A DNA stretch of 64,000 bases from Syntrophales bacterium (GTDB lineage: Bacteria > Desulfobacterota > Syntrophia > Syntrophales > UBA5619). Every line of letters starts with the position of its first letter. Position 1 is the stretch's first letter. The position numbers and the translations under genes were made by a program. The stretch spans positions 3,217 through 67,216 of the forward strand of contig JAXGRQ010000008.1 of NCBI GenBank assembly GCA_040765725.1, written 5' to 3'. The notes beneath the pieces were generated by a model. The model saw only the letters and a program-made list of their open reading frames with translations, had not been told where the DNA came from and did not search any database. Below, one piece after another: positions 1-64,000 of this stretch.

Positions 1-1188
1 CTCGCGCTCGCCGGGAAGGCCGAGCATGAAGTAGAGTTTCACCGCTCTCCAGCCGGCCGCGAAGACCCGCTCCGTCGTGGCGATCAGTTCAGCCTCCGTG
101 CTGCCCTTGTTGATCGCGTCCCGGAGGCGCTGTGTCCCCGCCTCGGGTGCGAGCGTGAAACTTGTTTTCCTGACCCGCCGGATCCCGTCGATCAGCCTCT
201 GGGTGAGGGTTTCCGCGCGGAGCGACGGCAGCGCAAGGGCGACACGCCGGTTATAATACCGGTCCATCAGCGTGGTGAGAAGGGCTTCGATGTGGGAGTA
301 GTCGCCGGAACTCAGCGAAAGGAGAGAAATTTCATCATGCCCGGTTGACCGAAGCATGGTTTCCGCCATCTCCTCCAGCATGGCGGGAGTCCGTTCGCGC
401 ACCGGCCGCCAGACCATCCCCGCCTGACAGAAACGGCAACCCCGCGTGCACCCGCGCGCGATCTCCAGCGTCACCCGGTCGTGAATCGTCTTCATCAGCG
501 GGACAACCGGGTTGAGGGGTTCGCGCCAGAGGTTCGGGTCCGCGATGATCCGCTTCCGAATCCGTTCATTGCCGGTGTGAAGGGCCGGAACAGAAACGCC
601 GGGAACGGCGGACAGGGCTTCAAGCTGTTCCCTTCTTTTTCCTCCCCGTCCCCGGACATCGGCGACCGCTTCGGCGATCTCACGGACGGCCTCCTCCCCC
701 TCGCCGATCACAAAGGCGTCGATGAAGGCGCTCATCGGGGCCGGATTGAAGGCCGATGGACCGCCCGCGATGATGAGCGGATGTTGATCCCCTCGCTGTT
801 CACTGCGAAGCGGAATTCCTCCCAGGTCGAGCATCATCAGGACATTGGTATAGGAGAGTTCGTACTGGAGCGAAAAACCGATGATGTCGAAGGCGGCCAG
901 CGGCCGTCCGGACTCCAGCGTGCAAAGAGGCAGCCCCCGGTCCCGCAAAACCCTCTCCATATCCGGCCATGGGGCGAAGCACCGCTCGCAGATGATCCCG
1001 GGCAGGTTGTTCAGGACTGCGTAGAGGATCTGGAGGCCGAGGTGGGACATCCCGACCTCATAGGTGTCCGGGAAAGCGAACGCAAAATGGAGCCGGCCGT
1101 CCCCGGGATCCTTCCGGACGGCGTTGACCTCGCCCCCGGTGTATCGGCTTGGCCTCTCGACAGACAGCAGAATCTCATCGGCATTCAT
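1..1188 (-). CDS. TIGR03960-type B12-binding radical SAM protein (3' end outside window)
   Basis: Manual translation from ATG 1188 gives MNADEILLSVERPSRYTGGEVN. The radical SAM motif EIARGCTRGCRFCQAG (CxxxCxxC) lies at ~420-470. Not in the ORF track because it runs off the edge. Confidence 0.85.
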   Translation of the reverse strand, partial: MNADEILLSVERPSRYTGGEVNAVRKDPGDGRLHFAFAFPDTYEVGMSHLGLQILYAVLNNLPGIICERCFAPWPDMERVLRDRGLPLCTLESGRPLAAFDIIGFSLQYELSYTNVLMMLDLGGIPLRSEQRGDQHPLIIAGGPSAFNPAPMSAFIDAFVIGEGEEAVREIAEAVADVRGRGGKRREQLEALSAVPGVSVPALHTGNERIRKRIIADPNLWREPLNPVVPLMKTIHDRVTLEIARGCTRGCRFCQAGMVWRPVRERTPAMLEEMAETMLRSTGHDEISLLSLSSGDYSHIEALLTTLMDRYYNRRVALALPSLRAETLTQRLIDGIRRVRKTSFTLAPEAGTQRLRDAINKGSTEAELIATTERVFAAGWRAVKLYFMLGLPGERE

Positions 1189-1348
1189 TTTGGACAAATC
1201 GATCATGCGCATTTTCGACGCGGTTTTTCGTTGACTTTCCCCTTCGCGTACCGGCCGTCATTACCATCTTTGTCCTTGACCTGCAATCCCATTCCCCATA
1301 TATACGCCACCGGTCATTGCACGGGATCATCCGTTCCACGGCGGTCCA

Positions 1349-2197
1349 ATGAACGCCGCTTTTTCGGGGAATATGCCGGACGAACCTTTTACCCACCTCT
1401 GTCAGCCCGACAGCCGCAAGTCCTGCGGGGCTTGTTGCGGCATCTACAACTATGCGGACAGTTCTCGAGAGGCGCTGGCGGCGCGCCTGCGCCGACGCAC
1501 CGAACGGTTCCGCAATGATGTTCGGGATGCGGCGGATCTTCCCGCTTTTTCCGGTATGATCCGTGCCGCGGAGGATCAAACCCGACGCTATGAGGTCATT
1601 TTTTGCTGCGAATACGTCGGTTTCCTGGATGGCGATGAAAAGAGGGTCGGATGCCTTCTCCACCCCGCGCAGAACAACGGGAAGGACCTCCGCGAGATCT
1701 CCTTCTATGGCCGGGAACTTTGTGCCGGTCACCTCTGCCCGAGCTATTCCTTTCTCAGCCGCATGGAAAAACTTGCGCTGATCCATGTGATGGAGGATTG
1801 GTACCTCTACGGCCTTTGCGTCACCGACGTCGACCTGGTCAAGCAGTACTTTCGCCACCTCGCGGATCTCCTCGGTGAAATTCCGCCGGCGGAGAGGTTC
1901 CGCGAGGAACCCGTCCGCACGATCGCCCGCCGATTTTTCGAATTCAAGCTCCACTGGCCGTTCCGTTCGCCGGAGGTCAACCGATTCGGCCGTTTCTACT
2001 TCGACGGCGCCCAGCATATGATCCGACCGATCGATTACGGGGCTCTGGGTTGCGAGCGTTCCCGTTTCGACGGCATCTTTCTCAGTCTCACCTCTGAGTT
2101 TCGAACCCCGGATGAGTTGAGAGACGCGGAAGACAGGATTCAGAGGAACATCACGGCGCTTGCCGGGGCTTTGAGGGCATCTCCTGATTTTCGTTGA
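1349..2197 (+). CDS. Cys-rich conserved hypothetical protein (possible Fe-S/Zn binding)
   Basis: 282-aa ORF with SCGACCG, CCEYVG, GCLLHP and CAGHLCPSY clusters. Start may be ATG 1373. Confidence 0.7.
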   Translation: MNAAFSGNMPDEPFTHLCQPDSRKSCGACCGIYNYADSSREALAARLRRRTERFRNDVRDAADLPAFSGMIRAAEDQTRRYEVIFCCEYVGFLDGDEKRVGCLLHPAQNNGKDLREISFYGRELCAGHLCPSYSFLSRMEKLALIHVMEDWYLYGLCVTDVDLVKQYFRHLADLLGEIPPAERFREEPVRTIARRFFEFKLHWPFRSPEVNRFGRFYFDGAQHMIRPIDYGALGCERSRFDGIFLSLTSEFRTPDELRDAEDRIQRNITALAGALRASPDFR

Positions 2198-2222
2198 CAG
2201 GCGGCCCGGTGTCGTCTACTGT
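2194..2222 (+). promoter_or_regulatory. sigma70-type promoter upstream of hpt
   Basis: TTGACA(2194-2199)-17 bp-TACTGT(2217-2222). Confidence 0.55.
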
Positions 2223-2342
2223 GAAAACGGATGTTTCCTGCTTGCACCGATCTTTGGAACCCCGTCAGGGAAACAAAAAGGATTTTTGGGCATGGTTGCC
2301 CCATGAACGGGCGGGCCGCGGGTCGGCATCTGGGGGTCCGGA

Positions 2343-2873
2343 ATGAAAAACGGGGAAATGGAGGTTCTGTTCTCAAGGGAAGTGATCGATAGAAGGGTCC
2401 GGGAACTTGCCGACCGGATCTCGCTCGAATATGAGGGAACGGAACTTCTGGTCGTCGGCGTTCTCAAAGGCGCCTTTGTTTTTATGGCCGATCTGGTCCG
2501 TCACCTTCATGTTCCGTGCGGGATCGATTTCATTCGGGTGGCCAGTTACGGGTCGGGTTCGGTCAGTTCCGGGAAGGTCCGAATCGGAAAGGATATCGAG
2601 ACCCCGATCTCGGGACGGGATGTATTGATCGTGGAGGATATTGTCGATACCGGGCTCACCCTTTCCTCCCTGGTGAAGATCTTGCGGGAAAGGCATCCGG
2701 CTTCGATCAGGGTATGCGCCTTTCTCGACAAACGGGAGAGGAGACAGGTGCCCTTTCAGGCGGACTATGTGGGGTTTTCCATTCCGGACCATTTTGTGGT
2801 CGGATATGGACTCGATTACAACGAAAAATTTCGTTTTTTCCCTGATGTTCGCGTGCTGAAAAACATCATCTGA
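2343..2873 (+). CDS. hpt: hypoxanthine phosphoribosyltransferase
   Basis: VLKGAFVFMADL, PRPP motif VLIVEDIVDTGLTL, FVVGYGLDYNE. Confidence 0.95.
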   Translation: MKNGEMEVLFSREVIDRRVRELADRISLEYEGTELLVVGVLKGAFVFMADLVRHLHVPCGIDFIRVASYGSGSVSSGKVRIGKDIETPISGRDVLIVEDIVDTGLTLSSLVKILRERHPASIRVCAFLDKRERRQVPFQADYVGFSIPDHFVVGYGLDYNEKFRFFPDVRVLKNII

Positions 2874-2885
2874 GGGGGAGGGCAT

Positions 2886-3893
2886 ATGATCATCCAGTGC
2901 CGGAAATGTGAAACGCGGTTCCGATTTGACGATCATCTGATGGAAGAGGATGGCGTCTGGGTGCGGTGCAGTCGCTGCCAGCATGTTTTTTTTCAGGAAC
3001 GTGCCGAAGGTGATTCTTCCTCAACGAAGCCGGAGATCCCTTCCGTCAGGATCAGCGATGCCAAACGAACTCCGGAAGATCGCTTTGCCGCTGCGGCGGA
3101 AGATATTCCGACGGGGATTTCGGCGGAACTGTCCCCGCCTCCGAAGCAAGAGGCGGCAGCGGAACCGCCGGTCGAGTTTGAAAAGGAACCCCCGTTTCAG
3201 GAACCGGTGAAGGAGTCGGTGATGGAAGCCGTCGGCGGCCCTCACGCCGATAGGATCAAGGAGGAAGAAACGGAGGTGGCCGAGGAGGACACCGAGGAGA
3301 TCGGCGCCGGAAGGGTGCAATGGGGCCGGATGCTTCTGAAAGGGATTTCCCTGATCGTTTTTATCGGGATCGTTGCGGGAGCGGTTTCGCTTTATCTTTA
3401 CCCGGATGTCCGAACCCGGGCTCTGGAGTTTGCATCCCCGTGGCTGAAAGAGATCCCCTTTTTCGAAAATTGGGTCGTCCCGAAAACAAAAAGGGATGTG
3501 ACCGTTCCCGCGCCGGTGAGGATCAAGGACATCCGACAGCGTTCGGTGCCGAATCTGCTCGCCGGAAATCTTCATGTCATCGAGGGGATTGCCGTCAATC
3601 AGGCGCCCCATCCGTTGGCGAAAATCAAGGTTCGTCTGGTGATTGCCGATGCCTATGATGTCGTTCTGGGCGAGAAGATCGTCTTTTGCGGCAATATCCT
3701 GACCGATGCGGAACTGGGCGCGATGGCGGAAGCGGAGATTCAGAGAGAGCTCTCCAACGAACTCGGGAGCGATTTCTCCAATAAACGGATCGAACCGAAA
3801 GGAGAAATCCCCTTCATGATCGTCTTCAGCCAGGAGCAGGCCGGGGCGGTTAAAACCACGATCCTTCCGGCGGGCGCCGACCGCATTCCCTGA
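2886..3893 (+). CDS. MJ0042 zinc-ribbon / DUF3426 membrane protein
   Basis: N-terminal CRKCETRF...VRCSRCQHVF zinc ribbon, acidic/Pro linker, single TM helix, C-terminal beta domain. Confidence 0.8.
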   Translation: MIIQCRKCETRFRFDDHLMEEDGVWVRCSRCQHVFFQERAEGDSSSTKPEIPSVRISDAKRTPEDRFAAAAEDIPTGISAELSPPPKQEAAAEPPVEFEKEPPFQEPVKESVMEAVGGPHADRIKEEETEVAEEDTEEIGAGRVQWGRMLLKGISLIVFIGIVAGAVSLYLYPDVRTRALEFASPWLKEIPFFENWVVPKTKRDVTVPAPVRIKDIRQRSVPNLLAGNLHVIEGIAVNQAPHPLAKIKVRLVIADAYDVVLGEKIVFCGNILTDAELGAMAEAEIQRELSNELGSDFSNKRIEPKGEIPFMIVFSQEQAGAVKTTILPAGADRIP

Positions 3894-3946
3894 TTTCTTT
3901 TCCGTCCGCGAGCACGGTCCGCACCCAACGCAACCGGGCGACCGGT

Positions 3947-5266
3947 TCAGGCAACGGCGGTGGACGGACGACGACGGTGTCGTTTCCTTCTCCGTCTTTT
4001 TGCAGGGACCCGATCGGGAGGCGGTTCCGGCCGGGAAACGGAAGGCGTCTTCAAGAAGTTTTCCCACCATTCCCGCGCGGTTTGATTTTCCCTTCTCGTT
4101 TTTCCGATCAGGCAGAGATAGGCCATCGCGTCCGTAAAGTCGGCTCGGCCGACCAGAGAATCGGCGCGACGCGGCGGTATTCTGTTTAGGGAGGGTTGAA
4201 GAGCGAGAATGCGGCGCATTTGGCCGCCGATTCTCCCCGGAATTGAGACCGTTTTGCAGAGCTCTTCCAGGAAAACGGCGCATACCGTGTCCAGGGCCTG
4301 CTGATGGGGAACGCCATCAAGATGGCGTGAAAGCGCTTCTTTCTCCAGGACGGGTCCGAAGAGTGCCGCCAGGAAAAAGGCCGGGGAAGGATTCCATCCG
4401 CTGCGGGACAGCCGGTCAAGGCCCTCCAGATTGGTGTGCAGCAGATTCAGAAGATCGTCTTTTCCCCGGAGCTGCTGCGAAAGACCGGGGAAGAGGGCGG
4501 CCAAGAGTCCGCCGGCGTTCAGCAGGGAGAAAGCGGACCGAGCGGAGCCGAGCAGAAACAGTTTCAGTGTTTCTTCATAGAGTCGGGCGGGGGCCGCCCT
4601 GGTGATGGTTGGGGATAGCGAACAGAGTGCTTTCCATGCGGCCGATTCGATCTCGAAGCCGTGCGATGCGGCAAAACGAACGGCGCGAAGCATGCGCACC
4701 GGATCCTCCGTAAAGCGGACAAAAGGGTCCCCGATCGGACGGATCAAACGTTGTTTGAGGTCGGCCAGACCGGTGGTGTAATCGATCACCGAAAAATCCG
4801 CGATATTGAAGGCCAGTGCGTTGATCGTAAAGTCGCGGCGCAGCGCATCCTCCTCCGGTGTGCCGAAGACGTTGTCGCGGAGAACCATTCCGTCCTCGTT
4901 CTTGAGGTGACGCACGGGGGTGGAATCGGGTCCTCTTTGCTCGGGGTTTGCTTCTTCGGCAGGGGCGTCCGCCCGGAACGTGGAGACCTCCAGAATCTCC
5001 TTTTGAAAGTGCAAATGTGCCAGCCGGAAGCGGCGGCCGATGAGACGGCAATTGCGAAAAAGCCGCTTGATTTGTCCGGGTGCGGCGTTTGTGGCGATGT
5101 CGAAGTCCTTCGGGGTGCGTTCCAGAAGCAGGTCCCGGACGCATCCGCCGACCAGGTAGGCCGTAAAGCCGTAGTCATGGAGCCGGCAGAGCGTGTGAAG
5201 CGCATTGATGCTGATCCGGTTTCGCGATATGTGATGTTCCTGTCGGGGAAGAATAATGGGTTGCAT
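3947..5266 (-). CDS. pcnB: poly(A) polymerase
   Basis: VGGCVRDLLL..PKDFDIAT, PAP signature LIGRRFRLAHL, RRDFTINAL, EDPVRMLRA, Arg-rich tail. Confidence 0.9.
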   Translation of the reverse strand: MQPIILPRQEHHISRNRISINALHTLCRLHDYGFTAYLVGGCVRDLLLERTPKDFDIATNAAPGQIKRLFRNCRLIGRRFRLAHLHFQKEILEVSTFRADAPAEEANPEQRGPDSTPVRHLKNEDGMVLRDNVFGTPEEDALRRDFTINALAFNIADFSVIDYTTGLADLKQRLIRPIGDPFVRFTEDPVRMLRAVRFAASHGFEIESAAWKALCSLSPTITRAAPARLYEETLKLFLLGSARSAFSLLNAGGLLAALFPGLSQQLRGKDDLLNLLHTNLEGLDRLSRSGWNPSPAFFLAALFGPVLEKEALSRHLDGVPHQQALDTVCAVFLEELCKTVSIPGRIGGQMRRILALQPSLNRIPPRRADSLVGRADFTDAMAYLCLIGKTRRENQTAREWWENFLKTPSVSRPEPPPDRVPAKRRRRKRHRRRPSTAVA

Positions 5267-5271
5267 GATGA

Positions 5272-5928
5272 TCAAGACGGGTCTGAATTTTCAGCCGAAC
5301 CCAGTGTGTCCAGGATAAGGCCGGCGGCGATGGCGCCTTCCCGGAGAATGCGGATGGGGAGGGTTGTGGCGTCGAGGATGGTCGAGCCGGCTTCCCCGGG
5401 CGTGGGTCCTCCGTCGATGATGGCATCCGGAAGGCCGCCCAAGGCTTGCATGACGGCGTCCGCTGTCGAGCAATCCGTGCCGCCGGACAGGTTGGCGCTG
5501 GTAGCCGTCAGCGGGCCTGTGATCCCTGCCGCGAGGAGCCTCGCGATCGGGTGTCCGGAAATGCGGATACCGATTTTTCCCGTTCCGCCGGTGAGGCGGT
5601 TCGAAACCGCGGGAGAAGCCCGGAAAAGGATCGTGAGCGGCCCGGGCCAGAATCTTTGCATCAGGTTTTTCGCCGTCATCGGGATCTCCTCCGCAAGCGG
5701 AGTCACGTCCCGCTCTTCGGCGACGATCAACGCAATCGGTTTGTTGAAATCCCGTCCCTTGATCCGGAAGATTCTCTCCACAGCCGCTTCGTTTCGTGCG
5801 TCGACTCCCAGGCCATAGAAGGTCTCTGTGGGAAAGGCCACCACGCCCCCGCCCTTGAGGATGCGGACGGCCTCTGCCATTTTCCCCGGATCGGGTCGCG
5901 CCGGGTCGATCTTCAGCAGGAGGGACAT
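5272..5928 (-). CDS. tsaC: L-threonylcarbamoyladenylate synthase (Sua5/YrdC)
   Basis: VAFPTETFYGL, KGR, FWPGPLT, TSANLSG. Confidence 0.92.
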   Translation of the reverse strand: MSLLLKIDPARPDPGKMAEAVRILKGGGVVAFPTETFYGLGVDARNEAAVERIFRIKGRDFNKPIALIVAEERDVTPLAEEIPMTAKNLMQRFWPGPLTILFRASPAVSNRLTGGTGKIGIRISGHPIARLLAAGITGPLTATSANLSGGTDCSTADAVMQALGGLPDAIIDGGPTPGEAGSTILDATTLPIRILREGAIAAGLILDTLGSAENSDPS

Positions 5929-5929
5929 A

Positions 5930-6433
5930 TCATCTCTTCAGGTTCTCGTGCTTCCGTTCGACCTCCTGCGCCATCTTACGGACATAGGCCTGGAGTTTCT
6001 TGAGAAGGTCGGCATTCTCCACGGCGAGAATCCGTATCGCGAACAGCGCCGCGTTCTTGGCTCCCGCCTTGCCGATGGCCATGGTTGCGACGGGGATTCC
6101 CCCGGGCATCTGAACAGTCGCCAACAGGGCGTCCAGGCCCCGGAGCGACGTGGCGTCGATCGGCACCCCGATCACGGGGAGCGTCGTCTGGGAGGCGATC
6201 ACCCCGGCCAGGTGTGCGGCGGCCCCGGCGCCGACGATGATGACCTTCAGCCCCCGCTTGCGCGCCCCGCTGCAGTATTCGGTCGTCCGCTCCGGCGTTC
6301 GGTGGGCGGAGGTCAGAAAGAGCTCATGCGGAATCGAGAAAGACTCCAGAACCTTGACCGCCTCTTCCATCACCGGGAGGTCGGAATCGCTTCCCATCAC
6401 GACGCTGACGAGCACTCCCCTGTTTTCCTGCAT
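5930..6433 (-). CDS. purE: N5-CAIR mutase
   Basis: VMGSDSD, SAHRTP, GAGAAAHLAG, QMPGGIPVAT. Confidence 0.95.
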   Translation of the reverse strand: MQENRGVLVSVVMGSDSDLPVMEEAVKVLESFSIPHELFLTSAHRTPERTTEYCSGARKRGLKVIIVGAGAAAHLAGVIASQTTLPVIGVPIDATSLRGLDALLATVQMPGGIPVATMAIGKAGAKNAALFAIRILAVENADLLKKLQAYVRKMAQEVERKHENLKR

Positions 6434-6581
6434 GTCTCCAAACTCCTCCGTTGATTTCATGCCCGTCTCACCGACGCGCATGGTTCTTCGCATGCCGCGA
6501 GAGCCGGGGAAATCTTTTCCCCCTCTCCACTGTTTACGGCGAACAGTCGGATTCCAGCCGTCGAACGGTGGAATCGCCGGA

Positions 6582-7205
6582 TTAGCTCATCCGGGCCGCA
6601 GTTTCACCGCTGAACTGGCCGAGGTACCTGGAGATGGCGCCGTCATAACGGGCGGTGAGTTGGAAGGTCTTCTTGGCCAGCTCGAAGTTGGTCGCCTCCG
6701 AGATCTTGCCGCCGGTCGCTTTCATCTCTTCCAGAATCTTCGGGTAGTCTTGCGGATCGGTCACGACGGAGACGAAACGCCAGTTTTTGGAGGCCGCGCG
6801 GAGCATCGTGGGGCCGCCGATGTCGATGTTTTCGATTGCGTCCGCCAGCGTGCAGCCTTCTCTGGCAACGGTATCCTCGAAGCGGTACAGATTGATGACG
6901 ACCATGTCGATCAGGTCGATCTTGTGTTCCCGGAGGGCCCTCATGTGGCCTTCGTTGTCCCGGAGGGCAAGCAGGCCGCCGTGGATCTTCGGATGCAGGG
7001 TCTTCAGTCTTCCATCCATCATCTCCGGAAAACCCGTGTAGTCCGAAACGTCAGTGACCGGAATGCCGTTTTTTCGCAACTGTGCCGCCGTTCCGCCTGT
7101 GGAGAGGATTTCCACGCCGAAGGGCTGAAGCCCCCGGGCGAATTCGACGATCCCCTTCTTGTCGGTTACGCTGATCAAAACCCGTCTGATGTCGTTTTGC
7201 CGCAT
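6582..7205 (-). CDS. purH: stand-alone IMP cyclohydrolase (PurH N-terminal MGS-like domain only)
   Basis: [57 protein letters not shown]. Stops at 207 aa, before any AICAR transformylase domain. Confidence 0.88.
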
Positions 7206-8554
7206 GTTTCCCCTCCTGTTGATCTCTTTTCCGCCTTCAGTTCCTTCATGTGTTGAACCCGCTTCCGGAGGAGGGGTTCGGTTCCGATGTCCGGCCGGTG
7301 GTCGACGAGGCCCCGGATTGCGCCGACTGCCGCCTCGGCGATCCGTTCCGCCTCCGCCAGACTGTCGGCAACGCCCACCACGCCCATGGCCCGGGACGTG
7401 GTCATGTACAGACCATCCGGCCTTTGGTCGATAGACGAGTAGTAAAGTTTTGCCCCGGGCGTCTCGCCGATCTCGATCCGGGATGATGTGGAGACGGCCT
7501 CAGGGTGGTCCTGGGGGAGGCCATAACCCCTCGGAACCACATACTTGCATACCGTTGCCTTTTTTTCAAATACAATCTTCAGGCTGTCCAGACTTCCGTC
7601 GATGACGGCCCGGCAGATGTCGAGGAAATCGGTCCGCAGGAGCGGGAGGATGTTCATCGCTTCGGGATCTCCGAGACGGGCGTTGTATTCGATCAGCTTG
7701 ACCCCGAAACGGGTGATCATGAAGCCGCCGTACATGACCCCCTTGTAGGGGACCCCGGTCTCCCGCCGGATCGCTTCGGCAACCTTCCGGGTGATCGCCA
7801 AACCCTCGGCGACGGCGTCGGCGTCCAGGAAGGGGAGAAGATGGTCGGCGGCGGAATAGGAACCCATTCCTCCCGTGTTCGGACCTCGGTCGCCGGTGAA
7901 GCGTCTTTTGTGATCCTGAACCGGCGGGGTTGCCGCGACCGTGCGGCCGTCGCAGAAACATTGCAGGGAGAACTCCTCTCCCTCCAGTCTTTCCTCGACC
8001 GTGACTCCGGGGTGGCTCTTGAGGATGTCCAGGCAGAGAGCCAGGGCCTCTTTGCGCGTCTGAAAATGATCTCCTTCGACCATAACCCCCTTTCCGCCGG
8101 TCAAACCATCCGGTTTCAGAACGATCCCGTCCAGCTCTTCAAAAAAAGCCTCGATCCCTGCGGGTGAACGGAAATTGCGGAACCGCGGATTTCCGGGGAT
8201 GTCGTATTTTTTGAGCAGATTTCGCGTGAAGGATTTCGATGTTTCCAGGCGGGCGAGGGAGCGGGTCGGTCCCACCGCTGAAATCCCCGCAGTCGCAAGC
8301 GCGTCCACAACCCCATGCCCCAAGGGTTCCTCCGGGCCGACAACGGCGAAATCGATGCCTGCCTTCCGTGCAAACGCGACGACACTTGCCGGGTCATCGT
8401 AACGTCCGATGCAGACTACCTCCGAAACGGAGGCGATGCCGGGGTTTTTCGTTTTCATGAAAGAATAAAGCCGTGGTTTTTGTTCCGATCGCAAAATGGC
8501 CTCGGCGATGGCGTGTTCCCTTGCGCCGTTGCCGATGAGCAAAACATGGGTCAT
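7175..8554 (-). CDS. purD: phosphoribosylamine--glycine ligase (archaeal-type sequence)
   Basis: [34 protein letters not shown]...[21 protein letters not shown]. Likely start is ATG 8554. Confidence 0.93.
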
Positions 8555-8815
8555 CAGGGGATCTCCTTCCGTTTTGTCTGTCCAATCACGAAGTGCATAT
8601 CGAAAAACGACCGTAGAGTCAAACAAATCCACCGAAGGGGCAGGCATAAACGATTTCCGCACGGACAATTTCATCGGTGAAGAGAATTCATTTGTCATTT
8701 CACTGCCGGATCTGATAAGTTTTCAACCCGTCCGGCCGGGCCGCATTCTGCGTCCAGGGATAGGCCCCGGATAGGCTTTGAGGATGGGGGAAGGCCTGTT
8801 GATGATGGAAATCGG

Positions 8816-9598
8816 GTGGATCCGGTCATGAATGTGGGCGGCGATATATCAGGGGATGCGGGATTCTCGGCTATCATTTTGGCGGCGGGGAAGGGCAGAA
8901 GGATGAAATCCGACCTCGCGAAGGTTCTCCACCCCCTCTGCGGCCGTCCGATGCTGAGTTATCCGGTCGCGGCGGCCCGGTCGGCGGGAGCGAAAAAGAT
9001 CGTTATCGTGATCGGCCATCAGGCGGAACAGATCCGAGTGCAGTTCCGGGGACAGGGGTTGATCTTTGTGGAGCAGCGAGAGCAGTTGGGGACAGGGCAT
9101 GCGGTCCTTCAGGCAGAGGGTGTCTTTCGGGATCATGTCGGGACCCTTGTCATTCTGTGCGGCGATGTCCCGCTGATCCGGCCGGAAACGATCAAGTCCC
9201 TGCATGACCACCACCGGATGAAACGGGCAACGGTGACGGTTCTAACGACAATCCCGGAGAACCCGACCGGCTATGGCCGTGTGGTCAAGACGGGCGACGG
9301 CCGGGCTGTCAGGATCGTAGAGGAGAGGGATGCCGGTCCGGAGGATAAGAAGATCCGAGAGATCAATACGGGCATTTACTGCGTGGAAAGTCGCTTCCTG
9401 TTCAGTGCGGTGGCCGGTCTCGGAAACCGGAACGCCCAGGGGGAATACTATTTGACGGATATTGTGGATATCGCCTGGCAGCGCGGCATGGAGGCTGTCT
9501 CATTCGTTGCGGCCGATCCGGTGGAGGTCATGGGGATCAATTCACCCGAGGAGCTGGAGAAGGCCGCTTGCCGGATGACGGCGCCGGATCGGCGATGA
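8816..9598 (+). CDS. glmU: GlmU-type UDP-GlcNAc pyrophosphorylase, uridyltransferase domain only
   Basis: ILAAGKGRRMKSDLAKVLH, QREQLGTGHAV, GDVPLI, EINTGIY, NAQGEYYLTD. No hexapeptide-repeat domain follows. Confidence 0.8.
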   Translation: MDPVMNVGGDISGDAGFSAIILAAGKGRRMKSDLAKVLHPLCGRPMLSYPVAAARSAGAKKIVIVIGHQAEQIRVQFRGQGLIFVEQREQLGTGHAVLQAEGVFRDHVGTLVILCGDVPLIRPETIKSLHDHHRMKRATVTVLTTIPENPTGYGRVVKTGDGRAVRIVEERDAGPEDKKIREINTGIYCVESRFLFSAVAGLGNRNAQGEYYLTDIVDIAWQRGMEAVSFVAADPVEVMGINSPEELEKAACRMTAPDRR

Positions 9599-9728
9599 TG
9601 CTCCACACCCATTTGCTTCTGTATTTGTCCGTATGGAACAATCTCCCCAAGAGGATTTCCTGCTTGTGCGAAAAACCGTCTGAACTGTCCCGGGAGACGC
9701 TCCATCTTTCTTTTGAGGAAGGCACTTG

Positions 9729-25194: not shown

Positions 25195-26142
25195 ATGTTT
25201 TTACAAAGAACGATAAACCATGACATCACATGTAAAAGCGTAGGACTTCATTCCGGCAGGAAGGTTGGAATGGTCATTCGGCCTGCGGATGTGGATCAGG
25301 GCATTGTCTTCATACGAAGGGATCTGTCGGGAAACAATCGGATCAGGGCCGATGTCCACAATGTTCGAGACACAACGCTTGCGACCACTCTGGGTCTCAA
25401 TGGCGTAACCGTGTCCACGGTGGAGCACCTGATGTCCGCATTCCACGGCATGGGTGTGGATAACGCGGAAGTTTCGCTTGACGCCCCAGAGGTCCCGATC
25501 ATGGACGGAAGTGCCCGCCCGTTCGTCGATCTTCTTAAAGAGGTTGGAACAAGGGTTCAGGGCAAGGTCAAGAAAGTGATGGTCATCAAAGAAAAGGTCG
25601 CCGTTTCCGACGGGGAGGGAACGGCCATGTTTCTTCCTTCTGCCGGGTTTCGCATCACCTACAAGATTGATTTTAAGCACCCGGCCATCGGCATTCAATC
25701 CTATGAGATGAACGTATCCGATCTTTCGTATGAAAAAGAGATCTGCGCGGCGAGAACTTTCGGTTTTCTGCGAGACGTGGAATTTCTTCAGGCCAAAGGC
25801 CTGGCTCTCGGGGGATCACTGAAAAATGCCGTGATCCTGGATGAGCTTCGGATCATCAACAAAGATGGATTGAGGTTTCCGGATGAATTTGTCAAACACA
25901 AAATCCTCGATGCGATCGGCGACCTTTCTCTGCTGGGCATTCCAATTATCGGTCATTTTGTTGCCTACAAATCGGGTCATCGACTGAACAACCGACTCCT
26001 CAAAGAGCTGTTAATCCGAAAAGAATGTTGGACATTGGTCAGTCGCTTCAGCAGAGAAGGAATGTTGCACGAGCTAAAATCCCGGCGTGCACCATCGGTT
26101 TGGGATCTCGATTCCGCTCCGGCATCTCCGTGGGCGATGTGA
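25195..26142 (+). CDS. lpxC: UDP-3-O-acyl-GlcNAc deacetylase
   Basis: GLHSG, STVEHLMSA, EVPIMDGSA, ARTFGF, HKILDAIGDL, SGHRLN. Confidence 0.97.
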   Translation: MFLQRTINHDITCKSVGLHSGRKVGMVIRPADVDQGIVFIRRDLSGNNRIRADVHNVRDTTLATTLGLNGVTVSTVEHLMSAFHGMGVDNAEVSLDAPEVPIMDGSARPFVDLLKEVGTRVQGKVKKVMVIKEKVAVSDGEGTAMFLPSAGFRITYKIDFKHPAIGIQSYEMNVSDLSYEKEICAARTFGFLRDVEFLQAKGLALGGSLKNAVILDELRIINKDGLRFPDEFVKHKILDAIGDLSLLGIPIIGHFVAYKSGHRLNNRLLKELLIRKECWTLVSRFSREGMLHELKSRRAPSVWDLDSAPASPWAM

Positions 26143-26195
26143 GGATCATTATTCATCGCAGCCCCGCACAGGACAAGGGTTCCGCCAAATAGGTC

Positions 26196-26224
26196 TTGCT
26201 TTTTAAGACTCACTTTCTTAGTAT
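26196..26224 (+). promoter_or_regulatory. sigma70-type promoter for DUF4390-ntrY-ntrX
   Basis: TTGCTT-17 bp-TAGTAT. Confidence 0.4.
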
Positions 26225-26282
26225 ACCCTACGAATACTCAACATAACAAAAAAATTGATCATTTTACGATATAGCCCGGCCG

Positions 26283-26879
26283 ATGACAGACCGGGCATTA
26301 AGGGTCTGCATGTTCAAAAGACGGTTGTATCGGTTTGTTTTCATCCTTTTTTCGCTTTCGGTCATGGCTTCACCCCCGCTTGCAGCCGAGAATGCGGGGA
26401 TTCGCGACATTCTGGTCACCAATGATGAAACCCACGTGCGGGTGTATGCAAGGGTGACCGACGGTTTCACGACGGATATTGAAGCCGCAATCTTGGCGGG
26501 TGTTCCAACCACATTTACTTTTTACCTTGACCTCTTTCAGCAACGCTCCGGATGGATGGACCGGAAGTTGGGACGCACGACTGTTCGTCACACGATCATA
26601 TATGACAATGTGAAGAAGTGGTTTGTGGTTTCCTATGACGGCGAAAAGGAGACGATGTCCTTTACGGATTTCGAAAGCGCCCAGCGGGCGATGGCCGAGC
26701 TGAACGGGATCCCGGTGGCGGAATTGAAGGCATTGAAGAGAAGTGAAAACTATTACGTGATGATCAAGGCAACACTCGATGAGGTCCGGATGCCGTTTCA
26801 CATGGAGCGCGTTTTCTTTTTTGTGTCTCTGTGGGATTTTGAAACCGACTGGTATCGGGAGAGGTTTTATTACCGATGA
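26283..26879 (+). CDS. DUF4390 family periplasmic protein (NtrYX-associated)
   Basis: Signal peptide, AILAGVPTTFTF and SLWDFETDW; directly upstream of an NtrY-like kinase. Confidence 0.75.
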   Translation: MTDRALRVCMFKRRLYRFVFILFSLSVMASPPLAAENAGIRDILVTNDETHVRVYARVTDGFTTDIEAAILAGVPTTFTFYLDLFQQRSGWMDRKLGRTTVRHTIIYDNVKKWFVVSYDGEKETMSFTDFESAQRAMAELNGIPVAELKALKRSENYYVMIKATLDEVRMPFHMERVFFFVSLWDFETDWYRERFYYR

Positions 26880-29101
26880 AAAAAGTCCCTGGAACGGCGA
26901 AACTGGATATCCGTGAAACGAGTAGGAGAAGGCGGGAGAGAATCATCATCATTGTGACGGTGTTCCTCATCGCCCTCATCACGTATATCGAAAGCCGAAT
27001 CTTTCGCGGAGAAGCGCTTCCTCTTCCTGTTTCCGGAAATGCCCTGATCTTCGGCCTGATCAACATCAACATCATCCTGATCATCCTGCTGATCTTTCTA
27101 ATTGTTCGAAATCTCGTCAAACTGATCTTCGAACGACGTCGCGGGGTCGTCGGTTCAAAGCTCCGGACGCGTCTGGTTTCCGCGTTTGTCAGCCTTTCCC
27201 TGATCCCGACGGTTCTGTTGTTTCTCGTCTCCATCAATTTTCTGTCCAACAGCATCGATAACTGGTTCAGCATCCGCATCGGGGATGCGCTGAACCGGAC
27301 GCTTGAAGTCGCACAGATATACTATCAGCAATCAGCCGATCAGGCGAAATACTACGCCCGTGAACTCAGCGCTGAAATATCGAAAAACGGCCTTTACGAG
27401 ACGGAGAAGTTCATCTATCTCAAGGCCCTGGTCGATCGGAGGCACAAGAGTTACAAACTCAACATGCTCGACGTGCACATCGAGAACCAGAAGGAAAATT
27501 TTGCAGTCAGCGATCGCGAATATCCGCAGATGGTCCCGAGGTCCCTTACCCCCAAGGAACTGGAAGATGTTTATGCCGGCCGGGAACTGACTACGATTGA
27601 ACAGGCAGGAAAAGGAGATTTGATCCGGGGGGTCGTCCCGATCTTTTCGTTTGCGAGTCCGAAGGAAGTGATCGGCGTTGTGACTGCGAGCTATTTTTTC
27701 CCGGACGGTCTGGTAGAAAAGATCAGCGTGATATCGAAAATCTCCGAGGAGTACCGTCAACTAACGCTTCTGAAAACGCCGATCAAGTTTGGTTATATCA
27801 TCACGCTGTTCCTTGTCACGTTGCTGATCATCTTTTCCGCGACCTGGTTCGGTCTCTATCTTGCCAAAGGGATTACCGTTCCGATTCAGGACTTGGCCGA
27901 AGCGACCCGAAAAATCGCGCAGGGGGATCTGAACCATCAGATCAACATTGTGGCAGACGATGAAATAGGGGTTCTTGTCGCTTCGTTTAATCAGATGACC
28001 GTGGATCTGAAAAAAAGCAAACAGGGCTTGGAAAGGGCGAATCTGGATCTGGATCAGAGAAGGAACTACACGGAGACGATTCTGCGGAATGTTTCGGCGG
28101 GCGTCATTGCTGTGGATGGGAAAGGTATCATCACTACGATCAACCGGGCGGCTGAGAAGATGTTCGGCATCCGGACCCAGAAGGTGTTAAACCGGCCTTA
28201 TGAAGAGGTGCTGATTCCCGAACACCGTCTTCTGGCGGATGAGGTCCTCCGTGAGATGCGGGAGCGTGCGGAAGGGTTCATCGAAAAGCAGCTCGATTTA
28301 ACGCTTGGGGAAAAGACGATGACCATTCTCATGACCATCACCGCGATCCGTGACGATGAGGGGAGCGAGATGGGCATGGCGCTGGTCTTCGAGGATCTCA
28401 CCAAGCTGCAGCGGGCGGAGAGAGCAGCCGCGTGGCGGGAGGTTGCCCGGCGAATGGCTCACGAGATCAAAAACCCGCTGACACCGGTTCAGCTCTCCGC
28501 GCAACGGCTCCAGAAAAAATACGGCGATCGGTTGGGCGAGGACGACGCCGTCTTCCGTGAATGCACAAAAACGATCATCGATCAGGTCGAGGTGTTGAAA
28601 AATCTTGTGAATGAATTTTCCCGTTATGCGCGGTTGCCGGTGACAAATCTGGCGATTCACGACCTGAACGAAGTGGTTCGCAATTCCGTAATCCTCTTCC
28701 AGGATGCGCATAAAGAGATTGTGTTTGACTTTCAGCAAGGAGCCGACATTCCGAAACTGATGCTTGATCCGGAGCAAATGCAGCGGGTCATGGTTAACCT
28801 GCTGGACAATGCTGTCGCGGCGGTCGACGGACGGACCGGTCGCATCGAGATTCGGACCGCCCGGAGCGATGACGGAAAAACGGTGAAATTGAGCGTGGCC
28901 GACAACGGATGCGGAATCCCATCCGGTTATAAAGTGAAAATGTTTGAACCTTATTTTTCCACAAAACGGTCGGGAATGGGGCTGGGGTTGACGATCGTTC
29001 ATTCCATCATGGCCGATCATCACGGTAGAATCGGCGTTGCAGACAACCACCCCAGCGGTACCGTTGTGACCCTCGATTTGCCAGTGCCCGAAGAGACTTA
29101 G
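26876..29101 (+). CDS. ntrY: NtrY-like HAMP/PAS sensor histidine kinase
   Basis: TM helices, HAMP (DEIGVLVASFNQMT), PAS, H-box AWREVARRMAHEIKNPLTP, N/G boxes. Confidence 0.88.
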   Translation: MKKVPGTAKLDIRETSRRRRERIIIIVTVFLIALITYIESRIFRGEALPLPVSGNALIFGLININIILIILLIFLIVRNLVKLIFERRRGVVGSKLRTRLVSAFVSLSLIPTVLLFLVSINFLSNSIDNWFSIRIGDALNRTLEVAQIYYQQSADQAKYYARELSAEISKNGLYETEKFIYLKALVDRRHKSYKLNMLDVHIENQKENFAVSDREYPQMVPRSLTPKELEDVYAGRELTTIEQAGKGDLIRGVVPIFSFASPKEVIGVVTASYFFPDGLVEKISVISKISEEYRQLTLLKTPIKFGYIITLFLVTLLIIFSATWFGLYLAKGITVPIQDLAEATRKIAQGDLNHQINIVADDEIGVLVASFNQMTVDLKKSKQGLERANLDLDQRRNYTETILRNVSAGVIAVDGKGIITTINRAAEKMFGIRTQKVLNRPYEEVLIPEHRLLADEVLREMRERAEGFIEKQLDLTLGEKTMTILMTITAIRDDEGSEMGMALVFEDLTKLQRAERAAAWREVARRMAHEIKNPLTPVQLSAQRLQKKYGDRLGEDDAVFRECTKTIIDQVEVLKNLVNEFSRYARLPVTNLAIHDLNEVVRNSVILFQDAHKEIVFDFQQGADIPKLMLDPEQMQRVMVNLLDNAVAAVDGRTGRIEIRTARSDDGKTVKLSVADNGCGIPSGYKVKMFEPYFSTKRSGMGLGLTIVHSIMADHHGRIGVADNHPSGTVVTLDLPVPEET

Positions 29102-29157
29102 GGACGAAAACGGATCACGGCGGCTGGATGATCCACCCAAAGGACGGCGATATCGAA

Positions 29158-30549
29158 ATGACGAACAAGACAATCCTGATTGTAGACGATGAAGAAAGCA
29201 TCTGCCAGACGCTCGGGGGTATTCTCACGGATGAAGGTTATGAAGTGGCGGTAGCCGGTAGCGGGGAGGAAGCCTTGCGGGTTCTCGAGGAGGAGCAACC
29301 GCATCTGGTGCTGCTGGACATCTGGCTGCCGGGGATGGACGGGATCGAAGCCCTTAAGGCGATCAAGGCCGGCCATCCGCAGTTGCAGGTCGTCATGATG
29401 TCGGGTCATGGTTCCATTGAGACGGCGGTGAAGGCGACCAAACTCGGTGCGTTCGACTTCATTGAGAAACCCCTCTCGCTTGAAAAGGTGATGCTGGTGG
29501 TCAACCACGCCTTGGACCTCGTTCGTCTGGAGGAGGAAAATCTGCTCCTCCGGCAGAAGGTCGGTCATGAGTATGAACTGACGGGAAACAGCAGCCTGAT
29601 CCAGGATCTCAAGGAAGTCATCAACATCGTTGCTCCCACCAATGCATGGATTTTGATTATGGGAGAAAACGGAACGGGCAAAGAGCTGGTTGCCCGTTCT
29701 ATCCATCATCAGAGCCGGCGGGCGCAGAAGCCTTTTGTCGAGGTCAACTGCGCAGCGATACCGGAAGACCTGATCGAGAGCGAGCTTTTCGGCCATGAGA
29801 AGGGGGCTTTTACCGGCGCCACGACGATGAAAAGGGGAAAGTTCGATCTGGCGAACGAGGGGACCATTTTTCTGGACGAGGTGGCCGACATGAGCCTCAA
29901 AGCACAGGCGAAGGTTCTCCGCATTCTCCAGGAAAAAAAGTTCGAACGGGTCGGCGGGAACCGGCTCATTCCCACGGATGTCCGGGTGCTGGCCGCCACC
30001 AACAAGGACCTTGAAAAGGAGATGGAGGAGGGGCGTTTCCGTCAGGATTTGTACTACCGGCTGAACGTCATTCCGCTGCGGATACCGCCGCTGCGCGACA
30101 GAAAAGAGGATATTCCGATTCTGGTCGAGAGGTTTATCCGGGACTTCGCCGTCAAAGAAGGCGATACTGAAAAAAAGGTTGCCGACGAGGTCTTGACGAT
30201 CCTGATGAAATACCACTGGCCCGGAAATGTTCGGGAACTGAAAAACATCATCGAACGATTGGTGATCATGACGCCGACGGGGCTGATCTCGAAGTGCGAT
30301 ATCTTGCCTTTTTTCGAAGAAGGGAAGGGGGAAGTTCCGCGGGACGATCTGCAAATCACCTCCGATTCTTTCCGCGCGGCAAAGCAGGAATTTGAGCGCC
30401 AGTACATTGTGCGGAAACTTCGTGAATATAACGGCAACATTTCGCGAACGGCCGAGGCGATCGGTCTGGAGAGGAGCAATCTCCACAAGAAAATCCGGAG
30501 TTATGAGTTGGACGTCAAAAATGGCTCCGACAAGGGCACCGAAAACTAA
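29158..30549 (+). CDS. ntrX: NtrX-like sigma54-dependent response regulator
   Basis: Receiver LLDIWLPGMDG, GENGTGKE, intact ELFGHEKGAFTGA, Fis-type HTH. Confidence 0.88.
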   Translation: MTNKTILIVDDEESICQTLGGILTDEGYEVAVAGSGEEALRVLEEEQPHLVLLDIWLPGMDGIEALKAIKAGHPQLQVVMMSGHGSIETAVKATKLGAFDFIEKPLSLEKVMLVVNHALDLVRLEEENLLLRQKVGHEYELTGNSSLIQDLKEVINIVAPTNAWILIMGENGTGKELVARSIHHQSRRAQKPFVEVNCAAIPEDLIESELFGHEKGAFTGATTMKRGKFDLANEGTIFLDEVADMSLKAQAKVLRILQEKKFERVGGNRLIPTDVRVLAATNKDLEKEMEEGRFRQDLYYRLNVIPLRIPPLRDRKEDIPILVERFIRDFAVKEGDTEKKVADEVLTILMKYHWPGNVRELKNIIERLVIMTPTGLISKCDILPFFEEGKGEVPRDDLQITSDSFRAAKQEFERQYIVRKLREYNGNISRTAEAIGLERSNLHKKIRSYELDVKNGSDKGTEN

Positions 30550-31520
30550 GATCCGGCCTGAGGACGAAGATCGGTAAAACCGAAACGGTTGAAGGGCAGG
30601 AAGAGGAGTCCCAACAGGACGATCAATCCGATGGAAAGCGCGTGATAAACAATGGCGAAGGTCAGAGCGTCCGTTTTGGGGATTCCGAAAAGACCAAGGC
30701 CGAGGACACAGAAAAAATGCCAGTTCCCGATAAAACCCGGTGCGGTGGGGATGGCGATGCCGATGATCAGCACGATCATCAAAACGGTGGCGGCCGTGAT
30801 GGACAGATCCATGTGAAACGCCTGAAAGAGGAGGTAAATAGCAAGAATGTCGATCAGCCAGATGACGATCGACAGAAATGTGACCCAGAGGAGAGGGATG
30901 GGGTCGATCATGATTCCGAATCCGGCGATCAAATGGTTGATCAGGCGGTTCAAGATTTCGGCGTAGCGCACAGGGAGCCTTTTGATCAGCGGTGAAAGAA
31001 CCTGAAGGGCGACGTCGCGCCGGACGACCATCAGGATCATCAGCGTTGAAAGAAAAATCGTCGCGAGCAGAAGCAGGGCGCTGGAACGGACAAGCCATTG
31101 CGGAAGGGGTGTGAAAAAAAGAGCGACCAGTGCGATGATCAGCACGGTGAGGCTGTCGAGCACTCTTTCCACGAAGATTGTGCCCAGTGCCGAACTCATG
31201 GCGATGCGGCTTTTTTTCGTGATGAGATAGGGACGGGCCAGTTCTCCAACGCGGGCCGGAAACGCGACGATGGCCAGAAACCCCACGCAGGTGACTGAAA
31301 ACAAGGAGAGTTGATCCACCTTCCCGATCGGTCTCAGGATGATCCCCCAGCGGACGGACCTCAGGATCTGCATGAGAAGCAGTGCCGCCAGTGCCGGAAG
31401 AAGGTACCCGCGACGGATCGTTCGGAGGCCTTCGATCAACCCCTGGAACTCGATTCCGCGGAACGAAAGCCAGACCAACAGCGCGCCGAGCACCAGACCC
31501 GCAACCACCTTTTTCTTCAT
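30546..31520 (-). CDS. lysylphosphatidylglycerol synthase TM-domain / flippase-like membrane protein
   Basis: LRSVRW, FPARVGELAR, ERVLD, IPTAPGFIG; multi-TM. Confidence 0.8.
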   Translation of the reverse strand: MKKKVVAGLVLGALLVWLSFRGIEFQGLIEGLRTIRRGYLLPALAALLLMQILRSVRWGIILRPIGKVDQLSLFSVTCVGFLAIVAFPARVGELARPYLITKKSRIAMSSALGTIFVERVLDSLTVLIIALVALFFTPLPQWLVRSSALLLLATIFLSTLMILMVVRRDVALQVLSPLIKRLPVRYAEILNRLINHLIAGFGIMIDPIPLLWVTFLSIVIWLIDILAIYLLFQAFHMDLSITAATVLMIVLIIGIAIPTAPGFIGNWHFFCVLGLGLFGIPKTDALTFAIVYHALSIGLIVLLGLLFLPFNRFGFTDLRPQAGS

Positions 31521-31572
31521 CAGCCCTTTTCCGTTCCCGGGGTGCAGCACCTCAAGGGTCTTTACCGCGGGC

Positions 31573-31974
31573 CTACTTTTTCATCAGGTTGTCCCTGACC
31601 TTATCGTGGATCAACTGCGAGGAGAGCTTGTTTCCGATCAAGCCGACACGGATAGAGACCGTGGTCACGTCTTTGGCTTTGTAGTCGACCGAGATCTTGA
31701 CCTTTTCATCGTTGATTACCGCGGAGATTTTTCCTTTCCCGATCTCTTTTTCCGGCACGACGTCCAGACCCCGCATATCCGCCACGGTTTTTTCACAGGC
31801 GCTCCAGGTCGCGTCGAAGGAGGAGTAGTAATCGGTTTTCAGTTCGCCGTTCAAATAGAAATATGTTCCGGAACCGGCGCCCACTGCCGCTCCTCCAATC
31901 AGAGCTGCTGTGCACCCCGAGATCAGGAAAACCCCGATAATCAGGAACGAAAGCCATCCTTCTTTTTTCCTCAT
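31573..31974 (-). CDS. DUF3568 family lipoprotein
   Basis: Lipobox LISGC, glycine zipper IGGAAVGAG, VSIRVGLIG. Confidence 0.75.
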   Translation of the reverse strand: MRKKEGWLSFLIIGVFLISGCTAALIGGAAVGAGSGTYFYLNGELKTDYYSSFDATWSACEKTVADMRGLDVVPEKEIGKGKISAVINDEKVKISVDYKAKDVTTVSIRVGLIGNKLSSQLIHDKVRDNLMKK

Positions 31975-32037
31975 GATTTCTCCTTTCGGTGAATAGAATC
32001 ATACCGGAATCCCCGTAAGTGGATTCCATGCGTTTCT

Positions 32038-33111
32038 TTAACGGATCCCGGTTTCATTGCATAAACGGTCGAACTCGCGGAGCAGCTCTTCCTGTTTTCG
32101 GGTGAGGTTCGAAGGCACGGTGACCACCGTCTCGATGATCTGATCGCCCCGTCCGTGTCCGCGAAGATGAGGGATGCCCTTGCCTTTTAAGCGGAAGATC
32201 TTGCCTGTCGGAGTTCCCCGAGGGATCTTCAGTTTTTCGTTTCCGTTCAGGGTCGGCGCCTCCACACTTCCCCCCAGGGCAGCCTGGACGAAAGAGATCG
32301 GGACGCGGCAATAAATGTCATCCCCGTTTCGCTCGAACGTTTCATGGGGTTCCACTTCGATGAAGACGTAGAGGTCGCCGTTGGGGCCGCCGTGTTCCCC
32401 TTCCTCCCCTTCGCCCCGCAGTCGGAGACGGGATCCCGTCTCCACGCCGGCCGGGATCTTGAGTTGGACCGTTTTGTCGGCCCGGACCTTTCCCCCGCCG
32501 GAGCAGTCCTTGCACGGGGTCCTGATGATGCTCCCTTGTCCCCGGCACTGGGGGCAGGTCGTGCTGATGTTGAAAAAACCGCTGGACTGAATCACTTGTC
32601 CCCGACCGTTGCAGCGGCTGCATACCTGCGGTGAGGTTCCCGGGGCGCATCCCGATCCCTGGCAGGAGCTGCACAGGATATATTTCTCCAAACGGATCTC
32701 GGTGCTGGTTCCCAGAGCTGCATCCATGAAGGAGATCCGGAGATCGTAGCGCAGGTCCGCGCCCATTCTGGCTGCCGTTCTCGAGCGCGAGCGTCCCGTG
32801 TGGAATCCGAAAACGTCGCCGAAAATATCGCCAAAGCTGGAAAAGATGTCCTCGAAACCCGAAAAGCCCCGGTAGCCGACGCCGCTCAGACCTTCATGGC
32901 CGTAACGGTTGTAGATATCGCGTTTTTCGGCATCGCACAGGACTTCGTATGCCTCCGCCGCCTCTTTAAACTTCTCTTCCGCTTCCCGGTTCCCCGGATT
33001 TCGGTCCGGATGATATTGCATCGCGAGCCTGCGATAGCTCTTTTTGATCTCTTCGTCCGAGGCGTTTCTTTCCACGCCCAAAACTTCATAATAACAACGT
33101 TTTGACGACAT
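32038..33111 (-). CDS. dnaJ: chaperone DnaJ
   Basis: J domain with HPD, G/F region, four CxxCxGxG repeats. Confidence 0.97.
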
Positions 33112-33262
33112 TCGTCCTTTCGACTTCCTTCCGAACTGACTTCTGATATTCGCCGGAGCGGCGGTTTCGCTGTCCGAAGCGAGACGATTTTCTGAATCGT
33201 TACAATGGCATCCTACTCATGAATGGTTGTAAAAATGATCCGTTCCTGCTTCCTTGCCCGTT

Positions 33263-33291
33263 ACGATAACCATCCTGCCTGCACCTGTCAA
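33263..33291 (-). promoter_or_regulatory. sigma70-type promoter for dnaJ
   Basis: Minus strand TTGACA-17 bp-TATCGT. Confidence 0.5.
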
Positions 33292-33299
33292 CCCAGCGT

Positions 33300-34181
33300 C
33301 TACCGGACCAAACGGGTCAGCGCCTCGCGGTATTTTTCGCTGGTTTGGGCGATGATGTTGTCGGGGAGCGGCGGCGCGGGGTGCTTCTGATTCCAGTGAA
33401 TCGAAAGCAGATAATCGCGGAGAAACTGTTTATCGAAGCTCTTCTGCGGGCGTCCCGCTTCGTAGTCATCCTTCGGCCAGAATCGGGAGGAGTCGGGGGT
33501 GAGAAGCTCGTCGATCAGGATCAGCTTTCCATCCAGAAGGCCGAATTCCATCTTGGTGTCGGCAATGATGATCCCCGCAAGGTCGGCGATCGCGACGGCT
33601 CGCTCGTAAATGGCGACGCTGGCATCAATGATCCGGTTGGTCAACTCGGGGCCGATCAATTTGCCCATCTCGGCCCGGCTGATCGGCAGGTCGTGCTCCC
33701 CGTCGGCCGCCTTGGTGGAAGGGGTGAATATCGTTTCCGGAAGCCGGGAGGACTCCTGTAAACCCGGCGGAAGATGAATGCCCGAAACGGGTTTCCCTTC
33801 ACGGTAGTCCTTCCAGCCGGAGCCGCTCAGATACCCCCGAACGATGCATTCCACCGGAAGGGGTTCGGCCTTTTTTACGAGCATGCTGCGGCCGCGCAGC
33901 TCCTCCCGATATGGGGCACAGACCTCCGGATACTGATCGGGATTTATTGACACCATGTGGTTGGGGATGATATCGCCCATCTTCCCGAACCAGAATGCGG
34001 ACATGCGCGTCAGGACCTCCCCTTTTCCCGGAATGGGATTCGGCATGACGAAGTCAAAGGCGGAAATGCGGTCGCTCGCGACGATCAGCAGATGGGAGTC
34101 GAGCGAGTAGATGTCGCGAACCTTTCCCTTGCCGATGAGTTTCATTCCGTCCAGTTTTGTATGCATCATCCCCGTATTCAT
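33300..34181 (-). CDS. purC: SAICAR synthetase
   Basis: GKVRDIY, SDRISAFD, ECIVRGYLSGSG, ADTKMEFG, DELLTPDSSRFW, DKQFLRD. AAGGAG RBS precedes ATG 34181. Confidence 0.95.
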   Translation of the reverse strand: MNTGMMHTKLDGMKLIGKGKVRDIYSLDSHLLIVASDRISAFDFVMPNPIPGKGEVLTRMSAFWFGKMGDIIPNHMVSINPDQYPEVCAPYREELRGRSMLVKKAEPLPVECIVRGYLSGSGWKDYREGKPVSGIHLPPGLQESSRLPETIFTPSTKAADGEHDLPISRAEMGKLIGPELTNRIIDASVAIYERAVAIADLAGIIIADTKMEFGLLDGKLILIDELLTPDSSRFWPKDDYEAGRPQKSFDKQFLRDYLLSIHWNQKHPAPPLPDNIIAQTSEKYREALTRLVR

Positions 34182-34203
34182 CCCCGTCTCCTTTTTCAGC
34201 CGG

Positions 34204-34833
34204 TCAGCGTAGAAATGGATTGTACTGTTTTTCATGGCCGATTGTTGATGTCGGCATGCTTCCATAGTTGTGCCCCGGCAGGACCACCGTCTCATCCGGC
34301 AGGGTGCAGAGTTTCCTCTGAATGGAATCGAACATCACCTCACCGGAACCTCCAGGCAGGTCGGTTCTGCCCACCGCCTCCACGAAGAGGGTGTCGCCGG
34401 TAAAGGCATAGCCGTCCAGCAAGAGGACCATGCTGCCCGGAGAATGGCCGGGGGTGTGGATCACCCGGAGCCTGAGCCCGCCGACTTGGATATCATCGCC
34501 GTCCCGGACCGTCCGGTCGGCGGGCGGCGAGGCTTTTCCTCCAAACATCATCAGCATTGCCCGTGGGGTTGAGACAAGCATGTCTGCGTCGTCCTCATGG
34601 ATGACGATTGTCGCGCCTGTCCGTTTCTTCATATCCTCATTGCCGCCGATATGATCCACATGACCATGGGTGTTTACAATGTATTGAATGCTCACCTTGC
34701 TTTTCTCAGCCGCTGCGATGATGCCATCCGTATCCGCCGCAGGATCGATGACGAGCGCCTCTCCACTTTTCTCGTCGCCCACCAGATAGGCGAAAACCGC
34801 CATCTGTCCCACCTGTCGTTGTTCGATGAACAT
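34204..34833 (-). CDS. MBL-fold metallo-hydrolase (glyoxalase II-like)
   Basis: THGHVDHIGG, HTPGHSPG, FTGDTLF, PGH. Confidence 0.9.
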   Translation of the reverse strand: MFIEQRQVGQMAVFAYLVGDEKSGEALVIDPAADTDGIIAAAEKSKVSIQYIVNTHGHVDHIGGNEDMKKRTGATIVIHEDDADMLVSTPRAMLMMFGGKASPPADRTVRDGDDIQVGGLRLRVIHTPGHSPGSMVLLLDGYAFTGDTLFVEAVGRTDLPGGSGEVMFDSIQRKLCTLPDETVVLPGHNYGSMPTSTIGHEKQYNPFLR

Positions 34834-35117
34834 GATGCCCCCGCTTCTGCTTTTTTAAGGGGCGGCCTCCGATAAACCAGGCCGGCCTTTCGGGTTTGCC
34901 CCGTCTCATTCCATGGAGTCGCGATGGAACTATCATTTTTTCGCTTTGAAAGTCAATGGGATTCCTGAGATCGGTATCGGACGGACGGTGTCCGCAGGCA
35001 GGGATGGAAAGGCGCGGGGGATTCGCGGTCCCCAACCGTTTTGATCCGTAGCAGCACCCCTGCGTTTCCTGTCGGCAAACATCGCGATCGGTCCATGTCC
35101 CGCGGACCGCCCCGTGT

Positions 35118-35864
35118 TCATTTGCCTTTTTTTAAAAGCATCCGACGTTTCTGGATGGCCAGAACAAAACCGAGGACCATGACCGATATGATGGGAGCCA
35201 GGGCAATCAGCGCGACCAACCCCAAGCCATGGATGATGGGATCCTGTCCACCCATGGAGGAAGATGCGCCCAGGGCGAGGGCAAGAAGAAAAGTATTTGC
35301 CATGGGCCCCGTAGCGACACCGCCTGCATCGATCGCGATCGAGAGAAATTCTTTATCGCTGAACCAGATGATCACCAAGACGAGCGCATATCCCGGTATC
35401 AGGATATAGAGGAGAGGGATGCCGTAACCGATCCTCAACATTCCCAGACCGACGATCAGGGCCACACCTATGCAAATCGCATAAAGCACCGTTAGCCGGC
35501 GGATCGATCCGCTCGATGTCTGTTCCACCTGGTCGGCTAAAATCCGCACCGACGGTTCACCCCAAGTCGTAAAAAATCCGAGAAGGATGCCGAACGGCAT
35601 CAAAAGCCATCGGTGAGGAAGCGTGCCCAAGGCCTCGCCAATGGCCCGGCCAAAGGGCAGAAAACTGATATATACCCCCTGCATGAAGAGCAGAAGGCCG
35701 GCCGAGGCCAGCAAAGTGCCCTTGAGTATGGTGACGACGTACCGGCGCGGCAGACGAAGCATCAAAAGTTGAAAGATCAAAAAAAGAACCACCAACGGCA
35801 GGATCGCTTCGGTCACACTCAGGATGGTGCTTTGAAAGTTTGTGAAAATGTTGATTTCATTCAA
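35118..35864 (-). CDS. DUF1538 membrane protein
   Basis: Multi-TM; TTWGEPSV, DAGGVATGPM, GLGLVAL. Confidence 0.82.
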   Translation of the reverse strand: MNEINIFTNFQSTILSVTEAILPLVVLFLIFQLLMLRLPRRYVVTILKGTLLASAGLLLFMQGVYISFLPFGRAIGEALGTLPHRWLLMPFGILLGFFTTWGEPSVRILADQVEQTSSGSIRRLTVLYAICIGVALIVGLGMLRIGYGIPLLYILIPGYALVLVIIWFSDKEFLSIAIDAGGVATGPMANTFLLALALGASSSMGGQDPIIHGLGLVALIALAPIISVMVLGFVLAIQKRRMLLKKGK

Positions 35865-36553
35865 TGCAGTATCCCCAAAATCATCACGGCTATGATCGGC
35901 CCGATAGATGCAAATCCCAGCAGACCAAAACCATCCGATACGGATGATCTGCGGGCAAGAACGGAGCTGAGCCCGAGAGACAGTGCAAGCACTACGGGAG
36001 CGGTCAATGCCCCGGTGGTTACACTCCCCGAGTCATAGGCCAAAGGGACGAACTCAGCAGGGGTGATCAAGGAAAGAATCAGGATGACGGAATAGCATAC
36101 CGTCAGCAGGTAGGCCATGCGAATCCCGAAAACGATACGCAGCATGGCAATGGCGACGGAAATCCCCACACCAACGGCGATGACATATATAACAGAGTGC
36201 CCGGAAATGGCACCCCGGGCGATTTCCTCGATCTGCTTGGATAAAACCAGCACGTCCGGTTCGGCGACCGTGGTGGCAAACCCGAATGAAAACGCTACCA
36301 CCGCGATGAGGAACAGTGATCCTTTCTTCGGCAGTTCGGCACCGATGGTTCTTCCCATCGGAAGAATCCCGATGTCGATACCCATCAGGAAAAAAATCAT
36401 TCCGATGGTCGCCATCAGTGATCCAATGAGAAACTGGAGGAACAGCATGGTGGGCGCTTGTACCCATGTCCATTGAAGAATGCAGACAATCACAATCAAA
36501 GGCGAGATCGCCTGAAGGACTTCACGAAATTTTTCCTTGAATAACGGCAGCAT
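35861..36553 (-). CDS. DUF1538 membrane protein
   Basis: Multi-TM; TTVAEPDV, LAYDSGSVTTGALTAP, DGFGLLGFASIGPI. Confidence 0.82.
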   Translation of the reverse strand: MLPLFKEKFREVLQAISPLIVIVCILQWTWVQAPTMLFLQFLIGSLMATIGMIFFLMGIDIGILPMGRTIGAELPKKGSLFLIAVVAFSFGFATTVAEPDVLVLSKQIEEIARGAISGHSVIYVIAVGVGISVAIAMLRIVFGIRMAYLLTVCYSVILILSLITPAEFVPLAYDSGSVTTGALTAPVVLALSLGLSSVLARRSSVSDGFGLLGFASIGPIIAVMILGILH

Positions 36554-36634
36554 ATTTTCCTGTCCTGAGAGCAACAAAGGGAGGGGACGTTGCGTTGCAA
36601 CCGCACCTGCGGGATAGAGGGTTCCATGGTTCCG

Positions 36635-36970
36635 TTACTCTTTCAATAAATGGCAGATCCCGATGGTCTTCTCGACCTCCAGCACAAACGCCACCCCCAT
36701 ACCCGGTTTGTCCAAGTCTACGGCATGGCGGATGGCTTCCAACACGTTTTCCGACTTGGTTCGGTCGATGATGGTGAATACTATCTCTTTTTCAGGCTCT
36801 ACCGGTATCCCGAAAAGTTTCATTTTTTCATGGATGCCGGTTCCGCGACCGTAGATGATGGTTCCTCCTTCTGCACCGGCCTTTTTAGTGGCATCCACCA
36901 CCTCTTCGGCAAAACCTTTGTTGACGATGGTTACAATCAAATCAAAGGCTATCGGACAAGTATCTATCAT
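36635..36970 (-). CDS. PII-like signalling protein
   Basis: AGAEGGTIIYGRGTG, EPEKEI, PGMGVAFV; 111 aa. Confidence 0.85.
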   Translation of the reverse strand: MIDTCPIAFDLIVTIVNKGFAEEVVDATKKAGAEGGTIIYGRGTGIHEKMKLFGIPVEPEKEIVFTIIDRTKSENVLEAIRHAVDLDKPGMGVAFVLEVEKTIGICHLLKE

Positions 36971-37568
36971 GGAATTCCCTCCGAAAGATCCTTATCAATG
37001 TGTCGCTTGCAGAGGACAAATGCCTGCAAGTCCCTCTCCGTGAACAACAAAACTGATGTTTCCCCGGGTGTGTGAAATTCACTTCGTGCGGATCCGTCAT
37101 TCCTTTTCCACTTTCCTTTGATGTGGCCTATCTGCTCTTCATACACGAGCATGCTTGCAGTGCATACTTGAGTGCATTCAGTCGGATTCACATGACGTTT
37201 AAGCGGATGGCGACGATCGCATCTCTGGAGCGGAAATCTCGGTGTTGCAATGTCCAAACATCGTCGCATGGAATCGAAACGGTATGGATCACATCATCGT
37301 TTCTGATGATTCGGCAACAGATGGTAAATCCCGGCGCCCTCCATTTAAAAAATTCTCTTTATGTCTGAAAGTATAAGGAAGGCGCAACGTCAAGTCAACA
37401 AAAAACAGTTCAAAAAAACAGTTCGTAGGAAACAAGATAGCCTTTATGCAGAACATGTCCTGATCCTTTGTGACAAATAGTCGTAGACAAGTAAATCGAA
37501 CCTTCCTATACTGACATGCAAACCAAAGGAACGTCAATCCAAGGAGAGTCCTTTGACGGATAAGACTT

Positions 37569-37934
37569 ATGGATAAGCGGATGGAAGTTTTGAAAAAGAT
37601 CTTGATCACGCATCCTCACAATGAAATCCCGAATCTTCCTTTGGCAGATCAACTGGAATTTGCAAGAAAGGGAGCTTACCTGGAACACTGCTTTGCGGTC
37701 ACCACTCCCATGTTTTTCAATGCCCGGATTCAGGATCTGGTCGAGGCCATTCGAAAAGTGGGTCCGGATCGGTGCGTCCTCGCCTCGGATTTGGGTCAGG
37801 TCTGCAATCCCTCCCCGATGGAAGGGTTGCGCATATTTATCCTCGGGCTGATGAGCCTGGGCATTACCCGTGAGGAGATCGACACCATGGTCCGCAAAAA
37901 TCCGACGAAATTGCTAGGGTTGGATGAGGAATGA
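37569..37934 (+). pseudogene. C-terminal fragment of a DUF6282/amidohydrolase-like TIM barrel protein
   Basis: ILITHP, GAYLEHC, RCVLASDLGQ..NPSP.EG and NPTKLLG are present. The N-terminal HxH half is absent upstream. Confidence 0.55.
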
Positions 37935-38177
37935 GAGGGTGCTGGAAATAAGGCCTGCAGACTCGCGTCTGCCGGCCGAAACCCCAAAGCGCCTGCCGAT
38001 GGCCGAGGTGTGCCGGAAGCCCGGCCATGATCTTCTGCCGATCGTTGATCCTGACCGCCGGGCTGAATTCGGGGATTTCGAAATGCCGCCATGGAAGGAG
38101 CCGGCCCGGATCATGCCGCCGGTCGGCCGGTTCCGGACGGCAGGGTCGGTCACAAGGACAGTTGAGGAGGCATAGAC

Positions 38178-39074
38178 ATGTCGAGAATCGCCGCCAACGG
38201 CATCCAAATCGAGTATGAAACATTTGGGAACCCGTCAGACCGTCCGTTGCTGTTGATCACCGGATTGGGGGGACAAATGATCCATTGGGATGAAGACCTC
38301 TGCCGGGATCTTGCGGATCGCGGTCATTATGTCATCCGATACGATAACCGGGATACCGGACTCTCCACCAAATTCGACCATGCCGGTAAAACAAGGATCC
38401 GAGAAACGTTGGGAAAAATATCGAAAGGCGACAAGAGCGGTGTGCCCTACACCATAGAGGACATGGCGGACGACGGTGCGGCATTTCTGGCCGGGCTCGG
38501 AATTTCTTCCGCCCATATCTGCGGCACGTCGATGGGAGGAGCCATCGCCCAGACGATCACCCTTCGGCATCCTTCCAGGGTGTCGAGTTTGATCTCCATA
38601 TACTCGCACACGGGAAATCCGGCACTTCCGCAGCCGAAACCCGAAGTCACAGCGGCATTGATTGCCCGTGCCCCATCCGAGCGGGAAGCCTACATTGAGC
38701 ATATGACCCAATTCTTCAAAATGATTGCCGGGCGCGGTTTTCCGTTTGATGAAGCGTGGACCCGCAAGAAGATGGCTGCAAGTTTCGACCGTTGCCTCTA
38801 CCCGCAGGGCATGGGGCGCCAATTGATTGCCGTCAGGGCGCAAAATGACAGAACGTCGGAGCTTGCTTCCATCAAGGCGCCTGTCCTGGTTATTCACGGG
38901 ACGGATGATCCCCTGGTATCGGTGGAGGGCGGAAAAGAGACCGCTGCGGCAATACCGGGCGCCGAACTGCTGTTGATCGAGGGCATGGGGCATGATCTTC
39001 CGCACGGCGGGGCATGGCCGCAGATCGTCGACGCGATCACAGCCCATACGCAGAAGGCAAAAAATCGTATTTAA
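38178..39074 (+). CDS. alpha/beta hydrolase
   Basis: YDNRDTGLS, nucleophile elbow GTSMGG, HGTDDPLV, GMGHDLP; GAGGAGG RBS. Confidence 0.92.
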   Translation: MSRIAANGIQIEYETFGNPSDRPLLLITGLGGQMIHWDEDLCRDLADRGHYVIRYDNRDTGLSTKFDHAGKTRIRETLGKISKGDKSGVPYTIEDMADDGAAFLAGLGISSAHICGTSMGGAIAQTITLRHPSRVSSLISIYSHTGNPALPQPKPEVTAALIARAPSEREAYIEHMTQFFKMIAGRGFPFDEAWTRKKMAASFDRCLYPQGMGRQLIAVRAQNDRTSELASIKAPVLVIHGTDDPLVSVEGGKETAAAIPGAELLLIEGMGHDLPHGGAWPQIVDAITAHTQKAKNRI

Positions 39075-39202
39075 GTGCCACCAGGACTTTTTCTTTTTTT
39101 CACGGCCGGATATTGCGGTAAAAAATATTTTTCAATCAGACCGGCCGCTATCCCGGACGGCAAAAAATATGGATGACAGGCAGACTTTTTAAGGGCGGAC
39201 TC

Positions 39203-40561
39203 TCAGGAGGTTCGTCTGAATGCCGCCGCGAAAAAGCCATCCATGCCTTCGCGGTGGGGGCAGGTTCGGAAAAAGCCCCGAGCGTCGACAAGTTCCGGAG
39301 GCACGCCCTCCGGAGGGATGTGTTTGAAGTCGTGCCGCGCGGCGAGAAGGTGATCGACGACCGATTCATTTTCTTCTTGCGTGACGGTGCAGACGCAATA
39401 GACCAGAAGCCCGCCCGGTTTTACGGTTTCTGCCGCATTCGCGAGCAGGCGCTTCTGGAGAGCCATGGCGTTTTCGATGTCGGACGGGACGATCCGCCAG
39501 CGGATTTCGGGGTTTCGCCGCAGCGTTCCGAGACCGGAGCAGGGGGCGTCGACGAGAACCCGGTCGAAAGCGGCGCGAAAGGACTCCGGCATTGCGGTTG
39601 CGTCTCCCGGAAGGATATCCAAGATGGTTGTGCCGAGGCGGTTTGCCTCTTCGGAGAGGAGGCGCAGCCTGTCCGGATAAAGGTCCATGGCCGTGATCTG
39701 TCCCCGGTTTTCCATGATGGCGGCGAGGTGAAGCGTTTTTCCCCCGGTGCCGGAACAAACGTCGAGGATCCTCTCGCCGGGCCGCGGGGCAACGACGCGG
39801 GAAACGAGTTGGGACGCCTCGTCTTGAACCCGGATCAGACCGTCACGGAAGAAGACTGTCTGCCGGAGGTCGGCGGCCGGGGTCAGGAGATGCAGGCCGT
39901 CCGGGGAGAAGCGTGTTTTTTCGGCCGTGATCCCGTTTGCCGAGAGTTCCGTGACGATCTTCTCCCGTGATGTTTTCAGCCTGTTCACGCGCACGGTCAG
40001 CGGCGGGACGGCGTTGTTCGCGCGGCAAATGGCGATCGTCTCCCCGATGCCGCAACGGTCCAACCAGCGTTCCACGAGCCAGCGGGGGTGCGAATAAAGG
40101 ATGGAGATCGCCCTGCCGGGATCTTTCGCCATCTCCGGCCATGGGATGTTTTCCTGATTCCGTATCGCGTTCCGGAGAATCGCGTTCACCAGTCCCGCGG
40201 CGGCCGGACATCGCTGCCTTGCGATGCCGACGGCCTCGTTGACCGCGGCAAAGTCGGGGATCCGGTCCGTGAACAGGATTTGATAGAGAGCCGTTCGAAG
40301 AATGTTCCGGGGCGTCGTTTCCAGCGCGGATTCCTTTCCCCTGTAGAGACGGCCGATGATCCAGTCCAGGCGGCCCCGCATCCGGAGCGTTCCGTAGACG
40401 AGTTCGGTGAGGAGCTTCCGGTCGGGGAGACTCGGTATTTCTGTGCCGGTCAGCACGGCATCCAGCAGAGGTTCGGCGTATGCGCGGTCCCGGTCGATCC
40501 GGTCCAGAATATCAACGGCCATACCCCGAACCGTCTTTTTCTTTTTCCGTTCGGCATTCAT
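39203..40561 (-). CDS. rsmB: 16S rRNA m5C967 methyltransferase
   Basis: NusB-like N-terminus, SHPRWL, VQDEASQ, DVCSGTGGKT, VDAPCSGLG, DGFF. Confidence 0.93.
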   Translation of the reverse strand: MNAERKKKKTVRGMAVDILDRIDRDRAYAEPLLDAVLTGTEIPSLPDRKLLTELVYGTLRMRGRLDWIIGRLYRGKESALETTPRNILRTALYQILFTDRIPDFAAVNEAVGIARQRCPAAAGLVNAILRNAIRNQENIPWPEMAKDPGRAISILYSHPRWLVERWLDRCGIGETIAICRANNAVPPLTVRVNRLKTSREKIVTELSANGITAEKTRFSPDGLHLLTPAADLRQTVFFRDGLIRVQDEASQLVSRVVAPRPGERILDVCSGTGGKTLHLAAIMENRGQITAMDLYPDRLRLLSEEANRLGTTILDILPGDATAMPESFRAAFDRVLVDAPCSGLGTLRRNPEIRWRIVPSDIENAMALQKRLLANAAETVKPGGLLVYCVCTVTQEENESVVDHLLAARHDFKHIPPEGVPPELVDARGFFRTCPHREGMDGFFAAAFRRTS

Positions 40562-41511
40562 CCCCGGATATGCTCACCCAGAATTTGCCCCGGGAGGACG
40601 GAGCAGCCCCGCAGAAAATCGGCAACGCTCATCCGTTTCTTCCCTTCCAGTTGCACCTCTTTCAGCAGCAGATAACCGTTTCCCGCGGCGACACGGAGGG
40701 TGCCGGCCGGCTCGCCGGAAACCGTGCCCGGTGTCTCCGAAACGGGAGAGGGTTCCGCGGTGGCCGCAAACACCTTGAGTTGTTTGCCGGCGATCATCGT
40801 AAACGCCCCGGGGACAGGGGAAAGTCCCCGGATCAGCGAAACGATTTCTCGGCAATCCCGGTCCCAGCGAATTCGAGCCTCCTCCCGGCCGATGCGGGGG
40901 GCGGGAGATGCGAGGCGGTGATCCTGCGGACGCGGCAGCAGCGTTCCTGTCTGCAACATGGCCAAGGCCATGATCAGAAGTTCCGAACCCAATTTCGCCA
41001 GGCGATCCTGCAGTTCGCCGAATGTTTCTTCAGGCCCGATCGGCGTCTCCTGCTGGAGAAGGATATCGCCGGTGTCCACCCCCTCATCCATTCGCATGAT
41101 GGTGACCCCGGTCTCCTTTTCGCCTTGGATGATCGCGCGGTTGATCGGCGCCGCTCCACGGTATTTCGGCAGCAGCGACGGATGGATGTTGACGCAGCCC
41201 ATCCGCGGACCGTGAATGATCTCCGGGGGGAGGATCTGTCCGAAGGCCGCGACCGCAACGACGTCGGGCGCAAGCGTCCGAAATTTTGCCATGAAGTCGG
41301 GTTCCCGGACCTTTTCCGGCTGAAAAACCGGAAGGCCCAATTCCTCGGCCAGTCGCTTGACCGGGGGCGACGCCGGGGACCGGCCGCGTCCCTGCGGACG
41401 GTCCGGCTGCGTGACGACGGCAAGGACAGGCCAGCCGCCATGCACGAGGCCCCGAAGCGCCGGCACCGCAAAGTCCGGTGTTCCCATGAAAAGAATCGTC
41501 GGTTTGTTCAT
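40558..41511 (-). CDS. fmt: methionyl-tRNA formyltransferase
   Basis: FMGTPDFA, VVTQPDRP, NIHPSLLPKYRGAAPI. Confidence 0.96.
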   Translation of the reverse strand: MNKPTILFMGTPDFAVPALRGLVHGGWPVLAVVTQPDRPQGRGRSPASPPVKRLAEELGLPVFQPEKVREPDFMAKFRTLAPDVVAVAAFGQILPPEIIHGPRMGCVNIHPSLLPKYRGAAPINRAIIQGEKETGVTIMRMDEGVDTGDILLQQETPIGPEETFGELQDRLAKLGSELLIMALAMLQTGTLLPRPQDHRLASPAPRIGREEARIRWDRDCREIVSLIRGLSPVPGAFTMIAGKQLKVFAATAEPSPVSETPGTVSGEPAGTLRVAAGNGYLLLKEVQLEGKKRMSVADFLRGCSVLPGQILGEHIRG

Positions 41512-41554
41512 CTTGCGGCCTCCCGATATTTGTCCGGTCAACTGTTGGGCCGGT

Positions 41555-43738
41555 TTACATGAAATGGACCGGATCGACATCCACCTGAATTTCCAGTCCG
41601 CCTCTCCGCTCCTCGAGCACCTTTTCCGCCAAAAGGTGCAGCGGCCCGCTATGGGGACCCCGAAGAAGCATCTGCCAGCGGTAACGCCCCCGCAGCCGGG
41701 CCAGCGGGGATTCGGCGGGACCGATCACGTCCACCTTTCCGGCCGTCATGGTTGCGGCCAGTTCCCGTGCCCGCTTTCCGATATCCGTGACGGCCCTTTT
41801 TCCTTCCGTCTGCTTCAGACCGGAAAAATGGATGCCGATCAGACGTGAAAAAGGGGGATACCCGAGCTCCCGGCGGATGGGAAGCTCGTCCGCGTAGTAC
41901 CCTGCATAGTCGTGGTCCTGCGCGCGACGGATTGCGTAATGTCCGGGGTTGAACGTCTGCACGACGACCCGTCCCCTCTGATCGCCCCTCCCGCCTCTTC
42001 CCGAAACCTGCGTCAGGATCTGGAAAGTTCTTTCGGATGCCCTGAAGTCCGGGATGTTCAGGGAAGCGTCGGCGGCCAGGACGCCGACCAGTGTGATCTC
42101 CGGAAAATCATGACCTTTGGTGATCATCTGGGTGCCGATCAGGATGTCGATTTCACGTCGGTCGAGCTTCGCGAGAATCCTTTCCGTGTCCCCCCTCCGC
42201 GAGGTCGTATCGCTGTCCATCCGGACGATCCGCGCCTCCGGGAAGAGTTTCTTCGTTTCTTCGACGGCCCGCTCCGTCCCCGCCCCTTGGCTGCGGATGT
42301 GCCCCGCCCCGCAGGCGGGGCATAAATCCGGCGGTTTCGCCGTGAAGTCGCAGTGATGGCATTTCAAAACCCCCAGCGCGGCGTGGTTCGTCAGCGCCAG
42401 GTCACAGGAAGGGCAGGCAAAGACATGGCCGCAATCCGGACAGAAAAGAAAGGTGTGAAATCCGCGCCGGTTGAGGAACAACAGCGCCTGCTTCCGATGC
42501 TCCATGGTTTCCCGGAGCGCCTCGACCAGTGGACGGGAAAGGAGCGGCGTCCGGCCCTGGCCGTCCCGTTGCGTTCTCATGTCGACCACTTCGACGAGCG
42601 GCAGCGGGTGCTCATCCACTCGGCACGGGAGGGACAGGTAGCGGTACCGCCTCTCCATTGCCTGAAAATAGGTCTGGACCCCCGGCGTTGCGGAGCCGAG
42701 GATCACCGTGGCCCGCTCGAATTTTCCGCGCACCACGGCGAGGTCCCGCGCATTGTACCGCAAACGGTCGTCCTGTTTGTAGGAGGGGTCGTGCTCTTCA
42801 TCCACGATGATCAACCGAAGATCCCGAACCGGCGCAAAAAGGGCGGATCGCGCACCGACAACCAGGCGGATTTCGCCCCGGCAGAGTTGTTTCCACTGGT
42901 CATGCCGGGCGCCCTGGGAGATCCCGCTGTGCATCACCGCGATCGCCCTCTCGGGGAAACGTTCGCGGATGCGGGAGAGAAGCTGCGTGGTCAGGGCAAT
43001 CTCCGGGACCAGATAAATTGCCCCACCGCCGTTTTGAAGGGTTGCGTCGATGGCCCGGAGATACACCTCGGTTTTGCCGCTTCCCGTCACGCCGTGCAGC
43101 AGGCAGGGGGAGAAAAGCCGGGAGGAGAGACAGCCGTAAATTTCATGCAACGCCTGTTCCTGTGCTTCGTTCGGCAGGATGGCGTTCTTGTTGCAGCCGA
43201 TCTCTGTGGTGAAAACCGGTTTCCGCATCAGCGGCTGTTTGCGGAGAAGGATGACGCCTTTCTGTTCCAGTCTTCGAAGAAAAGAGGCCTCTCTGAGGCG
43301 GACCGGAAGCCCTGCAACGGGTATTTCCCCCTTTCCCCGGAGAAAGTCGATGAGGGCCTGCTGCTTTTCGGTGAGCTTGATCTCGGAGATATTTTCCGCA
43401 GGGCGGGAGATCATCTTTTCGATTTTCCCATCGGTTCCCACCGGGAGTATCTCCCCCAGCACTTTCCCCAACGGGCAAATATAATAGCGCGAAATCCACT
43501 CGAAATAGTCCAGATCCTGCCTGTTGAAAAAGGGCTCGGGATCCGGAAGATCGATGATCTCCCGGACCGTCTGTTCGGGCGCCGCGGACAGGGTCTCGAC
43601 AATCCAGCCGGTCAGACGCTTTTTCCCGAAGGGGACCAGAACACGCTTTCCCAGCGCCGCGGATGTCTCGAGGTATCCGGGAACGGAATAGGTAAAGGTC
43701 TTCGTGGAGGGAATCGGAACGGCAACCCTGACAAACAT
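41555..43738 (-). CDS. priA: primosomal protein N'
   Basis: HGVTGSGKTEVY, DEEHD, Cys-rich zinc motifs, GTQMITKGHDFP, YPPF. Confidence 0.95.
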   Translation of the reverse strand: MFVRVAVPIPSTKTFTYSVPGYLETSAALGKRVLVPFGKKRLTGWIVETLSAAPEQTVREIIDLPDPEPFFNRQDLDYFEWISRYYICPLGKVLGEILPVGTDGKIEKMISRPAENISEIKLTEKQQALIDFLRGKGEIPVAGLPVRLREASFLRRLEQKGVILLRKQPLMRKPVFTTEIGCNKNAILPNEAQEQALHEIYGCLSSRLFSPCLLHGVTGSGKTEVYLRAIDATLQNGGGAIYLVPEIALTTQLLSRIRERFPERAIAVMHSGISQGARHDQWKQLCRGEIRLVVGARSALFAPVRDLRLIIVDEEHDPSYKQDDRLRYNARDLAVVRGKFERATVILGSATPGVQTYFQAMERRYRYLSLPCRVDEHPLPLVEVVDMRTQRDGQGRTPLLSRPLVEALRETMEHRKQALLFLNRRGFHTFLFCPDCGHVFACPSCDLALTNHAALGVLKCHHCDFTAKPPDLCPACGAGHIRSQGAGTERAVEETKKLFPEARIVRMDSDTTSRRGDTERILAKLDRREIDILIGTQMITKGHDFPEITLVGVLAADASLNIPDFRASERTFQILTQVSGRGGRGDQRGRVVVQTFNPGHYAIRRAQDHDYAGYYADELPIRRELGYPPFSRLIGIHFSGLKQTEGKRAVTDIGKRARELAATMTAGKVDVIGPAESPLARLRGRYRWQMLLRGPHSGPLHLLAEKVLEERRGGLEIQVDVDPVHFM

Positions 43739-43843
43739 CCGGTTGTTCCTCAAAAAAAACCCCTCTTCGTTGTCCCCGTGTAGGGGGTGATGAGGGGGGA
43801 TGAAAGGCGGTGGGGGTTGCCCGGGATCGCGAAGGGGCGGGTT

Positions 43844-44209
43844 TTATTCCCCCTTGAGTTTTTCCATCTTCTCCTGCTTCATCTTGCATTCGATGCAGAG
43901 GGTCGTGACCGGCCTTGCCATCAACCTCTTTTCGGAAATCGGGCCGTTGCAGACTTCACAGATGCCGAAGACGCCGTCGTCCATCCGCTGGATGGCCTCT
44001 TTCATCTTGAGGATCAGTTTCCTCTCGCGGTCCCGGATCCTCAGCTCGAAATTCCGGTCCGATTCGAGCGAAGCGCGATCATTGGGATCCGGATAGTTTT
44101 CCTTTGCGCCGCTCGTCATTTCCGATACGGTTTTCCCCGCTTCTCCGAGAAGTTCGTTGATCTTCTGGGTCAGCATGTATCTGAAAAATTCTACCTTTTC
44201 GGGTTTCAT
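43844..44209 (-). CDS. dksA: RNA polymerase-binding factor DksA
   Basis: Coiled-coil tip PDPNDRA, C4 zinc finger CEVC...CIEC. Confidence 0.92.
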   Translation of the reverse strand: MKPEKVEFFRYMLTQKINELLGEAGKTVSEMTSGAKENYPDPNDRASLESDRNFELRIRDRERKLILKMKEAIQRMDDGVFGICEVCNGPISEKRLMARPVTTLCIECKMKQEKMEKLKGE

Positions 44210-44317
44210 GGTTGTTTTCGCCACGTCGCTTCTCGTCTCCTGAATACAATTTGGGGGAATGCTCATACAGGATCATGGAAGGTTTGTAAAGCAAAAAATG
44301 AACGGGGGCGCGTTTTT

Positions 44318-44800
44318 TCAAACTTTCCCGTAAATTCCCAGGATCTTTTCCACAATGTTTGTTGTGGAAGCCCCTTCGACCATCGGGATCAGGATAACCG
44401 ACCCCCCCCAGGACCGCACGGCATCGCGTCCAACGACGGCCTCTTCCGACCAGTCTCCCCCCTTGATCAGGCAATCGGGCCTCAGGTATTCGATCAGTTT
44501 GAGGGGGGTGGTTTCATCGAAAAGGGTCACATAATCGACCGCTTCCAGGGATGCAATCACCTCGGCCCTCTGCCGCTGGGGCACGAGGGGCCGCTTCGCT
44601 CCCTTGATGGCCCGGACAGAGGCGTCACTGTTCAGGGCGACGACGAGCAGATCCCCTGCCTTCCGCGCTTCCCGAAGGTACCGGACATGTCCCACATGCA
44701 AAATGTCGAAACAGCCGTTCGTAAACGCGATCTTGTCGCCCCGGCGGCGGTGAAGTTCGACCTTTTGCTTCAATTCTTCCCAACCGAGAATTTTTTCCAT
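44318..44800 (-). CDS. rfaE2: D-glycero-beta-D-manno-heptose 1-phosphate adenylyltransferase
   Basis: FTNGCFDILHVGH, LNSDASVR, KGGDW, STTNIV. Confidence 0.92.
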   Translation of the reverse strand: MEKILGWEELKQKVELHRRRGDKIAFTNGCFDILHVGHVRYLREARKAGDLLVVALNSDASVRAIKGAKRPLVPQRQRAEVIASLEAVDYVTLFDETTPLKLIEYLRPDCLIKGGDWSEEAVVGRDAVRSWGGSVILIPMVEGASTTNIVEKILGIYGKV

Positions 44801-44819
44801 AAGACCGTTTCCCTCCGTG

Positions 44820-45608
44820 TCATCCCTCGGCTTCTGCAGACCGTTCCGGCAAGGTCTGCCCCGGCTCCGGAGGGGTATCGATGTCCCGGACCGCCCGGGC
44901 CAAGGTGAGAACGGCGACCGCTTCCGCCTTTGCGCGGATCAGGGTTCGGGAACATTCCTCCAGCGTGCTGCCCGTGGTGTAGACATCGTCCACCAGAAGG
45001 ATCCTGCGTCCGGCGATCCGTTCCGGATGTCTGACCGTAAAGATGCCGTGAACATTCGCGCACCGTTCCTTCCGGTCCAAACCAACCTGCGGCGGCGTAA
45101 AAATCTCGCGCCGCAGCGATGTGAAATCAAGCATAATTCCGAACCGTTTGGCCAGTGCGCGCGCCAGGATCACGGATTGGTTGAATCCCCTGCTCCTCAG
45201 TCTTTTCCGGTGCAGCGGCACGGGAACGACCCGCTCGAAAACCTTCATGTCCCAGAGGGTCTCTGCGAAGTCGGCCATGATTCCGCCCAAGATTTTTCCG
45301 ATGCCCGTTTTCCCTTGGTACTTGAAACGGTGAATGGCCGTCAAGAGCGTTCCCTCATAACTCCCCACCGAGCGGGCGACCGCATAGGGTCTGTCCATCC
45401 TGAGACAGTCGCCGCAGAGGCGATCCTCCCCTTCGGCGACGGGAAAGGGGACCCCGCAACGGGGACAAAGGGGGGAATGGAGAATTCGGATCCCGGCCCG
45501 ACAGGATGGACAGAGCGGGAGCGCATCGTGGCGCTCCAACGGCTCATCGCAGGTCATGCAGCGGGGCGGATAGATCAGGTCGGCGATCCCGGTCAGGATC
45601 TTTTTCAA
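44820..45608 (-). CDS. comF: ComF family protein (double zinc ribbon + PRTase)
   Basis: YPPRC..C, PVPLH..RLRSRGFNQS, LLVDDVYTTGST. Confidence 0.9.
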   Translation of the reverse strand: MKKILTGIADLIYPPRCMTCDEPLERHDALPLCPSCRAGIRILHSPLCPRCGVPFPVAEGEDRLCGDCLRMDRPYAVARSVGSYEGTLLTAIHRFKYQGKTGIGKILGGIMADFAETLWDMKVFERVVPVPLHRKRLRSRGFNQSVILARALAKRFGIMLDFTSLRREIFTPPQVGLDRKERCANVHGIFTVRHPERIAGRRILLVDDVYTTGSTLEECSRTLIRAKAEAVAVLTLARAVRDIDTPPEPGQTLPERSAEAEG

Positions 45609-45610
45609 GT

Positions 45611-46009
45611 CTATATCCCTTGCGGCAGTTCCTTCAGCAAAGCGTTTCCGTCGGGGATCGCCGCGCGCGGCGTTTCGAACCAGAGCCGCTCCAAGTCATA
45701 GAAGGCCCGGACGGATTCGAGGAAAACATGGATGATCACGTCGTCGTAATCCAGCAGGATCCACCTCCCCGCATCCTCCCCTTCAACCCCAAGAGGGAGG
45801 ATTTCCGCCTTTTTCAGGCTTTCCTGGATCGCGGCGGCGATTGCCCGGACCTGGCGGTCGGATGTTCCGCTGCAGAGGATGAAATAATCCGCAAAGCTGG
45901 AAACCGAGCTGACATTGAGGATGATGAGGTCTTTCGCCTTTTTTTCCATCGAGGCGTTGAGACACAGCAGCGCCCTCTCCCGCGAATCTCTCTCTTTTTC
46001 CCTCGTCAA
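45611..46009 (-). CDS. rsfS: ribosome silencing factor
   Basis: KKAKD, ADYFILCSG, WILLDYDDVIIHVF, FYDLERLW. TTG start follows GGAGG. Confidence 0.92.
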   Translation of the reverse strand: MTREKERDSRERALLCLNASMEKKAKDLIILNVSSVSSFADYFILCSGTSDRQVRAIAAAIQESLKKAEILPLGVEGEDAGRWILLDYDDVIIHVFLESVRAFYDLERLWFETPRAAIPDGNALLKELPQGI

Positions 46010-46211
46010 ATATCCTCCTCTTCCCGAATGGTCGCCGGACCGTCTGCAGCTCCCCTCTTCCTGCCTCTTCCCTCGATGCACGGTTTGTCTTTTCATTAGC
46101 AGAATAAAGGGTTTGTGTCAATGAACATCGGACCCGGAGCGGCAGATTGGCGTTGTGAAAAGAAACCGCCTGTGCTAAACACATGCCCGTGTGAACGGAG
46201 GTGGGTATCCC

Positions 46212-47006
46212 GTGCGGGAGATTCTGCAAAAAATACAGGTTCATGTGCCCTTCCATCTGCTTTGGGATAAGCTGTGGTCCTGGGTGATTCGGGAGGGCGT
46301 CAACCCGGAGATCGCTTTCAGCCACCGGGATCTAGACCGTTTTCAGCCGGCGGATTTTCGGGAAATGGCGAAACGTCTCGGCGATGCGGGCCTCTCGATC
46401 ACCTTTCATGCCCCCTTCATGGACCTGAGGCCGGGGGCTTTCGATCCCCGGATCCGACAGGTCTCCATTGAACGTCTCCGCCAGGTTTTCGATCTGATTC
46501 CGTGGTTCAGACCCCGTTCGGTGGTCTGCCACCCCTCGTTCGATGAAAAATACTATATCTCCGCGGAGGCCCGGTGGGTGGAAAACAGCCTGTCCACCTG
46601 GCAGATGCTGCTCGCCGACATCCAGGGAACGGAGACGATCCTTGCGCTGGAAAATGTCTATGAAAGGGATCCCAAACCGTTGAAACACCTGCTCGACGCC
46701 CTGAACTCGCCGAAGGCCCGTTTCTGTTTCGATACCGGCCATGCGAACGTCTTCGGCCGTGTCCCTCCGATTTTTTGGATCGAGGCCCTCGGCGATCGGC
46801 TGGGCGAGATTCACATCCACGACAACGACGGAAACATGGATGAGCATCTGCCGGTGGGTGAGGGGAACATCCCTTTCCGTGAACTCTTCGCCAAGCTCCG
46901 CGGACAGAATCTCCGGCCGATCCTTACCGTGGAATCCCATTCGGAAAAGGGTCTCCAACGGATGTTGGAGAACCTCCGCGCGATGAACCTGCTGGAAGGT
47001 TTCTGA
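46212..47006 (+). CDS. sugar-phosphate isomerase/epimerase / AP endonuclease 2 TIM barrel
   Basis: TFHAPF, LALENV, CFDTGHA, IHIHDN...DEHLPVGEG. Confidence 0.85.
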   Translation: MREILQKIQVHVPFHLLWDKLWSWVIREGVNPEIAFSHRDLDRFQPADFREMAKRLGDAGLSITFHAPFMDLRPGAFDPRIRQVSIERLRQVFDLIPWFRPRSVVCHPSFDEKYYISAEARWVENSLSTWQMLLADIQGTETILALENVYERDPKPLKHLLDALNSPKARFCFDTGHANVFGRVPPIFWIEALGDRLGEIHIHDNDGNMDEHLPVGEGNIPFRELFAKLRGQNLRPILTVESHSEKGLQRMLENLRAMNLLEGF

Positions 47007-47049
47007 CGGATTTTTGACCGCCGGACGGGAAAAGAGGTAAGGGGGAGGC

Positions 47050-48024
47050 ATGCTTCGCTATATCGCCAAGAGACTTCTCTTCATGGTTCCGCTCCTGTTC
47101 GGGATCACGGTCATCTGTTTTACCGTGATGCACCTGGCCCCCGGCTCCCCGACCGACCTCCAGACCCAGATGAATCCTCGCGCCTCCGTGGAAATGAAGG
47201 AGCGCCTCCGGTCCATGTACGACCTCGACAAACCGCTGCCCGTGCAATATATCCGGTGGGTCGGGAAACTGGCCAGGCTGGATCTCGGCATTTCCTTTTC
47301 CACGGACCGAAGGCCGGTTGCCGACAAGATTCTCGAACGGCTGCCGATCACGATCCTGCTGAACGTGCTTTCCATGCTGCTCATCTTCGTGGTGGCCATT
47401 CCGCTCGGGGTGCTCTCTGCGGTCCGCCAGGATTCGCTCTTCGACCGGGTGACGGCCGTCATCGTCTTCATCGGTTTTGCCGTGCCGACCTTCTGGCTTG
47501 CCCTTCTGCTGATGATCCTGTTCGGCATCCATCTCGGCTGGCTTCCGATTTCCGGGATCCGTTCCCTGAACGCCGAGTATCTGCCGCCGGCCATGGCTTT
47601 CTGGGACCTGATCCGGCATCTCATCCTGCCGGTGCTCCTCGCTGCGTTCGGCGGTCTGGCCGGGTTGTCCAGATACATGCGGGCGAATATGCTGGAGGTG
47701 ATCCGTCAGGACTATATCCTGACGGCACGGGCCAAGGGGCTTTCCGAACGGGCGGTGATCTATCGCCATGCGCTGCGAAACGCCCTTTTGCCGGTCATCA
47801 CGATTCTCGGTCTGTCGATTCCGGGACTCATCGGGGGGAGCGTCATCTTCGAGACGATCTTCGCCATCCCCGGAATGGGCCAGCTCTTCTACATGGCGGT
47901 GATGGCCAGGGACTATCCGGTGGTTATGGGAATCCTCTTCATCGGCGCCGTCCTGACGCTGTTTGGGAACCTGATCGCCGACGTTTTCTACGCGCTGGCC
48001 GATCCGCGGATCCGGGTGTCCTGA
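47050..48024 (+). CDS. peptide/nickel ABC transporter permease (OppB/DppB-like)
   Basis: [11 protein letters not shown] (EAA loop), [23 protein letters not shown]. Confidence 0.92.
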
Positions 48025-48033
48025 GGGGTGAGC

Positions 48034-48867
48034 ATGGGAAGCGATTTCAGGAAAAGATTCATCAGAAACCGGATGGCGGTCGCGGGGAGCCTCATTGTGA
48101 TCGTTCTGTTTGCGGTCTCGCTGTCGGCGCCCTGGCTCGCCCCCCATGATCCGAGCGCCATCGACCTGAAAAATGTCCTTACGGGGCCTTCAGGAGAGCA
48201 TCCCTTCGGGACGGATCCGCTGGGACGGGACGTTCTCTCCCGAATGATCTGGGGGGCGGGGATCTCTCTCAAGGTGGGTTTCGTGGCGACCGGAATCTCC
48301 ATCCTGATCGGGACGATCCTCGGCGCGCTGGCCGGCTATTACGGACGCTGGGTGGACGCGGTGATCATGAGGTTCGTGGACATCATGCTCTGCTTCCCGA
48401 CTTTTTTTCTGATCCTGGCGGTGATCGCGATTCTGGAGCCCTCCATCTGGAACATCATGATCGTGATCGGCCTGACCGGATGGATGGGGGTGACGCGGTT
48501 GGTCCGGGCCGACTTCACCTCCCTCAAGGAAAGGGATTTCGTTCAGGCGGCGCGGGCGATCGGCGCCGGGGACCTTCGGATCATCTTCCTGCACATTCTT
48601 CCGAATGCGATGGCATCGGTACTGGTCACTGCCACCCTGGGCGTGGCGGGGGCCATCCTGACGGAATCGGCGCTGAGCTTCCTCGGCATCGGGGTTCAGC
48701 CGCCCACGCCAAGCTGGGGGAATATCCTGACGGCCGGCAAGGACAACATCGACATCGCCTGGTGGCTCTCCCTCTATCCGGGACTCGCCATCCTGATCAC
48801 CGTTCTGGGCTACAACCTGCTGGGCGAAGGGATCCGCGATGCCCTCGATCCCAGGCTCCGGCGGTAG
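48034..48867 (+). CDS. peptide/nickel ABC transporter permease (OppC/DppC-like)
   Basis: HPFGTDPLGRD, FVQAARAIGA, ESALSFLGIG, PSWG. Confidence 0.92.
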   Translation: MGSDFRKRFIRNRMAVAGSLIVIVLFAVSLSAPWLAPHDPSAIDLKNVLTGPSGEHPFGTDPLGRDVLSRMIWGAGISLKVGFVATGISILIGTILGALAGYYGRWVDAVIMRFVDIMLCFPTFFLILAVIAILEPSIWNIMIVIGLTGWMGVTRLVRADFTSLKERDFVQAARAIGAGDLRIIFLHILPNAMASVLVTATLGVAGAILTESALSFLGIGVQPPTPSWGNILTAGKDNIDIAWWLSLYPGLAILITVLGYNLLGEGIRDALDPRLRR

Positions 48868-49097
48868 CGGGTGGGGAGTACCTTTGGTATCCCGGCACAC
48901 TCAGTTGATGCGTGCATCTATTTCGTTCACAAGTCTTTAGCCGAAGGGATTCTCCATCCCTGATCGTTATTTATTGAAGTCAAGGATTTGGGGGAATATT
49001 TCTTTGTAGCAGCTTTGGATTGGTAATGTGCAGGCCTGGATACGGATAAAAGGAGGGTTTGGAATGCCGAGTGTCGTGTCACAAAACGCGGTAATCG

Positions 49098-50240
49098 CTA
49101 CCTCTCTAAATATTGCTTCATGGAAGTATGGCCTGAGCGAAAAAAGTCAAGACTGCTACATCCCTTGTTTCTAAGGGTTTGGCAGACACTCAGTAACATT
49201 AAGGAACCCCTTAATCCTGCTTCTGTTGAAGACCCACCGATAACGCGGCGCATTGTGGCAAATCCCTTGATGGCGTTCTCTGCATTATTGTTGTTCCAAG
49301 GGATACCGTTGTGATCAAGAAACGTAAATAAACGATTCCTGTTCTTTGCAAATCGTGTTTGGTATTTCCGTGTCAACTCCGATATTCCTTCACAATCTAC
49401 GTAAGCACTGAAAAACTTCTCTACCTCCCTTTTATGCTTTGAAAGAAACCGTTGTTTCAATCCGAATCGATCAATTGTGACAATTATAGGTTTCAGAAGT
49501 TCACCAAATTTCTGTACAAATGCCTTGTATTCCAAGTCAAACTGGTTTTTGAAAAGATCGTCGTTAAGATCACGTATCAGATGCACAAGACAGCGTTGTT
49601 GTTCGCATTCAATACTCTCGTAGACCGGGAAAAAATCAGATACAAGAACTCCATGGAATCCTCGGAGGGTTTCCTCCTCAAGAATGGCACCTTCCCTTGT
49701 AGGCGAATAGACGTAGGCAACTTCATCTAAGTTGGTAAATACCCATACATAAGCAGTTGATCCCTTCACGCTAACATTTGTCTCATCAACATGTACAAGG
49801 TGGCCTCTCTGTATGCCGTAAAGAATTTCCTCATAAGTATCGCGGTATGTTCGTACTGCTCTCCTTTTTAGAACAGGGATAACGCTACGCCAATTGAAAT
49901 GGAACCCAAAGATATCATTCAATCCCTTTCCGACATTTTCCTGGGACTGACGAAGACCTATATTTTGATAAACTGTCCAAGCAACAAGACCATTCCCAAA
50001 TCTTTCACTGGTTTCAGGATGTTCACTCGGATAAAATGTCTTCTTGCATATTTGGCAGATGAACCGATGATTCCAATATTCCACCACCCACCGTTTTACT
50101 CCAGAAATGGAGAATTTAAGATCATATATGATCCGATTGTATCGCCCGTGCATAAAAACTTCACTACTTGCGCAAGTTGGGCATTTACGGGGCCTTGCAG
50201 AGATGATCACTTTGTTAACCCGCATCTTTCGTGGTCGCAT
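49098..50240 (-). CDS. IS66-family DDE transposase domain (C-terminal part of a probable fusion)
   Basis: Zinc ribbon CPTC...CQIC, VHVDET, VLVSDF, QRCLVHLIRD, PWNNNNAENAIK. Confidence 0.85.
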   Translation of the reverse strand: MRPRKMRVNKVIISARPRKCPTCASSEVFMHGRYNRIIYDLKFSISGVKRWVVEYWNHRFICQICKKTFYPSEHPETSERFGNGLVAWTVYQNIGLRQSQENVGKGLNDIFGFHFNWRSVIPVLKRRAVRTYRDTYEEILYGIQRGHLVHVDETNVSVKGSTAYVWVFTNLDEVAYVYSPTREGAILEEETLRGFHGVLVSDFFPVYESIECEQQRCLVHLIRDLNDDLFKNQFDLEYKAFVQKFGELLKPIIVTIDRFGLKQRFLSKHKREVEKFFSAYVDCEGISELTRKYQTRFAKNRNRLFTFLDHNGIPWNNNNAENAIKGFATMRRVIGGSSTEAGLRGSLMLLSVCQTLRNKGCSSLDFFRSGHTSMKQYLER

Positions 50241-51525
50241 CCTGATTTTCTTCTGGCTCTTTTTTTACCTCATTACTGGTGCGCCAGAATATTTTCTCAT
50301 GTTGGTAATCGAAATAGGCACAATTATTTATGAATTCAAGTTCAGGAAAAGCAAAGGTGTTCTTTCCCCATCCATATAAATTCTGCCGCTTCAATTTCTC
50401 GCAGAGTATTACTGACTCCGCTTTTGTTTCTTCAGCAAACTTTTTAAGCTGTGCGACAAGAAGCGCCAAAGCCTCGCAATCTTCATGGTTATATTCCAAG
50501 ATCCGGTCCTTAAATTCTTCCCCAAAATGCTGTTCCCATTGTAAACGCCAAGTGATGCTCTGCATTCCAGATGCTTTTGCATCCCTCCAATGAAAATCGA
50601 GAAAAGTCCCTATCTCTTTAAGTCCATTGCCATAAGAGGGGAAATATACTTTTCCATAAAGGAGGGATAAGGTGTTTATCAGGCTTTCACTCACCGGGAT
50701 CCCATTCAAATTGCCGTACTGGACTTGCATTTTCTTTACAAAGACGCTGTCGTAATTTCCGTGATGATAAATAACGAAATCTTCCAGCTTATCAATTACA
50801 TCTATAAACTGCCTCCAAATCTTTTCTTGGTCATTTTCTGAATCGGCCCAGAACTGAAAAACTTTCCTTTCTCCTCCCTTAATAACGAGTAGGCCAATCA
50901 AGTATACAAAGTCCCTATCAGGTAATCCCTCAATATCGAGAAAAACGAGCGTGCTGGGGGTGGACAATTTAGGCTGCTCAACTATGTAGGTTTTCTTTTC
51001 TCGAATTGCAAGCGCCCTAAGCGCATAGTTGTTCTTTACCGTAGGGACAGTCTTTCGTGACCGCCTCGGGCGAAATGTGTAGCTGAGTTGCGTAACAGAA
51101 AAGATTCCTTTTCCGTTAAATTTCTTCAGCTCTTTGTCGGAGATTCCGCTTAACAAACTCAGGTGATCTATTTCGACTGCTTTTTTTCGGCATGACCCGG
51201 AGAACGTGCATTCTGAACAATGATTATTCAAACGGAAAAAAGCTTCTTTGTCGGCGTCAATCATCCTCTTCACTTCTCGAATGGCCTTTTCGAGAACAAG
51301 TATTTCAGGAACGAGGTTGACTGTGATTCGCTGTTGGGAAGTGCCGACAATTAGGACGCCTCTCTTGGGCAAAACCCCGACTAATTTACCCGTGATTATG
51401 GAGGCAAGGGCAAGAGTTTTTCTCCCTAAGACGGACGGCTTAGTTGACAAAGAAATAAGGAGAGGGGAGTAAGTCGATTGTCGTTCTTCCGACCCAAAAC
51501 TTTTTCGATACCATCCACGTCGCAT
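50215..51525 (-). CDS. TM0106/RecB-like region with Fe-S Cys cluster, HhH and DEDD (RNase_H_2-like) exonuclease (middle part of a probable fusion)
   Basis: HCSECTFSGSC, LSLLSGIS...GIFSVTQL, FLDIEG, YHHGNYD, YNHEDC. Confidence 0.75.
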   Translation of the reverse strand: MRRGWYRKSFGSEERQSTYSPLLISLSTKPSVLGRKTLALASIITGKLVGVLPKRGVLIVGTSQQRITVNLVPEILVLEKAIREVKRMIDADKEAFFRLNNHCSECTFSGSCRKKAVEIDHLSLLSGISDKELKKFNGKGIFSVTQLSYTFRPRRSRKTVPTVKNNYALRALAIREKKTYIVEQPKLSTPSTLVFLDIEGLPDRDFVYLIGLLVIKGGERKVFQFWADSENDQEKIWRQFIDVIDKLEDFVIYHHGNYDSVFVKKMQVQYGNLNGIPVSESLINTLSLLYGKVYFPSYGNGLKEIGTFLDFHWRDAKASGMQSITWRLQWEQHFGEEFKDRILEYNHEDCEALALLVAQLKKFAEETKAESVILCEKLKRQNLYGWGKNTFAFPELEFINNCAYFDYQHEKIFWRTSNEVKKEPEENQDATTKDAG

Positions 51526-51851
51526 TGTAGTTTATGGTATGTAAGCCTGACATTGCCAAATACACTACTGGAAAGCGCACGGAGGTCAGCAGGTGACGAA
51601 AGTGTACCGTTGAAAGTTGCATACCCATCATTATTTGTTGGATGCCATCGTTCTTTCAGCCGTTCGAGTTGATATTTTTGAATAGCTTCTATTTCACTGG
51701 GCGTGTTTGGGCATGATGGAAATGCGATCCGTTGCGCTGCTTTATACTTGCAGTTAGCAAAGTCGACCAGGAGCTCTGGATCAAAAGCAATGTCGGAATT
51801 CATTGAATTCGATCCATGAGCGATGTCTTGACCTGCATTTGTTGAATTCAT
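51426..51851 (-). CDS. N-terminal segment of the RecB/Cas4-like fusion
   Basis: LLVDFANCKYKA (N-terminal Cys of Cas4/AddB type) and CDVDGIEK. Same frame as 49098..50240. Confidence 0.55.
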   Translation of the reverse strand: MNSTNAGQDIAHGSNSMNSDIAFDPELLVDFANCKYKAAQRIAFPSCPNTPSEIEAIQKYQLERLKERWHPTNNDGYATFNGTLSSPADLRALSSSVFGNVRLTYHKLQCDVDGIEKVLGRKNDNRLTPLSLFLCQLSRPS

Positions 51852-51853
51852 TA

Positions 51854-51912
51854 AATCTCTTCGGGTTGTATTCCCCGCAGCTTGCGACGGGGATGATTTA
51901 TTTGAAGAGATT
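51854..51912. repeat. nested imperfect palindrome (REP/PATE-like)
   Basis: AATCTCTTC...TCCCCG-cagcttgcga-CGGGGA...GAAGAGATT. Confidence 0.5.
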
Positions 51913-51957
51913 CGGCAGCATATGAAATGGTACTGCAGCCAGCTATCCTATGAAAAG

Positions 51958-52254
51958 CTATGCAACAACGAACTCGATTTTAACCCGCATCCCAGTTGCT
52001 TCAGCGATTTTTTCCAAGGTCTTAAGAGTGAAGCCCTCATATGCGCCGCTCTCAATCCTCGAAATCGCCTGCTGGCTTGTTCCCATAAGCTTTGCCAATT
52101 CCTGTTGCGATAAGCCTTTCTGATCACGGAGTTCCGCAATTTTCATTGCCAGCTTTAGAGCTTGCCGCTCTTCTTGGTAATGCTTTTTGAAGTCGGGATC
52201 TTTCATGTCTTCCCGCAACCTGCTTTGGAATGTCCGAACTTTGCCTTTTTTCAT
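51958..52254 (-). CDS. XRE/HTH antitoxin (HigA-like)
   Basis: LRDQKGLSQQELAKLMGTSQQAISRIESG; overlaps the toxin stop (ATGA). Confidence 0.88.
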   Translation of the reverse strand: MKKGKVRTFQSRLREDMKDPDFKKHYQEERQALKLAMKIAELRDQKGLSQQELAKLMGTSQQAISRIESGAYEGFTLKTLEKIAEATGMRVKIEFVVA

Positions 52255-52622
52255 ATTTCACCTCCCGTAGGAAACCTCCGCATCCAGTCTTCCATGCGTT
52301 TTTCAGCCAAATCAACATCCTGCTTTTTCAATTGCTGCGTTTTTTTGGAAAAGCCGTGCACCAACACAATCTGATCAAGCATCTGAAAAAAGTAGAGGAT
52401 GCGAAACTGGTTGGAGGTGTAATGTATTCTCAATTCCCTTATTTTACCTCTGACGGTATCAGCATAGGGCCGCTTAAGATTAGGGCCTTGCTCTTCCAAG
52501 AGCGATAGGTATGCAGCAACCTTAGCCCGTGACTTCTTGTCTAACCCGTCAAGAAAATCATCAAGCGGCGAATCGCCCCGTTCAGCCGTGTAGAAGATCA
52601 GATTGTACAAGCACACCCCCAC
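52251..52622 (-). CDS. RelE/ParE-superfamily toxin (HigB/Gp49-like)
   Basis: GPNLKRPY, IRELRI, RILYF, LVHGFSKKTQ; toxin-first order; exact start uncertain. Confidence 0.88.
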   Translation of the reverse strand: MGVCLYNLIFYTAERGDSPLDDFLDGLDKKSRAKVAAYLSLLEEQGPNLKRPYADTVRGKIRELRIHYTSNQFRILYFFQMLDQIVLVHGFSKKTQQLKKQDVDLAEKRMEDWMRRFPTGGEI

Positions 52623-52633
52623 ACTACGGCCAC

Positions 52634-52662
52634 CATATACATCATGTTTGATGTATTGTCAA
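52634..52662 (-). promoter_or_regulatory. TA promoter with palindromic operator
   Basis: Minus strand TTGACA-17 bp-TATATG. The spacer is occupied by the perfect IR ATACATCA-N4-TGATGTAT (52637-52656). Confidence 0.7.
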
Positions 52663-52796
52663 GGGTATCTATTCGTTCAGCCGTTATTGTTTTGTGATTT
52701 CATGATTCCCAAATCGATTCTGCTATTATTGATGCTTTGTTCAACCCTGATGAACCCTAAAGACCTCAATGTTGCAACTGATTATGCCGGACGATC

Positions 52797-53636
52797 CTAT
52801 TTCCCATGCAGGATATCCATCCATCGGATTGCCTCGGTGTCATTGATCTTGCCGAGATAGACCTGGGTGGTCTTCAAATCCTGGTGCCTCAAAATCACTT
52901 TTGATACGACTTCCAGCGGCACACCGTTTCTGCTGGCATATGTGGCTGAATATCTCCGGAGATCATGAGGCGCAATACGAACATTCACTTTCTCGCCCAG
53001 TCGCCTGACAAGTGCTCTTGCCGTTGAATAGCATATCGGGAATGGGCGGTCATCCGATTGCAGGGCCTTATCCCTGACATATTCCGCCAGCTTCTTTGAT
53101 ACATTCTCTGGCATGTAAGCCAGTTCTGATTCTTTACCTGATTTGGGCGCCGGTAACGTAATGGTTCTGTCTGAAATATCCGACACCTTTATCTTCAGCA
53201 ATTCACCGATTCTTAATCCACATCTTGCCTGAAGTTCCAGGATCAGGCGATCTCTCACCCCTTTCGTGTTGTAAATCATTTCATCCACCGTTTCCCGTTC
53301 CAGCATCTTGCGTAGGACCTGCTTTGGCGTTCGATGGAATTTTCTCAGCAGAGACGTGTTACAAGGATTTTTCATGTTCAGTGAGCAACGGTCGATGATG
53401 AAATTGTAGAAGGCTTTTAACTGCGCATACCGGAGCCTTCGAGTAGATTTGGCAAGATCATGTGTTTGCCGTTCCAGAAAGGTGTAGATTTCATCGGGCC
53501 TAATGGAATCCCGCACCGCCCAGCGTAAATCCGTTCAAACTCTGCTGAGTAGATAATCGTAGCCGTCGATGGTCCGTTGTTGCAGGTTTGACTGGAGATA
53601 ATTATTGAACAACCTTATTGCCTCTTGTGTTGTCAT
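52797..53636 (-). pseudogene. tyrosine recombinase/integrase, N-terminus interrupted by an in-frame TGA (53535-53537)
   Basis: Catalytic R (CGLRIGEL), K (PKSGK), HDLRR and LRH...TTQVY are intact. ATG 53636 has an RBS and is in frame with 53516, but codon 34 is TGA. Confidence 0.75.
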
Positions 53637-53709
53637 GGTCCACCTTTTCTTTGTTTTTGAGGTCTTTGGGGGGTTGCCGGTGATTATATCTCAGGCGGAC
53701 CAGATGCTT

Positions 53710-53731
53710 GAGAAATATAAGAGAAATATAA
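53710..53731. repeat. 11-bp tandem direct repeat upstream of the integrase
   Basis: GAGAAATATAA x2. Confidence 0.6.
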
Positions 53732-53865
53732 GACGTGAAAAATGATGCCGCATTCTTGATTCTGATGAATACCCTTTGAACTCAGGTATTTTATTCAATA
53801 TTAGCATTCTGTTGAGTACAGCTATCATCAATCGGATGAACCGGATGAATCCCCATGCGTCGTCC

Positions 53866-55209
53866 CTATTTTTCCGGAGCGGCGTTTTCAACCGGTTTTT
53901 CGATCCGGACGATCCGGACCTTCTGGATGGCCGTTTTCGTAACCTCCTCGCATGTGAGGAGATAATTCTGCCATTCCATTTTTTCGCCCTTCTCGGGGAT
54001 CCGTCCGAGACGGTCAAGAATCAGCCCCGCCAACGTATCGTAGGGCAGAAAATCCCCCAGATCGACCCCCAGCAATTCTTCGATGTCATTGATCGGAAGA
54101 AGCGCATCCACCAGAAGGCTGCCGTCGGGCAGCTTCTGGAACCGGCGCGTTTCGCCCACGTCATGTTCGTCCTCGATTTCGCCGACGAGCTCTTCGAGAA
54201 GATCTTCCGTGGTAACAAGCCCGCTCAGGATGCCGTATTCGTCGACGACGAGCGCCAGGTGGATTCGTTTCCGCTGCATCTCCTTGAGAAGACTGCTGAC
54301 CTTTTTCCCCTCGGGAACGAAAAGCGGGGTCCGGATGATTCCGGCCAAGTCGAACTCGCCTTCGGTGAAGATCCGTCCCAGCAGGATGTCTTTGCTGTGA
54401 ACGAAACCGACAATATGATCCATGTCGCCCCGATAGACCGGATAGCGTGAGTAGAGGTTTTCCCGGATGGTGCGGAGAATATCTTCACGAGGGAGTTCCA
54501 GATTCAGCGCAATGATCCGGGTCCGGGGCACCATGACCTCGTGGACGGCGGTATGGGTGAATTCAAACACGTTTTCGATGTATTTGTGTTCGGTCTCCGT
54601 CAGGGCGCCGGTCTCGCTTCCCTCCGAGAGGACCTGCTGAACCTCTTCACGGGTGATGAAGGCGTGCCCCTCCCTCGGCTTGATTCGGAGAAGCGCAAGC
54701 ACGGCCCGGTTGGATAGGGTGAGGAAGCGGACGGCGACCGCGGCGACGATCGAAAGAATGCGGATCGGCCGTGCGACGACCAGCGCGATGCGGTCGGCGT
54801 ACTGCAGGCCGATGGTTTTGGGGGCCAGCTCGCCGAGCACGAGGAACAGGTAGGAGATCCCGATGACGACCAGGGCGATCGATAGGGGATCCGCGGCGTG
54901 ACGGATAATATCAAAGGGTGCTCTCTGAAGCACGGGCTTGAGGTATTCAATGGCCGCGGCGCCTCCAATGGCAGAGGCGAACGAACCGACAACGGTCACG
55001 CCGATCTGGACGGTGGCCAGAAAGCGGTGCGGGTTCTTTTGGATCTGCTCGACCAGGCGGGCGTTCGGATTTCCGGCCGCGGCGAGGCTCGCGATGTGGG
55101 TTTTACGGGCGGAGAGAACGGCCAACTCCGCGGCGGAAAAAAAACCGTTTGCCAGGATCAGGATGAAGATGAGAAAAAATTCGTTCAAAATGAGATCCAA
55201 TACGATCAT
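53866..55209 (-). CDS. HlyC/CorC (CNNM) family transporter-associated protein
   Basis: ANGFFSAAELA (DUF21), GELAPK, CBS pair VMVPR / YSRYPV / VVDEYG, CorC C-terminus. Confidence 0.92.
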   Translation of the reverse strand: MIVLDLILNEFFLIFILILANGFFSAAELAVLSARKTHIASLAAAGNPNARLVEQIQKNPHRFLATVQIGVTVVGSFASAIGGAAAIEYLKPVLQRAPFDIIRHAADPLSIALVVIGISYLFLVLGELAPKTIGLQYADRIALVVARPIRILSIVAAVAVRFLTLSNRAVLALLRIKPREGHAFITREEVQQVLSEGSETGALTETEHKYIENVFEFTHTAVHEVMVPRTRIIALNLELPREDILRTIRENLYSRYPVYRGDMDHIVGFVHSKDILLGRIFTEGEFDLAGIIRTPLFVPEGKKVSSLLKEMQRKRIHLALVVDEYGILSGLVTTEDLLEELVGEIEDEHDVGETRRFQKLPDGSLLVDALLPINDIEELLGVDLGDFLPYDTLAGLILDRLGRIPEKGEKMEWQNYLLTCEEVTKTAIQKVRIVRIEKPVENAAPEK

Positions 55210-55273
55210 CCTCCCCGAAATTCATGCCCGGTAAGACCTGAACATTCTCCGCTGCCGTTCCTCAGTGAAGACT

Positions 55274-55960
55274 TCACTCTTCCCCCCTGCTTGCCCTGTG
55301 CCTTTTCACGAAGTGGAGAATCTCTTCATGGTAATAGTAGGCCAGCAGCGTGATCAGCGCGCTGACCCCTAAAATGGCCAGCATCGCTGCATGATGGTCG
55401 TTGCGCGCGTAGCTGCCGCTGACGGAAAGCATGATCGTTCCCATGAGGCGTCCGGCGGTGCAGATGATCAGAAAGATGGACATCTTCATGCGGCTGAGGC
55501 CGATGATGTAGGAGAGGGCATCCTTGGGGAAGCCGGGGATCAGAAAGAGGATGAAGGTGATCGGAATGCCGCGGTGCTCCATGAAGTGATTATACTTTTG
55601 AATGATTTTGGGGCTGACGATCCTTTCGACAAAAGGCATCCCGAGCCATCGGGCCAGCAGAAACGCGAGCCACGATCCGATCGTAAGGCCGATCGTCGAG
55701 TAGATCGTTCCCAGAACGGGTCCGTAGAGATACCCCCCGATAAAGCCGTTCAGCTCGCCCGGAATCGGCGCTACCAGTACCTGGACGATCTGAAGGCCGA
55801 TAAAGATGATCACGGAGAGGGGGCCGAATGAATTCAGAAAATGAACAACCTTCTTCCGGCTGACAAAGAAGGTGTAGAGGTCATAATGAAAGAAAAGGAA
55901 AACACCGGCAAGGATCAGGGCAAGCAGAAGTGCGAGCTTACATACGTCATTTCTGTTCAT
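55274..55960 (-). CDS. TVP38/TMEM64 (DedA/SNARE-associated) membrane protein
   Basis: QVLVAPIPGE, GYLYG, FLIPGFPKD. Confidence 0.85.
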   Translation of the reverse strand: MNRNDVCKLALLLALILAGVFLFFHYDLYTFFVSRKKVVHFLNSFGPLSVIIFIGLQIVQVLVAPIPGELNGFIGGYLYGPVLGTIYSTIGLTIGSWLAFLLARWLGMPFVERIVSPKIIQKYNHFMEHRGIPITFILFLIPGFPKDALSYIIGLSRMKMSIFLIICTAGRLMGTIMLSVSGSYARNDHHAAMLAILGVSALITLLAYYYHEEILHFVKRHRASRGEE

Positions 55961-56133
55961 GATTCCAAAATCGATTTGACCATACCCATCCCGGGACACC
56001 GCAGCGCCGGGAGCCTGCCACAACCTGACCGTTCGTGCTTAGTCGTAAACTAACAAAAGAAGATATGATTGTAAAGCAGGATATTCTCAAATCCAAAGAC
56101 GGAGGGAATTTTCGTTTCCGTCCATCCCCGGTC

Positions 56134-57081
56134 TCATTCGGATTGTTTCCTGAAATGATCGGCCACAAAGGTATCTGTAACCATCTGGGTCAAATGGTAT
56201 ACGATGGGCGGGATCATGGCCATGGGCAGATGCACGGAAAAATAAGCGGCCCAGACAATGTAGGGGATCGTCAGCGTCTTTTGCGAGGTGTGTATCGTAA
56301 AAGTCGCCCTGGACGGACGATCAAATTTCAGAATCCGCGAGATGCCGTAATTCGTGATCAGAACGATGGCGTGCAAAGGGATCATAAAGAGGAATACATA
56401 AAGAACCTGCGGACCTGCCCGCAGGAGCTGATCGGTGGAACTGGAAACGGAGTTCAAAATGATCATGAGAATGACCGTCTGGGAAAAGTACGAAAAAGCA
56501 GCGTGATATCGCTTCAACCGGTCCTGAACCCTGATTCTGAGGAGTTGTCCGAGAATTGTCGGAAGCAGGACGATCAACATCAGGTTCTTGAGCAACTCGA
56601 TTGCGGACAGCTCGATGTGTTGCTCAAATTGCACCATGATGCGGAGAGAAATGGGGATGGTGAAAAGGGAGACGAAATTGACGGCAATGCAGATCAGGAT
56701 GCTCAACGGAATGTTTCCGCGGGCCAGCCCCGTCAAAACGGTGCCTGAGGCAATCGTCACGGGCGCAACGGCGATGAGAATGGCTCCCAGGGTGAAATCC
56801 GACAAATCCCGCAACAGGAAAGAGGCCAAAAAATAGGTCAGGACCGGGAAAAAAAACAGGGACGAAAGGACGGCCGACGCCAGCCCTCGAATGTTTTTCA
56901 TTTCTTCAATCATGCTTTTCGTCTGCAGTTCGAGACCGTTGATGAAGAAGGCCAGAAAAATGCCGATGCCGAGCAGGCGCCATTCTTTGATCTTGATCCC
57001 CACAATCGGGGCTTGGAAAGCCAGAAAGACGACCACGGCGATGCCGATAAAGAACCAGTATTTGATCAGATATTTCTTCAT
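56134..57081 (-). CDS. bile acid:sodium symporter (SBF-like) transporter
   Basis: Multi-TM; PVTIASG..LT..ARGN, SQKTL, YHLTQ. Confidence 0.82.
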   Translation of the reverse strand: MKKYLIKYWFFIGIAVVVFLAFQAPIVGIKIKEWRLLGIGIFLAFFINGLELQTKSMIEEMKNIRGLASAVLSSLFFFPVLTYFLASFLLRDLSDFTLGAILIAVAPVTIASGTVLTGLARGNIPLSILICIAVNFVSLFTIPISLRIMVQFEQHIELSAIELLKNLMLIVLLPTILGQLLRIRVQDRLKRYHAAFSYFSQTVILMIILNSVSSSTDQLLRAGPQVLYVFLFMIPLHAIVLITNYGISRILKFDRPSRATFTIHTSQKTLTIPYIVWAAYFSVHLPMAMIPPIVYHLTQMVTDTFVADHFRKQSE

Positions 57082-57208
57082 GAGCCCTTCCTTCTCCATC
57101 GTGGGGCAATCCGAAACCGCTTGCAGCGCGGCGGGAATGTCGTTCGGATTTTCAGAATAAGGTTTTGGTCTCTCCTACGCTATCGAACGGCGATGATCTC
57201 GGATAATG

Positions 57209-57237
57209 CAAAACGGGCGGGATTGATCTCCCGCCCA
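57209..57237 (-). terminator. rho-independent terminator after pckG
   Basis: Minus strand GGGCGGGA-gatcaa-TCCCGCCC-GTTTT. Confidence 0.6.
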
Positions 57238-57284
57238 TTCGATTTCATCCGGCGCCATTCACGAACGGAAAACCCTTGGGTGGT

Positions 57285-59066
57285 TTACCCCAAACGTTTC
57301 CGGAGGTCGTCAAGCTGTTTCCGGAGCCTTCCGGGAAGACGGTCGCCGAACCGGGCAAAATGCCGCTCGATGTCTGCCGCCTCGGCCTTCCAAGCGGAAG
57401 GGTCGACGCGGAAGAGCTCTTTCAGGTCCGTCGGGGAAACGGCAAGGCCCGTAAGGTCGAGATCGCCCTTGGCAGGCATGAAGCCGATCGGGGTTTCCAG
57501 CGCCCCGATCTTCCCCTCGACCCGTTCGCACATCCATTTCAGGACACGGCTGTTTTCACCGAAACCGGGCCAGAGCCATCTTCCCTCCGGGCTTTTTCGG
57601 AACCAGTTCACGTAGAAAATCCTCGGGGCGTGCTTGCCGAATCGATCGCCCATGGTGAGCCAGTGGCCGAAATAATCGGCCATGTTGTAACCGCAGAACG
57701 GCTGCATGGCAAACGGGTCGCGCCGGAGATTGCCGACGGCGCCGATGTTCGCCGCGGTCGTCTCCGAAGAAGCCGTTGCACCCATAAAAACGCCGTGGTC
57801 CCAGGAAAAGGCCTCGTGAACCAGCGGCATGACGCTTGCGCGGCGGCCGCCGAACACGAAGATATCGATCGGAACGCCTTCGGGCTTTTCCCAGTCGGGG
57901 CAGATGACCGGGCATTGGCCGGCCGGTGCGGTAAAGCGGGCATTGGGATTGGCGGCCGGCTCACTGCCGCCGGGCGCCCAGTCCCGGCCCTTCCAGTCGA
58001 TGGCGTGGCTCGGAGGCGGTCCGTCCATCCCCTCCCACCAGATGTCGCCGTCGTCGGTCAGGGCGCAGTTGGTGAAGATCGTGTTCTCCTTCAGCGTCTC
58101 CATCGCGGACGGATTGGAGTCATAGGAGGTTCCCGGGGCGACGCCGAAGAAGCCGTATTCAGGATTGATCGCATAAGGCCTTCCGTCCGGACCGATTTTG
58201 ATCCAGGCGATGTCGTCACCGATGCATTCGCATTTCCAGCCGGGAATGGTCGGTCTGAGCATGGCCAGATTGGTCTTGCCGCAGGCGGACGGGAATGCGG
58301 CCGCAAGATGGAACTGTTTCCCCTCCGGATTGATCAGGCGGAGAATCAGCATGTGTTCGGCCATCCACCCCTCCCGTTTGGCCATGGCCGAGGCGATGCG
58401 AAGCGCGAGACATTTCTTTCCCAGAAGGGCATTTCCCCCATAGCCGCTGCCATAGGACCAGATCAGATCCTCCTCGGGAAAATGGCTGATGTACTTCTTC
58501 TCCATCGGGGCGCAGGGCCAGGGCTCATCCTTCCGGCCCGGATCCAGCGGCGCGCCGACGGAATGCAGGCAGGGGACGAACTCGCCGTCGGCGCCGAGTT
58601 TCTCGATCACTTTTGTTCCGACCCGCGTCATGATGTGCATGTTGCAGACGACGTAAGGGCTGTCCGTGATCTCGATGCCGATCTTGGCGATCGGTGAATC
58701 GACCGGGCCCATGGAAAAGGGGATCACATACAGGGTGCGCCCCCTCATGCAGCCGTCGTAGAGACCCTTCATCGTTGCCTTCAGCTCTTCCGGCGCAATC
58801 CAGTTGTTGGTGGGCCCCGCATCGTCCTGTTTCGCCGTGCTGATATAGGTGCGCGCTTCGACCCGGGCCACATCGCTCGGCTGGGAGCGAAAGAGAACAC
58901 TGTTGGGACGCTTCGCCAGCGGCGTGGCCGCACCGGAAGCCACCATCTGCTTCATCAGGCGATCATATTCCTCCCGGCTGCCGTCGCACCAGTGAACGGC
59001 GTCGGGCCGACACCAATGGGTCATCTCGCTGACCCATTGGTTTAAAGCTTTATGTTTTGTGAACAT
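57285..59066 (-). CDS. pckG: GTP-dependent phosphoenolpyruvate carboxykinase
   Basis: [55 protein letters not shown]. Confidence 0.96.
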
Positions 59067-59184
59067 GAGACTCTCCTCGTTTCCAATCAAAAATACAAGT
59101 ACCCGGCGTCCTCATCCCGTCGGTCCGGCGTCGATTCGGCATGGCTGCGGATGGACGGTTTCCCGGAGCGAATGACGTGCGGGC

Positions 59185-60072
59185 CTATCGTCGGACTTCG
59201 ATCCCGGCGATCTTCTCGTAATACCGGACCAGCGCGCTGTGATCGTTGTCGCCCATCCCGTCGTCGCGCAGCGAAAGCATCATCTTCATCGCCTCCTCGG
59301 TGAGCGGCGTCGGCGCGGAGATGCCTTTTGCGGTGTCCAGCACGTTGTTGAGATCCTTGATGTGGAGGTTGATGCGGAAACCGGGCTTGAAATTCCGGTC
59401 CAGCATCATCGGGGACTTGGCGTCCATCACCGTGCTGCCGGCCAGGCCGCCCCGGATCGCCTGAAAGACGAGATCCGGATTGACACCGGCTTTGGTGGCC
59501 AGGACCAGGGCCTCAGAAACCGCGGCGATGTTGGCGGCCACGACGATTTGGTTGGCAAGCTTTGTCACATTCCCGGCGCCGATCTCCCCGCAAAGGACCA
59601 CGGAGGCGCCCATGGTCTTCAGGATCGGCAGATATTGGTCAAAGTCCGCCCGGCTGCCGCCGACCATGATCGAAAGGGTGGCGTCGATCGCCTTGGGTTC
59701 CCCGCCGCTGACCGGGGCGTCCAGCATCCGGATTTTCTTGTCGGCCAGCGCGGCCGCGACCTCGCGGCTGACCAGCGGGGCGATGGAGCTCATATCGATC
59801 AGGATCGAGCCGGGCCGCATGGTCTCGATGATGCCGTCTTTCCCCAGCACGACTTCCTTCACATGCGGGGAGTTGGGCAGCATCGTGATGATCGCATCCG
59901 TCTTCGCGGCGACGTCTTTCGGGGAGGTTCCCTTTTCCGCACCCGCCTTCACGGCTTCGTCAACCGCCTCGGCGACAATGTCGTAGACCACGAGCGGATA
60001 TCCCGCCTTCAACAGGTTTTTGCTCATGTGCTTTCCCATGATTCCCAGGCCGATGAAACCGATTTTTTTCAT
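59185..60072 (-). CDS. garR: 2-hydroxy-3-oxopropionate (tartronate semialdehyde) reductase
   Basis: IGFIGLGIMG, MLPNSPHV, DAPVSGGEPKA, KLANQIVVA, FKPGFRINLHIKDL. Confidence 0.88.
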   Translation of the reverse strand: MKKIGFIGLGIMGKHMSKNLLKAGYPLVVYDIVAEAVDEAVKAGAEKGTSPKDVAAKTDAIITMLPNSPHVKEVVLGKDGIIETMRPGSILIDMSSIAPLVSREVAAALADKKIRMLDAPVSGGEPKAIDATLSIMVGGSRADFDQYLPILKTMGASVVLCGEIGAGNVTKLANQIVVAANIAAVSEALVLATKAGVNPDLVFQAIRGGLAGSTVMDAKSPMMLDRNFKPGFRINLHIKDLNNVLDTAKGISAPTPLTEEAMKMMLSLRDDGMGDNDHSALVRYYEKIAGIEVRR

Positions 60073-60095
60073 GATGCATTCTCCTTCTTGTCTTT

Positions 60096-60881
60096 TTAAA
60101 GTTTGTATCCGTACAACGAAAACCACTGAAGGGATGTCACGGTATCGGGGGAGGGGATGTATTCCAGCGATACGAAACCCGAATATCCCATGCGGTCGAT
60201 CTCCGGGAGGAGGAACCGGAAGTCCGTTTCTCCTGTTCCGGGCTGATGGCGTCCGGGACAGTCCGCAATCTGGATGTGACCGATCCTGTTGAAATGGTTT
60301 TGCAGGATCGCGGCCGCGTCTTCGCTTTCGCGGCGCGCGTGGTAGACGTCGAACTGGAGATAGGCGTTGGGGTGGCCGATCTCCGCCAGCAAATCGAGGA
60401 CCTGTGCGCAGGAATTCAGAGCAAAGCCGGGCATATCGAGATGATTGACCGGTTCAACCATCAGTCGGATGCCTGATCCGTGCAGCGCATCGGCCGCATA
60501 GCGGATATTTTCGACCAGAATTTTCCGGCATTCCCCGTCGGACAGTCCGCCCGGTTTCAGGCCGACGAGGCAGTTCATTCTGGAGAAGCCGAGGGTGCGC
60601 GCCGCCTCGAGCCCCTTGGCGACGCCATCACGAAACTCCTGCCTCCGCGCCGGATCGGCCGCCGTTCCGCGGTCTCCCGCCGCCCAATTGCCGGCGGGAA
60701 GGTTGCAGAGCACGAGTTGGAGACCCGTTTTTTGAAGTTGATTCCGGATTTCGCTCTGATCGAAATCATAGGGGAACATGAATTCCACGGCATCGAATCC
60801 GGCCTGCTTCGCCGCGCCGAACCGATCCATAAACGGAATCTCTGTAAAAAGGAAGGTCAGATTCGCTGCAAAATGGGGCAT
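60096..60881 (-). CDS. hyi: hydroxypyruvate isomerase
   Basis: FAANLTFLFTE, VEFMFPY, NLPAGNW, EPVN, HIQIADCPGRHQPGTGE. Confidence 0.9.
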   Translation of the reverse strand: MPHFAANLTFLFTEIPFMDRFGAAKQAGFDAVEFMFPYDFDQSEIRNQLQKTGLQLVLCNLPAGNWAAGDRGTAADPARRQEFRDGVAKGLEAARTLGFSRMNCLVGLKPGGLSDGECRKILVENIRYAADALHGSGIRLMVEPVNHLDMPGFALNSCAQVLDLLAEIGHPNAYLQFDVYHARRESEDAAAILQNHFNRIGHIQIADCPGRHQPGTGETDFRFLLPEIDRMGYSGFVSLEYIPSPDTVTSLQWFSLYGYKL

Positions 60882-60936
60882 GATTACCTCCTGACGGTTT
60901 GACAAAGGAATGGTCGGACTCGACGGCAAACGAACG

Positions 60937-61710
60937 TCAAGCCTTCAGCAGTTTCAGCGCCTCGCGGCCGCGTTCAATGATCATGTTCGTCTCGTAGGAC
61001 CAGGTGATCATCTGCATTCCCTGACCGATCCAGTAGCGGAGGTCGTCGATGCCGGGAACGTGGTTTCCGGACGCCTTGCCGTTCTTTCTGCAGGCGTCGA
61101 CCACCTTCTGGACGGCGGCCCGCATTTCCGGATGATTTCCCTGCCCCGGATAACCCAGATCCAGGGAGAGATCCTGTGTCCCCATCATGGCCACATCGAT
61201 TCCGGGGACGGCCGTGATCTCCTCCACATTCCGGATGGCCATTCCGCTCTCCATCTGGGCGATCAGCAGGGTTTCCTCGTTCACCGAGCGGAAGTAGTCG
61301 GCGGCCTGCTTGAACTCCTGCCGCTCCTTCAGCCGGAAAACCGGCACCGCCGCGCCGCGCCTTCCCTCCGGCGGGTATTTGCCGTAGCTCACGAGCGCCT
61401 TCGCCTCCTCGACCGTGTCCAGATGGGGCACCCAGATCCCCTCCGCCCCCATGTCCAGCGTTTTGGCCACGTAGGCATAATCCAGACGGGGGATTCTGAC
61501 CACCGCCGTGATTTCGGTTTTCCTGGCGAACTGCAGGATCGGAGCGATGTCCGCCATGTCGAAATAAGCGTGCTCCATGTCGATGACAAAATAGTCAAAG
61601 CCGGCGATCTCCAGAATCTCGGCGATATTGACGTTACGCGCCTCCTTGATCATCGTGCCGTATACCCGCTCCCCATTCTTCATCTTTTCCTTGATTTTGT
61701 TGATTCTCAT
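60937..61710 (-). CDS. HpcH/HpaI (GarL-like) class II aldolase
   Basis: GFDYFVIDMEH, VVRIP, LDMGAEG, YPPEGRRG, AQMES, GTQDLS. Confidence 0.87.
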   Translation of the reverse strand: MRINKIKEKMKNGERVYGTMIKEARNVNIAEILEIAGFDYFVIDMEHAYFDMADIAPILQFARKTEITAVVRIPRLDYAYVAKTLDMGAEGIWVPHLDTVEEAKALVSYGKYPPEGRRGAAVPVFRLKERQEFKQAADYFRSVNEETLLIAQMESGMAIRNVEEITAVPGIDVAMMGTQDLSLDLGYPGQGNHPEMRAAVQKVVDACRKNGKASGNHVPGIDDLRYWIGQGMQMITWSYETNMIIERGREALKLLKA

Positions 61711-61777
61711 AGGCGTTCTCCTGTTTTTCTCGACGCCGATCCATACGGTCAGCGGAACGAACAGATTCCCTTTTCGA

Positions 61778-62443
61778 TTAGTGCGCCTCTTCCATCGCGC
61801 CGGCGATGTACATCATGGCCAGCAGCATGAACACGAGCGTCTGGATGCATGACGTGAAGATCATCAGCACGAAAACCGGAAGCGGAACCAGCAGCGGAAC
61901 GAGCAGCAGAACGACGGCGAGAACGATGTCCTCCCCCATGATGTTGCCGAACAGCCGAACGGAAAGGGAGAGGGGGCGGGAAAGGTGGCTGATGAGCTCA
62001 ATCGGCAGCATCAGCGGCGTGAGCCACCAGACGGGGCCCATGAACTGCTTGACGTATTTGAAACCGTGAACCTTGATTCCGACCACATGGGTCATCACGA
62101 AGACGACGATGGCCATCGAAACGGTTGTGTTGAGATTGGCGGTCGGCGACTCGAAGCCCGGGATCAGGCCGAGGAGGTTCGCGGTCAGGATGTAAAGACC
62201 CAGTGTCGCGATCAGCGGGAAGAATCTTCTTCCCTCCGGGCCCATGGTGTCGGTGAGGAGACTGTCGAGTCCGCCGATGACCACCTCCATGAAGTTCTGG
62301 AATTTTCCCGGGTAGATGTTCAGGCGGCGCGTCGCGAGAAAAGAGAAGAAGGCCAGGAATGCCATCGCGAACCAGGTGTAGGAAACGACGACGAGATGAT
62401 GCTCCTTCAGCCAGTGATTTTCAAAAAACAGGAACGGTTCCAT
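61778..62443 (-). CDS. atpB: F0F1 ATP synthase subunit a
   Basis: [34 protein letters not shown]. Confidence 0.95.
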
Positions 62444-62838
62444 CAGTTTGCCTCCTCAACGGGTTTTTTCTTCGAAAATGCCGCAATCGTGGTCAGCACG
62501 ATGTTCAAAACGACGATGGAAAGGCCGGTGACAAGGCCGATGACATCGACCATATCGCGGGAAATGATCCAGTAGAGCACGATGGCCGTGATCGTCAGAC
62601 GCAGGTAATAGCGGAGCATCAGGGCCATCCGCGCCCGGTTCAGATGTTTGCTGAATACGCTCAGCAGATTGCGGTACAGCCAATAAAAGTTGATGATGCT
62701 GATCAATCCCCCGAAAAGGATGCCGAGCGTGAATCGACGGGAACCCAGAAAGAGGCTCAACGCAACCAGAGCGACCAGCAGGATCCAGTTTGTCCACTCA
62801 AGTCTTTTTTGGAGAGGGTCTTTTTCGGTGCGGTTCAC
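62443..62838 (-). CDS. atpI: ATP synthase protein I
   Basis: Four-TM small protein between atpZ and atpB; GGLISIINF. Confidence 0.78.
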
Positions 62839-63082
62839 TTTTCACACAGGTGATGATCGGTTGCTCATCCTTAAAATTTTTCTTGATCAGAACATACATG
62901 TTCCTGAATCCGGCGACGATCCCGATCAGCAGCAGAAGAAGGGTAAAATAAGGTTTCGTGCCCAGTTTCCCATCCAGCCATGATCCCAGAAAGAGGCATC
63001 CGAAGATGGCCAAAACCATGGCGATGCCGATGCTGCTCGCATAGGCCATCTGAATTGCTGATTTTTTTGTCTCCTGATCCAC
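62798..63082 (-). CDS. AtpZ/AtpI-family (ATPase gene1) protein
   Basis: GSWLDGKLGTKPYFTLLLLLIGIVAGF motif. Confidence 0.8.
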   Translation of the reverse strand: MDQETKKSAIQMAYASSIGIAMVLAIFGCLFLGSWLDGKLGTKPYFTLLLLLIGIVAGFRNMYVLIKKNFKDEQPIITCVKSEPHRKRPSPKKT

Positions 63083-63200
63083 CGGGAAGTCACTAACACA
63101 ATCCGTGACCGGAAGTCAAACGAAAAGGGCTTCAACAATACGGCGAGCCCTGAAAGGACCGATCCTTCGGCTTCTCCAAAAGCCGAGCTATTCCGGCGTA

Positions 63201-64000
<800 letters not shown>

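Follow-up and report, generated by a model that had tools for sequence, protein, structure and literature searches.

A broken TM0106-IS66 fusion gene in an AT-rich island, and its family of proteins joining a Cas4-like Fe-S domain, a predicted 3'-5' exonuclease and an IS66-type DDE domain

The 64,000-nucleotide stretch of Syntrophales bacterium DNA analysed here (the window) carries a single gene, encoding about 915 amino acids, that is split into three overlapping open reading frames (ORFs) by two one-nucleotide indels, both in runs of A. It lies in an AT-rich island together with a toxin-antitoxin pair and a tyrosine recombinase gene:

48931..53863, no strand, AT-rich island holding the gene, GC 0.41-0.47 against about 0.60
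52797..53637, minus strand, tyrosine recombinase (integrase), frameshifted (profile and comparison with locus L114)
51958..52622, minus strand, HigBA-type toxin-antitoxin pair, both genes intact, upstream of the fused gene (profiles)
52251-52622, minus strand, Gp49/HigB-like toxin (Pfam)
51958-52254, minus strand, HTH_3 antitoxin (Pfam)
49098..51851, minus strand, whole broken gene, TM0106-IS66 fusion (ORFs and homologue alignment)
51426..51851, minus strand, ORF 1 (141 aa), N-terminal half of the Cas4-like domain
50215..51525, minus strand, ORF 2 (436 aa), match to the TM0106 model and exonuclease
49098..50240, minus strand, ORF 3 (380 aa), zinc ribbon and IS66-type DDE domain
51501..51505, minus strand, frameshift site 1, run of 5 A; relatives are one base longer (GAGAAAAG or 6-7 A)
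50260..50266, minus strand, frameshift site 2, run of 7 A; relatives have 6 A

An earlier note, made from the letters of this DNA, had read the three ORFs as one chain joined near 51500 and 50263. The ORFs are as it described and, when aligned with intact homologues of 895-920 aa (85-89% identity), tile one protein end to end, with the one-base slips at 51501-51505 and 50260-50266. The DNA likeness of the broken gene to its relatives begins at about 51801. In the close relatives L112-L120 site 1 has its longer form and site 2 consists of 6 A, so that they show neither shift of the window. In addition, contigs 95-99% alike from other metagenomes (runs X1, X2 and X6) restore both frames: those of X1 and X2 insert a T behind 51500, and those of X1, X2 and X6 omit one letter at 50260. 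Because these near-identical contigs have both frames intact, the window copy is probably either a pseudogene of very recent origin or the result of assembly errors at homopolymers. A complete rRNA operon within the window's long contig hints at long reads, which favours the assembly error over the pseudogene; counting against an assembly error are the frameshift of the integrase, which lies outside any homopolymer, and the intact host genes that adjoin the island.

The motifs and domains of the fused protein, including every motif quoted in the earlier note (FANCKYK, CDVDGIEK, HCSECTFSGSC, FLDIEG/HGNYD/YNHEDC and VDET/VSDF/NNNAE), were located in the window as follows:

51750-51752, minus strand, codon of the first Cys of the Cas4-like domain (FANCKYK), in ORF 1
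51513-51515, minus strand, codon of the motif II Asp (VDGIEK), in ORF 1
51451..51465, minus strand, site of PD-(D/E)xK motif III, reading P-L-L-I-S
51190..51219, minus strand, C-x2-C-x5-C cluster (HCSECTFSGSC) of the Cas4-like domain, its Cys conserved in 159, 159 and 157 of 159 members
51061..51171, minus strand, HhH-like linker, matching by position the HHH_5 of stand-alone TM0106
50437..50955, minus strand, DEDDy 3'-5' exonuclease domain, PF13482 (profile, residues, fold)
50935-50937 and 50929-50931, minus strand, ExoI D and E codons (FLDIEG; motif)
50749-50751, minus strand, ExoII D codon (HGNYD; motif)
50491-50493 and 50479-50481, minus strand, ExoIII Y and D codons (YNHEDC; motif)
50181-50183, 50172-50174, 50055-50057 and 50046-50048, minus strand, zinc-ribbon Cys codons, two CxxC pairs (motif)
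49785-49787, 49635-49637 and 49278-49280, minus strand, DDE triad codons D, D and E (VDET / VSDF / NNNAE)

A TM0106 module makes up the N-terminal part of the protein. ORF 2 matches TIGR03491 (TM0106) at 170.2 bits (cut-off 97.45) over model positions 110-456 of 462, and the first ~110 model positions fall within ORF 1. That this module begins with a Cas4-like domain bearing one plus three Cys, as had been proposed, is borne out by profiles (PF01930 at 22.9-30.8 bits in two homologues), by the fold of the model of homologue P0001, whose residues 22-233 match Cas4 7mi5_A (Z 15.3, rmsd 3.5 Å, 188 aligned), and by the conservation of the Cys. The first Cys is kept in 142 of 159 full-length members, the remaining 17 being gaps, and together with the C-x2-C-x5-C cluster it would supply the four predicted Fe-S ligands. 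The suspicion that motif III is degenerate also proved right, and for the whole family. The window reads P-L-L-I-S where Cas4 and stand-alone TM0106 have E-x-K, and the catalytic Glu and Lys are therefore absent; ExK is retained in two stand-alone TM0106 proteins and one solved Cas4, and is replaced in 159 of 159 full-length members. The Glu position is Arg in 80 and Leu in 46, the Lys position is Val, Ile or Ser, and neither Glu nor Lys is among the commonest residues at its own position in these members; the window copy has Leu at the Glu position and Ser at the Lys position. The motif II Asp is kept in the window and in 67 of the 159. We therefore predict that the Cas4-like domain is catalytically dead as a nuclease, with its four Cys kept.

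The linker that follows is a degenerate HhH. The HhH claimed earlier lacks profile support, as the 71-residue stretch at 50986-51198 matches no Pfam family at E<=5, though the AlphaFold model has two short helices there; in the stand-alone TM0106 protein L191, HHH_5 is found in the equivalent place at E 1.7e-10. The DEDD exonuclease is on firmer ground, with a PF13482 (RNase_H_2) match of 95.1 bits in the window and, in the model, fold matches to the exonuclease domains of E. coli Pol II and archaeal PolB at Z 14.8-15.6. Among 159 full-length members, the ExoI D is kept in 159 and the E in 158, the ExoII D/E in 159, and the ExoIII Y and D in 159 each. With its catalytic residues kept, the domain is predicted to be a live 3'-5' exonuclease of the family-B-polymerase type.

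The C-terminal ORF 3 scores 97.3 bits against PF03050 (DDE_Tnp_IS66; gathering cut-off 23.1), compared with 95-122 bits in full-length homologues, and 181.6 bits against the IS66 transposase model NF033517, barely above its cut-off of 180. In 125 sequences, D693, E694 and D742 of the fused protein are invariant, E861 is conserved in at least 90%, and the zinc-ribbon Cys are invariant or conserved in at least 90%. The proposed check on residue conservation thus came out positive for both the DDE and the DEDD centres. The AlphaFold model of the fused protein has a pLDDT of 85.4, and its DDE domain matches the fold of the ISCth4 transposase at Z 14.5 over 313 aligned residues. The stretch at the junction (PEL..IN..AYFDYQ) is among the most conserved parts of the fused protein.

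Homologues of 890-960 aa with an intact single ORF are numerous. At E<=0.001, a homologue search returned 2408 proteins, between 764 and 2180 aa long, and the best 120 of these 2408 all carry PF03050 and PF13482 in one protein (28 of the 120 also carry PF01930), in agreement with the earlier claim of a fused polypeptide as opposed to a chance adjacency. At E<=1e-30 the family forms 606 clusters (50% identity). In species-representative genomes of many phyla it occupies 577 places. In the window's own phylum it occurs in 3 of 151 genomes, the other two holding stand-alone forms. We found it in none of 50,697 phage records, and among 72,556 plasmids only two are full-length.

A check on copy number did not reveal the multiplicity of an insertion sequence. 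Of 10 genomes, seven hold one full-length copy, one holds two, one holds four to five divergent copies and one holds a single interrupted copy, as read from genomes that are mostly metagenome bins, where repeats collapse, so that these numbers may be underestimates. The window's own genome has one copy. Copies in the same genome are divergent paralogues and not recent bursts, and many loci are found on short contigs or where a contig ends. Decay is frequent: besides the window copy, L116/L117 have a frameshift of their own in a C-run, L120 lacks 1.3 kb, G161:C458 is cut at about residue 250 and the copy in G178 is interrupted. Many database fragments of the family stop in the Lys-rich linker after the exonuclease domain.

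The island, of about 5 kb, is missing at the same locus in three genomes of the same genus (G167, G161 and G166). Its integrase is 96% identical over 237 aa to an intact 279-aa integrase that precedes the fused gene in L114. In the window integrase, an extra G near 53545 puts the N-terminal ~40 codons, which start at an ATG near 53635, in another frame. The trio of integrase, toxin-antitoxin and fused gene recurs in L114, in G161:C458 and in a Nitrospirae bin (L021), and on an Acaryochloris plasmid the fused gene lies with VapC and a recombinase. More generally, the GC of the gene is below that of its flanks by more than 0.03 in 72 of 98 loci and above it in 2 of 98, and a toxin domain of a toxin-antitoxin system or a recombinase, transposase or conjugation gene occurs within 2 kb in 16 of 39 loci scanned (raw count). 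Across 159 loci we found no conserved partner gene, the largest neighbour cluster spanning 5 loci, and only one weak array-like region beside the gene. A Pfam scan of the flanks, covering 150 of the 404 ORFs there and 39 of the 129 loci, detected no cas proteins. Known defence systems gave no match beyond the Cas4 domain itself; the PADLOC matches, to Cas4 and cas-associated DEDDh, were weak. The family is a solitary AT-rich gene, usually single copy, that is frequently decayed and whose surroundings vary and often resemble mobile elements.

It is unusual for a DDE enzyme to have no terminal repeats that can be recognised. Pairing -300..+30 with -30..+400 nt around 84 loci, the best inverted repeat scored 9.21 against 9.06 in shuffled sequence, and no terminal inverted repeats (TIRs) were found in the window. 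The TIRs of IS66 insertion sequences measure some 15-30 bp and usually begin with GTAA. The same test recovered, from a canonical IS66-type control, a GTAA... TIR (GTAACTGTTCAGA) and the 8-bp duplication AAAAAATT on both sides. The proposed check on terminal repeats was therefore negative with a positive control. One inverted-repeat outlier, at L058, is a host REP element and not a family terminus. Likeness between copies stops at the ORF ends: where the flanks are unrelated, DNA likeness ends no more than some tens of bases from the ORF, and the 3' limit is shared by several contexts. No duplication occurs at these limits in the copy pairs inspected; the true ends could be hard to recognise or fall beyond the -300/+400 nt span. 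The absence of tnpA and tnpB noted earlier extends from the vicinity of the window gene to the 150 flanking ORFs scanned.

Several known systems resemble the fused protein in part. Its C-terminal ~380 residues, with the zinc ribbon, the PF03050 domain and the D, D, E triad, pass NF033517 and are like IS66 TnpC; ISEc8 TnpC aligns with residues 540-890 (23% identity), and the canonical IS66 copies of genome G001 match profile positions ~513-891. An example of a single-ORF element of the ISBst12 type in that genome is 1444 bp long (L106, 1242-2685). The ISBst12 group of IS66 likewise lacks tnpA and tnpB. The fused protein differs from TnpC in that a TM0106 module of ~540 residues replaces the canonical N-terminal region, and the family differs from IS66 elements in having no GTAA inverted repeats, 8-bp duplication, tnpA/tnpB or bursts of identical copies at the loci searched. 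Among solved structures, the C-terminal 350 residues are matched best by the IS256-family ISCth4 transposase (PDB 6xg8/6xgx; Foldseek E 2.4e-7), which, at 12-15% identity and from another IS family, serves as a fold reference only for the DDE core and insertion domain. Stand-alone TM0106 proteins share the domain order (Cas4-like, HhH, PF13482), homology at 170.2 bits and identical DEDDy residues. However, the two that we compared keep the Asp, ExK, QxxxY and a detectable HHH_5 (the Cys cluster is missing in one), whereas in the fused family ExK is gone, the HhH is degenerate and a transposase is attached. The TM0106/COG2251 (TIGR03491) proteins are listed as uncharacterised 'RecB-like putative nucleases' by Majorek et al. 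(2014; PMC3985635), the only paper dealing with them that our search turned up.

Two further parallels concern the combination of parts. CRISPR adaptation (Cas4-Cas1, PDB 7mi5 and 8d3l; DEDDh with Cas2/Cas1) uses the same three kinds of part, namely a Cas4 fold with an Fe-S cluster, a DEDD exonuclease and an integrase dependent on trimmed 3'-OH ends. Here, in contrast, the integrase is an RNase-H-fold DDE enzyme and not Cas1, the Cas4-like domain is probably dead, and cas genes and arrays were not found nearby in the loci scanned; the resemblance would be one of logic and not of integrase ancestry. In Tn7, TnsA and TnsB are a PD-(D/E)xK nuclease working with a DDE transposase, and a restriction-fold nuclease domain is thus paired with a DDE transposase in both systems. 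TnsA, however, is active and cuts the 5' strands, and Tn7 has defined ends and 5-bp duplications. As the PD-(D/E)xK residues are gone in the fused family, a TnsA-like role is unlikely; PMC3424549 lists TnsA as a PD-(D/E)XK transposase.

The explanation that we favour, and hold to be somewhat better than an even bet, is that the family is an IS66-derived strand-transferase with built-in 3'-end trimming, the island copy being broken. In the mechanism we infer, the dead Cas4-like Fe-S domain would hold or thread a single-stranded DNA end, the exonuclease would trim the 3' strand to a usable 3'-OH, and the DDE site would join the trimmed end to target DNA. The gene would spread horizontally as a gene-sized unit and not by classical IS66 cut-and-paste or, alternatively, would ride in small integrase-bearing islands, as in the window. 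Likeness that ends so close to the ORF in unrelated flanks suggests the gene-sized unit over passive cargo. A bolder and rather unlikely extension would make this a DDE mobile element or DNA-end integrase of a novel kind, able to work without TIRs, in which Cas4-like capture, end-setting by the exonuclease and DDE integration converge functionally, in a transposase-built form, on the Cas4/DEDD/Cas1 logic of CRISPR adaptation. Such an element would leave one sharp end beside the stop codon and a ragged upstream end, without target duplication. Of what the earlier note had envisaged, the fused polypeptide with end-processing domains has stood; a simple transposase is hard to square with the lack of TIRs and target duplications at the loci inspected or with the low copy number, and Cas1-like capture fits poorly with the lack of an array beside the gene and of a conserved partner gene. 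We give a real if minority weight to a domesticated enzyme that has ceased to move its own gene, acts in trans for its host, island or plasmid (for instance to counter invading DNA or other IS66 elements, or to capture or repair DNA ends) and spreads only as cargo of integrase-bearing islands and plasmids. The missing TIRs and duplications, the two strictly conserved catalytic centres, the recurring trio and the fact that, by comparison with related genomes, the whole 5-kb island and not just the gene was inserted all speak for it, as does the usual single copy per genome against 32 canonical IS66 copies in the same genome, some runs of them identically scored. Yet such an enzyme matches no known defence system beyond the Cas4 domain, has neither a conserved partner nor an adjoining repeat array across 159 loci, decays frequently, is all but missing from the phage and plasmid records, and has limits of likeness near the ORF, the 3' one recurring in several contexts.

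The strand-transferase reading must also be set against more conventional accounts. An ordinary autonomous IS66 element with a long N-terminal extension, whose GTAA-type repeats and 8-bp duplications had been missed, would explain why ORF 3 passes the NCBI IS66 equivalog model, why tnpA and tnpB are absent (as in the ISBst12 group) and why many loci lie at contig ends or on short contigs, as repeats do. A table in Challacombe & Kuske (2012) also lists four 'IS66 + COG2251' genes in one genome, that of Ca. Solibacter usitatus. This account is nevertheless largely refuted already, and we consider it quite improbable: inverted repeats at 84 loci are no better than shuffles although the control was recovered, the sole outlier belongs to the host, the limits of likeness show no duplications, and same-genome copies are divergent. 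The two A-runs, and the many database fragments that end in the Lys-rich linker, could instead point to programmed frameshifts, in which ribosomal or transcriptional slippage would give three proteins, a short Cas4-like one, a TM0106-like one and the full-length fusion, after the manner of OrfA and OrfAB in IS1/IS3. We give this very little credence: neither shift occurs in L112-L120, the reading frame is unbroken in the 95-99% alike contigs of three runs, slippage at site 2 would have to be +1, a canonical X XXY YYZ heptamer in the zero frame is lacking at both sites, and L116/L117 are shifted elsewhere, at a C-run. Finally, the split reading frames alone would fit the insertion of an IS66 element beside an unrelated TM0106 nuclease gene; this is refuted for practical purposes, since the two parts normally occur together in one polypeptide of 890-960 aa and the junction is among the most conserved stretches.

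An IS66 transposase and TM0106/COG2251 are thus joined in hundreds of lineages, and the conservation pattern indicates clear selection on the exonuclease centre, the DDE centre and the Fe-S site, with the nuclease centre lost. We know of no mechanism for the transposition chemistry of the IS66 family, and our literature search found no mechanistic study of it; neither did it find a functional description of the fused architecture, in line with the earlier note, which knew of none. The fused family, more than the window copy, which is itself broken and of little interest alone, offers a concrete, testable system for the coupling of a DDE recombinase to DNA-end processing. If the repeats and duplications are truly absent, we would have here a DDE enzyme whose substrate is set by the structure of DNA ends and not by their sequence, and such a reading, if true, would be of interest to transposon biology and tool building. 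If, on the other hand, the gene is a cryptic ordinary IS or passive island cargo, the finding shrinks to an inconsistently named database architecture. As to the names themselves, annotation pipelines call the fused protein either 'IS66 family transposase' or 'TM0106 family nuclease'.

Three overlapping ORFs (141, 436 and 380 aa) lie on the minus strand at 49098-51851 and together cover one protein full length when aligned to intact metagenome proteins of 895-920 aa (85-89% identity). In searches with Pfam and NCBIfam profiles, the 141-aa ORF 1 was without a family match. ORF 2 matched PF13482 (RNase_H_2) at 95.1 bits and, over model positions 110-456 of 462, the TM0106 family RecB-like putative nuclease model TIGR03491 at 170.2 bits (cut-off 97.45), and ORF 3 matched PF03050 (IS66 DDE; 97.3 bits) and the NCBI IS66 equivalog model (181.6 against a cut-off of 180). 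The sequence motifs on which the earlier note had based its reading of one domain chain were all recovered, and each was assigned to codons of the window. The fused gene is present as one copy in the window's own genome (2.4 Mb, 104 contigs, 82.5% complete), and both joints between its ORFs are single-base differences within A-runs, as follows.

51501-51505, minus strand: frameshift site 1; the window reads GAAAAAG, and eight relatives carry one extra base
50260-50266, minus strand: frameshift site 2; the window has seven A, and seven relatives have six

Contigs from three public runs of landfill metagenomes (X1, X2 and X6; 95-99% alike to the window) omit one letter at 50260, and those of X1 and X2 also have an extra T inserted behind 51500; very close relatives thus have both frames open. 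The contigs of a further run, X3, which may be the source sample, are 100% alike to the window but span neither site, and so do not bear on the choice between error and mutation. The window copy is either a very recent pseudogene or an assembly error. A complete rRNA operon (16S, two tRNAs, 23S, 5S) lies inside the contig at 15957-21188 on the plus strand, which is unusual for short-read bins and hints at long-read assembly, and hence at homopolymer errors. The integrase of the surrounding island is likewise frameshifted, through an extra G outside any homopolymer, and the host genes flanking the island on either side are intact. Decayed copies are frequent in the window's clade and include, besides the window, the copy at loci L116/L117, one lacking 1.3 kb (L120) and one cut at about residue 250 (contig G161:C458); the copy in genome G178 is interrupted by about 1 kb. 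Programmed frameshifting at the two A-runs is unlikely, as neither shift is present in any relative, site 2 would require a +1 shift, and the related L116/L117 copy is shifted elsewhere, at a C-run.

An AlphaFold2 model of P0001, an intact homologue 87% identical to ORF 2, was built from a 125-sequence alignment (mean pLDDT 85.4, pTM 0.67). In structure comparisons, residues 22-233 resembled Cas4 of Cas4-Cas1-Cas2 complexes (Z 15.3, rmsd 3.5 A, 188 residues aligned), residues 302-487 family B polymerase exonuclease domains (Z of 14.8 for E. coli Pol II, and of 15.6 at most), and residues 547-901 the ISCth4 transposase (Z 14.5, 313 aligned). Across 159 full-length members, the four Cys of the Cas4-like domain are retained in 142 (the other 17 being N-terminal gaps), 159, 159 and 157, and the five DEDDy residues in 159, 158, 159, 159 and 159. 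Motif III of the PD-(D/E)xK site has lost both its Glu and its Lys in all 159 (Glu replaced by R in 80 and L in 46, among others; Lys by V in 55, I in 25 and S in 23, among others), and the motif II Asp is present in just 67. Two stand-alone TM0106 proteins retain D, ExK and QxxxY. When a solved Cas4 is aligned to the family profile, its E-Y-K stands opposite R-F-V. Over 125 sequences, the DDE domain shows no variation at D693, E694 or D742 and conservation of 90% or more at E861; each zinc-ribbon Cys is likewise either invariant or conserved to 90% or more. From this pattern of conservation and loss, the Cas4-like domain cannot cut, and the exonuclease and DDE centre look live. Judging by its Cys residues, the Cas4-like domain has very probably kept Fe-S cluster binding. 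Pfam did not recover the HhH proposed in the earlier note from the window protein, at a threshold as loose as E<=5, though HHH_5 occupies the corresponding position of a stand-alone relative.

The fused architecture is already in databases, under inconsistent pipeline names. In the full-text literature (ISfinder, TnPedia and subscription journals being outside this scope), the only printed trace found among the text portions available was a table row for Ca. Solibacter usitatus, 'transposase IS66, pfam03050 + COG2251, 4', which stands uncommented in that part of the paper (Challacombe & Kuske, 2012; PMC3469429), and no functional or comparative study of the family was found. The relevant passage of Majorek et al. 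(2014; PMC3985635) counts COG2251 among predicted exonucleases, as uncharacterised and as bearing a PD-(D/E)XK-like domain, and that of Steczkiewicz et al. (2012; PMC3424549) groups COG2251 with Cas4. 'Phylogenomics of Cas4 family nucleases' (Hudaiberdiev et al., 2017; PMC5704561) never mentions transposase, IS66 or COG2251.

The family is large and patchy. A search limited to proteins of 764-2180 aa gave 2408 matches at E<=0.001; PF03050 and PF13482 lie in a single chain in all of the best 120, and PF01930 (Cas4) was additionally found in 28 of these best 120 long matches by our own count. Exhaustive HMMER searching of 50%-identity representatives gave 2771 matches at E<=0.001, of which 606 reach E<=1e-30. 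With one genome per species, 577 places encode relatives, covering Planctomycetota, Nitrospirota, Verrucomicrobiota, Acidobacteriota, Proteobacteria, Omnitrophota and others; the carriers are almost all metagenome bins, with isolates including Methylobacter svalbardensis and Microvirga tunisiensis. The TM0106 model matches only 3 of 151 sampled genomes of the window's own phylum, and the other two matches are stand-alone proteins of about 500 aa. Database relatives of 400-700 aa were considered as true stand-alone forms and rejected, as they end in the junction/zinc-ribbon region, frequently with a tail in another frame, and resemble pieces of fused genes. Two full-length copies were found among 72,556 plasmids (Acaryochloris marina pREC4 and Calothrix PCC 7716), annotated 'TM0106 family RecB-like putative nuclease' and 'transposase IS66, putative'. 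None was found in 50,697 phage records, where the only matches were ISEc8-type and C-terminal, and viral contigs yielded no confirmed copy.

Where copies 78-99% alike sit in otherwise unrelated flanks, their shared DNA begins within a few tens of bases of the start and ends within a few tens of bases of the stop. At the 3' side, the limit of likeness falls on the identical nucleotide across several independent contexts of a clade: divergence begins after one common base at L032, L044, L047 and L048, about 20 nt beyond the stop at L112, L113, L117 and L118, and at points no more than 2 nt apart at L127, L128 and L129. The 5' limit differs from copy to copy. Three Acidobacteriota copies (L032, L041 and L047) have in common a stretch about 100-230 nt upstream of the fused ORF that resembles the C-terminal end of another protein (...TLVDA.RF.G..YRAANW...), possibly one similar to DUF4338-type proteins; it is absent from L044 and L048. 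No neighbour is conserved, the largest cluster among 670 flanking ORFs of 159 loci comprising five loci of mostly near-duplicate context. There was no IS66 accessory gene among 150 scanned flanking ORFs, a CRISPR-like array adjoined the fused gene in one weak case in 159 loci, and the comparison with known defence systems returned only Cas4 and DEDDh domain matches.

At the level of the element, the fused gene is not a classical insertion sequence. The positive control, a canonical single-ORF IS66-type element of 1444 bp in genome G001 (for example L106 1242-2685), has at least 10 copies that are 99.5-100% identical, with GTAACTGTTCAGA inverted repeats and an 8-bp duplication. Terminal inverted repeats were found neither in the window nor in four Microvirga contigs, and the control's own test applied to the 84 fused-gene loci with enough flank gave a best inverted-repeat score of 9.21 versus 9.06 for shuffles. 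The sole high outlier, L058, was rejected as a host REP element adjoining a putative REP-associated tyrosine transposase gene; REP-like palindromes (GTAGGGTGCGTTA...TAACGCACC) lie on both sides of its fused gene, at about 2380-2600 and 5490-5620. Direct repeats around the gene are not general either (10.12 versus 9.10), the excess stemming from L019 (67 bp), L058 (REP) and L033 (39 bp). Those of L019 (1936-2003 and 5195-5261) and L033 (2922-2961 and 5966-6003) bracket the fused gene and could be att-like sites or host repeats; such bracketing repeats are absent from the other 82 loci tested. No 7-mer just outside the ORF was common to more than 6 of 65 loci, and no target duplications were noted at the limits of likeness between the copies compared. 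Small high-coverage Microvirga contigs were also tried as collapsed repeats and dismissed, because their 4-5 copies are divergent paralogues with only an unrelated 333-bp repeat in common, and are uninformative on element ends. Copy number is low: seven of the ten genomes examined carry one full-length fused copy; the other three carry two divergent copies beside 32 canonical IS66 matches, the Microvirga paralogues, and one interrupted copy.

We infer that the fused protein acts as a strand-transferase of IS66 descent, equipped with an end-processing module of its own. The Cas4-fold Fe-S domain would hold a single-stranded DNA end without cutting it, and the proofreading-type exonuclease would shorten the 3' strand to provide a 3'-OH for the DDE centre. 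Holding without cutting would parallel catalytically dead nuclease folds elsewhere, such as RecC, which the relevant part of PMC3424549 treats as an inactive homologue of RecB. A TnsA-like role as second-strand nuclease is unlikely because the nuclease residues are gone. The parallel that the earlier note drew with Cas4/DEDDh trimming coupled to Cas1 is one of logic only; the integrase has another fold, the Cas4-like domain is dead, and neither arrays nor cas genes are found nearby. Movement of its own gene is the best reading of what the protein does, because the likeness between copies is gene-sized with a sharp 3' limit. The main rival is that it instead serves the host, or the island that carries it.

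In the window, the fused gene lies within a stretch of GC 0.41-0.47 at about 48931-53863, in surroundings of about 0.60, together with an intact pair of HTH antitoxin and Gp49/HigB-like toxin and a frameshifted recombinase:

52797-53637, minus strand: tyrosine recombinase, with an extra G near 53545 and the first ~40 codons (MTTQEAIRLFNNYLQ...) in another frame

An intact 279-aa form of this recombinase, 96% identical in protein, is present in L114. The two flanks of the island are only 190-270 nt apart in three same-genus genomes (G167, G161 and G166); the same locus in G157 holds a 4.3-kb cluster of ordinary genes (Crp/Hcp/Fe-S/enoyl-CoA hydratase), and in G160 and G164 the ABC permease is followed by different genes. 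This makes the locus a variable hot spot, at which the island as a whole is the insertion. No tRNA lies within 44000-58000, and the island's att site is not placeable owing to the divergence of the intergenic DNA from that of the empty sites. Integrase, toxin-antitoxin pair and fused gene follow one another in this order elsewhere too, as listed here.

L114 1018-5725, metagenome contig: integrase, VapBC pair, fused gene
G161:C458 (L216) 1-2234, same-genus contig: integrase, VapBC pair, fused gene
L021, Nitrospirae bin: integrase, toxin-antitoxin pair, fused gene
Acaryochloris plasmid: small recombinase, VapC gene, fused gene

Small tyrosine recombinases and toxin-antitoxin pairs (VapBC or HigBA) stand beside the fused gene in distant lineages, including L217 4100-8903, and the toxin-antitoxin module is swapped between otherwise similar islands. 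In a Pfam scan of neighbours at 39 loci (150 of 404 flanking ORFs), whose counts stand without a background rate, a toxin domain of the toxin-antitoxin kind lay within 2 kb of the fused gene at 11 loci, a recombinase, other transposase or conjugation protein within 2 kb at 7, and either kind at 16. In 72 of 98 loci the fused gene is more than 0.03 lower in G+C than its flanks, and in 2 it is higher (mean difference -0.055). Bins carrying the labels Acidiferrobacterales and Betaproteobacteria contain copies 88-89% identical. These neighbours, the base composition and distribution of the gene, and its decayed copies are together signs that it moves horizontally and is dispensable.

Directly upstream of the window's fused gene, at 51851-51885 on the plus strand, a 35-nt sequence with a TCCCCG...CGGGGA hairpin stands in place of the upstream region common to the gene's relatives, and the X1 and X2 contigs break at it. 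The window's genome has it once, and the same-genus genomes G161, G167 and G165 have 13, 14 and 5 copies, dispersed singly; it is probably a REP-like host repeat.
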